A DNA stretch of 64,000 bases. Source: Macrostomum hystrix. Its lineage: Eukaryota; Animalia; Platyhelminthes. A program made the translations under genes and the position numbers. The stretch spans positions 2,356,001-2,420,000 of the forward strand of contig CATNEN010000010.1 in assembly GCA_950097015.1 (NCBI GenBank), given 5' to 3'. Positions within the stretch are counted from its first letter, which is position 1, and the number at the start of each line of letters is the position of its first letter. Under the pieces are notes generated by a model. The model had not been told where the DNA came from and did no database searches. It was given only the letters and a program-made list of their open reading frames with translations. Of the stretch, positions 1 through 64,000 are shown piece by piece.

Positions 1-117
1 CAGCCGTCTATAAACTTAGCGCGTCACAAAGTGGCAACTTGTAAAAGTTAAAATGCGTCGCATGCTCTACTAAAAGTAGATAATGAAAAAGTAGTTCCTG
101 GCGCTGATGAGTCCGCC

Positions 118-775
118 TTAGCGCCCGCCATGTTTCAGTTCAACGTGACGCCGCAGAGCCGCCCTCGACGCAAAGATTCGACCGTCGCAGGCGGCGCAGA
201 GAAACGAAGGCCTCCCAGCCGCGCTTAGACACTCGGCCGCGTGCTGACGGCTGTGGTCGGGACCGGTTCTGAAGGAGCCGCACAGGCCGCAGGCTCCGTT
301 GGCTAGCTGGTGGTCGCGTTCAATGTGCTGAGCCAGCTGGCGACTGCTGCGGAAGGGTTCGGTGCTGCACCAATGGCAGCTAAAACATCCAGTGTGGAGC
401 GGCTGGCTGGTCTGATGATTGTTGATGCCCGGCCGCGGATGCGACTGCCATGCGATCTTAGAGGGCAGCAGCTGTTGCAGCGGGAGCTGTAGAGTCTGTG
501 GCCACCAAAGCCGACTGGCATCAGAAGGCACCGCAAGATGCTGTTGGAGCCGCTGCTGCTGTTGCTGCAGTGGCCGCAGCTGCAGCGGCTGCAGTGGAGG
601 CGTTGAATGAGGTGGCGTTAGGGGCGGAAGCTGCTGTGGAGGCTGTGGACGCCAAGCTCGGCATTGCAAGCTGTCAGCGCCCCGTACAGCACAGCTAATG
701 CAGGCACAGAGGCGGTCACTGACAATTTGCGGCGGACCCCATCGCCGTATCTGCTGCTGCTGCTGCTGCTGCTGA

Positions 776-807
<32 letters not shown>

Positions 808-812
808 TTGTA

Positions 813-849
<37 letters not shown>

Positions 850-1491
850 CTGTTGTTGTTGCATTTGCTGCTGCTGTTGTTGTTGTATCTGCTGCTGCTG
901 CTGTTGTTGTTGTAATTGCTGCTGCTGCTGTTGTTGTTGTATCTGCTGCTGCTGTTGTTGTTTTATCTGCTGCTGCTGCTGTTGTTGTTGTAATTGCTGC
1001 TGCTGCTGTTGTTGTTGTATCTGCTGCTGCTGCTGCTGTTGCTGCTGCTGATAATAAAAGTACGCGGAGAATGGCTGTGCTCGATTTAACCAAGAGTCTA
1101 ACTCGCTAGCAGCTTGCTGCGGTTGCTGCGGCGGTTGTGGCGGACACAGCACCGGTGGTGTGGGCGGCTGCGGCTCCTCTGGAAGCCACCATCTAAGATA
1201 GCCATTTTGAGCACTGTTCATTGCTGCCGAGGGTATCGAATTGCTGCGCTGCTGCGGCTTCGCCTTGGGTGCGGCTTCAGGTGCCGGCGGTGGCGCTGGA
1301 GGTTGTGCTGATGGCGGTAACTTGTGCGGAGGCGTCGGAGCCTCGCTGACGACATCCAGTTTCGACGAACCAGAATAGGACAAGTCGATGACTAGCCTGC
1401 CCTCGCAGTAATCTGAGTCGTCGAAATCGTTTTCATAATCCGAGTCTGTGAGCAGCTCGTGGCTCACGGCTGAGTGTTGGAGTTGCTGCAT
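118..1491 (-). CDS. Single-exon polyglutamine/proline-rich C2H2 zinc-finger protein
   Basis: The track ORF opens at a TTG (1545); the first ATG is 1491, 4 nt after a TTTTAG acceptor. The C-terminus has Cys/His fingers CHWC..HIERDH, CGLC..H and CAAC..HVELKH. There is a central ~100-codon Q tract. Confidence 0.75.
750..1050 (-). repeat. Interrupted CAG/CAA trinucleotide tract (coding polyQ)
   Basis: (CTG)n/(TTG)n on the + strand with periodic TAT/TAA interruptions, giving QIQ and QLQ cassettes. Confidence 0.95.
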
Positions 1492-1547
1492 GCGGCTAAA
1501 AGTGCAGGAAATCGTAGATTTGGTATACTCGGTTAAAGTACGCAATG

Positions 1548-1880
1548 TACCGCAACACTAGGTAACACTCAGTACATTTCGGTCATATTTAGAGACATTT
1601 CGGTAACATCCTTCAGTGTATCTAATTTCTAATTCTAACGATTCCAAGCACGTTGATCTTTAGCTTACAATATGTAGTTACATTGTTACACAAGAGGCAA
1701 CCATGATTTGGGTATGTATGGGACTTTTTATCGGTAACTATTTATGTTACCGAAATGTCTCAGCATGTTACCGAAATGTCTCAGCATGTTACCGAAATGT
1801 ACTGACTATTACCAAAATGTACCTGACTTGAAACCGAAATGTCTGTTACCGAATTGTCTGTTACCGAATTGTCCTGCCCC
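1548..1880. mobile_element. MITE-like relic with inverted sub-terminal TTACCGAAATGT repeats
   Basis: ACATTTCGGT(A/C)A copies at 1570-1610 face about 7 TTACCGAA(A/T)TGT copies at 1745-1875. No clean left end or TSD was found. Confidence 0.35.
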
Positions 1881-2959
1881 CAATGGACTTCCTACCGGAG
1901 AACCCGGCATGAGCTCTTTTTAATTCGTGAATAAATTAAAGTACCGAACCAACTTGTCCAATAATTATACTCTTGTTAAATCCACATTAAAACGCCCAGT
2001 GATGATGCAATTAATAGTCGTAGTTTATATCAATAATCAGGCCCGAAAATCGGGAAATTCAATTTAAAAAACTTACATTTTTATTCCACGCTCAATAGTC
2101 AAAAGCTTCAGCAGAAATGTTGCGTTATTTGCTTTGTGGGAATGTCTTCGGCACAGGGTCAGGAAAGGCGGATGAATGTGCTCTTGAACGAACGATTCTC
2201 ATTAAACACAAGTAAGGCTAGATCAGAATGGCTTTTATTTTACGCAGGTTTTGTTTCTCAATTTAACACCTCCCTATCTTGTCGCCCGATTCTATTGGCT
2301 GGCCCAAACAAAGATTTTTTGCCCTTCCAGCCAATAAAATTAATTGAGGCAAGATGGAGGGTGCGCCTTCGACTTAGGCTTATCGTGCATCGGCAGTTAA
2401 TTCTAGAAATTTTTATTGCCCTTTATTTATCTGCCCAATTAGGTTTATCTGCCCAAACTAATTGACCGCATGTATATTCCACAGACGAGTGTGTGGAATA
2501 ACAGCGCAAGATATTTTAACTCTAATCTGAAACAAATATTATGAGCGAAGTTCCAAATTTTCGATTCATAAAAGCTTACTTTAGGCTAGGCTCTGTTGCA
2601 CTCTGTTTCTTATAATCTTATTGTACTTTAATAATTAGTTATTCAAATCGAAGCGCTCTTTAATTCTTTAAAAATCAAATGATTTTCTGTTAAACTGGCT
2701 TTTTGGAAAGCTGCTTTAATAAAAATGATAGTTCCAATAAATATCAGAGCTCGGAGCCTTAAAAATTCGAGAATCTTGAATGGATCAGGAAATAAACAAG
2801 TCTTCCTTGCACTTTGAGGGCTAATCAGATTTCCCCATTAAGGCATGTACAAAGGCCTTGACACTTATACAGGATTCTGTCGTTGGGGGAAAACTGCATG
2901 GGATGGCCCTAAGTTCCAAACCATTTGCGTCATTTGTTGGTGATAAACATGCTACCTAT

Positions 2960-5696
2960 TTTGAGATGGAGCTAGGATTGTAAGACGGAGATGGGATTGT
3001 AAGACGGAGATGGGATTGTAAGACGGAGATGGGATTGTAAGACGGAGATGGGATTGTAAGAAGGAGATGGGATTGTAAGACGGAGATGGGATTGTAAGAC
3101 GGAGATGGGATTGTAAGACGGAGATGGGATTGTAAGACGGAGATGGGATTGTAAGACGGAGATGGGATTTTAAGATGGAGATTGGATTGTAAGACAGGCA
3201 TGGGATTGAAAGATGGAGATTGGATTGTAAGACGGAGATGGGATTGTAAGAAGGAGATGGGATTGTAAGACGGAGCTGGGATTGTAAGACGGAGATGGGA
3301 TTGTAAGAAGGAGATGGGATTGTAAGACGGAGATGGGATTGTAAGACGGAGATGGGATTGTAAGACGGAGATGGGATTGTAAGACGGAGATGGGATTGTA
3401 AGACGGAGATGGGATTTTAAGATGGAGATTGGATTGTAAGACAGACATGGGATTGAAAGATGGAGATGGGATTGTAAGACGGAGATGGGGTTGTAAGACG
3501 GAGATGGGATTGTAAGAAGGAGATGGGATTGTAAGACGGAGATGGGATTGTAAGACGGAGATGGGATTGTAAGACGGAGATGGGATTGTAAGACGGAGAT
3601 GGGATTTTAAGATGGAGATTGGATTGTAAGACAGACATGGGATTGAAAGATGGAGATGGGATTGTAAGACGGAGATGGGATTGTAAGACGGAGATGGAAT
3701 TGTAAGACGGAGATGGGATTGTAAGACGGAGATGGGATTATAAGACGGAGATATGATTGTAAGACGGAGATGGGATTTTAAGACGGAGATGGGATTGTAT
3801 GACGGAGATGGGATTGTAAGACAGACATGGGATTGTAAGACGGAGATGGGATTGTAAGACGGAGATGGGATTGTAAGACAGACATGGGATTGTAAGACGG
3901 AGATGGGATTGTAAGACGGAGATGGGATTTTAAGATGGAGATTGGATTGTAAGACAGACATGGGATTGAAAGATGGAGATGGGATTGTAAGACGGAGATG
4001 GGATTTTAAGATGGAGATTGGATTGTAAGACAGACATGGGATTGAAAGATGGAGATTGGATTGTAAGACAGACATGGGATTGTGAGACGGAGCTGGGATT
4101 GTAAGACGGGGATGGGATTGTAAGACGGAGATGGATTGTAAGACGGAGATGGGATTGTAAGACGGAGATGGGATTGTAAGACGGAGATGGGATTGTAAGA
4201 CGGAGATGGGATTTTAAGATGGAGATTGGATTTTAAGACAGACATGGGATTGAAAGATGGAGATGGGATTGTAAGACGGAGATGGGATTGAAAGATGGAG
4301 ATGGGATTGTAAGACGGAGATGGGATTTTAAGATGGAGATTGGATTGTAAGACAGACATGGGATTGAAAGATGGAGATGGGATTGTAAGACAGACATGGG
4401 ATTGAAAGATGGAGATGGGATTGTAAGACGGAGATGGGATTGTAAGACGGAGATGGGATTGTAAGAAGGAGATGGGATTGTAAGACGGAGATGGGATTGT
4501 AAGACGGAGATGGGATTGTAAGACGGAGATGGGATTGTAAGACGGAGATGGGATTGTAAGACGGAGATGGGATTTTAAGATGGAGATTGGATTGTAAGAC
4601 AGACATGGGATTGTAAGACGGAGATGGGATTGTAAGACGGAGATGGGATTTTAAGATGGAGATTGGATTGTAAGACAGACATGGGATTGTAAGACGGAGA
4701 TGGGATTGTAAGACGGAGATGGGATTTTAAGATGGAGATTGGATTGTAAGACAGACATGGGATTGAAAGATGGAGATGGGATTGTAAGACGGAGATGGGA
4801 TTGAAAGATGGAGATGGGATTGTAAGACGGAGATGGGATTTTAAGATGGAGATTGGATTGTAAGACAGACATGGGATTGAAAGATGGAGATGGGATTGTA
4901 AGACAGACATGGGATTGAAAGATGGAGATGGGATTGTAAGACGGAGATGGGATTGTAAGACGGAGATGGGATTGTAAGAAGGAGATGGGATTGTAAGACG
5001 GAGATGGGATTGTAAGACGGAGATGGGATTGTATGACGGAGATGGGATTGTAAGACAGACATGGGATTGTAAGACGGAGATGGGATTGTAAGACGGAGAT
5101 GGGATTGTAAGACAGACATGGGATTGTAAGACGGAGATGGGATTGTAAGACGGAGATGGGATTTTAAGATGGAGATTGGATTGTAAGACAGACATGGGAT
5201 TGAAAGATGGAGATGGGATTGTAAGAAGGAGATGGGATTGTAAGACGGAGATGGGATTGTAAGACAGACATGGGATTGAAAGATGGAGATTGGATTGTAA
5301 GACAGACATGGGATTGTAAGACGGAGCTGGGATTGTAAGACGGGGATGGGATTGTAAGACGGAGATGGATTGTAAGACGGAGATGGGATTGTAAGACGGA
5401 GATGGGATTGTAAGACGGAGATGGGATTGTAAGACGGAGATGGGATTTTAAGATGGAGATTGGATTTTAAGACAGACATGGGATTGAAAGATGGAGATGG
5501 GATTGTAAGACGGAGATGGGATTGAAAGATGGAGATGGGATTGTAAGACGGAGATGGGATTTTAAGATGGAGATTGGATTGTAAGACAGACATGGGATTG
5601 AAAGATGGAGATGGGATTGTAAGACAGACATGGGATTGAAAGATGGAGATGGGATTGTAAGACGGAGATGGGATTGTAAGATGGAGATGGGATTGC
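2960..5696 (+). repeat. 19-bp minisatellite (GGGATTGTAAGACGGAGAT), about 140 copies
   Basis: Unit read directly, with recurring variants. The ORFs over it are repeat translations. Confidence 0.97.
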
Positions 5697-6466
5697 AATA
5701 TGTAGCCTTCCTTCGGCGATTCATACTTTTTTGAGAATAAAATACATTTTAAGCGAGAGCGCATAGATTTGCGTAGATCTATGATGCTATTATTTACGGC
5801 ATTGACAGAAATTCCATTGTGCTTTAAGCACATCATTCTGAGCAACAATCTCACAATGATATGTCGTTAAGTTAAAAACTGCGACGCAATAAATGAAACT
5901 AAATATTGTTATTTTAAAGGATGGGGTGCATGTATTGCATGTGGTGCATGCATATGGGTAAATTGTGATCATGGGAGGGTTCAGAATCCCAAAAACACAA
6001 CAGCGCTCATCCAACCTTCCAAGTCCATTCGAGTTTTGTTTGTTTACTTTTGTGTCTGAGGCACTGTTTTACTTTCGTATTTGAGATTATGAAGCCTTGT
6101 CAATGGTCAGACAATTTAGCAAAAATATTTCAAATCGCCACATTTAGCAATCTAATGGGGAGCAGGGCACTCTGCTCAAAGCCATGGGCATTAATCGAAA
6201 GCATTGTGAGCATGGCAATGGGTGGCTTTGGGTTCTGGGCCGCACATCAACAGGATTCAGCGGAAGATAAACAATTATGATCCTCAGTAATCCCTGTATG
6301 GCTTATTCTTCTTTTGATATTTGCTTCGGGAATCTAGACGAAATACTATTCATACTTTTTTAAGTATGAGACAGTAGAAAGTAATAGTAGAGTATTAACA
6401 GTAGAAAGACCACGGTGTGGCATTTCAAATGCCGGCATTTTTCTTTGTTCTGTATCTTCTAAGGTA

Positions 6467-7789
6467 TACCTTTCTGCGTTCTATTTGGGCTTCTTGCGAG
6501 CCATTTGGGCAGCGCAGGCAGTGGTGAGCGAGACGAAAGCAGGTACTCTGTGCCATGGACAAAGATTGCATTTGCTTCTGAATTCGGCAACCAATTTGGG
6601 CCCCTTTGCGAGCAATTTCGGCCAGTGGTGGCAGTCAGAGATAAAAAACAGGGGCAGCAGTCATAGAAGTCACAACAGTCTGCAACATAAGCATACTCTG
6701 AAAGCGATGCCGCCTCGCGGTCATTACTCGCGCAGATCGGCTGTTGACAGACAGAGGCTGATTGCAGCCTACTGCAGAATGATGCCGACTGGCGACACCT
6801 AGCGCGCATGCTTGGCATCAAGCGCCAGACAGCAGCCAACATCGTCTGCAATTTTATTGCGCATGACCGAGCAGCCCCACTTCCAAAGGGTGGCGACAAG
6901 AGGCGTCGACTGACGGAAGGAATGATTCAGGAGATCGTCGACTTCCTGGGATCGCGCCCGACAGCGACGCTGAATCAGATGCAGCTGCGCCTACAGCAGA
7001 GTTTTCCCGACGTCGCCATTATATCGCAATCGGCCATCAGTCGGGCGTTGGATGGTCGTCTCGTCACGCTAAAGTTGGCAAGGGTCAATCCGGTAGAGTG
7101 GAAGGAGCCGTGACTAAGGAGGCTCGGCGCATGCATGCAGAAAGGTGCCCGCGCTCACACAAACGTGCCAGGAATGCGTGAAGGACACAATCATCGTTTT
7201 CTACCGCCATACTCGCCGTTCCTGAACGCAGCTGAGCGAGCTGGCTCCTGCCTGAAAGCTGCTCTGAAGCGCAGCTTGTCACAACCGGACATTCAGCGCC
7301 AAGCCGGTAACCGAGACGCAGCAGCCGCAGCGGGAAGCACGCTACATCAGCAACGACTGCGGATTCTGCAGCAACTGATCGACACATCTGTATTCGAGAT
7401 CATGCCATTCAAGTGTCGACAGTGCAGGTGAACCACAGTCTGACCTACATGCAGCGTTGCCTCGAGGCAGCTGACATTACCGAGTGACGTTTTGACATCA
7501 TCATGTTGACTCCTTTTCAGTCAGTCAGATTGTTTTCCCAAGTTAACATTTTTCCTATTGGTGCTTTCACCTCTTTGTCTGTTTGTCTGTATGGCTCATG
7601 TTCTTCTGCGTTCATAGCGTAGCTTTTAAATGGCCGAAATTGCTCGCAAAGGGGCCCAAATTGGTCGCCGAATTCAGAAGCAAATGCAATCTTTGTCTAT
7701 GGCACAGAGTGCCTGCTTTCGTCTCGCTCACCACTGCCTGCGCTGCCCAAATGGCTCGCAAGAAAGCCCGAATAGAACGCAAAAAAGTA
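6467..7789 (+). mobile_element. Non-autonomous Tc1/mariner (IS630-Tc1-mariner) element
   Basis: About 160-bp inverted repeats (6467-6625 versus 7630-7789) with TA on both flanks (6465-66, 7790-91), enclosing a transposase remnant. Confidence 0.88.
6707..7431 (+). pseudogene. Tc1-like transposase pseudogene (frameshift and internal deletion)
   Basis: HTH-like N-terminus (MPPRGHYSR..., LGIKRQTA, ISQSAISRAL) with a frameshift near 6776. FLPPYSPFLNAAE catalytic-Glu motif is present; the first two catalytic Asp regions are missing. Confidence 0.85.
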
Positions 7790-8396
7790 TACTTAACCAA
7801 TCGCCAAAAAACTCTAGAAAATGGGATGAAGTTTTACGCTCCATCCGATGAAACAACTTCCTGAATCACAAAACATCGGCATCGTCCCAAGATATTAAAC
7901 GATTCTCGTCGGGGTGTCTGCTGGCAAAAACCACCAATATAGGCATTACTTTTTCTGCCCCCAAAACTTCATCATGTAAACCAGTTTGCACTGATAAAAT
8001 GGTTAATTTTATATTTTTGAACAAATATGGATTCGCCACGGAGGTTTATACAGAGCAATGTTAGCTGTCCTTGTCACCAGGGTCTCCGACAAGAATCGCT
8101 GATTATCTCGACGATGCTGACTCGGACGACTTTTAAGTTAGTTGATCTTAAAGGGCGGAAAATTTAGATTCAGATGATTGACTTTCACGTAAATCGGTCA
8201 TTCGGTTTGGGAGCGATCGTGAAGTAGGCAGTGGCTATTTGAAATGCCCCGGTGGTGTTTCCGCGTGCGGGCGGGAAATAGCGTTGGTCCTTCTACTGTT
8301 AAGGGATCATGGCGATGGAAAAAAACTTGACGGGTCTGTTAAGCTCAAAATATATCCGTGTATCATTGCCTCGTTCAAGGATTTCGATCCTTCATG

Positions 8397-11300
8397 AGGG
8401 ATCTAGGTGATACTCCATTACGGATCTAGGTGATACTCCATTACGGATCTAGGTGATACTACATTACGGATCTAGGTGGTACTCCATTACGGATCTAGGT
8501 GATACTCCATTACGGATCTAGGTGATACTCCATTACGGATCTAGGTGATACTCCATTACGGATCTAGGTGATACTTCATTACGGATCTAGGTGATACTTC
8601 ATTACGGATCTAGGTGATACTCCATTACGGATCTAGGTGATACTTCATTACGGATCTAGGTGATACTCCATGACGGATCTAGGTGATACTCCATGACGGA
8701 TCTAGGTGATACTCCATTACGGATCTAGGTGATACTCCATTACGGATCTAGGTGATACTCCATTACGGATCTAGGTGATACTCCATTACGGATCTAGGTG
8801 ATACTCCATTACGGATCTAGGTGATACTACATTACGGATCTAGGTGGTACTCCATTACGGATCTAGGTGATACTCCATTACGGATCTAGGTGATACTCCA
8901 TTACGGATCTAGGTGATACTCCATTACGGATCTAGGTGATACTCCATTACGGATCTAGGTGGTACTCCATTACGGATCTAGGTGATACTCCATTACGGAT
9001 CTAGGTGATACTCCATTACGGATCTAGGTGATACTCCATTACGGATCTAGGTGATACTCCATTACGGATCTAGGTGATACTCCATTACGGATCTAGGTGA
9101 TACTCCTTCAGGGATCTAGGTGATACTCCATTACGGATCTAGGTGATACTCCATTACGGATCTAGGTGATACTTCATTACGGATCTAGGTGATACTCCAT
9201 TACGGATCTAGGTGATACTCCATGACGGATCTAGGTGATACTCCATTACGGATCTAGGTGATACTCCATTACGGATCTAGGTGATACTCCATTACGGATC
9301 TAGGTGATACTCCATTACGGATCTAGGTGATACTCCATTACGGATCTAGGTGATACTACATTACGGATCTAGGTGATACTCCTTCAGGGATCTAGGTGAT
9401 ACTCCCTTACGGATCTAGGTGATACTCCATTACGGATCTAGGTGATACTCCATTACGGATCTAGGTGGTACTCCATTACGGATCTAGGTGATACTCCTTC
9501 AGGGATCTAGGTGATACTCCATTACGGATCTAGGTGATACTACATTACGGATCTAGTTGATACTCCATTACGGATCTAGGTGATACTCCTTCAGGGATCT
9601 AGGTGATACTCTTTCGTGAGGGATCTAGGTGATACTCCATTACGGATCTAGGTGATACTACATTACGGATCTAGGTGATACTACATTACGGATCTAGGTG
9701 ATACTTCATTACGGATCTAGGTGATACTCCATTACGGATCTAGGTGATACTCCTTCAGGGATCTAGGTGATACTCTTTCGTGAGGGATCTAGGTGATACT
9801 ACATTACGGATCTAGGTGATACTACATTACGGATCTAGGTGATACTCCTTCAGGGATCTAGGTGATACTCCCTTACGGATCTAGGTGATACTCCATTACG
9901 GATCTAGGTGATACTCCATTACGGATCTAGGTGGTACTCAATTACGGATCTAGGTGATACTCCATTACGGATCTAGGTGATACTCCATTACGGATCTAGG
10001 TGATACTCCATTACGGATCTAGGTGATACTACATTACGGATCTAGGTGATACTCCATGACGGATCTAGGTGATACTCCATTACGGATCTAGGTGATACTC
10101 CATTACGGATCTAGGTGATACTACATTACGGATCTAGGTGATACTCCTTCAGGGATCTAGGTGATACTCCCTTACGGATCTAGGTGATACTCCATGACGG
10201 ATCTAGTTGATACTCCATTACGGATCTAGGTGATACTCCATTACGGATCTAGGTGATACTCCATTACGGATCTAGGTGATACTCCTTCAGGGATCTAGGT
10301 GATACTCCATTACGGATCTAGGTGATACTCCATTACGGATCTAGGTGATACTCCATGACGGATCTAGGTGATACTCCATTACGGATCTAGGTGATACTCC
10401 TTCAGGGATCTAGGTGATACTCCCTTACGGATCTAGGTGATACTCCATGACGGATCTAGTTGATACTCCATTACGGATCTAGGTGATACTCCATTACGGA
10501 TCTAGGTGATACTCCATTACGGATCTAGGTGATACTCCTTCAGGGATCTAGGTGATACTCCATTACGGATCTAGGTGATACTCCATTACGGATCTAGGTG
10601 ATACTCCTTCAGGGATCTAGGTGATACTACATTACGGATCTAGGTGATACTCCTTCAGGGATCTAGGTGATACTCCATTACGGATCTAGGTGATACTACA
10701 TTACGGATCTAGGTGATACTCCATGACGGATCTAGGTGATACTCCATTACGGATCTAGGTGATACTCCATTACGGATCTAGGTGATACTACATTACGGAT
10801 CTAGGTGATACTCCTTCAGGGATCTAGGTGATACTCCATTACGGATCTAGGTGATACTCCATGACGGATCTAGGTGATACTCCATTACGGATCTAGGTGA
10901 TACTCCATTACGGATCTAGGTGATACTCCATTACGGATCTAGGTGATACTCCATTCACGGGATCTAGGTGATACTCCATTACGGATCTAGGTGATACTCC
11001 ATTACGGATCTAGGTGATACTACATTACGGATCTAGGTGATACTCCATTACGGATCTAGGTGATACTCCTTCAGGGATCTAGGTGATACTCCCTTACGGA
11101 TCTAGGTGATACTCCATGACGGATCTAGTTGATACTCCATTACGGATCTAGGTGATACTCCATTACGGATCTAGGTGATACTCCATTACGGATCTAGGTG
11201 ATACTCCTTCAGGGATCTAGGTGATACTCCATTACGGATCTAGGTGATACTCCATTACGGATCTAGGTGATACTCCATTACGGATCTAGGTGATACTACA

Positions 11301-14300
11301 TTACGGATCTAGGTGATACTCCTTCAGGGATCTAGGTGATACTCCCTTACGGATCTAGGTGATACTACATTACGGATCTAGGTGATACTCCTTCAGGGAT
11401 CTAGGTGATACTCCCTTACGGATCTAGGTGATACTCCATTACGGATCTAGGTGATACTCCATTACGGATCTAGGTGGATACTCCATTACGGATCTAGGTG
11501 ATACTCCATTACGGATCTAGGTGATACTCCATTACGGATCTAGGTGATACTCCATTACGGATCTAGGTGATACTCCATTACGGATCTAGGTGATACTACA
11601 TTACGGATCTAGGTGATACTCCATTACGGATCTAGGCGATACTCCATGACGGATCTAGGTGATACTCCATTACGGATCTAGGTGATACTACATTACGGAT
11701 CTAGGTGATACTCCATTACGGATCTAGGTGATACTACATTACGGATCTAGGTGATACTCCTTCAGGGATCTAGGTGATACTCCCTTACGGATCTAGGTGA
11801 TACTCCATTACGGATCTAGGTGATACTCCATTACGGATCTAGGTGATACTCCATTACGGATCTAGGTGATACTTCATTACGGATCTAGGTGATACTCCAT
11901 TACGGATCTAGGTGATACTCCATTACGGATCTAGGTGATACTCCATTACGGATCTAGGTGATACTCCATTACGGATCTAGGTGATACTCCTTCAGGGATC
12001 TAGGTGATACTCCATTACGGATCTAGGTGATACTCCATTACGGATCTAGGTGATACTTCATTACGGACCTAGGTGATACTCCATTACGGATCTAGGTGAT
12101 ACTACATTACGGATCTAGGTGATACTCCATTACGGATCTAGGTGATACTCCCTTACGGATCTAGGTGATACTACATTACGGATCTAGGTGATACTCCTTC
12201 AGGGATCTAGGTGATACTCCCTTACGGATCTAGGTGATACTCCATTACGGATCTAGGTGATACTCCATTACGGATCTAGGTGGTACTCCATTACGGATCT
12301 AGGTGATACTCCATTACGGATCTAGGTGATACTCCATTACGGATCTAGGTGATACTCCATTACGGATCTAGATGATACTCCATTACGGATCTAGGTGATA
12401 CTACATTACGGATCTAGGTGATACTCCATTACGGATCTAGGCGATACTCCATGACGGATCTAGGTGATACTCCATTACGGATCTAGGTGATACTACATTA
12501 CGGATCTAGGTGATACTCCATTACGGATCTAGGTGATACTCCTTCAGGGATCTAGGTGATACTCCCTTACGGATCTAGGTGATACTCCATTACGGATCTA
12601 GGTGATACTCCATTACGGATCTAGGTGGTACTCCATTACGGATCTAGGTGATACTCCATTACGGATCTAGGTGATACTCCATTACGGATCTAGGTGATAC
12701 TCCATTACGGATCTAGATGATACTCCATTACGGATCTAGGTGATACTCCATGACGGATCTAGGTGATACTCCATTACGGATCTAGGTGATACTCCATTAC
12801 GGATCTAGGTGATACTACATTACGGATCTAGGTGATACTCCTTCAGGGATCTAGGTGATACTCTTTCGTGAGGGATCTAGGTGATACTTCATTACGGATC
12901 TAGGTGATACTCCTTCAGGGATCTAGGTGATACTCCATTACGGATCTAGGTGATACTACATTACGGATCTAGGTGATACTACATTACGGATCTAGGTGAT
13001 ACTACATTACGGATCTAGGTGATACTCCTTCAGGGATCTAGGTGATACTCCATTACGGATCTAGGTGATACTACATTACGGATCTAGTTGATACTCCATT
13101 ACGGATCTAGGTGATACTCCTTCAGGGATCTAGGTGATACTCTTTCGTGAGGGATCTAGGTGATACTCCATTACGGATCTAGGTGATACTCCATTACGGA
13201 TCTAGGTGATACTACATTACGGATCTAGGTGATACTACATTACGGATCTAGGTGATACTACATTACGGATCTAGGTGATACTACATTACGGATCTAGTTG
13301 ATACTCCATTACGGATCTGGGTGATACTCCATTACGGATCTAGGTGATACTACATTACGGATCTAGGTGATACTACATTACGGATCTAGTTGATACTCCT
13401 TCAGGGATCTAGGTGATACTCCATTACGGATCTAGGTGATACTACATTACGGATCTAGGTGATACTACATTACGGATCTAGGTGATACTACATTACGGAT
13501 CTAGGTGATACTACATTACGGATCTAGGTGATACTACATTACGGATCTAGGTGATACTACATTACGGATCTAGGTGATACTACATTACGGATCTAGGTGA
13601 TACTACATTACGGATCTAGGTGATACTACATTACGGATCTAGGTGATACTACATTACGGATCTAGTTGATACTCCATTACGGATCTGGGTGATACTCCAT
13701 TACGGATCTAGGTGATACTACATTACGGATCTAGGTGATACTACATTACGGATCTAGTTGATACTCCTTCAGGGATCTAGGTGATACTCCATTACGGATC
13801 TAGGTGATACTACATTACGGATCTAGGTGATACTACATTACGGATCTAGGTGATACTCCATTACGGATCTAGGTGATACTCCTTCAGGGATCTAGGTGAT
13901 ACTCCATTACGGATCTAGGTGATACTACATTACGGATCTAGGTGATACTACATTACGGATCTAGGTGATACTACATTACGGATCTAGGTGATACTACATT
14001 ACGGATCTAGGTGATACTACATTACGGATCTAGGTGATACTACATTACGGATCTAGGTGATACTACATTACGGATCTAGTTGATACTCCATTACGGATCT
14101 AGGTGATACTCCATTACGGATCTAGGTGATACTCCATGACGGATCTAGGTGATACTCCATTACGGATCTAGGTGATACTCCATTACGGATCTAGGTGATA
14201 CCCCATGACGGATCTAGGTGATACTCCATTACGGATCTAGGTGATACTCCTTCAGGGATCTAGGTGATACTCTTTCGTGAGGGATCTAGGTGATATTCCT

Positions 14301-14311
14301 TCAGGGATCTA
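8397..14311 (+). repeat. 23-bp satellite (GGATCTAGGTGATACTCCATTAC), about 255 copies
   Basis: Period measured directly (ATCTAGG at 8401 and 8424). No ORF of 60 aa or more across 5.9 kb. Confidence 0.98.
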
Positions 14312-15064
14312 GACTGTTTCACAGATTTCTTAATATTCTATTCTGTGATATTCTGTGATACTATGTGACATTCTAGTTATCACAGAACTCGCGTTCACAA
14401 TTGATCTGGGCAGAAGCAGAATTCAGGCAAATATGTTTAGGGAACTGCAGGAATTTCCCAGTCTGATTTGTAAGAAGCTTGGAAGCATGAAATTCCGCTC
14501 GAAATGCTGGTCCTATTCTATTCGGTATCGAAATGGAAACTTCTAGTTTATCATCCTCACTTGTCACTTGTCCTGCAGTGACATGCGAGTATAAAATTTC
14601 ATAGCCATGCTGTCGCTTTTGTCATCTGAAGTGTTGGGGGGGGGCAAATAGTTGTTTTTATTATGCTGGCAATAAATTTCGCGTACCATATGAGATAGAA
14701 ATGCCGGGTGACATCGCAGCAACAAATGCTCTCCAGCGCCTTCGTAGGCCCTGTTGCGTAATCGTTTTTGTTCATGCCCGAAATATTACATAAAATGTTG
14801 CATTGCGATGTACGGCCGGTTGCTTGTCATTCTAGACGCTAAAGGGAATAAAAATGACATGCTGCACTGTGCACATGACATAGAATAATTATTTCAGGCC
14901 CAGTTTTTACCCAACGTTAGCAATATTTAACTTTTGCTTGCCAGACAAGTAAATCAAAGAAATTCAGATTTACTGATTCAGAAATCCTTTCTGACATCTA
15001 GCTCGATTCTCGTATATAAAATCTCCATGCAATACAAACGCTAGATCTCACATCTAATAATCCG

Positions 15065-15431
15065 AGCTCCATCTTACAATCCCTGACCCATCACCCAATC
15101 CCAGCCCCATCTCACAATCCCAGCCCATCTCACAATCCCAGCCCCATCTCACAATCCCAGCCCTATCTCACAATCCCAGCCCCATCTCACAATCCCAGCT
15201 CCATCTCACAATCCCAGCCCCATCTCACAATCCCAGCCCCATCTCACAATCCCAGCCCTATCTCACAATCCCAGCCCCACCTCGCAATCCCAGCCCCATC
15301 TCACAATCCCAGCCCATCTCACAATCCCAGCTCCATCTCGCAATCCCGGCTCCATCTCACAATCCCAGCCCATCTCACAATCCCAGCCCATCTCACAATC
15401 CCAGCCCATCTCACAATCTCACAATCTCACA
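15065..15431 (-). repeat. 18-19-bp minisatellite (CCATCTCACAATCCCAGCC on +)
   Basis: Tandem units; the reverse complement is related to the 2960-5696 unit. Confidence 0.93.
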
Positions 15432-16555
15432 ACAGTTGCAGAACAGGGAGCAGAGGAGATGCGAAAAACAAGAGTAGTTTCTCTTGAGTTGAGATTCCAA
15501 CTCTCGGGCTCACGATCAGAGCTCAAACCACGTTATCAACAAGAAAATAAACAACAAAAGGCCGAGGGCATGAATTGGAAAGCAACAAATCTAATTTCCT
15601 TTTAGTTCTGCTTTTTAGCAGCATGGATTAATCAGGCTATATTTTCATAGAAGTGATTTGATGCGACTCTGACAGCAGACGTCAGCCCAGTGACGCAAGC
15701 GGACGCCGCCTTCGACACTCTTGAACGAGCGTAGCAACAAACTGAGGATTTGCAAGAGTGCAGCGGGATACAAATACAGCCTATAGCAAGCCAGAAGAAA
15801 AACTGCGATAGCGAAGAAAACTGTTTAGTGATACGAGCGTATTCATCTAATTTGATAAAAGGTCTGTCTTGTTTCAGAAGTCAAGGTGGACGAAACAAAA
15901 TGAGGGAGAGGCTTAAAACACCAACACAAACTGGGAGCAGATCGGAAGAATAAAAATATGAAAACAACGGAAACAAGTTGCCAGAGAAACGATTGCCGAG
16001 TTAAACTGAGAATTTCATTTCCCTTGTCATCAGGTTGAGGTTATGCTTGGACACTGCCACGGCCAGCATCAGACGGCATCACTGGAGGACCGCCAGATGG
16101 GGGGTAGTGGCGCATTCCAGAAGGATCAGCGGGTATAATATCCCTGAAGAACTAGCGATAGGGGTAACAGCTCATCAGTGAAGGAAGTCAGTTGCAAACA
16201 TAGACGCTTTGATTTAAGAATGGAGTAAAAAAAATAATCAATCGCTAACCTAAAAAAAAGTCGTGAGAAAACAGGACAAGGAAAGCATTGCCTGATACTG
16301 GGGATTAGGAAACAAGTACACGGAAATCAATGGCAAAGTAGATTTAAAATGACATTTTTGAATAAAACACAATGCAAGTTAAAGGAGGGACATTTGCCGT
16401 TTAACCAGTTTTTAAATCTTTTGAAGACGAAAAAAATGTGTGCAGAAAAACAAGCAGGCAGACACGTCACGAATATCGCATTGCTGCTCACAGGTGGTAG
16501 AACAGGAGGATTGTGGAAAGTGGAATGCTCTTGAACACGACTGTAGAAGCAAATT

Positions 16556-17052
16556 CTGGGATTGGGTGAGATGGAGCTGGGATTGGGTGAGATTGAGCTG
16601 GGATTGGGTGAGATGGAGCTGGGATTGGGTGAGATGGAGCTGGGATTGGGTGAGATGGAGCTGGGATTGGGTCAGATGGAGCTGGGATTGGGTGATATGG
16701 AGCTGGGATTGGGTGAGATGGAGCTGGGATTGGGTGATATGGAGCTGGGATTGGGTGAGATGGAGCTGGGATTAGGTGATATGGAGCTGGGATTGGGTGA
16801 GATGGAGCTGGGATTGGGTGAGATGGAGCTGGGATTGGGTGATATGGAGCTGGGATTGGGTGAGATGGAGCTGGGATTGGGTGAGATGGAGCTGGGATTG
16901 GGTGAGATGGAGCTGGGATTGGGTCAGATGGAGCTGGGATTGGGTGAGATGGAGCTGGGATTGGGTGAGATGGAGCTGGGATTGGGTCAGATGGAGCTGG
17001 GATTGGGTGAGATGGAGCTGGGATTGGGTGAGGTGGAGCTGGGATTGGGTGA
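16556..17052 (+). repeat. 21-bp G-rich minisatellite (GGGATTGGGTGAGATGGAGCT), about 23 copies
   Basis: Tandem units; the ELGLGEM and WSWDWVR ORFs are repeat translations. Confidence 0.96.
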
Positions 17053-17363
17053 GACCAGAAGGCGTGGCTAAACTATATTGTTGCAATTGAAAGTTTATGA
17101 TCACTAGCTGCAGTAAAAAAACTATAGGGAAAACTGAAATACGAGTTATAGAACACCGAATTCTAGATTTTGGCACCAATTTGAACTTCTGAAACAATTA
17201 GTGCAAATTGATGGCGAACTTGTTGCTAAGTAAATTGCGAGGCCTCAAAATAATAATGAAAACATAGCTAAAAATATTGTTTTGCTAGCATTCAGCTGGT
17301 TTTGAGTCAGTTTTCCCTGTGAAGCAACAGGAGCGGGACACGGGTATTCGCTGAACTGATTTT

Positions 17364-18026
17364 TTAGGCCTTAGTGGGATAACGAGGATAGGAAACCGAC
17401 TTCTTGTCCGAGAAGAAAGTTCTAAGAACCATCACCTGTCCGAAGCCGCAGAACACGACGGCAATAGCCAGGATGGCGCTGAATACCATCACTCGTTCGT
17501 TCAGATCCTCGCTGATCTCCCTGCCCTCTGCCTCGCGCATCTTGTAGATGGATTGCACCGTCTCTACGGTGACCAGGAATTCGTGGATCGCCTCCATCTT
17601 GGTCTGCAGAAGCGACATCGCCGTGGGCACGTTGGTAGCTCCGGCCTCCTCGGCTAGGCTCTCCGGTCGCTTGCGATTCAGAGCGAAGTAGACCTGCTTG
17701 TGTGTGATGGTCGAAAACTTGTTGCCAAAGCAGAACGAGTAGGTTCCAGGATGGAAGGTGTGCTCGTGCTCGTCAAAATGCTGCTTCTGTTTCTCGTAGA
17801 CTTTCCGGTTATCCGGAGCCGTGATGGCGAAGTCCACGTCATTATTGCCGCCGCGAATCACCCGAAACACGGTGGAGAATGCTTCTTTGGTGGCGTCTTG
17901 TGCGAACTCTTCGTAGAAGCAGAATTCCTCGTTGTCTGGTAGTTCGAAAACAAATTCTTTGGGATATTTGTCGAATGCAGCTGCCACAGTAATTAGGGAC
18001 AAAATGACGATTAAAAAGTTGTTCAT
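17364..18026 (-). CDS. TMED7: p24/emp24/gp25L family cargo receptor (TMED3/TMED7-like, gamma subfamily)
   Basis: Signal peptide MNNFLIVILSLITVAAA; GOLD domain FCFYEE..GGNNDVDF..GTYSFCFGNKFSTITHKQVYF; coiled coil; C-terminal TM helix; FFSDKK tail. First ATG is 18026. Assignment to TMED7 rather than TMED3 rests on the tail only. Confidence 0.92.
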   Translation of the reverse strand: MNNFLIVILSLITVAAAFDKYPKEFVFELPDNEEFCFYEEFAQDATKEAFSTVFRVIRGGNNDVDFAITAPDNRKVYEKQKQHFDEHEHTFHPGTYSFCFGNKFSTITHKQVYFALNRKRPESLAEEAGATNVPTAMSLLQTKMEAIHEFLVTVETVQSIYKMREAEGREISEDLNERVMVFSAILAIAVVFCGFGQVMVLRTFFSDKKSVSYPRYPTKA

Positions 18027-18924
18027 TTTCTGTAACAATATTTTTGTTGTTGAGCTAAATTTGCAGAAAGATCGTGAAGCAAGAGCAAGCGTTTACTACT
18101 GACACGTCATTGTTAAACTCTTTTCTAGGCTTGTTGGGGTAGAGGGACAAAACTCAGCCACTGCTAATAGGGGTGAAATTTATTCAAATGTACATAGGCC
18201 ACTTGGGCCGGCGGGCCACAGACAGCTAGAACGCAGATTATGTACATTTGTGCGGGTGAATGAAGAGAGCGAGAAATTCCAGCCTATGTACACTCAAGCC
18301 CTAACCGGTATGAAATTAAAACCGGGGAACACATTTTCCGTACCGCCAGTCCCGGCTTTCCTTTCCATCCAAGTTCTTTCCCGAAACCCTCCCATTCAAA
18401 GCTACGTACAGTCTCCGTAGTCCATATTTCGGGCTTTCTACATTTTTCTGTTCATCGCCTCATAGTAGGATGAAAGCGAACTCAGCCTATTCACTATTGA
18501 ATCGGTACGACAGCTCAGTCAGAAATTGAATTTAAATCATCGACCTGAATGTCGAATGTAAGTTTGCTGGTCTGTATATAGATCCAGCAAATTCTATTAA
18601 TAAAATAGATGAAGAAAAGTTAATGTCTTAGCAGAAAACCTTTGCGTTGGAATGTAGATAAGAGTGAAATAAATATTTCGAGTTGCTTAATAAACAATTT
18701 CCTCCGGTCAGCGGTCAATATTTGATCTAACAATCGGTAAAACCCTTTCTGAAATTCGAAAAGCTAAACAGCGTGTGATATAAATTTCAATGCATTTCCA
18801 TTTAGTTTTGTAATGTCAGGATGATGTTATTCCTAGACACGTCTCATACGTATAGAGCTACATTAATGGAAAGAGCGCTTTCTATTAATCAATACATCCA
18901 GCATCAAGGGATTGATGCGTCTTC

Positions 18925-19795
18925 ATGAATAGATGCTACTGCACCCCCCATCCTGCATGAACTGATGCTACTGCACCCCCCATCCTGCATAGACTGATGC
19001 TACTGCACCCCCCATCCTGCATGGACTGATGCTACTGCACCCCCATCCTGCATGGACTGATGCTACTGCACCCCCATCCTGGATGGACTGATGCTACTGC
19101 ACCCCCATCCTGCATGGACTGATGCACTGCACCCCCCATCCTGCATGAACTGATGCTACTGCACCCCCATCCTGCATAGATTGATGCTACTGCACCCCAT
19201 ACTGCATGGATTGATGCTACTGCACCCCCATCCTGCATGGACTGATGCTACTGCACCCCCCATCCTGCATGGACTGATGCAACTGCACCCCCATCCTGCA
19301 TGGATTGATGCTACTGCACCCCCCATCCTGCATGGACTGATGCTACTGCACCCCACATCCTGCATGGACTGATGCTACTGCACCCCCCATCCTGCATGGA
19401 TTGATGCTACTGCACCCCCATCCTGCAAGGATTTATGCTACTGCACCCCCATCCTGCATGGATTGATGCTACTGCACCCCCATCCTGCATGGATTGATGC
19501 TACTGCACCCCCATCCTGCATGGACTGATGCTACTGCACCCCCATCCTGCATGGACTGATGCTACTGCACCCCCATCCTGGATGGACTGATGCTACTGCA
19601 CCCCCATCCTGCATGGACTGATGCTACTGCACCCCCATCCTGCATGGACTGATGCTACTGCACCCCCCATCCTGCATGGACTGATGCTACTGCACCCCCA
19701 TCCTGCATGGACTGATGCTACTGCACCCCCCATCCTGCATGGACTGATGCTACCGCACCCCCATCCTGCATGGACTGATGCTACTGCACCCTCAA
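18925..19795 (+). repeat. 31-32-bp minisatellite (CTGATGCTACTGCACCCCC(C)ATCCTGCATGGA), about 27 copies
   Basis: Tandem units with a variable C run. Confidence 0.96.
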
Positions 19796-20175
19796 CCTTC
19801 ATGCATTGACGCCACAATGAGAAAAGAAAGAAAATGATAAACAGAGCTAAACAAGAATGCAGTTGTCTAGGATTGGATAGAGGAAAATGCAACGTCAATG
19901 ATTTGGTCACCAATCGAGTCGAACAATTTACTCCTATGGGCATTGGAATCGGGACCATTTTATTTGAAATATATTTTAGTGCATAAAGCAAACAAAAATA
20001 ACGGAGAATATGGATTAGCGGAATTGATGCTTCACTGAACACAGATGAGAGGGCCTGCGAAAAGCACAGCTTTCGACAGGAACTGCATGGATTTTCTTAG
20101 TGCAAGTTTAGTTTTTAATAGGGGATAAAAATCAACAAGCGGTGTGACAGCAGGAATCAGTCGGGAGAAATCGAA

Positions 20176-23100
20176 TTATTTCTTCTTTTTTTTCGCCGCC
20201 GGAGCAGATGAAGCCTTAGACTTGGATCCTGAGCTGGCGGCGGCCGCAGTTGATTTAGTTTTAGCAGCAGTTGGTTTTGCTTTGGCACCACCGGTAGTGT
20301 CCTTGGCTTTGACTGCCTTTTTTGGCTTCTGAAATGGTTCGGTTTGCAACCCAGTTTATCAACTGCAGAGCTTCAGCTGCTCTACTGACAGTAGCGTAGT
20401 AGGCGAATTTTTTAATAACAAACCTTGATCATGGCGTCTACTGCTGGGTCCGAGTCGTCGCCTTCTGCGTCGGCCTCCTCTTCGCCTTCGCCTTCGTAGA
20501 GCATCGCCTCTTCGCCGAATTCGTCTGCGGCAGATGCGGCCGCCTTTCGCTTAGCCGGGGCTTGTACCAGCGAGTAGGGAGTCAGGTGAGCCGACTTGTT
20601 GTAAGCCCTAGTGAGGGCCGCTTTCACCTGCAAGGGAAAACGATGAAAGCATTGGTCATAAAGGATAGGATCAATAAAAATAGGTAGTAATTGATGAGCA
20701 GATAAAGGACGCTTTCACCTTTCGATTCGTAGACTGAGACAGCCTACACCTACACCCAGCTAATGCTGGCACCCTTTGACCTTAATACTAGGGAATTAAG
20801 TGTATTTCCCAAGGACACAAATTGTATCCATTAAGCTGACACGCGAACTCCTGACCTATCGGTATGAAGTCCGAAGCACTAGCATCTAGGATACATGCTA
20901 GAGAGGAATCGAAACAGAATTTTCAAATCGAAATCAAAATCGAAATTTTTACAAGGCATAAAAGTAGTCACATTTAATATCTCTAGTACTCCCCGAATAT
21001 TAACTTTCGCGTATGTTCTATTCCTGAATATATTTGTCTTTGACAAACTACTCAGCAATGCTGAAATAAGGGGATTTGACTTTGTGTCTGATTTGGACTG
21101 AAGTTTGAACTTTTATGTTGCCGAAGTGTGTGCACGTTCGATTGGATAATTCAACTAATCGGCATGGTCGGCAATATTGTGTGACTTGATTTGTTTTAAC
21201 TTGTACCAGAGATTCTCGAAATAAAGTTTCGATAAAATTGTTTCGAAATTCGAAATCGAAGTTAATCGATGTGCACCGAAGTTAATTCGGTGCACAATTT
21301 GGCACCGAAATTCGGAAAATATAAATCAAAATCTAATCTCGATCTATCTCAGGTACACGCGCCCTATCTGAGAGCTAATAAAAGATGGGTAAAAAATAAA
21401 TCAGGTTCAGTAAAATATAAATCATTGCCTATACGGCGGTGAGCAGACTGCACATCCCATGTATATGAGCACTGCTCACCTTGGGATCTACACCAGCCAG
21501 CGGGTCGGAGCGGCCGGGCCAGGCGGCTAGCTCGAGCAGCGAGTCCATGTCCTCGCGCTGCAGATCATAAGCCTCAAGGACGCCGACAACTCCGGGCACG
21601 CCTTCGGCGCCGGCCAGCCGCAGTGGCCGTGTCAGGGCGCAGGCCAGGTGCTCGGCCAGGTCCAGGCCGAGGTCCCGGCTGGCCAGGCCACCCGAGGCCA
21701 GGCGCAGGTGGCAGGCCAGAAGGCCGAGCTGCCTGGCCGCCTTGCCGGCCGTGGAGTTACGGCCCAGCCAGGCTGGGAAGGTCACCTGACCAAGGAACTG
21801 ACCGGACACGCAGCGGCCAGGCAGGACAGAGGAGAACAGGGCCTGGGTCGGCAGCAGGGCCCAGTTGCCGGAGGAGCGAATTGACCGACTGCAAATGTCG
21901 CCCAGGGCGATCGAGTCAGCGGCCAGGCTGAGCAGCTGGAGTCGACGCAGATCCCGCTTGCCGGCAGGCAGGGAGCGGAGCGAGTCCGGCTCAGTCAGGG
22001 GATAATTCTCCTGAATAAACAGCGGCTCCATGTTGTAGTCCTGCGGCGGGTGGTGAGGGGTGAGTAATCAGAAGATGCGTAAGAGAATAGCTGTCCGGAA
22101 ACTTTCAGGGCCTGATGCTACAGCCCGCACTAAGAGTTGACAACTCACCTGAAAGAACAGGTCAGACAGCTCGTTAATCGTCTTGCCGGCAGTCTCATCT
22201 GAGCTCAGCGCCTTGCGGGCCAAATCGAAAGGTCCGAAGCGTAGGTCCTTGCGGGACCGATTGGCGTCCTTTCGGAGCTGCTCAGCCCCAGTGGAACCGC
22301 CGCTATTGCTGGTCCAGGCCTAAGGATTGAAAACAGTCGAAAATGCGCCTCATGTACGGCTAGCTGCCTTCTAAAGTCTCTACAGAAAACTTTTAGATTT
22401 AAAATGAGCAAACAGGATGATGGCAGACCAAGAAAGGATAAAGATTTGGCACACATGATTTGTAGGGTGACAGGCAATTGTACCTGCATCTTATGAGCTA
22501 TGGGAAAATCTACCTGCAAATTGTGAATAGTTTGCCGAACGTCGTTATTAGACGCTGCGATGACATCAAGCAGAGCCTGGGCATCAACGCGGAGGCCCTC
22601 CCGGCTGGCGATGGACATGGCTGCGCCGCGGATCTGCTCCGGCCGTGGCCGCTGGAAACGCAGGTCGAAGCAGTAGTTGGCCAGGGAGCGCATCTTCATG
22701 TGGTTGCGGTCGTTGCAGATGCAGATAATCGGCACCTTGACGGGGGCAGATGCGGGTGCTTGAGCTTGCGATGAGCTTGAGATTGCGGACGGTTTTGCTG
22801 GGACTATAGATCGGTTTTTATTACTTGCTGTTTCATAAAATCTTATATTCACTATGGTGTCAATTCTAAGCCACAGAAACCTGTTCGACGTTTTATGATC
22901 TCAGATGCCACATCACAGGCTCATTGATGCCGTCTGTCCCAGGCTCATTGATGCCATCTGTCCCAGGCTCATTGATGCCATCTGTCCCAGGCTCATTGAT
23001 GCCATCTGTCCCAGGCTCATTGATGCCATCTGTCCCAGGCTCATTGATGCCATCTGTCCCAGGCCCCTAATATCATCAAGCTTCAGGCTCACCTGGCTAG

Positions 23101-25664
23101 ACTTGATAAGCTGAATTAGCTCGGCCACGCCACCGCGATCCTCATTGCCAGCCATGCCGTCCACCTCGTCCATTATGACGCAACGTCGGCGACCATCTTC
23201 AACACCCCGACTGCTGCCTCCGCCGAACATGGCGCCTACTGAGAACGTACCAAGTGCCTCGCCGACAATCTCGTGCAGCGAGCGCTTATTCCTGGTGTCG
23301 GAGGCATTTAACTCCAGGCACTCGTAGCCCAGCTCCCGGCAAGCCAGGGTGGCCGTGGTGGTCTTGCCGATGCCCGGCGGTCCGGACAGGAGAGCCGCCT
23401 TCAGCACCGAGCCGTCGTTGTTGAAGCGCTGGAAAGACTGGGCGACACCGCGCTTCACTCCGCTGGCCAGGTGCCGGTGCCAGTCGGTCAGCCAGGCCAC
23501 CAGCTTGCTGGCACAGCTCGCCGGCCCCGCCTGGCCGATAATCTGCTTCAGCGAGCGCGGCTTGTATTTGTCCACCCACATGAGCTGCTGCTGACCCTCC
23601 GCTCTGGGATCAACGCCGCTGCCGCTTTGATTCGCTCCAGTTTTAACTCCGCTGCTTGATGCTTTAACCTCAGCCTGAGCTTTGCCACTTCCGCTGCTCT
23701 GCTTGGCCTCAGCCTGAGCTTTGCCACTTCCGCTGCTTTGCTTGGCCTCAGCCTGAGCTTTGCCACTTCCGCTGCTCTGCTTGGCCTCAGCCTGAGCTTT
23801 GCCACTTCCGCTGCTCTGCTTGACCTCAGCCTGAGCTTTGCCAGTTCCGCTGCTCTGCTTGACCTCAGCCTGAGCTTTGCCAGTTCCGCTGCTCTGCTTG
23901 ACCTCAGCCTGAGCTTTGCCAGTTCCGCTGCTCTGCTTGACCTCAGCCTGAGCTTTGCCAGTTCCGCTGCTCTGCTTGACCTCAGCCTGAGCTTTGCCAC
24001 TTCCGCTGCTCTGCTTGACCTCAGCCTGAGCTTTACAAGTTCCGCTGCTCTGCTTGGCCTCAGCCTGAGCTTTGCCACTACTCGCATTGCTGGATTCATT
24101 CTTTCTGTTATCCTTTTCACTCCCATTGCTGCGCTCGTCGTGTCGTGTCGCACTGCTGCCCGGCTCGGTGCCCATCAGCTCGACGGCGTCATCCTCGCAT
24201 GGATCCACAGACTCAAGGGGCTGTCCGAGCTTCTCACAAAGGAACGCGTAGAACTCCTTTTCAGAGCAGCAGCGAACCCCAGCCTGCTTGGCCTTCTCCA
24301 GCTTGGTGGCCCCGGGCTCCCGGCCCACCACGAGCATGCTGGTCCGCTTGCTCACGCTTTTGGTGACCTTGGCGCCGCACTGGTGAAGCAGCGCCTCGGC
24401 TGATTCCTTCTCTACGTAGTCCAGCACACCAGTAATGACAATTGTCTGGCCAACAAAGCTGTTGGGCTTAGCCTGTGCGGAATGCGGGTTCACACCTCAG
24501 GCATTACGAGTATTTACTCAAACTGGATAAATGAGAAATCAAGTCAAAGTCAAAATTGACGTGGAATATATCAATTTTACCTTGGGCAGTCGCAGCTCGC
24601 CCAGATGCTTGGGTCCATCACGGTGCAAATACGCCATATAGCTGGCCCGCTTAGCTTCTGGTGTGGTGGCAGATCGCTTTAGAGGGGACTTCTCAGCACC
24701 GGCTGTGGCTGGCTCCACTGCATGCGGCGATCTCGGTGGCGAAATCTGGCGCCCCTGTCGTTGCTGCTGCTTCTGGTTTGACTTCTGCTGCTGGGCCTGA
24801 ACAGACTTTAGCTTTGAGCCGCCAGCGACGGAGCTGCCAGCCCTAGGCGAAGCGGAAGCGACGAATGACGATTCAATCACATCCGGGTCATCATCATCAT
24901 CGATGGTCTGAAAGTCATCATCAATTAGTTTACATCAGCCTAGCCCGAACTCAGTACCCGAGTCCACCTTGACATCAAAGCCGATCCCCTAAGTTGCACC
25001 AACCATAGACAGTCTAGCAGTTCCTGGTGCACGCGCGGCAACCGAAGGAGCTGCTGTCAGTTTGCTGGATCCGGCGATGGGGCTGGTGAAGAAGTCCGCC
25101 GGGTTGACCTTTACGCGTTCCGTTGAAGCTGAGGAGCTGCTAGCCTGCTGGGCTAATTGACCGCCGCCGTTTATCCTGCTGAAGTAATTATCCAGAGTGT
25201 TCTTCTGCACCGGTGGCGCAGCTTTAGGACTCTTTGTTGCCGACTTTTTGCCGGAAGAAGCTTGCTGCTGCTTCTGGGCTCCGACTTTGCGCTGCTTGCT
25301 GGGCGAGTGCAGAGGAGAGTCCTCGCCATCTGAAGTGGAGGATGGCGGCATACTTAATCCATTTTGGCTAATCTCAGGATTATTGCAATGCGTAGCTACA
25401 GGTAACATCCCAAACAAGTAGCATGCCTTACCAGATTCTACAAACACTGTCTCTGGATGCTGCTTCTGCTTCTTCCTAGCTGGCTTTGCTTTTGCCGAAG
25501 CCTTTTCCTTGCTTCCAGATCGCAAACTAGCATTTTCTGACTCAGAGTCTGCAAAGATTGGTTTGAAATTAGCAATTTCAACCTGTCAAAAAAGACGAAA
25601 TTAGCCTTTAAAAATGCTCACCTGAGTCTGACAGAACCATAGACTGGCGTTTCTTCTTATTCAT
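20176..25664 (-). CDS. RFC1: Replication factor C large subunit, multi-exon
   Basis: Exons reconstructed at GT-AG sites: MNKKKRQSMVLSDS (ATG 25664); SYMAYLHRDGPK; BRCT (TIVITGVL..GAKVTKSVSKRT); WVDKYKP; Walker A GPPGIGKTT; ELNASD; Walker B VIMDEVDGM; DRGG; PIICICND; RFC1 C-terminal domain; VKAALTRAYNK; lysine-rich tail with stop at 20176-78. An additional upstream exon cannot be excluded. Confidence 0.96.
20790..20900 (+). mobile_element. Degenerate SINE/LINE 3'-tail-like fragment in an RFC1 intron
   Basis: TTAAGTGTATTTCCCAAGGACAC...GAACTCCTGACCTATCGG...AAGTCCGAAGCACTAGCATCTAGG resembles the common L2-type SINE tail pattern. Recognised by eye only. Confidence 0.35.
22915..23065 (+). repeat. 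24-bp minisatellite in an RFC1 intron, about 6 copies
   Basis: CAGGCTCATTGATGCCATCTGTCC repeats just past the exon donor near 23090. Confidence 0.92.
23660..24078 (-). repeat. Coding 39-bp repeat x11 inside RFC1 (KAQAE(V/A)KQSSG(T/S)G)
   Basis: In frame between the BRCT and AAA+ domains. Confidence 0.95.
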
Positions 25665-27513
25665 TGCTTAACTGTAACATGCAAGATAATAACATGCAGA
25701 CTATAAAAAGCATACGATAATCAAATTGTAACTAAATCACATGGTGAATACTAATATCTTCTGTCTTACATAGTTTTTGTAATACAAATTATATTGTTTA
25801 ACATTATAGTATCATTTTTTGTAGATTTTTGGTAAGATAGTTGGCTATAAACATTTTTTATCCAAATTTTATCAATTCTATAAAATCTATAGTATCATTT
25901 TTTGTAGATTTTTGGTAAGATAGTTGGCTATAAACATTTTTTATCCACATACCAGGCCTAATATTGACTAAAAAACCATAGACCTAATAAGAGTGTAAAA
26001 AATGCTACTATAATGTTCTATAAAAAAATTTCAATATATCCTAAACGAAAGGGCCTATTTTTATAATATTTTTTTCAATATTTGATTTCAATCAGTAAGC
26101 TTATTGAGAACTTACAATAACTAACCTAATAGCTGATCTTATATTTTTAATTAAATTTATATAAAATTTTTTTACTAAAAAACTAATTAAAGACAAAAAT
26201 CAATTGAATGAAAAAAAGCATTAAAGTTTTATATTTTAAAGTGCTTGCTAGCTACTTATGATTTTCTCTTCTAGGCACCTTAGCTATATAGCTACTATAT
26301 TTTATTTTACAATACCAATTCTAACCATTTCTTAAATTTCTTTGCAACATAAAAACTAAGTTAGGTAGCAATAGAACTCGTTAGTCTTCAAAATACAATG
26401 CAAAATGCAAAAGGCCTAAAAAATTAACTCACAAAAATTACTTAGACTTCCATAGTAAAACAAAAGTGTATTATTTCAAAGAGCTAAGTTAATATGAAAA
26501 CATGACATAAATATAAGAAATGAATGATTTAATGAATTCTAATGAATACTAATTGCTTCAAACTTCTAAAAATTTATAAATGAATAATAGGGCTTGAAGC
26601 CGCTTGATAAAGAAAAGTATATAAGCCTAGTTTATGAAATAGCTTTTGATGAACAGTGAACGGAAAATGATTATAAAGTTTGACAAAGTTTATGGCATTG
26701 CGACAGAGATAGGTAGCGACTGGATAGGCGGGTAGCAAAATATTTGATTGTCGACTTAGGAGAACATTATCATCTCCTGCAGCGTTTGTGAGGAGCAGGG
26801 TACAATAATTAATTTAGTAATAATTCAAAATTATCGTGATTCGATTCAAACACACTTTATAGTTTTACTAAAATGAAAAAATATCAAAAGAAAAAAAACA
26901 ATTTTTGAATATTTTTTTAACGAATTTTATTTGCGCACATTGTGTGAACACGCTCCAAGTATATGAAGAAATAGCTTTTCAAAATATTCTCCGTTGTAAA
27001 TTGAAACTATGTAATTACTAATACATTAATAAATACTTGCAAAAATGAAGCCTCGCCTGAGCAAAATCTACTTGTACAACTACTATCGATAAATATAAAT
27101 TGGGAGAAACTGTATCCAGGATTTTGGAAACTTATGTAGAACAACCTAGTGCCAATTTAATTTATCTAATAATCTAAATCTTTTCAAGCGTCAGTATGAT
27201 TGGAAGTGTAAGAAATGAAACAACAATTTTTAGAACGTAAAAAAAGTAACGTAAAAAAAGTTTTTTTAATATCCATGTTTTAGGAATTTGTTGTCAAAAA
27301 AGTATTTTGCTACATTCTTACGATGGCAACATGTAGCAATCATGTGGGCCCTTTCATCTTTCTGTATCAAACAACTTTCAACTTATAGACTGGTTTTAAA
27401 GGATTTTCAGAATTAAATATAAGCTTCTTTATTTGTTATTTTCAGACCACTGTGATAGAAACATGGTGTAAAATCGCCTATTTCAAACATTCAATAATAT
27501 CTTAAGTAAATTT

Positions 27514-28650
27514 TTTGGTAGTTGTTATTTGTCCGGTTAACCAGACAAATAGCCATTTGATTATTTGTCTGGTTAACCGGTTAACTGGACAAGGACTTAA
27601 TTTGTCTCCTTTCAATGAGCAGCAGCAATGATCCTCCCAAAGACCACTCTTGCCCTGCTGAGAGCCATCTTGAGTCTTGACCTCACAAAGACCAAACTAT
27701 ACCCTTGAACTAAGTTAGTCCCTAAAACAACCAAATTTATGGAAAGGTTTTAATTTTTTTAATTAGCTGATAAGCAAAAATAATTTGAGACACAAACTTC
27801 AAATCTGAATGACTGTCCTTTTGCAGCTTGTTAATTATTTTATCTTACAAATGATAGAGGTTCTTGTGGTAGCACTACAACCCCTTATAACTACGTCCTA
27901 TTTTCCAGTACCAGTAACAGTACCAGTACCGGAAAAAAATTAGTTAAAACAAAGGGTCGTAACATAGAAAAACATTAATTGCCATGGCTGTAGATGAAGC
28001 ACGTGCAATTTCAGCTTCCTACAGCATCCAGCACCGGAGTAGTAGACCCTTAAAGTGCGTCTCCCCACCCCAGCCATAGAAGCCTCTGCTACTAAGGTCA
28101 TGATGACCCTTATTGCGCCAGCATGACTGGTTGGGGGCAACTAATAACCATCAGAGCATCAATTGCCATGGCTGTAGATGAAGTACATGCAATTTCAGCT
28201 TCCTACAGCATCCAACGCTGTAGCAATAGGCCCTTAAAGTGCGTCTCCCCACCCTAGCCATAGAAGCCTCTGCTACTAAGGTCATGATGACCCTTATTGC
28301 GCCAGCATGACTGGTTGGGGGCAACTAATAACCATCAGAGCATCAATTGCCATGGCTGTAGATGAAGTACATGCAATTTCAGCTTCTTACAGCATCCAAC
28401 GCTGTAGCAGTAGGCCCTTAAAGTGCGTCTCCCCACCCCAGCCATAAAAGCCTCTGCTACTAAGGTCATGATGACCCTTATTGCACCAGCATGACTGGTC
28501 AGGGGCAACTAATAGCCATCAGAGCATAAATTGCCATGGCTGTAGATAAAGCAGGTGCAATTTCAGCTTCTTACAGCATCTAGCGCCAGAGCAGTGGACC
28601 CTTAAAATGTGTCTCCCCACCGGTTAACTGGACAAATAACAACTGCCAAA
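27514..28650. mobile_element. Small palindromic MITE-like element split by a ~1-kb insert with a 17-bp direct duplication
   Basis: About 29-bp inverted ends (TTTGG(T/C)AGTTGTTATTTGTCC..GTTAACC). ACCGGTTAACTGGACAA occurs at 27576-27592 and 28619-28635. Confidence 0.6.
27977..28618 (+). repeat. 184-bp tandem repeat, about 3.5 copies
   Basis: AATTGCCATGG starts at 27977, 28161, 28345 and 28529. Confidence 0.95.
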
Positions 28651-30656
28651 GTTTTTAGTTAAACTATGGACCTGTACTGATTATTTGTTATTATATTCTA
28701 CTTTGTCTCTCTATACTCTATAGCCTTTCATAATTAGTAGCTAAAACAATAGCTATTTTATATAACTAAAATAAAAAAGTATGTGGGGCTTCTTGTACTT
28801 TAATTCTATAAAATATTTTGGTTCTACAAATAGACTTCAACTTTATCACTTGTATTCTTGTGGGTTGTAAACCTAGTGTCTATTGTAGCTTGCTTGTACC
28901 TGTACTATACAGATAAAATAATGTGACGTATGTGGTATTATTTTGCTTATAGGCCTAATTATAGTTTTATGAACAGCTGGTAAAAGCAAGCTTTTCTAGC
29001 CTTTAGAAGCAAGCCAAGAGCAATACTGGTTCCTGGACACTAGATACTACCTCAATCAATAGCCTGGTAATTTTTTGTTATTTACTTTAATACTTAGATT
29101 TGCTTATCTGCTAGGAACTATTATTTTGACCTTTATTGCTATCAATATCAAATTGTTCAAATGCTAGTCTTCATTTTCATTTTCTTTTTTGCACCAATTT
29201 AAACTACCTTTATCACTTAGTAAATGAAGACTTATATGAAATATCCAAATTTCCATCAAATACTATTAGCCAAATTGGCAAAATGTATGTACAGCAAGTG
29301 TCCAATCTAAAAAATGGATGACAAAAGTGTAAGACATCAAAAAAGCTGATGAGAAAGTGTCAAGGTACCAGCAGTATTCATTATAGCTTTGGCTATGTTG
29401 CTAGCTGTCATTTACTCCACAAATAAACCAGATAAAATCAATTATTATTAGTATTATTTTAGTAGACTAGTTATCAGTATCTTATCAAGGCCTTAACTTG
29501 CATAAGTTGTAGCAATAGTGTTTTGTTATAACAGAAACTTACAGGAACATTATTTTAGCTGCCACTTATTGCTCTCACTAGAAATAAAAAATTAATACAG
29601 CCAATAATAAGGTAGGTTTTTGGGCTGCTACTGTCTTTGATAGATCATATTCTTACTTTACTTACAAGCTACTTTTGTTGCTTGTATTTTTTATGTCACT
29701 ATTATATAAGTAATTTTCCTATGATAGTAGCAATATCTCAGCAATGTACTGGCTGCACATTGAATTTTTAAAGTGCACACCAGAGATTTCTGCATAAATT
29801 TGAGTTTGTGATAATATCCTAGTATGCAAATAGATTTTACATTTTTCTGGCACAATAGTGTATTGGCATAATATACTAGTGTAACATGTAAGGTGTTAAG
29901 CATTGAGACTACATATAGGCAGCTGGCCCCACAATGTATTGAATAAGTGACATTACTAATATAAGAGCAGCAAGAATTGTGTCACAAAAATTATAGGCTT
30001 AAAGGCCTGAAGATTAATATATTTTTATGTTAACAATTGTGGAGAGGTGGATATTGTATATACATGGGTGCAGCCAAATGTTGTAAGCACCCACCCTACA
30101 GATCCGTATAGGGTAGGTATGGTATTGGCAACACAAGTGAAGCAAACAAAATCTGAAATGATTTATTTCTGAACAATAAACCACAACACACCTGCAAAGC
30201 TCAAACTAACATTAGCAGTTTCCCATTTGTAAGTTTTTTTAAAATACTTGTATGTAAAATGTTAATAGTTGTGCATTCTATCAAATATCAATTTTTTAAC
30301 TTGTTTTACCTTTGACTTGTTAAATGTCATGCTTCAGATTGAATCTTTAAAATTCATGCTTTTAGATTTGTTTCCTACATATTATATTACAAGAGTATTA
30401 TTCTTTTATCAAGCATAAAGACTGCAATAGCTAATTTTTGCTTCCAGAATGCAACTCACACAAGGTACACTATAAGTAGGCCTAATAAAGTGCTCAAGTT
30501 TTTCAAAAGCATAACTTTAACTTCAAGCTAAAAGCTAGGTGATCTTGAACTTTAATGACCCAGAAAATAGGTTGGTAGCAGCAGAAAAGCTTTCAAGAAT
30601 GTATGGATTATTTGATATTTAAGTTTGGGTTAAATTTTGGTATCTAGCAAATCTGA

Positions 30657-31091
<435 letters not shown>

Positions 31092-31148
31092 AACTTTGTT
31101 GACTGGCTAGAAACCACCGTGTGCGCTTGATGCGGCTGTTCCACTGGA

Positions 31149-31154
31149 AATAAA
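31149..31154 (+). terminator. Putative polyadenylation signal of UBA52
   Basis: AATAAA about 58 nt after the stop codon. Confidence 0.55.
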
Positions 31155-31495
31155 ATTGCCCCTCCGGCACTTACATACTTGGATCAAAAGCCTGTCCGTT
31201 GGATTGAAAATATAGTACATGCTCTCACGGCTTGCATTCATTTTCTCTAGACAGGACTTGAACCCGTTGTTTAGACCTGTATTGATTATTACTTAGGAAT
31301 GCAATAGTTCGCCATGAGCGGTTAACGTATGAATACATTGCAATGCATCACCGGTTATTGGTTTAGCAGGCATTGGTCATTGGTTGTTGGTTGGTTGGCC
31401 AGGCATTAGGTATTTTAACCACTGGACAGCTGTCACTTAAAAAATTGAACAGCAAAAAAGTTAAGTAAAAATACATTTTCATGACTATCGACATA

Positions 31496-31812
31496 GCTTG
31501 CATGATTGCATAGCTGGCATGATTGCATAGCTGGCATGATTGCATAGCTTGCATGATTGCATAGCTGGCATGATTGCATAGCTGGCATGATTGCATAGCT
31601 TGCATGATTGCATAGCTGGCATGATTGCATAGCTGGCATGATTGCATAGCTGGCATGATTGCATAGCTGGCATGATTGCATAGCTGGCATGATTGCATAG
31701 CTGGCATGATTGCATGATTGCATAGCTGGCATGATTGCATAGCTGGCATGATTGCATAGCTGGCATGATTGCATAGCTGGCATGATTGCATAGCTGGCAT
31801 GATTGCATAGCT
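31496..31812 (+). repeat. 17-bp minisatellite (TAGCTGGCATGATTGCA), about 19 copies
   Basis: Tandem units; the three minus-strand ORFs here are repeat translations. Confidence 0.96.
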
Positions 31813-32393
31813 TGATTATATCAAGTATGTCCGCTAATAAAAGTCAATTTTCCGACTCAAATTTGAAAATCAATTTGCGATTATGAGTTCAAAGAAATTG
31901 TTTAAAGCGTTATCTCTCGTAACTCTTTGTTATAATCGAATTGTTACATCAAAATCTTCACATTTTTGTTTAATTGACGCCAAAGCCATATGGCTAACAT
32001 ACAGTTAACCTACCTGGAATCGCCTAGAATTGATTAAATAATGCTTTAATTAATCGAAGAAAAATCTACTTTTAGAACGAGATGCTGTCTAGATAAAAGT
32101 GCAGTTTAAATTAGCACTGCCTATGAGGGTGTCAGTTAACAAACAACACGAATGAGCAACCCTATCAACGATGTTTGCTGTTCATTTTTTAAAAACAATT
32201 TAAAAAATTTAGTATAGTATATCGCAGAGGCAAACTGCAGTTCGAACTAAAGTCTTATTATCACAATCCAGACGATGCTATGCAGTTAGTGGTCATTGTG
32301 CCATCTGCTATAGATTGGTTACATCAGGTGTTGCACAAGCAAGCAGCAGGTATTGGACCCAGTATTCCCCGCTGCTTCGACATCGATTCTCAA

Positions 32394-35300
32394 CTACTTA
32401 GACAAGAGGCGCCCTTCCCTGCCGACATCTTCAGCCAAGTCGTCGTAGTCATCGCTGTCCAGATCGTGCTCACGATCGCCACCACCGCGGATGCTGCTAA
32501 CGCGAGTGGTCAGCGTTGAGCTCCGTGATGCTCGCACTTCGCCGAGGCCAGCCGAGTGCGCCGCCTCGGCCGTCTGCGAATCTGACGAGCCCAGTGTTCC
32601 CACTACCTGCGGAAATTCCGCAATGCGGAATTTCTGGCTCGCCTGTGGAAAATCAAGAGGAATTTTGCAATCTGCGGAAATTTGGTTGCTCCGATTTTGC
32701 TCTGATATTTGAATATATGAGGAATTGAGGACACACTTTAGTTTTATACAATCTATATACTAAATATCTTATATATATATATATTTGTCAATATCTAGTA
32801 TTTTCTATTTGTTGGAATTCTCCTTAATTATTTGTACACATACTACTGTTTAAAAGTTCATTTCTTTATTGATTGTAGTTCTTAGTTTAGTCTATGTTCC
32901 ACCGCCACCCTCTTACTAGGAAACTTAGTTTTTCGCATAGAGCTAGAATGGAAATTGGAACCTAATGAGTCTGGAAGCGAGTTTAATGAGTCAATACCAA
33001 TAGTTAATTAAATAGATCAGGTTGGCTAGAAAGACTTTACAAAGTAGCTCAACTTATTTTTCAGCTTTGCTGCCTTTGCGACTTGCGTTTAACTCAATAA
33101 GACAATAACTGAAAAAATATTCTGAGAATACGCTCGTACCCTCGTAGTGAGATGTCTCTAAGCAAGCCTCGTGCAACAGCATTTCGACATGAGTGGTTAC
33201 AGCGATCCATTGATGGACGAGTCCTTAGCGAGTGGCTTCAGCCTGATCGAAGTGACGAACTGCTTGGCTTCTGCACCGTGTGCAAAAAATCATTTCACCT
33301 CGGCACTAGTGGGTTCGGCGCAGTTACAGCCCACGCCCAAGGCAAGAAGCACAAGAGTCGGTTGCCAGTCATGAATGAGACTGGGATAGCACACTTTTTT
33401 CCTACTCAAGGCAGCAAGCCATCTTTCACTGCCATGAAGAAGGCTGACGCAGAAGTGCTAATGGCAGAGCTGCGACTTGGAATCCATTTTATTGAGCACA
33501 ATATTGCGTACAATACAGCCGACCACTCGGGTGTGTACCCAGCTATGTTTCATGATAGCAAAATTGCTCAAGACATGAAGTGCCATCGCACAAAACTGTG
33601 CTATCTTGTTAATCACGCTCTTGCACCAGTGATGCGTGATGAGATGATTCAAGACTTGAACTCTGGCTGCGGACTGTTTTCCCTTTCTATTGACGAGTCA
33701 TCTGATGGGGCACGAAAGCACATGGCAGTTGTAATATCATTTGTGTCGTCGAAGAAGGGAAGGCTGTGTACAACTGCCTTGAAAACAGTTGAAGTTTCTG
33801 ACTGCTCAGCCGCTGCTCTGAAAGAGGAAGTTTTGAAGATTCTCGATGAATTCAACATTCCGATTAGGAACTGTGTTAGCATATCAACAGATGGACCAGC
33901 AGTTATGGTTGGAAAGTTTAACGGCTTCCAAAAAATAATGCATGACTTTGCATCTCATCTTGTTTCCATTGGACCATGCAGTTTGCATATTGTCTCCAAT
34001 GCGGTTCGACGTGCATGTGAAGCCTTTGATGGAAATGTAGAGGACTTCGCTGATGAAGTGTTCTCCTACTTTCAGACCTCGAAAAGGTGGACGCGTTATA
34101 ACAAAGTTCAGTCACTGCTTCAAGTGGCCCAGCATCGCATGTTGCGGCGCGTTGAAACAAGATGGGTGCAGCTTTTGCCTGTTGTTAATAGGCTTATTGA
34201 GCAATATGATTCTCTGGAAGAATTCTTTGTGAAGAATCCATCTCTGATTGAGCAAAAGACCAAAAAGACCAAAGAAATTGCTGAGCACCTAAAGTCGACG
34301 CATACACTGCTTAATCTGCAATTTCTGGCTGCTGTCTTGCCGCATCTAGACCAATTCGAGAAGGCATTTCAGACAGAGGAGCCGTGTGTCCATCTTTTGC
34401 ATGGAGAAGTCCGCAATTTGTTTAGGCAGACTTTGTCATTCTTTTTAAATCCAGCGCACATTCAGGAGAACAATCGACATTTGAGAAATTTGTCGTTGGA
34501 AGGCAAATACTTCCTCTCTAATGAAGCCATCTTTATCGGCGAAGCAGCTAAAGAGACATTAAAAAAAGGCTTGTCGGACACTCAACAGAAGCTCTTTTTC
34601 CTACGTGTTCGCACCTTCTATCGTGAACTTGCATTGTACTTGCAAGAACATTTGCCTCTGTCGAATCCTGTCTTACGCTCGCTACAATTTCTGGATCCGC
34701 AATATCCTATGAAAGTCGGTCTCGCAGCAGCTACTACATCGCTTGCTGCATGTAACCTAGCCAAACAAATGGAATATACACCTGATTCCGTATCAAAAAT
34801 TGATTCCGAATGGCGATGCTTCCTCGTTGACCAACAGGTAGTGGCTTTGGCTAAGGACAATGATGTGGTTACATTTTGGCTTCGCGTGTCAGCCCTAGAG
34901 CTTGGTGGTCAAAAAAAGTACGGCACACTAACCCGACTAGCTTTGGGTGCTCTGACCATTCAGCCAGGCAACGCTGCAGTAGAGCGAGTCTTTAGCGAGT
35001 TATCGGACTTGTTAACGAAAAAACGCAACAAGCTTGGTGAATTGTCTATTGATGCCTGCCTTTTTGTTCGACACTACATCCGCCAATCTGGGCTAGTTGG
35101 TGAGGAGCCTACAACCTGCGAAAACTTTCCATTGACAGACGTCTACGTTCAGTCTGCTGGGAAGGCTCGTTCAGTGTACATGGAATTCCTTCAACAGCAA
35201 AGAGATGCTGATAAGGCCAAGAAAGATGCACGGATTGCCGCTAAACAGTTGGAAGAGCAGCTTGCTGCTGAGATTGAAGTAAACAAGAAGAAGATGGAAT

Positions 35301-38300
35301 TGGAGGCGGCTGAAAAAAAGTTGGCTGCAGAGCGTGAAATAATTGAAGCTGAGAAGCGAGCTGCTTCGGCTATGCTGCTCGAGTATCAGAAAAAAATGAG
35401 GACTTTAGAAGAGCGAGAGGCCAAAGCTCTACATGATGACGCCAAGCTGCTGAAGCGAAAGTTGAAGACTCAAGACGAGCTGGCTGCAGAAGCACTGAAA
35501 AAGGCCGCCAAGATGATATGCAAATCACTAGAAAACAGAACAATGGGGCGTACTAGTAACTAATAAGACAATGTCACGCGTCTTGACTAGAGGTAGGATT
35601 GGATCCCGATCACAAAAGCCTGGGATCCTGGCCAAACTCATGATCATGATTCTGAAATTATTTTGAGATCCCATCCAACCATCTTATATATTCATATCTT
35701 TAAATGCTGAAACCTGAAATTCAATCATGAATTGCAATCCCGATTCCCGAAATTAGGAATCCCAATCCCAAAAATCTTCATCCTGTCCAATCTCTAGTCT
35801 TGGCAGCAGTCTAATTAATAAGCAAAGTATTGTATCTCTAGTAGTTAACTTTACTTAATTAGTTTTACTTTTATTAACAGTTGAATAGAACCTAAAGAAT
35901 GTTTAATGCTTGTAGTTGTAACTAAATAGCAGTTGTGCCTGTGTGTCACGTGACACGTCAAATCTTTTCCGTAAAGTGCAAACATTGAGCCAGCCATTGT
36001 TTTTTCGTTAAAGTAGAATAAAAAGAACTTTTTGCCATCCACAGCCAATGTGATGGGTTGACAACTTGATTGTAAACTGGAAGTCTAGAATACATTGACT
36101 TAGACTTGCTTACTTATTTTGAGTTTAAAAAAATGCTTGTTCAAAAGTTTTTTTCCATAGTTTTGTTGAAAATCTTATCATATTTAATAGGTTAAGCTAT
36201 CTGCGGAATTTTCTTTAGGCTGCGGAGGAAAAATGGGTAGATTGGAGTGGGAACACTGGACGAGCCGCAGCTCACGTCGTCGTCATTTTCGTCGGCCTCA
36301 CTGCAGCTGGCGCTGGCGTCACTTGGTGGCGGTCCGCGGCCGCTGCCAGCGCCTTCGCTACCGCGGACACGCCGGGGCGCCACCTGACGATCGGCGCTGA
36401 ATGGCGCCACCTCCGGCGTGGTGCAGCCTTGGGCACGCGCCCACTGCTCGGCGTTGCGGCCGAACTCCGGGTCGGTTCGGGTGACGGAGGCGCGGCCCTC
36501 GCCGGCCAGCAGGCTGGCGCATTCCACGAAGCCGCCTCGTGCGGCGATTAGCAGGGCGGTGCAGCCCTCGCGGTTGCACCGGTCCGGGTCCAGGCCGAGG
36601 CGACGAAAGCATTTCAGTAGAACCGCGATGCCCGAATCATTGCCAACCCGCGAGCAGTACATGAGCGGCGTGTTGCCTGGTAACGGACAAATTATAGTTG
36701 TACATTCTAGCTGTACATTCTGCCGGACGAATAAGTGCAGAAATAGGCAAAAGAAATTGCTCATGCAAAAATATGAAACTATGAAAATTAAATTAGGCCA
36801 GATGTACAGCAAGTTGCGCAATCCCTGCTATTGCGCGGCGCTTCAAAAGGCTGCGTACAGCTGTTCATCCTGCAGGCTAAACTGGGGCAATAGGAAGTTT
36901 AGTGCCTTGCTTCACTGTACTCGCCAGGGTGCAAGTTTTAACTGTTGCCGAGGATATTCTGGGTGCGTCCAAGTGGCTATAAAGCGGATGTGGATGAAAA
37001 TTCAATTACAATTCTATCGGCGGGTCTTCAACCCGTTTCCTTTCACTCATTCCGGCCTAGGTTAGGGGGGCTTCTCCGCTTTCAGCTGGGTCAGTGGTAG
37101 CGGCAATTTGCCTGGCCAATTTTTTATAGCAAAGTCCGCAAAGAAGTGGGCAATGAGGCTAGAAAGCGAAAGCGGCCACCGTTTTCCGACTGAGTTTCTG
37201 ACTGAGCTGCACTTTCGGGACGAAATGGGACGACCCTGGCGCTGACTTCCTCCAGCTTAATTGCAAGCAAAGTGGCTCAAATAAGCTCAGGCGGGTCACC
37301 TGGGAATGGGCCCTAGGTGCGTGACTCAGGGAGACAAGCGGAATGAAAAGAAGTGAAGATGCAGGGATAGGGAAAAAAAACTCCTCATAGCAGCCTGGAA
37401 ACTGAGCAGCAGGCGCGGAGTCCAGAGCAGCCGGGATATTCTGCGCTTCAATGATCGTGGCAAGTTTCTATGATCATGGCAAGTTTCTATGATCATGGCA
37501 AGTTTCTATGATCATGACAAGTTTCTATGATCATGGCAAGTTTCTATGATCATGGCAAGTTTCTATGATCATGGCAAGTTTCTATGATCAACTTTTAAGT
37601 TAGTCTTTCCCTGTAGAATGTTTCTATTCCATCCGCATGCATCGAGATTGTTGAGACACTTAGAGGCTGTGCGGCTCGTGTGAGCCGAGGTCTTATCAGC
37701 TGTTGCTGCTGCTACTGCTGCCGAAAGCAGCGGCGGGAGAAGGGGAGGGGCTGGAATAACACATGCTAGAGTTGGCGCGGGATGTGGCGACTTGCTGGAA
37801 GCCGATGCTAAAAATAAGATCGGCGGAGGTGAGCGAGGGAGTGAAGCAGCTGAGCAAGCAAGTCCCGCGGGGCGCGGCAGTCAGCTGTTCCGCATTTAGT
37901 TTTGTTTGCTTTTCCTCGTGGAACATTTCAGATCATATACGTATTAACGGATTATCTAAGGATTTGGAAATCATATGTGGTCCCTTCTATTGAGTTCTAG
38001 GAATTTAAATACGAATAGAAATTTGTATTGACAGTGCTTGTGATCGAAGAAAATTTACTGCATTAATCAGGATCCCTCACTTTCAGCCCTGTGTGTGAGT
38101 CGAAAGAAAGTAACCCAGGCTACACGCGTTGATGTGGTATTCATGTACAGATTAATCTCGAACTTGGAATCATACGATAGAAATATGTCTCTAGAAGCAT
38201 GACCAGACCAGACCAGAGGCATGTCACTCTAGACACCCTTTTGTGACTCCATTGGATTAAAATGTTATATATACGATTCTCCTAAGATATTTAAATCTTG

Positions 38301-39764
38301 GGATTCTCCTCAGGGGTTTTCCTTTTTTGGGATTCCCCTTAGGGGTTGCCTTTTTTGGGATTCTTCTTTCGGAATTTAAACCTTGGGAAAGCCCTCAGGG
38401 ATTTCAATTTTGGATTTCTATTAGGTATTTAAATTTGGGATTCCCGTAAGGGATTTTAATATTGGGAGTCTCTTTAGGGATTTAAATTTAGAGTTTTCCC
38501 TTAGAGGTTTACATTTTGGGATTCCATTTGGAGAGTTAAATATTGGGATTCCCCTCAATGATTTGAGTATTTGGAGTGTCCTAAGGATTTCTATCTTGGC
38601 ATTCCCCTAGGGATTGCCATCCGATTCGAGTGAACAGATGAGCAAAAAGGTTAAAGTGCAACGGCAGACCAGGGCCGCACCGTCTTTGTCAGGCAGCTCG
38701 GGGTCCACATTGTGCTTAACCAGCATTCGCACAACATCGTTTCGACGCAGCTCGCAGGCGTAGCTGAGGGCGGTCCTGCCGGCGTCGTCCTGCAAGTTGG
38801 GCTCGGCGCCGTGGGCCAGCAGCATCTCCATGATGCGTTGGCGGCACTTCTCCTCCTGGCGGGTGTGGGCGATGGGAATTTGTTATCCCACTTTGGATGC
38901 AGTAAGACGTCCAAAAATAAAACTAGAATTGTGGCCAGTGATCGAACTATGCAGAAAGTCTATGCACCAAGTCTATGAATCCATTGAGCCCCTCCTGCTG
39001 GAGCGGATTTTTTATACGAGTAAAACGATTTTTTATCGAAACTACACTGACAATTAATTACAGCCATTTGGCAGGCAGGTTTATAACACCATTAATTGCA
39101 TACTTAATACATGGGCCGTGCAAAGTCTCAGGTGTAAATTAAACACCGCCGGTTCCCGCGGCACTGCCAGCCCTCCTGTAGGCAATCGCAAAAATTCAAA
39201 AAAGCCCCAGAATCAGTAGCGGCTTCATCTTCCCTCATGCCCAGAGTCTGCGGAAGCTGGGCTGGGTACAGAAATGGCTGCAATTTATTGCGTGTTCAGT
39301 GCTAGCCTCACCGTGATGTACACTGCTCTAATTAGCGGAGTTTTGCCTTTGAAGTCTCGAAAATTCGTGGCCACTTCCACTTCCTTCTCGCAGGCTTCTA
39401 ACAGGAACTTCACCAGGTGGCTCTTGCCGCGGGTCACCGCGTCCAGGAGAGCATCGGCAGCGCTCTCGAGGCCTGGCACATCGCGAGCGCAGCGCTCCTG
39501 CTGCTGCTGCTGCAACAGCAGCTGTTGCGGCGACTGAGTCGGCTGCGGCGGCTTCGGTGGCGACGACTGCTGCTGCAGCTGCTGGGCCTGCTTACTCATG
39601 CCCTTTGAAGTCTTGGCTTTCTCACTCAGTGCAAGTCGAATCCCTGAGCTCGCCTCGCTAAACACTGCAGCCACTCGCTGGCCCATCTTGGCTGGCAGAA
39701 ATATCCCCAGGGGAGGCTGCGACACTCGGCTTCCTCTTTCCTGCCTCCCTGCCCATGCAGCCAT
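32394..39764 (-). CDS. ANKRD63: Ankyrin-repeat protein, ANKRD63-like; last exon interrupted by a hAT transposon
   Basis: Phase-compatible exons 39764-39312, 38855-38681, 36676-36259 and 32591-32394. Motifs GKSHLVKFLL, GKTPLIRAV, GRTALSYAC, GNTPLMYC and FRRLGLDPDRCNREGCTAL match my recollection of ANKRD63 (FRRLGL..DRTNRAGLTAL). Confidence 0.82.
33152..35563 (+). CDS. hAT transposase, 803 aa, uninterrupted
   Basis: N-terminal Zn finger (FCTVCKK..H..GKKH); SIDESSD (D); STDGPAVM (D); CSLH (CxxH); ETRW; NAAVERVFS (E); coiled-coil tail. Confidence 0.93.
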   Translation: MSLSKPRATAFRHEWLQRSIDGRVLSEWLQPDRSDELLGFCTVCKKSFHLGTSGFGAVTAHAQGKKHKSRLPVMNETGIAHFFPTQGSKPSFTAMKKADAEVLMAELRLGIHFIEHNIAYNTADHSGVYPAMFHDSKIAQDMKCHRTKLCYLVNHALAPVMRDEMIQDLNSGCGLFSLSIDESSDGARKHMAVVISFVSSKKGRLCTTALKTVEVSDCSAAALKEEVLKILDEFNIPIRNCVSISTDGPAVMVGKFNGFQKIMHDFASHLVSIGPCSLHIVSNAVRRACEAFDGNVEDFADEVFSYFQTSKRWTRYNKVQSLLQVAQHRMLRRVETRWVQLLPVVNRLIEQYDSLEEFFVKNPSLIEQKTKKTKEIAEHLKSTHTLLNLQFLAAVLPHLDQFEKAFQTEEPCVHLLHGEVRNLFRQTLSFFLNPAHIQENNRHLRNLSLEGKYFLSNEAIFIGEAAKETLKKGLSDTQQKLFFLRVRTFYRELALYLQEHLPLSNPVLRSLQFLDPQYPMKVGLAAATTSLAACNLAKQMEYTPDSVSKIDSEWRCFLVDQQVVALAKDNDVVTFWLRVSALELGGQKKYGTLTRLALGALTIQPGNAAVERVFSELSDLLTKKRNKLGELSIDACLFVRHYIRQSGLVGEEPTTCENFPLTDVYVQSAGKARSVYMEFLQQQRDADKAKKDARIAAKQLEEQLAAEIEVNKKKMELEAAEKKLAAEREIIEAEKRAASAMLLEYQKKMRTLEEREAKALHDDAKLLKRKLKTQDELAAEALKKAAKMICKSLENRTMGRTSN
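35588..35796. mobile_element. 209-bp hAT-type MITE nested in the large hAT
   Basis: TAGAG...CTCTA ends; 8-bp flanks GTCTTGAC and GTCTTGGC (7/8 identical). Confidence 0.7.
37452..37590 (+). repeat. 19-bp minisatellite (TGATCATGGCAAGTTTCTA), about 7 copies, intronic
   Basis: Tandem units read directly. Confidence 0.93.
38290..38605 (+). repeat. Degenerate ~20-bp repeat (TTTGGGATTCCCCTAGGG-like), intronic
   Basis: Recurring GGGATT(C/T)CC and AGGG(A/G)TT motifs. Confidence 0.6.
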
Positions 39765-40971
39765 TGGGCCGAGGAGCTCGCGGTAGAGGGGAAGAAAGCT
39801 GGATGGAAGAAAAGGATAGAGCAGGATCTACTGGTGCCCGCACCCGACTGCTGTGTTGCCCATCCACAGGCAGCTCGAATCTAGACACTGAGCTGCAGGC
39901 AATCGGCACGTATCATTTCCGTCTCACCGGCCAGGAGTATAGGGTGCAGTGCAAGCCTGCAATCTGTTGCCATGACAACAGCTTGTAGAATGCGACACGC
40001 CGCGGGCTTCTTGAGTGTCGTCGATTCCGCGCCACTGCCTCGCGTAGATAAAATCGGCAGCGATTTTTTTCTTTCAAGCGCGATCGAGCAGCCAGACAGA
40101 CCCCGATTAACAGCAGCAAGCACTGCCCTAGTGCAGGCCTCTCAAATTGCCGATCGTGCATGGTTACATATTGTTGTAGGATGTTCTTTCGGGACCGCGC
40201 ACACCGGCAACTGATCCATCAGGCGATCCCTCAGATTTTCACACTAAAATGCCCCCCGGGGTTCGTTTATGACGAATATCCGAAAAATGACATGACATAA
40301 ATATTAAAAAATGACGAGTGTGTATCCTTATGAGATTCATTTTGAATTAGCTCATGACACAGCAAAAATGACTGTTGCACTTTCATTTTGTCAAAAAGAT
40401 CAGTTTCGTCCAATTCCAGCTGCAACTCTCACGTCATATCTGCACTCATTATGATTTATCCGTGACATCGCCATTCATTGTTAATAACTTAATTAGACTA
40501 TTCGTAAGAAATTTTTGTGAATAAAAAACCTTCTATACAGTCGGATTTTAACGAAATGATATTCTAGAGGTAACTCACAGAAAAAAATATTTAAAGCTAT
40601 ATAGAATGAAAGATAATTCTGTGCATACATTTACAAAACTTGGCCTGTCAGGCTTCAACCCCTATAAAAAGCACAGCCGTCAGATTTGACACATTGTGCA
40701 GTCGTCATTTCTGTGCAAGAATACATTTCGTCATAATTTAACGCCATTGAAAAGCACAGCCGTCAGATTTGACACATTGTGCAGTCGTCATTTCTGTGCA
40801 AGAATACACTTAGTCATGTATTAACGCCGTTAGAAAGCTTGAAATAAAATAAATAAAAAAACATGTAGAAAATAGTTACTCAGACAGAGGCTCAAATTAA
40901 TTTGCAACACAAAAGAATTGTTGCTTTCGAAGAAATGATATATTAAAGATTAAAGATATATTAAAATTAAA

Positions 40972-41498
40972 GAACTGTGATTGAGATGACGCAAAAATTA
41001 GAGCTCAATACATGATGAAATATAATGAAACATTAAAGAACTGTGATTGAGATGACGCAAAATTAGAGCTCAATACATGATGAAATATAATGAAACATTA
41101 AAGAACTGTGATTGAGATGACGCAAAATTAGAGCTCAATACATGATGAAATATAATGAAACATTAAAGAACTGTGATTGAGATGACGCAAAATTAGAGCT
41201 CAATACATGATGAAATATAATGAAACATTAAAGAACTGTGATTGAGATGACGCAAAATTAGAGCTCAATACATGATGAAATATAATGAAACATTAAAGAA
41301 CTGTGATTGAGATAACGCAAAAATTAGAGCTCAATACATGATGAAATATAATGAAACATTAAAGAACTGTGATTGAGATGACGCAAAAATTAGAGCTCAA
41401 TACATGATGAAATATAATTAAACATTAAAGAACTGTGATTGAGATGACGCAAAAATTAGAGCTCAATACATGATGAAATATAATGAAACATTAAAGAA
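40972..41498 (+). repeat. 65-66-bp tandem repeat, about 8 copies
   Basis: GAACTGTGATTGAGATGACGCAAAATTAGAGCTCAATAC... starts at 40972, 41038, 41103, 41168 and onward. Confidence 0.95.
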
Positions 41499-42339
41499 CC
41501 AGTGAACGAGATTACGAAAAGCATTTGAGCCCGAAACGAAACGCCATTAGATACATTATGAAAAACGAAACGGAACGAAAGCAGTAAATTAGTAAATTAT
41601 TAGCGATTGCTTGAACGATGTCAAGTAGGCTTTTCGTACTGTCGGTGCCGATTCCAGAACCAGAACCATTTTGTCAATTATAACTTTTCAGCACCTAGAT
41701 GAGAAATAGTCGAGAGATATTCAGAAACTTTTGAGAAAGATTGACTATAATAATAAAAGTGGCTAAAAATCGTATAAAATCGAATCTTCTTGCTTTATCG
41801 TGTTATTAACAGTCATTAGTTATAACGCTATTTTTCTTGTATAATTCTGGTTCTGGAATCGCTTCGTGAAAAGCCTCATGAATGCTAGTGAATTTTTCTT
41901 AGAAGCCTTAGACAATTTTAGGTTCATTAACGTTGACTTATTGCTTTACACAGTCAGCGCTTAGGATTTTAGCTAATAGCTCGTATAATATCAAATATTT
42001 TATGCAACTTTGCTAGAAAAGTTTAGACGTTTAAAAAAATGTGTTAAACTCGCAAAAACAGAACTTTTCGAACATAGAAAATTACGAGTATCTTGGTGAT
42101 TGCAATCACGATCAATGGCACATGACAAAAAACGACACTACTTTTTTCTCCATTTTGAGCTTCTAATTTGGTAGTTAAATGATTAGCATGATTTTATGGA
42201 TACAGCATGAGTGAAATTATGCTTGCTTTAGTTTGGAGTTTCTAATATTCCCTTTACTGTGCAAATAAGTACAGGAACCATTTTGACGATTCCAGAAGTG
42301 AAAAAATGTACTACAGGTTGAGTTATTGTTAAAAACAGA

Positions 42340-45300
42340 CTACGACTTAGCTATATTTAGTCGATTCACTTTGCTTAACATCAGGCTTTGTCGTGCTGAG
42401 TTCATTCCCGCCAACAGAACAGGATCATTACTGCAGTCAGCAGAGGCGTCAGTCGGACTAAACGGTTTCACGTTTTTGTAAGTTATCCACTCTCGAGTAG
42501 GTGGTTCCTCGAAAAACTGAACATGCAGAAAATGATTGCCACTGGAAGCAATGCGAGAAAAAGCGTTACTTTTTTGCTCGCGGCAAACTAGTGCTGGCCA
42601 CCAAGGAAAACTTTTTAGTTTTGCCAAGACGACGTCACCCTCTGCAAACGTTCGCGGTTGTTCCTGCTCCTGCACTAGCGTTGACTGATCATTTGGATGA
42701 ATTAGTGATGATACTATTCTTGAAATGGCTTGCGCCTTTGAACGTCTTCCATGATTAATAGTTTTGAAGGTCTTCGGATCCTGCGACTTGGCTCGATTCT
42801 TGCGGACTTTAGTACTGATCTGGCGGCTTAGGTGAACTCGCTTAGATGCACCTTTGCTAGCTGCAGTTTTACTTTTCTTCATATCAGCATTCTGTGCCTC
42901 ACTGACAAACTCAGGAGTCCTCACTTCGACTTCAGACTCTAGAGCCACCTGGCTCACTTCTTTGCATGGCTCTGAAAGAGCGATATCGAAAAGCTCTTTT
43001 GCAACTTTTTCACCTTCTTTGGCTAGACTAGACGTAGTAGCCATGTAGCTTTGCACTGCTACTTGCTTTGTATGATTCATTCGCTTGTGCAGTACACTTT
43101 GCTTTTCTTCGTTTAGGTGCTCTCGACCTTTTGTGGTGAAAAAGTGTCGAAAAAATTTGACGTCGAACTGCTTCAGATCGTTCAAGATCGGGTAAGTGCG
43201 GCGTAGACTACGCAGGAAAGTCGAAAAGGAGTGGCCCGCGACTTGACGACCGTAATCGAAGAAAAAATCTGAGAGAACAGCGCCACAATTCAGCCTGAAC
43301 TCACCATAGGCCAGCAAGCTTTCCTTAACTTCAGAAACAGATACGAAAATAGCACCTTGTGTCGAGGTTTTATGGTCCACAACCTCAAACATGGCATCGG
43401 GATCGTTCTCCAAATCCCTCTTCCACTCGAAAAATTGCTCCATCTTTGCGTTCGACACAGCGTCCGCGCGATGAAAGTTTGCTTTGCCGAAAATGAAGTG
43501 AAGGCCAAGGAACAAAAGATGCTGTTGAGATCCAACAGACGTCGATTCGGCGGCTTTTCGAAAGAACTCAAGGACGTTTAAGCAAACATTTAGTTCGTTC
43601 ACAGAAAGAAGGCTCTTGTCTAATTTGCGCCTGCGCTTTGCTTCGGCGATTTTTTTGTCGCGGACTCTGGACTTTCCGTAACTATGACATGTGCATAGAA
43701 ATGATTCTAAGTCACTTGACAATCCGTTGCTGGAAACAAGCCTTGAGAATGAGCTCTTTAGATATTGGCCAAAGCGCTTTAATCCTTCAACGTAGGACTT
43801 CGTGCCGTCGGAGAATGAATTGGATTTGCCAGTTAGGAAGACGGTTATTTGAGAGCGATGCTTCTCTCTAATAATCTCTAGTGGTCGAACAACTCCAAGA
43901 ACCGACATAATTTTATCGAGAGACCTTCGTGACTGCTTAGCAGTTGACTCGGCAAATTTCCCACCACTAAACAACCTTAGATGATTGTAGAAACTTTCCG
44001 AAGTTGGCTCAGAACTCCATTCTTCTTCAGCTGCAGCAGATGAACTAGCGTGCGCAGATTTCGCCATCCAGCTACTTGAAACATATGACGAGACGATTTT
44101 CTCCTTCACTCCAGCAATGCACTCTTTTGCTTCTTCGGAGCTCATTTTGTGCCAGTTTTTCAGGTGGCTTGAAATGTTAGTCACAGGGATTTCACAGCGT
44201 GGACAAACACCAACTGCATTTGAAGATGTGGCTATCAGATGTTCTTCTTTATCTTCATCTGTCGATTCAGTTGAGTTTTCGACATCAAGCGACTTCTGCA
44301 GTTCACAGTCCCTCGGCATCTGTGTAGTAGAACTCTGTGCATCTTCGGCAGCAAGAAACTGGATAGTAAATCTCTTACTTTTTTCAATGAGACTCTTGCG
44401 GCCCTCAGATCTGAGCTCGTCGGCATGAAATAGCTTGTAGTGTTCTAGAAATCTGGATTTTTTTATTAAATGACACTTGTCTAAGTGGCACCTGTAATCC
44501 TTGCCTTGTCGCTTTGTTGATTTGTCGGTATTCCTCTTAACTTTATGCAGCTTACCAAATCGCTTTTCGTTGAATGAAATTAACTCCTCTCTAAGGTCAT
44601 CAAAGGAAGCATATTCCAACATCTGAGCTTCATGCTTCCTAAAAAAATGTTGCCTAATTCTTGATGCCTTAATAATGTGCGTTGGATCGACATGACATAC
44701 ATAGTCAACGCCTTGACGCGGCTTCAATATAGTCCTTTTGGAACTGGCAATGTTTCCGATCGATCGAAGAGACTTGTCCATTTTCACACAGCGATTATCA
44801 TCGATTGTGAAGCAGATAAGGTCACCTTTACCTTCCAACAAAGCAGGCTGCAGACGGAAAATACTCGATGATAGAGACTGTGATGCCTCATCAGCGTCGA
44901 GGTCACAGTCGGTTTCATTGTAGAGCCGGACTTTTGAATTACTATTTGCACCTACTTTCCTCTTACTGACTTGGCTTGTCACTTGTACCTGATCAGACGC
45001 GGCAGTAAGCGACGCCTTCAGGTCGATGACTTGGACTCCATCTTGCACCTGATCAGACGCGGCAGTAAGCGACGCCTTCAGGTCGATGACTTGGACTCCA
45101 TCTTGCACCTGATCAGACGCGACAGTAAGCGACGCCTTCGGGTTGATGACTTGGACTCCATCTTGCACCTGATCAGACGCGGCAATCAGTGGCGCCTTCG
45201 GGTCGATGACTTGGACTCCATCTTGCACCTGATCAGACGCGACAATCAGTGGCGCCTTCGGGTCGATGACTTGGACTCCATCTTGCACCTGATCAGACGC

Positions 45301-45735
45301 GGCAGTAAGCGACGCCTTCGGGTCGATGACTTGGACTCCATCTTGCACCTGATCAGACGCGGCAATCAGTGGCGCCTTCGGGTCGATGACTTGGACTCCA
45401 TCTTGCACCTGATCAGACGCGGCAATCAGTGGCGCCTTCGGGTCGATGACTTGGACTCCATCTTGCACCTGATCAGACGCGGCAATCAGTGGCGCCTTCG
45501 GGTCGATGACTTGGACTCCATCTTGCACCTGATCAGACGCGGCAATCAGTGGCGCCTTCGGGTCGATGACTTGGACTCCATCTTGCATTTGTTTAGACTG
45601 TGGATCATCAAATAGAAGATTTTGCATCTCTAGCATTGAAATTGGTGCATCGTTTAGGAGATGTTGAAGCAGGCTTGTGGATGCATCTGGAGGCTTGCGT
45701 GCTGGCCGATTAGGTGACCAATGATTGGATTCCAT
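42340..45735 (-). CDS. Zinc-finger / tyrosine recombinase / PWWP fusion protein (about 1131 aa)
   Basis: First in-frame ATG is 45735, after a TTTCGCTCTTCAG acceptor. C2H2-like fingers; recombinase motifs NFHR (R), HKT (K), KFFRH (R), MNH-x8-Y; C-terminal GDVVLAKLKSFPWWPALV..HVQFFEEPPTREWI (PWWP). Confidence 0.85.
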   Translation of the reverse strand: MESNHWSPNRPARKPPDASTSLLQHLLNDAPISMLEMQNLLFDDPQSKQMQDGVQVIDPKAPLIAASDQVQDGVQVIDPKAPLIAASDQVQDGVQVIDPKAPLIAASDQVQDGVQVIDPKAPLIAASDQVQDGVQVIDPKASLTAASDQVQDGVQVIDPKAPLIVASDQVQDGVQVIDPKAPLIAASDQVQDGVQVINPKASLTVASDQVQDGVQVIDLKASLTAASDQVQDGVQVIDLKASLTAASDQVQVTSQVSKRKVGANSNSKVRLYNETDCDLDADEASQSLSSSIFRLQPALLEGKGDLICFTIDDNRCVKMDKSLRSIGNIASSKRTILKPRQGVDYVCHVDPTHIIKASRIRQHFFRKHEAQMLEYASFDDLREELISFNEKRFGKLHKVKRNTDKSTKRQGKDYRCHLDKCHLIKKSRFLEHYKLFHADELRSEGRKSLIEKSKRFTIQFLAAEDAQSSTTQMPRDCELQKSLDVENSTESTDEDKEEHLIATSSNAVGVCPRCEIPVTNISSHLKNWHKMSSEEAKECIAGVKEKIVSSYVSSSWMAKSAHASSSAAAEEEWSSEPTSESFYNHLRLFSGGKFAESTAKQSRRSLDKIMSVLGVVRPLEIIREKHRSQITVFLTGKSNSFSDGTKSYVEGLKRFGQYLKSSFSRLVSSNGLSSDLESFLCTCHSYGKSRVRDKKIAEAKRRRKLDKSLLSVNELNVCLNVLEFFRKAAESTSVGSQQHLLFLGLHFIFGKANFHRADAVSNAKMEQFFEWKRDLENDPDAMFEVVDHKTSTQGAIFVSVSEVKESLLAYGEFRLNCGAVLSDFFFDYGRQVAGHSFSTFLRSLRRTYPILNDLKQFDVKFFRHFFTTKGREHLNEEKQSVLHKRMNHTKQVAVQSYMATTSSLAKEGEKVAKELFDIALSEPCKEVSQVALESEVEVRTPEFVSEAQNADMKKSKTAASKGASKRVHLSRQISTKVRKNRAKSQDPKTFKTINHGRRSKAQAISRIVSSLIHPNDQSTLVQEQEQPRTFAEGDVVLAKLKSFPWWPALVCREQKSNAFSRIASSGNHFLHVQFFEEPPTREWITYKNVKPFSPTDASADCSNDPVLLAGMNSARQSLMLSKVNRLNIAKS
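44985..45590 (-). repeat. Coding 60-bp repeat x10 (QDGVQVID(P/L)KA(P/S)L(I/T)AASDQV)
   Basis: In frame in the N-terminus of the recombinase ORF. Confidence 0.96.
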
Positions 45736-45877
45736 CGCTGAAGAGCGAAATGAAAACCGAATTAGACTGAATTTAGTTGCTTCTTCAGACTGCTGTTCAC
45801 ACACATGTGGTAATTGTACGATGTGAAAATCTCAGATTTTCGGGTTGAGACATTGAGTTGCTAATTTAAGTTGAGTT

Positions 45878-46632
45878 GCAGTCTCACAGAACACACAGAG
45901 GTCATATTTTCTAAAATGTGCAACCGTCACTTTTGCAGTCTCACAGAACACACAGAGGTCATATTTTCTAAAATGTGCAACCGTCACTTTTGCAGTCTCA
46001 TAGAACACACAGAGGTCATATTTTCTAAAATGTACTACCGTCACTTTTGCAGTCTCACAGAACACACAGAGGTCATATTTTCTAAAATGTGCAACCGTCA
46101 CTTTTGCAGTCTCACAGAACACACAGAGGTCATATTTTCTAAAATGTGCAACCGTCACTTTTGCAGTCTCACAGAACACACAGAGGTCATATTTTCTAAA
46201 ATGTGCAACTGTCACTTTTGCAGTCTCATAGAACACACAGAGGTCATATTTTCTAAAATGTGCAACCGTCACTTTTGCAGTCTCATAGAACACACAGAGG
46301 TCATATTTTCTAAAATGTGCAACCGTCACTTTTGCAGTCTCACAAAACACACAGAGGTCATATTTTCTAAAATGTGCAACCGTCACTTTTGCAGTCTCAC
46401 AGAACACACAGAGGTCATATTTTCTAAAATGTGCAACCGTCACTTTTGCAGTCTCATAGAACACACAGAGGTCATATTTTCTAAAATGTGCAACCGTCAC
46501 TTTTGCAGTCTCATAGAACACACAGAGGTCATATTTTCTAAAATGTGCAACCGTCACTTTTGCAGTCTCATAGAACACACAGAGGTCATATTTTCTAAAA
46601 TGTGCAACCGTCACTTTTGCAGTCTCACAGAA
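45878..46632 (+). repeat. 57-bp tandem repeat, about 13 copies
   Basis: GCAGTCTCACAGAACACACAGAGGTCATATTTTCTAAAATGTGCAACCGTCACTTTT units. Confidence 0.97.
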
Positions 46633-48574
46633 CAAATTTCTAGGTCTCTAATTGTCTCAAAAATCTTTTTGAAAGATACCAATGGCTCTCTTATAGACCA
46701 TTTCAGTATTCAATTAGGCAATATTATCCTGGAATGTTTATGTTACTAGGTAATACTATCCAAGACATAGCTTTATAATATTTTCATTTGTACTAATGTT
46801 AAGAATTCTAAAGTTAGCTAATATCCATATTGCCAATACAAAGCATATTTATGGTCAAAAGTCTGACAATACAGGAAGTGCTTTAAAATAATATGCATTC
46901 AATGTTTAAAAAATTGCTACCAAGCTATCAATACTAGGATTCAAGTCAAGATATTGCTTATTTACCTGTCTTCAATTTATATAATATAAACACTATCACT
47001 ATCTAGATAGCAAGATAACTAGCATAGAGGTCTTAAGTTGGATTATACTATCCACAAAGGAATGACTAGCTTTAGAGTTGGTCAATGTCATATAAACCAT
47101 ACCAAAAACATATAGACTTATTGCAAAGCAATGTTTTGGCAAATACATGGCATATTAGAAAGAAAGTCATACCTATAAAAATACCTCTTAATGTGAAGTT
47201 CTAGCAGAATGCTTTTGGTAACTTATTTTTCTGGGTACCAACTATTACCATGCTTAACACTCATAAGATATATAATCAATGCAATGATTAAACCATAAAA
47301 AAATTTGGCTGCCAACATAGCCAACACCAGCTATACTATAAATAGAAAAAACTTAATAAAGTGTTAGAATTAGAACTTATCAAGTTTTTATATATATAAT
47401 TTCATACTTTATTAACCAAAATGTCCTTAGTAAATGATCTACCTAACATACTCTGTTTCAAATGCCTTTATAATTTACATACTTAAACTTTACTAGATTG
47501 CTATTGACTTATTGAACTTTAAACCAAAATTATTCGCATTGAGCCTATATAATCTCAATAACCCATATTATCTATAATGTACTTATTGAAGGTCTTATCA
47601 TATATAGAAAAGTTTATCCTAGAAAAAAAGTTACAAAATTGCTATTAGGACCGTCAAAAGCCTATCTAGCAACAGAATGCTGACTATAGAAAGTTAGGAT
47701 ATAGATTTTAGATGCATGCACCCTGCAGTTCAAGCCCACATTATTATTTAAACAACTTTAGCTATTATTAGGCCAAAGGAAAAAGTTCCACACAGAGAAG
47801 AAAGGAAAGGAAAAGTAATTAAAATTGGTCGTCGAAGCCAATGTGTGAGGACCATCTCTCATGTGTAAGGACCAAGTTAGTAGCACTAGGTTTTAGCAAC
47901 GTCTAGCAATCTCTATCGACCTAGAAGCGTGCTGTAGTTTGAAAAAAACTACTTAATATTTGCAATATGTTCTTATACAATTAGTTAAGTAATATAAAAC
48001 AAAAAATGTAATTACTAAAACTAAATTAAGCAAAAGCCATTAAAATTAAAATCAGGAAACACTCTTCTTTGTTTAACCGTAAATAAAATGTTAAAGCCGT
48101 CAGCGTGTGTCATTTTGTCAGATTTTGTTCTGCTTGTGTCATGGGTCAATATTTTCTGTCCACGTCATATTTTTTTGCTCTAATAGACCGCTTCTTTATC
48201 ATCCTATGGCTTTCTTACTGCAGCACATGATAGAAGGCATGGAAAGGCTCGTGGTTCACGTGGTTTTAAGTAAAAATGTTGTTCGTCATTTTTTATGACT
48301 CAGAAAAAATGACGTTTTTGCTAAAATCTTACTTTATGACACATTCTGTCGTCATATTTAAGAAAAATCGTCAGAAACGTACCATTAGGGGCTCTCGTCT
48401 CAATCTATACGGGGCAAGCACTGGCTATCATCCCTGCTGGCCACACAGGCCAATTCCAGGTTTCAAGGAGAGTTTTCTGCGCCAAGCTTAACACAACTTG
48501 GTCGGCTAAAACATTTACTTACAAAGCGATTTTGAGTTGAGCAACAGGAAACAGGGCTGTCCAAAATAAGGGTC

Positions 48575-48895
48575 AGTTGGTTCAGCAGGATTAGCGGGAG
48601 TTGGTTCAGCAGGATTAGCGGGAGTTGGTTCAGCAGGATTAGCGGGAGTTGGTTCAGCAGGATTAACGGGAGTTGGTTCAGCAGGATTAAGGTCAGTGGG
48701 TTCAGCAGGATTAACAGGAGTTGGCTCAGCAGGATTATGGTCAGTTGGTTCAGCAGGATTAAGACAGTGGACTCAGCAGGATTAAGGCAGTGGGTGCAGC
48801 AGGATTAAGGCAGTGGTTTAAGCAGGATTAAGGCAGTGGGTGCAGCAGGATTTAGACAGTGGACTCAGCAGGATTAAGGCAGTGGGTGCAGCAGG
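48575..48895 (+). repeat. 22-24-bp minisatellite (GG(T/G)TCAGCAGGATTA core), about 14 copies
   Basis: Tandem units that drift from a 24-bp to a 22-bp variant. Confidence 0.9.
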
Positions 48896-49423
48896 CCCCA
48901 TTCTCCAGCAGTCTGATTTCTGATACACAGCAGAAGCTGAAAACAACAGAGGCAGTTAGGAAACGCAGCCCGGCAAGCGGGTTGGCGTGTTTTATCCAGG
49001 CTGCCGCAGTCAGCATATTGCACAGACAGTTCCGCAGATGGCACAGGAGAGTTCATCCCGTGGCCGCCATTCTCTGGTGCTCACAAGCCAGGCAGCAGGC
49101 GTTAGCAAATCCATAAACAAATTTATATTTTGAAAATCGATTTAAACGCAGCACTTGGGCAAAGGTAAATCAGAGCAAGGGGACGCACTCGGGAAAGGCA
49201 ATACAAATAGCCAAGGGAGAATTTTCCAGCGGAGGACGGCAGATCCAACCGGTAAAGTTTTTTCATTGTGTCAATTCAACTTCAAGTCGCTGCAGCGGAT
49301 ACAAAAATGATGAGTGAATGAGGGGATATGAGCTCTGCCGAGCTGGAGCAGGGGGCAACGCTAATTCAACAGGGAGAACACAGATCAAGTTCTGGCCGAT
49401 GCCGAGCTCGCAAAGGCGATGCC

Positions 49424-50635
49424 TTACGCCTCCGACTCGCCCTGTGCCGGCGCCTCCTGCGGGTTGAGGCAGACAGGCCAATATTGTAAAACATACATGC
49501 ACGTTACTTGCTACTGATAAGTAGAGGAGGGCGCTTAGGCTCGTGTTGAACCTGGTTCTTATACTCTTATAGCCATAGCCAAAATAGCCAAAAACATTTT
49601 AAATGTTCCTTACCTCTCCGGACTGGTTGCGTCCTCCAATATAGTTTCCGCGTCTCCTGCGCCCTCCGCCTCTGCGCCACTGGCCGCCGCGGCTGCGGTA
49701 GCCGCCTCGCTCATGAAACTCGGGCTCCGGTTGCTGCATACGGGGATGAAAAACGGCCCCGCCACCACCGCGGCTGGGTCCGGCGGCAACTGGCGTCATG
49801 TTGTAGGGCCGACGGCGAGGCGGCGAAATACCACCGCGAACTGGTGGCGGAGGCGGCTGGTCCGGCAGGCTCGGCTGCAACAAAGCCAACAAGCGATTGT
49901 GAATGGCGGTTGAATACAGTGCGTGGGACTGTGGGAATAGAGTGGATGATACTGGGGATCTGGGCATAGAGTGGACGAGACTGGGATCTGGAAATATAGA
50001 GTGGATGAGACTGGGGATCTGGGAATAGAGTGGATGATACTGGGGATCTGGGAATAGAGTGGATGATACTGGGGATCTGGGTATAGAGTGGATGAGACTG
50101 GGGATCTGGGTATAGAGTGGATGAGACTGGGGATCTGGGGATAGAGTGGATGAGACTGGGGATCTGGGAATCAAGTGAAAATGTACTGGCTGACAGAATA
50201 GCAATAGAAATACAAGGGCTGTGCCTAATCTTCCGCATTCCTCATATACAGTTCCTCACCGGCGGGCCGCCTGCCCCACTGTAGGGATTGCCATAGGGCC
50301 TTCTGCCACCACCGCTGCCGCCTCGTCTGTCGCCTCCTTGGAAGCGTCGACCGTTGCGGTAGCCGCCGCGTTGTCGGCCGCGCCTGTCGGAGGCATACTC
50401 GCTGCCCTGCACCGCGGAGCCGCCTGGCCCCGTGACATTCGTGGCCTCGTGACCTTTGGGCCCCTGCACAACGTCAAACTCGACGCGCTCGTTTTCGCCA
50501 ACGCTGCGCTGCCACTTGGCCGGGTTGTTCTTCACTATGGAGGACTGGTGCACGAACACGTCCTCCTTGGTGTCGTCCCGGTTGATGAAGCCGTAGCCAT
50601 TTTTCACATTGAACCACTTGACTGTGCCAGACACA
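49424..50635 (-). CDS. YBX1: Y-box binding (cold-shock domain) protein, 5' exon not identified
   Basis: Phase-compatible exons 50635-50260 ([58 protein letters not shown]), 49874-49614 (Pro/RGG-rich) and 49456-49424 ([10 protein letters not shown]). The symbol is the family representative. Confidence 0.9.
49935..50170 (+). repeat. 29-bp minisatellite in a Y-box intron, about 8 copies
   Basis: AGAGTGGATGA(G/T)ACTGGGGATCTGGG(A/T)AT units. Confidence 0.93.
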
Positions 50636-50946
50636 CTGGAGGCTGGTGGGGCAGTGATAAGCAGCAGGGAAACATGTTGTTGAGGATACTTTTATAGTGT
50701 AAAAATGGCATAGTAAAAAATACATGCAATAATTTTCTTATTTGGTCAATCTAAAACCAGCTGCAAAAGCTGCTCTTGTCAACCCAAAGTATACCTAAGT
50801 AATCTATTTGGAGGGGCCATGACACAAAATTACACCTACCAACATATTTAATCAGTGATTCTTGCTTTCTAACGATAGAAAGTCATATTAGCTTTTTAGT
50901 AGGTGTAGCTAAAGTGGACTATCTCAGTTATGGTCCTGGAGGCTTT

Positions 50947-51179
50947 CAGTGGCGGCGCAGGACCTCCAGCTGGGGGGGGGCGGTGGTTGGGTGGTCACCC
51001 CCCAGACACCAAAAAAAAGGTCTCAGGTGACCACCCCCATGCCCCATGGGGTGACAACACTTTTGAAAAAAGATGGTAAAGTACCAATTTTTTTTAAGTG
51101 GGTGGTCACCCCCTGAGGGTGGTGAGGGGTGGTCACCCGGGGGCAGCCTGCCCCCCCGCCCCCCCCTGCACCGCCACTG
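50947..51179. mobile_element. 233-bp hAT-type MITE
   Basis: 15-bp TIR CAGTGGCGG(C/T)GCAGG and a perfect 8-bp TSD GAGGCTTT (50939-46, 51180-87). Confidence 0.92.
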
Positions 51180-52810
51180 GAGGCTTTAGACAAGTGTCAA
51201 GTAGTATATCTTTGATTCAAGACTTTTTATCAGCTATGTGTATCCATTATCCTGGACCAACCTCACAGATTGTATATAGAGGAAGATATGAAGAATAGAA
51301 TAGAATATGTATATAGAATGACCATTTAGAATAGAGGAGTCTTTGGAATCTATAAGTAAAGAGGAATGACTACTAGCATGCAAAAATACTATAGAAGCCA
51401 TAAAATAATTTGTTCGAATGGTTTTCAAGGCCTTTAGTGAAAATCAAAAGTCATTTAGTGAAAAATGAAGCAATTCTAGTGATTAAATATATTAAAAAAA
51501 TTGGTCTTAAGCACAAATTAAGTAAAAATTCTTAACATTTGAAAATTCTTAATGAGGATAGTAGACAATATTAATATTAATCAGGGGAGCTATCGTGTAC
51601 TAATTGACAAGGCCTTAGTATGGTTCTTTTAATGTGGTGACCATTGACTTTAATTAATTGATTGCACTTGACCTAATTGGACCACATATGTAGCCAATTG
51701 CATAGTTGTATTGCTTTTGTAGCACATCTGAAGGCTGGATCAAAAAACCTATTAAGGGCATAGTCAGGGAGGATATCACACCTACTATTTACTATCAATT
51801 ACTCTAGTCCATAGTCACATTGTACACTGTACATTGTACACCAAAAAAAATGTAGCAAATAAAAAAATACCTTTTCCAAAAAGCTTTTGTGTCCCATATG
51901 CTTAAAGGATACTAGGGTATCAGCTTTGCTTGCTTACTTGCTGTTTGCTTTGCAACAGTAAAGTACATTTTTACTACAGACAGAAGCATTTGTGTGGCAA
52001 ATTTTGCTAAGTAAATTTATCATATTTAAATGCTCTTTTGGCATTTAAGTATACTTGATATGCTTTTTAAGTTAAAAAACTGAAAGGATTGAAGAATAGA
52101 ATATATTAAAGTTTGTATAAAGAATGAACATTTAAAATAGAATACTAAGATAAATTAGCATTTCAACTTAACTACTTTAAGGCTGACAAATGACACTACA
52201 AAATATAAATAAGCCAAACAAAAAAAAAATGTTTTAATCAAATAATTAAAATGTTCCAATTAATTTTTTTTGCTTATTGTGGCAAGGTTTTATTTCTAGT
52301 TTATGTGTATACCAAGTAATTCAGGGCAGGGTTACAATGGTTTGACCAATTTCGGGGAGTGTACATAGGCCTCTATCTTTGCATAGGATTCTTATAGTGT
52401 ATACAAATAAGCATGGAGAATTTTATATATCAGAGGCTGGTATGTATTTGATTCATTGTGTATGAATCGTACACAGTCTCTTTGTAGATATGTATAGCCT
52501 ATAGATCATAGATCAGGCTGGGTGCATGCCATAAAATAAATCAAAAGGCTAGACTCCAAGAGTACATACAAAAAGTTGCTTTTGTAGCTGATTAAAAATT
52601 AAAAACAATGTATTGCACTGTCTAAAGCCTCTGTTCTGTTGGCCAATAAAGACAAATTCAAATTCCTTTTTATCTACAAACTTGCTTAATATTTACTTTT
52701 CATTTAGTGTCATTACTGCTAGAGTTAGCTACACCAGCATTATAACCACTAGGTATACATGCCACAAATTCAGTGAGGAAAGCCAAGAGGCAATTCTATG
52801 CCAACCAGAT

Positions 52811-53250
52811 CCTAGACACTTCGTCATCTTACAACTTCATCATCTTACAACTTTATCATCCACTTGGAAGGTAGGACACTTCGTCATCCAGCCAATTGGC
52901 ATGCTTTAAAGTTTGGTCAGTTCGTCATCTTCTAATAACAAGCAATCAAGTTCGTCATCAATAAAGTGAGGGTGGGGATGTGGGGTGGTGGCGCAGAGGT
53001 GTGAACACACTTCACACTCTAAATTATCAAAAAGATGTGTCAAAACTGATTTCATTATAAGTGTTGAAAGATAGGTGCCAACACGATGTGAGGAGGTGTG
53101 AGGAGGGGTGGTTCTGTTCTAACTTTGAAAACTTTTGTTTTATAGATGACGAAGTGTCCACAAGTCTAAGTCTCTTCGTCATCCACCCTCTAAGATATTG
53201 GACAGATCGTCATCTGGATGATGAAGTTGTAAGATGACGAAGTGTCCAGG
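52811..53250. mobile_element. 440-bp MITE-like element
   Basis: 34-bp near-perfect inverted ends CCT(A/G)GACACTTCGTCATCTTACAACTTCATCATC, with internal TTCGTCATC copies. No clear TSD. Confidence 0.75.
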
Positions 53251-54059
53251 TACCATGCCAACCATGCATGCAAAATTTGGCATGCAACACCAATGCATGC
53301 ATGAATTTACAGAACATTCTTCATGATCCAGACTATGGAGTCTATGGTGTATGGGTATACAGTAGTGTAGCCATGCACATGTCACCTTTATGATTATGAA
53401 GCGCACTACTGTAATATATTAGCTAGCTATCTAAACTACCTTACTTTATTTTTAACGACAAAAGAAAAAAATTTGCTGTAAATGTAAATACAATACACAC
53501 AAAATATTTATTTGTAACAAACGTACCAACAACTTGCTTCTCGGGTTGAGGAGATTTCTCTTTATTAGAAGCATTGGACTCATTTTTATCCATATTAAAT
53601 GAAAAAATTGTGATATAAATCTAGAAGCTTAACAGTAGAACTACAGCCGATGATCCAACAAACAACAAGCTGACTATTAGGTGATAATATATCTTTTTTG
53701 TCTTCCAAATCATTAACTGTATTATTTTCTAAGATAGCTTATGCCCACGAGTCGCGAACTATAACAATATTTTTTTCCTGTTTTTGCAAATCTAATACGC
53801 TCGTCTGTTTGAGAAAATATATTGGACACTAAATTTCTGTGAATTTGTTGGTTAAATATATTTGTGTACAGCCTACCAACTATATTTTTTAAGGAATTCA
53901 TAATTTATGAGGTTTCAAGTTTCATTGCAAATGCAACCGTATCCACAATATTGTATTAATCGAAGAAATCAGAGTACAGAAATGGAATCGGTGCAGAAAA
54001 TGTTTTATGCTGTGTTTACACGTACAATTACAAATTGCGCATGCGTAGTAATACCAGAA

Positions 54060-54570
54060 TCGTGTGATTTTGCAGCTGCGCTCGACGGTTGCAGCCTTTT
54101 TATACTGTCTTCAATATCATGTGGCAATGGGACCGAAATCGTTGTTGGAAGATATTTAAAAACATATTTAATGATGGTTATCTTTCGGGTGTGGGACTAA
54201 AAGACGGTAAAAGAGGATGTCAAACCAAAGAAAACATTAAAACTTTGTTCAACTATGCAAATCGTCTGATGTCGCATTGCCTGATAAAATCATATGAACA
54301 ACTGTTTACTACACTAGCTAGCTTGGCTATAGGTTAGCCACTAGAGATTTCAGCTACTGCAATCTTCAGACGACGTGGCAAACCGTCCACATGGAAACTG
54401 GTGACTAATGCAAAAAAATATTCATGAGAACAACAATTGACGGCCGCCCTGACTGTTCTGCACGGAGACCCAGACACAGACTGATCAATTGCTCGAAGAC
54501 AGCTCGACGCCCGCATATTCGGCCCTTGCTTCTCGCGCGTCTGGCTCCCGCTGGACATGCTGGACATTAT
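54060..54570 (+). pseudogene. Possible decayed OTU-like cysteine-protease fragment
   Basis: DGCSLF..SS..CG..TE, G*PLEISATAIF and GHYD motifs occur in order but in three different frames. Confidence 0.25.
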
Positions 54571-55384
54571 GATATGATACGTAACGAAACGACCGACAAC
54601 CTAAACCAGATGAGCGCACCTGACGCAATATTGTGTCCTGAGCTGCTTGGGCCGCCCCATTCATTGGGAACTCGGTGGTCGCGGTAAGAGCATATCAAAT
54701 TATTTATACTTCTTGTACTTTACTTTAGTTTTTCTGTGAAGCGCCTCAGACGTCATAAAGCGATCTGTGTGATCATCAGGATGTCGTATTTGTCTCAGAA
54801 AGGGGTTTTCCTAATTGAATGTACTCAAAAGTATTTATCCATTATGGATTTCGCCTCAATAGAGAAAGTAAGAATTGGTTAAAGGTTCTTTGCGCTTTGA
54901 TATCCACGAGCTTTACTGCCGGTTACATTTACGTGTAACACTTCCCGTCATTTCGCAATGTACAAGCGTTCGCGTTCGTTTAATTTATCTGCAATTAAAT
55001 AAAATACACGCATTGTTCAGTATATAGCTACAGTTAGAAAGTTAGAAATACAACAACAAAACCACTGCAGCTCTGGTGGTCTAATTGAACTGATACGGAA
55101 AGCCCGATGCTATTCAAAGGATTCCCAAGCAGGAAATAACATTGGGAGGAGGCCGAAAGCAAGTGTTTTTTAGATGTAACTAGTCATAAGAAACTGAGCC
55201 CCTTTCAAGGCAGCTCAAGTATTCTCCATTAAAATCGTGCTGCGGCGTGACAGATGACCTGCTTATAGTTATTAAATATAATTTTGAGCATTTGAAGTTG
55301 ATTTGCTAAGCTGCAGTGACTGTGACAGCTACGCGATAAGGTATAGGCAGTTTCACGGGCAAGTGTACCAATTAGCGGTATAAG

Positions 55385-56881
55385 TCAAACATCCTCCGCC
55401 GGCTTGTCCTTTTCGCGCCCAGCCACTGTCCGCCTCAGTGCGCGAACAAACGCCGACTCTTTCCGAACGAAAAAATCGATTTTCAAGGCCGCACTGCGCC
55501 GCTGATGGGGCTGGAGGCACTGCAGCAGGTTGACGTCCTTGTAGAAGAAATGCGGCAGGCTGCCTATGTGCATGTGGTCGCGCACGCATGACAGCAGGTC
55601 GCTGGTGTAGTGCGCGAGATTCGCCCGCTGCCAGCGGATTCCCACCAGGTCAATCTCAGTCTCGGCCAGGTGGAACATCACGTGCTTCAGCATGTCGCGG
55701 CTAATGCACCGCAGCTCCGGCTGGGAACTGCAGAAGTCGGTTAAGCCACGCCAAACTCGTAACCGAAGGCCTCGGTCTGCCCTTGACAGCGACTGCAATA
55801 GCAGAGCTTCCTCCATGAAGTACTGCACAGTCCACAGGTCTTGGTTTAGCGATCCTTGAGTGGCAAACGAGTAGGGCCTGGGTGTCAGGTAGGCGTGCTC
55901 ATCGCTCGGGAACTTGATGACTGGCGTACACCTCAAGTGCAGGACTCGAGCTGTCAACTCGGGCGCTTTGCCTCTTCGAGGTCTGCTAGGAATGTAAACC
56001 ACTGTGGCTGGGATCCCAGGCTCTAGGAGGTCGGGAGCGACATCTTCCTCTGCTGCTTCATCGTCTTCATTTTCTCCGTCCTCATGATCCACTTCAGTGC
56101 CGGGCGCAGCGTCCTCCACGTGAATAGCGAACGAGACGGGATCATGATCATCGTCGCCACCGGAAGCTGCTTGCTGTCCCGGAGGCGGAGCTGCCAGCTG
56201 GGTGTCTAGATATTTGGATGTCACTGTGACAGTGACATCAATCGAGCCGACATCCTTGTTAATTTCTACTTGTTGTACAGTGAGATCCTGTCCATATCGC
56301 ACGGAAATCTGTTGCACTGCGTTATTCACCAGTTTCCAGGTGGACTTCAGCGCCACTGAGGAAGACAAGTAGCGCTTTGATGATTTTAAAAAGTCGAACG
56401 GATCTTTCTCGAATGCCGTCTGCGGTGGCTTCTGCTTCACTGCGGGAATTTTGATCCCAATCAAGCCGGGATTGCCCTCCGGTTGGATTCGCAAGGGAAA
56501 GCCGGGAGGCAGGCGAAAAGGAAGCAGAATTTCGTAGCGCTCTTGGTCGCCCCACACTAGATCCTCTGCAGTGGACGCAACTACCGGTGCATCGTAATTG
56601 ATTCGGTAGTTATTGACGTGCAGTTTGTAGTACATCTCCTGACAAATGCGGTCTAGGTAACGCCGGGTCTCCTGGAAGCTGGTCTCGGCGTCTGAGGCGA
56701 TAAATGGCGGGCAGAGGCGCTCCAGAGCATCCAACACTGGCGACGGCTCCTCAATGATGGTCTTCTCACTCGTCAGACCGTTGAACAGGACATTGTTTGA
56801 ACCATCGGCCGCACCTCCCTGGTTTGTTGCGGTGGGCAGTTGTCCAAAAGATCGATAGCGGGCGTTAGACTTTGTCTTCAT
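55385..56881 (-). CDS. Mab-21 / cGAS-fold nucleotidyltransferase-like protein (498 aa), probably catalytically inactive
   Basis: Mab-21 C-terminal pattern W..QYFMEE.LL..., S..MLKHVMF, W....LA, LPHFFY.DVNLL. N-terminal ASTAEDL..ERYEILLP and LRCTPVI align to the degenerate active-site strands. Confidence 0.75.
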   Translation of the reverse strand: MKTKSNARYRSFGQLPTATNQGGAADGSNNVLFNGLTSEKTIIEEPSPVLDALERLCPPFIASDAETSFQETRRYLDRICQEMYYKLHVNNYRINYDAPVVASTAEDLVWGDQERYEILLPFRLPPGFPLRIQPEGNPGLIGIKIPAVKQKPPQTAFEKDPFDFLKSSKRYLSSSVALKSTWKLVNNAVQQISVRYGQDLTVQQVEINKDVGSIDVTVTVTSKYLDTQLAAPPPGQQAASGGDDDHDPVSFAIHVEDAAPGTEVDHEDGENEDDEAAEEDVAPDLLEPGIPATVVYIPSRPRRGKAPELTARVLHLRCTPVIKFPSDEHAYLTPRPYSFATQGSLNQDLWTVQYFMEEALLLQSLSRADRGLRLRVWRGLTDFCSSQPELRCISRDMLKHVMFHLAETEIDLVGIRWQRANLAHYTSDLLSCVRDHMHIGSLPHFFYKDVNLLQCLQPHQRRSAALKIDFFVRKESAFVRALRRTVAGREKDKPAEDV

Positions 56882-59800
56882 GTTCCTTGTTAATTACAGG
56901 CGCTAAACAGAGATCTTCGTTCTCAGCTTTCTTCACACCTCTGTTAGCAGGCTTGGGTGGCGGCTTCTACAAAACCTGCAGGGTTGCCAAGGCGAAAACA
57001 AGCTGGAGCAGTTGCTTGGCCTGGCAAGAGCACAAGCAGATAATGTCGAATAGAAAATGGAGTAGAAAAATACTATGACTCTCTAGACCGACGCCCGGCA
57101 GGTGCATTTTATAGGACTTGCTCAATTCTTTCTTTCACTTCTTTTCTCTTCTCTTGTGCTGCCTCAGCGTAAGCTGGTTTGCTTTACTAGCAGCTGAGAA
57201 CAATGAAGACGGTACAGGAATAGGCAGCATCGCGCATGAACGGCTTAAGGCTTGAGCTCATACGAGGTTTAATTGCCATGTCGTGCGCTATATGCTAACA
57301 GAGAAGAGATGGACATTCCGAAAGCTTCTCTTAATCAAGAGCAATTGAGCCGAACGGGTGCACCGCGATTGAGCACTATACTCTGATTAGCTCGCAAGCG
57401 GGCCCTCGCTGGACTCTTGAAATCGGAGCAACGGATAAAATTTTTAGCGACCTGTTTAGTGAACATTTGCAGCACTTTGCTAAGAAATTAAGTAACAGTG
57501 GCGACTTTGCTTCCCACAATTTTAGCTTTAGCTACCACTGCAAAGAAGCCTCACATAGGTAAAGATTGGAGTTTAGTTGTCCATGGCAACCGGCTATTGC
57601 CTGCATGCAAGTGAAAATTCACACTTAGCTCAACAGCCTCCTGTCTGCTTCCTCCATCAGCCTACAATTTCCAATCCAATGCCATGCGGTAAAAAATTCT
57701 GCTCACTAGCCTCAGGCAACTGTTTGCAGATCGTGGGGAGTTAAGCGCCAAGTACGCCCTGTATGCATGGGCTGCGCGCCTGCAATCTCCCTCGACTGAA
57801 CTAGAAGGCATCCATCTAAACAAGGCACCAAGAAGTCCACAATATCCAGGGCTTTTTGGTACTAACGAAAATGAAGCTTTATAAGGGGCACTTGGATATT
57901 CTTCACAAGTACTACCTAATGCAGGTTCTACACTGAATGCTTAACAAGGGACTACTAAAGAAATCCCTAAATACTGTTACAGTATTCAATTGCTTGCGAA
58001 AATTCCTCACTATACAGTTGGTGGGAAGTTTTCCCTGTACTCATGGTACTGGTCCTGTACTGGTACTGGTACTATCGTAGTCCTTACACGGTTCTTTTAG
58101 AATTTCACTTTAGAATGGCACTTTAGTTCCAATAGTATATTTCCATTTTACTACTTATTTCTTTAATCACATGCACAGCACTGCAGTGCACAGAATCTAA
58201 ATCTATATAATCTATATATAAATTCTGTGCTGCAGGGGGTAACCGTTTATTTTACTACTTATATAAAACTCCTTCAGTAGTAATGGCGAGTTATGTTTCT
58301 GCCTCATTAGCACTACAGATGGGGAAAGGGCATGAATGGCAGAGATTCCGGCTATCTATTAACAGAGGACGAGGAGTTGCCAGCACTACAGAGATAGAAA
58401 GGGTAAGCGACCATATTTTGCAGTGGGGGCGATGGTTAACACTGCAGAGATAGGCGGCCTCTTAATTTTTTGCAGGGAGACAGATTGCGGGGAAAATATA
58501 TTTACACATTTACACATGTTTAAATTTTTTCTCATGGGCCTGAACGTGCAATGGGGGCGACTGTTCTGTTGTGTAAATTAATAACACGGAAGACAAATAA
58601 AACAAAGTCTATAAACAAAGTGCGTGATCGAGTCGCGCGGAAAGTTTCGTCTTGGCCAATAACGGGAAGGGCTCGCTGATTTATGCGCCGAGAGTTCTAG
58701 AAAGAAGGCTGCACCGAAAGTTCTAGAAAACAAGTAAACAAGTCATGCCCGATTCCCGAACTTTCTAAAATCCTAAGCTTTGTGCGCTGTTTCAATACAC
58801 AACAGCGACAAATCTGTGTTAAATATTTCAGTTGACTAAACTGTAGATAACTGAAATCGATATAAAAGAACGAAAGTCTGCTGTTCATATAAATTCGATT
58901 CCCAGTGCAGAACAGTCTTCAAAACGCAGCTTCGGGATCTTCATTCCGTCCTTTCTGCGTAAGGAAAACGGCCGTAATTCCGCTTCTCATTGACCTCCGG
59001 AGCGGCAGGGCAGCAAGGGCCCAGATCCTGCTCCAGATTCGAGTCCTCCATCGGGATGGCAAGAATAACTTAAGAAAACAGGACGTTACACACGTTAATA
59101 ATGGACGAAAATCGTAACTTGAAAGGTGCTTGAAGCACCCATATAAATGTCTAGGCTGTCAATACGGGTGATAGAGTAGAGAATGTAAAAGTTAAGTAAT
59201 CCATTACGCATCACGAACTTACTTTACTTATAAACTACTTGACTTTAATTTTACAAAAAATTAATTAAAGATTCTTCCAGAACTTAAATAGAACAATACG
59301 GCTGCTTGTTTAATTAAAAAAATTGTTTTAAAAAGTTAATTTCAAATATTTTTGCTGCACCTCAAAATATAATTGTTCGCTTAATTAATTGACCGATAAC
59401 GTGCAGAGTCTATCTACAATGCAAAACAAGAACAATGCAAATTTGTTAGTTTGCCAGTTGTTAAAGTAAAATAAAAAAAATTACGCAGTTTTAAGTCAAT
59501 GACAAATCTGGGCTCCAAAGTAAGCCGCATAGCTTTAAACTTCAGCAGTGTTTTCCTTATAAAAGCCAAAGCAAAATTCTGTACTCTTATTTCTGCACAA
59601 GCGCCTAGTAGTCATCGATATAAAATGATTATACAACATTTCAATGCCCTAAAAGATAACTATATGTACGTTATTACTGACGAAGTCAGCAAGGTAATTT
59701 CCATTTGACTTAAACTGCAGTTTTATTGTATCACTGTCACTGCATGTCATAAATTAGCTCTTCGCAATACCTTGGACTTGGAGTTCACTTACCTCTCAAA

Positions 59801-60133
59801 ATATTTGGGAAATGTAGTTCTAAGCTCTATGTTTTGCAAAATGCTTTTTACCAGTTTTAGTGATTTTTGTGGTTTGGCCTAGGAAAAATATAAATGTTAT
59901 TTTGTGACAAGGCTTTTCACTTTAGGCCCCTACTGATTTCTGAGTATGTTATGTTGATAATTTGCCACCAAAATATCTCGCTATCCACCTATAAAACCTC
60001 AATGCCCCATTTGTAATAAATAGGATTGATATTCAATAGGACCCCATGCCTCCATTCAAGTTTGATCATATAAATTACTCACACATAATTTAGCTAGCTA
60101 CCCAAAGCCTTTTATTCAATTTATGTTGGAAGT

Positions 60134-60699
60134 GCTTATTCCCACGGTCCCGTGCCGATAATTTCAATTTTATCCACACTGATCCGTGCTGATAATTTTC
60201 TGCTTATCCACACGGCAGCTTGTATGAATAGGTCTACTTTCAAGTCCCTACCTATTCTTCTCTGAGCATAAGGCTTTTGCTTCCGAGTATAGTGTATAGT
60301 GTACACTATCAATGCATAGTGTAAAATAATAACAATGATGTATAATGTGTGACGAGTTTTGCGCTGACTAGAATTCTGCTGGTTGACTCATATGATTTTC
60401 TTTGATAGACTTCTTACTTTGTTGTAAGTCAATACAATTCAAATGAAAACACATAACAATGACAAAAGATTTAGTGAGTTGTTATTAAAATGATTAAAAA
60501 GGATGACATTAATGTCGGTTAATGAATGTGTAGGTCAAAATGTAGAACACTGTCGTAAGACTTGTAACACACTGGCAACTTTGTCGATCTATTGGCTTGA
60601 GGGTTCAACAAAACGTTCAAACCCTAAAGGGCCTCGTTTCAAAGAACAGAACCATGTGGATAAAATAGAAATTATCGGCACGGGACCATGGGAATAAGC
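60134..60699. mobile_element. 566-bp MITE-like element
   Basis: 45-bp inverted ends GCTTATTCCCA(C/T)GGTCCCGTGCCGATAATTTC(A/T)ATTTTATCCACA with 2 mismatches. No TSD seen. Confidence 0.8.
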
Positions 60700-61977
60700 C
60701 CTGCCATTTATGTTTCACTTGAATTAGCTAGGTAATGTATCACCAACCGAACAGTGTATCTTCAAAACCAAACAAGAATTTTGACTTCTTCCTTGGTCTC
60801 ATGCTTGACAGAAACAAGCTATTGTGTTTCACAGAACAACTACTTTGAAAGTTGAAGAAATTATCTATAAGCTGAGGCATGATGTGCAATGAAGCATTAA
60901 GAGGAAAGAAAGATATTGATGTTTCAGTAGAAATTTTTATTGCAAAAGCATTGGCCCTACTTTTTAACAACATTTTTTCAGTATGTACTTTAGACAAAGA
61001 TTGTATGTGGTTGCTTGCCAATTAAATGACCATAAATGTAGTTATTTATAGAGCAGGAAAAATGCTTTCAAATTAAATAATTCATGATAGTTCACTCCTT
61101 AAAATAAGATTAAACCACTCAAATTGTAAAACCAAATATCAAATTCTCTGTTTGGTTTGAAGATACATGAAAATCATTGTACGGTTTTAGATAAAAGGCA
61201 GAAATAACTTTTTTTCTATTTGATAAAATAGCAAAAGCAGATACTTTTTAGAAAGATGTAACTGTTTTCTATAATTTGGCTTTTGATTTATCATCATATC
61301 TTAAATAGAAAATCTGTAGCTTAGGTTTGAAGTTAAAAAATACACATTCTTGTTTGGTTGATGATACATTACCCTATTCCTATATATTTGGGTACCCATA
61401 AAAGCCATTAGGCCCACACAATAATAAATAGGATTCATATTTAATAGGTCCCCATATATCTATTGAAAATTAATATTATTTATTAGGCCTATTCTCCTAT
61501 TGTAAATTTACCAACGAAAACCCTTGTTTTGTCTGCCCAGCTTAGTATAATCATCCTGTAATGGGGTAGCCATTCTATATATAGTGGTTTGAGGTAGAAT
61601 AAAATGGGTTGTGTTCTCAAGTTCAGCATACAAAAAACCTAATAGCTAAAATATATAAGCATATTAAGACAAAATCTATTTTATTGGATTAAAGTTCAAG
61701 AAGCCCCAATAAGGTAAATTACTAACTAGTAGCTAATTAGCTCCAATAGCTGACTAGCTACCTAAACAAATTGTTACATAATTAGCTAGCTAAGCTGTTA
61801 TTGTACTTCATGTTTATACTCATATATTGTAGCTTACTACCTACCACTAAAATGACAAATGACAGTCTACTTTAATAACAGCCACCTTAGAAAAGATCAT
61901 AACCACTTTGTTTGACAACCACTTTGGTTTGCAGCTTATAGTCCTCTTGGTGGACCTGACATTGTACTTTTTAAATC

Positions 61978-64000
61978 CAGTACTGGGCAAGTTAATCAAT
62001 TTTTTAACTCGTTAAAAAGTTAAAAAGTTAATTTAATTAACTCCAAAAAAATTAACTGTAACTAGTTAAATATTTAACTTTTGCCAAAAATTTAACTTCT
62101 GAAAAGTTAAAAGTTAAAGTTAATTTCTACTTCTCACTTTTTAAAAGAAATAAATGGAAAAAATCTAGTCAATCCCAATTGGGGTGGAATTTGTCCTGTG
62201 GACTGACTGCATTTGGTATCTTAATTGTTGTAAGGGCAGCTGTGCAGCTTGCAAAGTTAATAATAGCAATTTAATTTAAAACATTCATTGCATGCTTAAA
62301 TTACTACATACATTACATTCTACTACATTACATTATTACAAAACAAAAGTAAAGTATTTGGAGTTCTAGATTCCCTGGCCAGGCACAAACATAAATAAAA
62401 TTGTCAAATCATAACAAAACTGAATATCCTTATGAAGTAATGCTAGGCAAGCCTAAGCCTCAGGTTAAAAAGTATAAATATTAAAAGCTAAAGCTTTTTC
62501 TTTTCAAAATAGCATATGAACCAATAAACTAATATAAAATTTTTCATAGTATTTTCATTTAAAATATTGCTTGTCTCATTTGAACTGTTTATTAAATTAC
62601 ATGACAAGTTACTTCAGGTGCTGCCATGCAGGTGCTTGTTGCCCCTCAGTAAAAGCAACCATGCAAGTGACAAATCAGACAGCGAGCCCCTTTTAGCACG
62701 CAGGACATTGGTCCCCATTGAGAAAAGTTGCTCAACTGCTGCGCTGGATGGAATGGCCGTGTTGAAACGCACAAAAAGCTTTAACAAAACAGGATTGCTG
62801 AACCCATGTTCAGAAACGCCGAGATTCGGCTTCCAAATTCCATCCAGCCATGTTGATAGGATTTGTTGAGCCCTCATCCTTGGGGTCTTCACTCGCTGTC
62901 CTGACTTTGTAGGTTGAAGTGCACTTGAAAAAAACTCTACTGGGCATACTGACTTCAATGACGACACTGTGTCTGATTCGACTAGTTCAGGGCTGCTGCT
63001 GCTGCTGCTGCTGTTCTGTGTCACATTATCAATCTCCACTTTGATCAGCTGCAACATCCTTTTCTTTATGGACGAAACCTTGGTAGTGTCGTACTGCCTC
63101 AACCATGCAAGTCTGAACATAGGGTGAAAGGCTGCTGCTAGCATGCATGACTGATTATTGAACTGTCATTCAAACCGAGAATTAATGCCATCAAGCAGGG
63201 ACAGCACCAGAGAAAGCAGTACTCGAGTTCAGTTCGGCTCATGCTCTCCAACTTGGATCTTGTTATGACTACTGTTGGTAGTAGGATGCCAAAGTAGGCG
63301 TACATCTCTCCTTGAATTATGTCGAGGGCATGCACAACAGGCATCATGACATGAACATATTCCTTGAGGAATGTGACGTTGTCCACATGGAAAGGTGGTA
63401 TCTGCAGGTGCAATTGTCCTTGTCCTTTTGCCTTTGTTCTGACTTTAGCTTAGGGGCAGGGCCAGCCATAGAGCTAGCAGTCACAGAAATATACTCAGAG
63501 TCACTGTCACTGATCATTGATTGTGATCTAAGATTTATATTAGGAATACTGGAATAGTCAGACAGTGAGACAGGTACAGGTAGATATTCAGATCAAATTA
63601 AATAGAAAAATAGCAAAGCCAAGGTCAAAGCTGGCTCTTAGTCCAGATCATATTGGGTGGAGACAAGAAAAAAATGAGGAAAAATAGATTTGCATGCTAA
63701 GATTAGACTGTTTTTATTGTACACTTGTGCACGCCAGCATAGTATGCAAAAACAGGTACATCAAAACAAAACTGATAAATGTAATTTAAAAAAAGAAGTG
63801 ACATTTCTAATTAAAAAGTTATTTGTATACTGTAACAGGGTATACAGCAATTAATCAAAAAATATTTATAATCAAACTTATAAACATTATAAATGTTTAC
63901 ACAGCTAATAAAACATGTTGTTTGAGTCATTTAAAGTCTATAATGATTGATATAGTTATGTTAAAGTATGTTGCTATACTATAGTACTTATTAGTTTTAT
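61978..64000 (-). mobile_element. Decayed hAT element running off the window edge
   Basis: CAGTACTGGGCAAGTT end followed by AAGTTAA/TTAACT sub-terminal repeats, with a transposase remnant inside. Confidence 0.65.
62614..63413 (-). pseudogene. hAT transposase C-terminal remnant
   Basis: EYVHVMMPVVHALDIIQGE, AAAFHPMFR and LFVRFNTAIPSSAAVEQLFS..RGSLSD (dimerisation domain), with a frameshift near 63200. Confidence 0.85.

Follow-up and report, generated by a model that had tools for sequence, protein, structure and literature searches.

A stretch of 64 kb from the genome of the flatworm Macrostomum hystrix (the window) very probably contains one copy of a DNA transposon of ~8.1 kb, whose sole gene encodes a tyrosine recombinase (YR). 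The element is best described, with equally high probability, as a Crypton-like transposon that was active recently and has captured a PWWP domain. The unit extends from about 40252 to 48391 around the open reading frame (ORF) at 42340-45735; the first-pass annotation, which had equated the element with the 3.4-kb ORF region, delimited it too narrowly, the ORF being only the core of the unit, which has defined ends. A more specific proposal is advanced only tentatively and is given somewhat less than even chances: that the recombinase reads H3K36 methylation via its PWWP domain and favours gene bodies, and that it belongs to an undescribed animal Crypton-like family with inverted ends and a swappable C-terminal tether slot, occupied by basic repeats in M. 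lignano and by the PWWP domain in the window element. The features of the element are collected in Table 1.

Table 1. Features of the element, with positions in the 64-kb window, strand and supporting evidence.
Feature	Position	Strand	Basis
Left terminal inverted repeat, 3' side of ORF	40252..40275	+	C-run/G-run, then arm GG-TT-CGTTT-A-TGAC
Left subterminal cluster of ATGAC/AAAATGAC(A/G) motifs	40276..40420	+	motif density
Internal tandem arrays downstream of ORF	40647..41499	.	TRF and repeat-family search
3' untranslated region	42198..42339	-	RNA contigs to 42198 (X4), 42280 (X5), 42315 (X6), 42293 (X9)
Single ORF, 1131 aa: repeats, zinc fingers, tyrosine recombinase, PWWP	42340..45735	-	stop-free from ATG at 45735
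PWWP domain, aa 1029-1130 (Pfam core aa 1033-1099, 42439-42639)	42346..42651	-	Pfam and PDB search
Basic linker, aa 931-1028, K/R/S-rich, recombinase-PWWP junction	42652..42945	-	sequence
Tyrosine recombinase: core-binding ~aa 575-709, catalytic ~aa 710-921	42946..44013	-	AF2 model and motifs
Three zinc fingers	44149..44697	-	pattern match
Ten 60-nt/20-aa repeats, units containing VQVID	44982..45587	-	TRF
57-bp x13.3 tandem array just upstream of ORF	45876..46634	.	TRF; RNA coverage starts inside
Right subterminal clusters of ATGAC/AAAATGAC(A/G) motifs	48090..48367	-	motif counts and M. lignano alignment
Right terminal inverted repeat, 5' side of ORF	48368..48391	-	CCCC-TAAT-GG-TA-CGTTT-C-TGAC

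The ORF is intact, and with an upstream GTG start the reading frame would cover 42340-45804 (-); an exact look-up of the protein returned no record. Most of what had been read from the letters alone was borne out, including the stop-free frame with its ten repeats (10.1 copies with 96% matches by TRF, DGVQVI at aa 52-232), the recombinase residues at their R, K, R, H and Y positions with an H-to-Y spacing of 9, and a terminal PWWP domain resembling those of MSH6 and NSD proteins. The description of three C2H2-like fingers stood only in part: three fingers are present and are conserved in relatives P0001-P0010, but only the third (aa 511-529, C-x2-C-x10-H-x4-H) is C2H2-like. Fingers 1 and 2 (aa 347-368 and 416-437) have the spacing C-x5-H-x9-H-x4-H and are CHHC/U11-48K-like rather than classical C2H2, Pfam support for them being limited to weak hints.

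Assignment of the central region to the tyrosine recombinases rests on a predicted structure and on motifs, without a match at the sequence level. The whole protein did not match Pfam Phage_integrase (PF00589) and its relatives, nor did its core even at an E-value of 10, and the family profile gave only chance matches, with no recombinase, among PDB sequences. An AF2 model obtained with a 13-sequence alignment reached a pLDDT of 86 (with only two sequences the pLDDT was 35 and the model unusable) and displays the two-domain fold, with a helical core-binding domain and a catalytic domain with its beta-hairpin. The top 37 structural matches of this model were all tyrosine recombinases or topoisomerases IB (Z 6.2-11.9), among them XerA (Z 11.9), XerH, Cre, IntI, lambda Int and topoisomerase IB, and the next ones were unrelated helical proteins (Z < 5.8), so that the fold anticipated in the first-pass annotation was recovered. 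Foldseek searches against the PDB agreed on the recombinase fold, and the top 30 matches among Swiss-Prot models were all XerC/D. The nearest AFDB clusters consisted of unnamed metazoan 'Tyr recombinase / core-binding domain' proteins; the ESM Atlas provided unnamed eukaryotic clusters with Xer-like structures and no cluster combining YR and PWWP.

Five residues occupy catalytic positions: R756 (NFHR, 43468-70), K789 (HKT, 43369-71), R863 (KFFR, 43147-49), H888 (43072-74) and Y897 (43045-47). Their spacing (R-K 33, R-H 25, H-Y 9) is close to that of Cre, K789 lies between two strands predicted in the AF2 model, and the five residues are kept in all 13 relatives that cover them in the alignment, down to 23% identity. 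The canonical histidine of the HxxR motif is not conserved, being replaced by K860 here and by R or T in relatives, and with this replacement full recombinase activity is not assured.

The C-terminal PWWP domain is supported by Pfam (PF00855, E 2.3e-14, 54.1 bits against a gathering cutoff of 25.6) and by a phmmer search of the PDB, in which the MSH6 PWWP was recovered over aa 1029-1130 (3e-13), followed by NSD3 and NSD2 (E to 1e-6). The alignment to MSH6 extends through the C-terminal helices, and the aromatic-cage positions F1043, W1046 and F1074/F1075 fall opposite Y-PWW-P and VQFF in MSH6, where the cage residues of that protein lie. A word-indexed homology search with the PWWP region gave no matches, and the same kind of search with the YR region retrieved only P0001, a relative from M. 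lignano with 55% protein identity and the same layout apart from the PWWP domain. The family is small (13 matches among 1.8 billion representatives). No PWWP domain occurs in the M. lignano relatives, nor within 10 kb downstream of the M. lignano ORF, so that the family can evidently move without it. In P0001 and P0009 basic repeat tails take the same position, which suggests a slot for a generic chromatin or DNA tether.

The unit is bounded by imperfect inverted ends (TIRs of 14-24 bp) with clusters of AAAATGAC(A/G), and matching ends border the M. lignano relative at locus L001. The sequence CGTTTNTGAC occurs twice in the 64 kb, inverted, once on each side of the ORF, and the 10-nt arm has exactly two copies in the window and two in the M. 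lignano locus, inverted around the ORF in both cases. Because they are short and imperfect, these ends were missed by a generic inverted-repeat search. Their positions are uncertain by about 8 nt, and the outermost 6 nt of the left repeat (40252-40257) could be either flank or crossover core. The left repeat can be aligned with the M. lignano element end, and the adjoining subterminal cluster, in which ATGAC/GTCAT motifs number six per 200 bp (window mean 0.5), keeps its motif pattern at L001; over 123 nt the right subterminal region shows 76% identity with the M. lignano end. AAAATGACR has ten matches where 1.6 were expected, and five of the ten lie at the element's ends. Only the ORF and the end pieces align between the window and M. 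lignano, whereas the other non-coding DNA does not; synteny is absent and the flanking genes are unrelated.

No target-site duplication (TSD) was detected at the window copy or at L001 with either choice of terminus, and no clear short direct repeat at the termini of the window element. Within 40252-48391 no second enzyme gene was found, the YR gene being the only non-repeat ORF of at least 100 aa, and the other reading frames of at least 100 aa are tandem-repeat read-through only. The arrays downstream of the ORF comprise an 83-bp unit (x2, 40665-40838) and a 65-bp unit (x8.2, 40966-41499) according to TRF. Rfam and tRNA scans of 36-52 kb produced no matches.

A sister family in M. lignano has clearly transposed. 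It comprises three copies of 7.5-8.4 kb, 99.2-99.8% identical, with unrelated flanks, and two of the three lie inside introns. Their junctions follow the pattern g(g/c)c|CCAT...GCC|ccat, in which the direct repeats correspond to a CCAT/GCCCCAT core with microhomology of variable length (5, 7 and 0 nt), and short inverted arms are also present. A short microhomology repeat at the termini has been described for Cryptons (PMC3212892, PMC13465315). The transposon reading of the window locus is strengthened because inverted ends are conserved between species and because copies of the sister family occupy different loci. The contigs of two further relatives, P0002 and P0008, both from one environmental metagenome, are too short to reach element ends.

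The window element appears to be present in more than one near-identical copy, on the indirect evidence of depth, a contig break and attached flanks. In the deep DNA run X2 the flank contig (depth 88) stops at 40250 and the multi-copy element contigs (depth 305-336) start at 40258, a depth ~3.5x that of the flank which includes the PWWP part (contig 41470-43720). No differences were found over 2251 nt at depth 305, and other flanks are joined at 40258 in X2 and X3. The estimate is drawn from k-mer depths of assembled contigs, which are not true copy counts, and only one copy is readable. Neither an empty site nor a circle junction was seen. A single copy had been concluded from the low-coverage run X1 and was withdrawn, since all X1 pieces fall inside the element.

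The gene is transcribed. Runs X4-X7 behave as RNA, as the neighbouring ankyrin gene is spliced in them (38854>39311, GT..AG, minus strand) and intergenic DNA is uncovered. The RNA runs cover ~42198-46321 without joints, the ORF being unspliced and matched at 100% identity, and in X4 and X5 the depth falls to zero past about 46321. A transcribed copy with 93% identity carries a +2 frameshift.

Several other explanations of the locus have to be considered. Its gene could be a domesticated host gene, that is, an ex-recombinase kept as a chromatin protein, with the PWWP domain and zinc fingers employed in host regulation and the flanking pieces serving as regulatory DNA, as happened for ZMYM2-4, QRICH1 and KCTD1. 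An intact and transcribed ORF, a relative with the same layout in M. lignano, collinear conserved non-coding pieces and a small family would all suit this explanation, and domestication of Cryptons is known (PMC3212892). It is nevertheless very unlikely: the catalytic R, K, R, H and Y are all retained, whereas DUF3504 proteins lost most of the catalytic tetrad (PMC3212892), the conserved pieces are mutually inverted and accompanied by subterminal repeats, and the sister family has moved. The first-pass annotation had named a single-copy syntenic orthologue as grounds for rejecting a transposon, and none was found; no flanking gene is shared with the M. lignano locus, and the elevated depth in X2 and the other flanks attached at the element end point the same way. 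Even less credible is that the inverted ends belong to a DDE cut-and-paste transposon mobilized in trans, with the YR as its cargo, despite the resemblance of TIRs with subterminal short repeats to those typical of hAT, PIF, Mutator and P elements, the presence of a hAT transposase gene 5 kb away (33152-35563) and the precedent of the Mariner-Crypton chimera MarCry-1_FO (PMC3212892). A TSD is missing from both the window and the M. lignano copy whatever terminus is chosen, the element contains no transposase ORF, matching ends accompany the YR gene in two species, and the sister junctions show variable microhomology instead of a fixed TSD.

A recombinase that is catalytically impaired, persisting as a DNA-binding relic whose copies are old duplications, is unlikely as well, though less so. 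The lost HxxR histidine and the frameshift in the transcribed 93%-identical copy would fit such a relic, but of the six active-site positions five do not vary among family members, topoisomerase IB has a lysine at the position equivalent to the HxxR histidine (vaccinia K220), and the copies do not look old, being identical at the k-mer level in X2 and nearly so in the M. lignano sister family. Doubtful but clearly possible is a transposon whose PWWP domain does not choose sites and instead holds the excised circle or the protein on mitotic chromatin and so prevents its loss, binds DNA non-specifically or counters silencing. PWWP domains also bind DNA via a basic surface (LEDGF, MSH6, DNMT3), and the basic tails of P0001 and P0009 would agree with such a role; the retained aromatic-cage positions argue instead for methyl-lysine reading. 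Tethering and targeting are not separated by the present data.

Cryptons and other YR elements suggest, by analogy, a mechanism for the Crypton-like transposon. Its inverted arms and subterminal AAAATGAC(A/G) sites would be recognized by the zinc fingers together with the core-binding domain, and the recombinase would cut and rejoin DNA through a 3'-phosphotyrosine at Y897. A circle, whose existence is inferred, would be released and would integrate at a short matching core without target duplication. The MSH6/NSD-type PWWP domain with its intact cage would most likely anchor the recombinase, alone or in complex with the circle, to H3K36-methylated nucleosomes and so bias integration to transcribed gene bodies. 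Binding to H3K36me, reading of the histone mark and targeting of integration are inferred rather than shown; by this means the transposon might itself select where in chromatin it inserts.

Of the chromatin readers known to be encoded by transposons, nearly all are chromodomains or PHD fingers attached to integrases of retroelements or to DDE transposases; with a PWWP domain on a YR, such fusions would gain a reader and also an enzyme class not seen among them before. The presence of the domain in the window lineage and its absence from the M. lignano relatives offer a natural test of reader-redirected integration, in a genus, Macrostomum, that is culturable and transgenic-capable. A compact recombinase with built-in gene-body targeting could also interest designers of integration tools. 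LEDGF/p75 reads H3K36me2/3 through its PWWP domain and directs lentiviral integration into transcribed gene bodies; the window element, if the proposal is true, would be an independent covalent counterpart of this strategy. The difference is that in the lentiviral system the PWWP domain belongs to a host factor to which the integrase binds, whereas here it is a covalent part of the enzyme, with targeting not demonstrated.

As the first-pass annotation supposed, the architecture appears undescribed: no paper in the searched literature combines a Crypton with PWWP, and papers mentioning both PWWP and tyrosine recombinase describe no fusion. The element shares with Cryptons (Goodwin 2003; Kojima & Jurka 2011, PMC3212892) its nature as a eukaryotic DNA element with a YR as sole enzyme, the lack of reverse transcriptase, RNase H, DDE enzyme and TSD, the low copy number, the fusion of the YR to an accessory module for DNA binding and, in the M. 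lignano sister family, microhomology direct repeats. Cryptons have been described as free of TIRs or LTRs, with short direct repeats of 4-6 bp at their termini that arise by microhomology with the target, whereas the window element has imperfect TIRs and subterminal repeat clusters, and its YR lacks the histidine of the R-H-R-Y tetrad. Inverted arms and clusters of putative binding sites would extend the Crypton picture. Accessory domains reported for Cryptons are GCR1_C/HTH, C48 peptidase and DDE transposase, not PWWP (PMC3212892, PMC13465315). Chromoviruses (Ty3/gypsy, MAGGY, Tf1) likewise carry a C-terminal histone-mark reader on their integration enzyme, but in these and other fusions a chromodomain or PHD finger is joined to a DDE integrase or transposase, and PWWP was not among the fusions highlighted in a survey of transposon readers (Grau-Bove et al., bioRxiv 10.1101/2021.11.30.470311). 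With MSH6 and NSD2/NSD3 the similarity comprises the PWWP motif, the VQFF strand, the PTR-W segment and the C-terminal helices; these are host repair and methyltransferase proteins, and the rest of the window protein is dissimilar. Xer, Cre and integron recombinases share the full-length two-domain fold and the order and spacing of R...K...R...H...Y, whereas the eukaryotic window YR has only 9-16% identity to them, no Pfam match, ~570 extra N-terminal residues and the C-terminal PWWP domain. Starship 'captain' elements are large eukaryotic DNA segments mobilized by a YR, some with TIRs and short direct repeats (PMC13465315, PMC10104507); they are fungal, cargo-carrying elements of tens to hundreds of kb whose YR is of the DUF3435 type, in contrast to the 8-kb, single-gene animal element described here.

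The element in the window is a member of a Crypton-like family of DNA transposons of macrostomid flatworms that encode only a tyrosine recombinase (YR). The first-pass annotation had described its 1131-aa minus-strand ORF as carrying ten 20-aa repeats, three C2H2-like fingers and a terminal PWWP domain. The ORF and the repeats (60-nt unit, 10.1 copies, 44982-45587, detected with TRF) were confirmed. Pattern matching also gave three fingers, the third of which (aa 511-529) is C2H2-like, but the first two (aa 347-368 and 416-437) have the spacing C-x5-H-x9-H-x4-H and appear closer to the CHHC type (U11-48K-like) than to C2H2; Pfam provided no more than weak hints of fingers, for relatives. The PWWP domain was borne out by Pfam (PF00855, aa 1033-1099, E 2.3e-14, 54.1 bits vs a cutoff of 25.6) and by phmmer against PDB, with human MSH6 PWWP as the top match (3e-13, aa 1029-1130) followed by NSD3 and NSD2; on these similarities the assignment can be regarded as solid. 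In the alignment to the MSH6 PWWP, F1043, W1046 and F1074/1075 fall on the positions of the aromatic cage.

No match to a recombinase was obtained with sequence models. Only 13 relatives, out of 1.84 billion representatives searched exhaustively with HMMER, were retrieved; they include two M. lignano gene families (P0001, a protein 55% identical to that of the window and lacking the PWWP, and P0009/P0014/P0015), the rest being short contigs, several of them from a single environmental metagenome. The AlphaFold2 model of aa 575-930, for which the 13 sequences (family alignment A2) served as input, is confident (pLDDT 86, pTM 0.64), and structure searches with it recovered the recombinase fold that had been anticipated. 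The best Foldseek matches in PDB were XerA, archaeal Xer, XerD, XerH, Cre, integron integrase and lambda Int, and VIA-align gave Z scores of 11.9 for XerA, 11.2 for XerH, 11.1 for poxvirus topoisomerase IB and about 10 for Cre, its first 37 entries all belonging to the same superfamily and unrelated helical proteins occurring only below Z 5.8. The best 30 Swiss-Prot models were all XerC/XerD, aligned end to end, and the best AFDB fold clusters comprised metazoan proteins without a name that carry the label 'Tyr recombinase' or 'core-binding domain', a picture with which the ESM Atlas agrees. The catalytic residues named from the sequence (R756, K789, R863, H888 and Y897) were found where they had been placed and are kept in every relative covering them. 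K789 lies between the two predicted strands of the model, which is where the hairpin lysine of tyrosine recombinases is expected. The predicted fold and five active-site positions out of six speak for an active enzyme; the one caveat is that the HxxR histidine is missing (K860 in the window protein, R or T in relatives).

The family proteins are all built alike, with N-terminal tandem repeats that vary, followed by CHHC-like and C2H2 fingers, the YR and a C-terminal tail that also varies. Since this tail is made of basic repeats in the proteins of M. lignano and of a PWWP in the window element, the PWWP is, as inferred from the proteins compared, a lineage-specific acquisition, and the C-terminal position apparently accepts chromatin or DNA tethers of different kinds. 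The N-terminal repeat differs in each member, evolving fast with its position kept (20 aa with a VQVID core in the window, HVEGTEG in P0001, 23 aa in P0002 and 50 aa in P0014). A similar YR fold occurs in other metazoan proteins with SET methyltransferase annotation, such as oyster K1R6F8 (AFDB), and in an ESM Atlas cluster (SET 98%); because of these metazoan proteins, fusions of YR and chromatin domains may be wider spread.

When L001, the locus of P0001, was compared with the window by blastn, two segments could be aligned besides the core of the ORF, at 76% identity. One is located about 2.6 kb upstream and the other about 2 kb downstream of the ORF; their order is collinear between the species, and each is an inverted repeat of the other. 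In the 64 kb, the 10-mer CGTTTNTGAC is found at exactly two places, 40264 on the plus and 48379 on the minus strand, in inverted orientation around the ORF, and L001 likewise has it twice and inverted; a 14-mer with GG has two exact occurrences (chance expectation 0.7 at one mismatch or fewer). Inward of each end, clusters of ATGAC / AAAATGAC(A/G) lie at matching positions in both species. Thus, judged from these repeats, the element exceeds the ORF and is bounded by inverted ends, with the termini uncertain by about 8 nt. A C-run, 2-4 nt and a G-run stand directly outside the conserved arm at all four ends; given the contig break in the DNA run X2, the outer C-run possibly belongs to the flank or to the crossover core, and a palindromic target is hinted at.

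Coordinates of the element, its relatives in M. lignano and neighbouring genes
Feature	Sequence	Position	Strand	Remarks
Open frame	window	42340-45804	-	ATG at 45735, giving 1131 aa
C-run/G-run sites	window	40252-40261, 48382-48391		
C-run/G-run sites	L001	7203-7212, 16582-16591		
57-bp array	window	45876-46634		x13, near-perfect, inside element, flanking ORF
65-bp array	window	40966-41499		x8, near-perfect, inside element, flanking ORF
Mlig028483 copy	L002	7692-15640		related single-gene YR element
Mlig028483 copy	L003	8481-16903		related single-gene YR element
Mlig028483 copy	L004	4399-11902		related single-gene YR element
RFC1-like ORF	window	22913-24493	-	BRCT and AAA ATPase domains; large clamp-loader subunit
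hAT transposase gene	window	33152-35563	+	803-aa ORF; hAT dimerisation domain and DUF4371; adjoins or sits inside ankyrin-repeat gene
Ankyrin-repeat gene, exons	window	36192-39764		
Mab-21 ORF	window	55385-56881	-	498 aa; Mab-21 C-terminal domain, cGAS/Mab21-like nucleotidyltransferase family

In X2, the flank contig (38400-40250) has a depth of 88 and ends at the element terminus, and the element contigs, including one of 2251 nt that spans the recombinase C-terminus and the PWWP, begin at 40258 with a depth of 305-336 and zero differences. Other sequence is joined before 40258 in contigs of X2 and of X3, a run with a second organism label. The 3.5-fold depth step exactly at the predicted terminus and the alternative flanks indicate several near-identical copies, all with the PWWP, although the depth of contigs measures this only roughly and is not to be read as copy number. 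The runs X4-X7 behave as RNA, because in X4 and X6 splicing joins 38854 to 39311 in the neighbouring ankyrin gene (intron of 456-476 nt, GT..AG, minus strand) and intergenic DNA is without coverage. Coverage by these runs extends over about 42198-46321, at 100% identity and without joints; therefore, the ORF is transcribed unspliced, with recombinase and PWWP on a single RNA. As this coverage begins inside the 57-bp array, a promoter may lie there. X4 also contains a second version, about 93% identical (pieces at 43726-43918 and 44527-44627), with mainly C>T/G>A changes and a 2-nt insertion after 43916, probably a transcribed, decaying copy.

The ORF might alternatively be a domesticated host gene, or the recombinase gene the cargo of a DDE element. 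The recombinase is the sole real ORF within the 8.1 kb, the remainder having tandem arrays of 57, 65 and 83 bp; window and L001 neither align outside the ends nor share a flanking gene, and neither locus shows a target-site duplication. The sister family Mlig028483, with its copies at unrelated sites and their junctions, provides direct evidence for the mobilisation of single-gene elements by recombinases of the family. Three large M. lignano contigs contain blocks of 7.5-8.4 kb, 99.2-99.8% identical, with sharp edges and unrelated flanks, two of the three being intronic (in a UQ_con and a TRAM_LAG1 gene); copy length differs with a 444-bp tandem repeat coding the N-terminal protein repeats, and the extreme ends also make short inverted arms. 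The junctions in L002 and L004, g(g/c)c|CCAT...GCC|ccat, form a 5-7-nt direct repeat of element-end and element-start sequence (CCAT/GCCCCAT microhomology), as would be expected if a circle junction had undergone site-specific recombination with a target resembling it, and the Crypton model fits this repeat (PMC3212892; PMC13465315).

Under the preferred reading, that of a mobile YR-only element, the fingers and the core-binding domain would bind the arms and the AAAATGAC sites, a covalent intermediate would be formed through Y897, and excision would generate a circle able to integrate at a short matching core without target-site duplication. The PWWP would anchor the complex to H3K36-methylated nucleosomes and bias insertion to transcribed genes; it could instead act as a tether for segregation or as a DNA clamp. 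In the literature search no paper naming Crypton and PWWP together was found, and none of the papers retrieved on PWWP and tyrosine recombinases describes a fusion. A survey of transposon-chromatin fusions stresses Chromo, PHD, SNF2 and SET domains (Grau-Bove et al., bioRxiv 10.1101/2021.11.30.470311). Unlike classical Cryptons, the family of the window element has inverted ends and subterminal repeat clusters.
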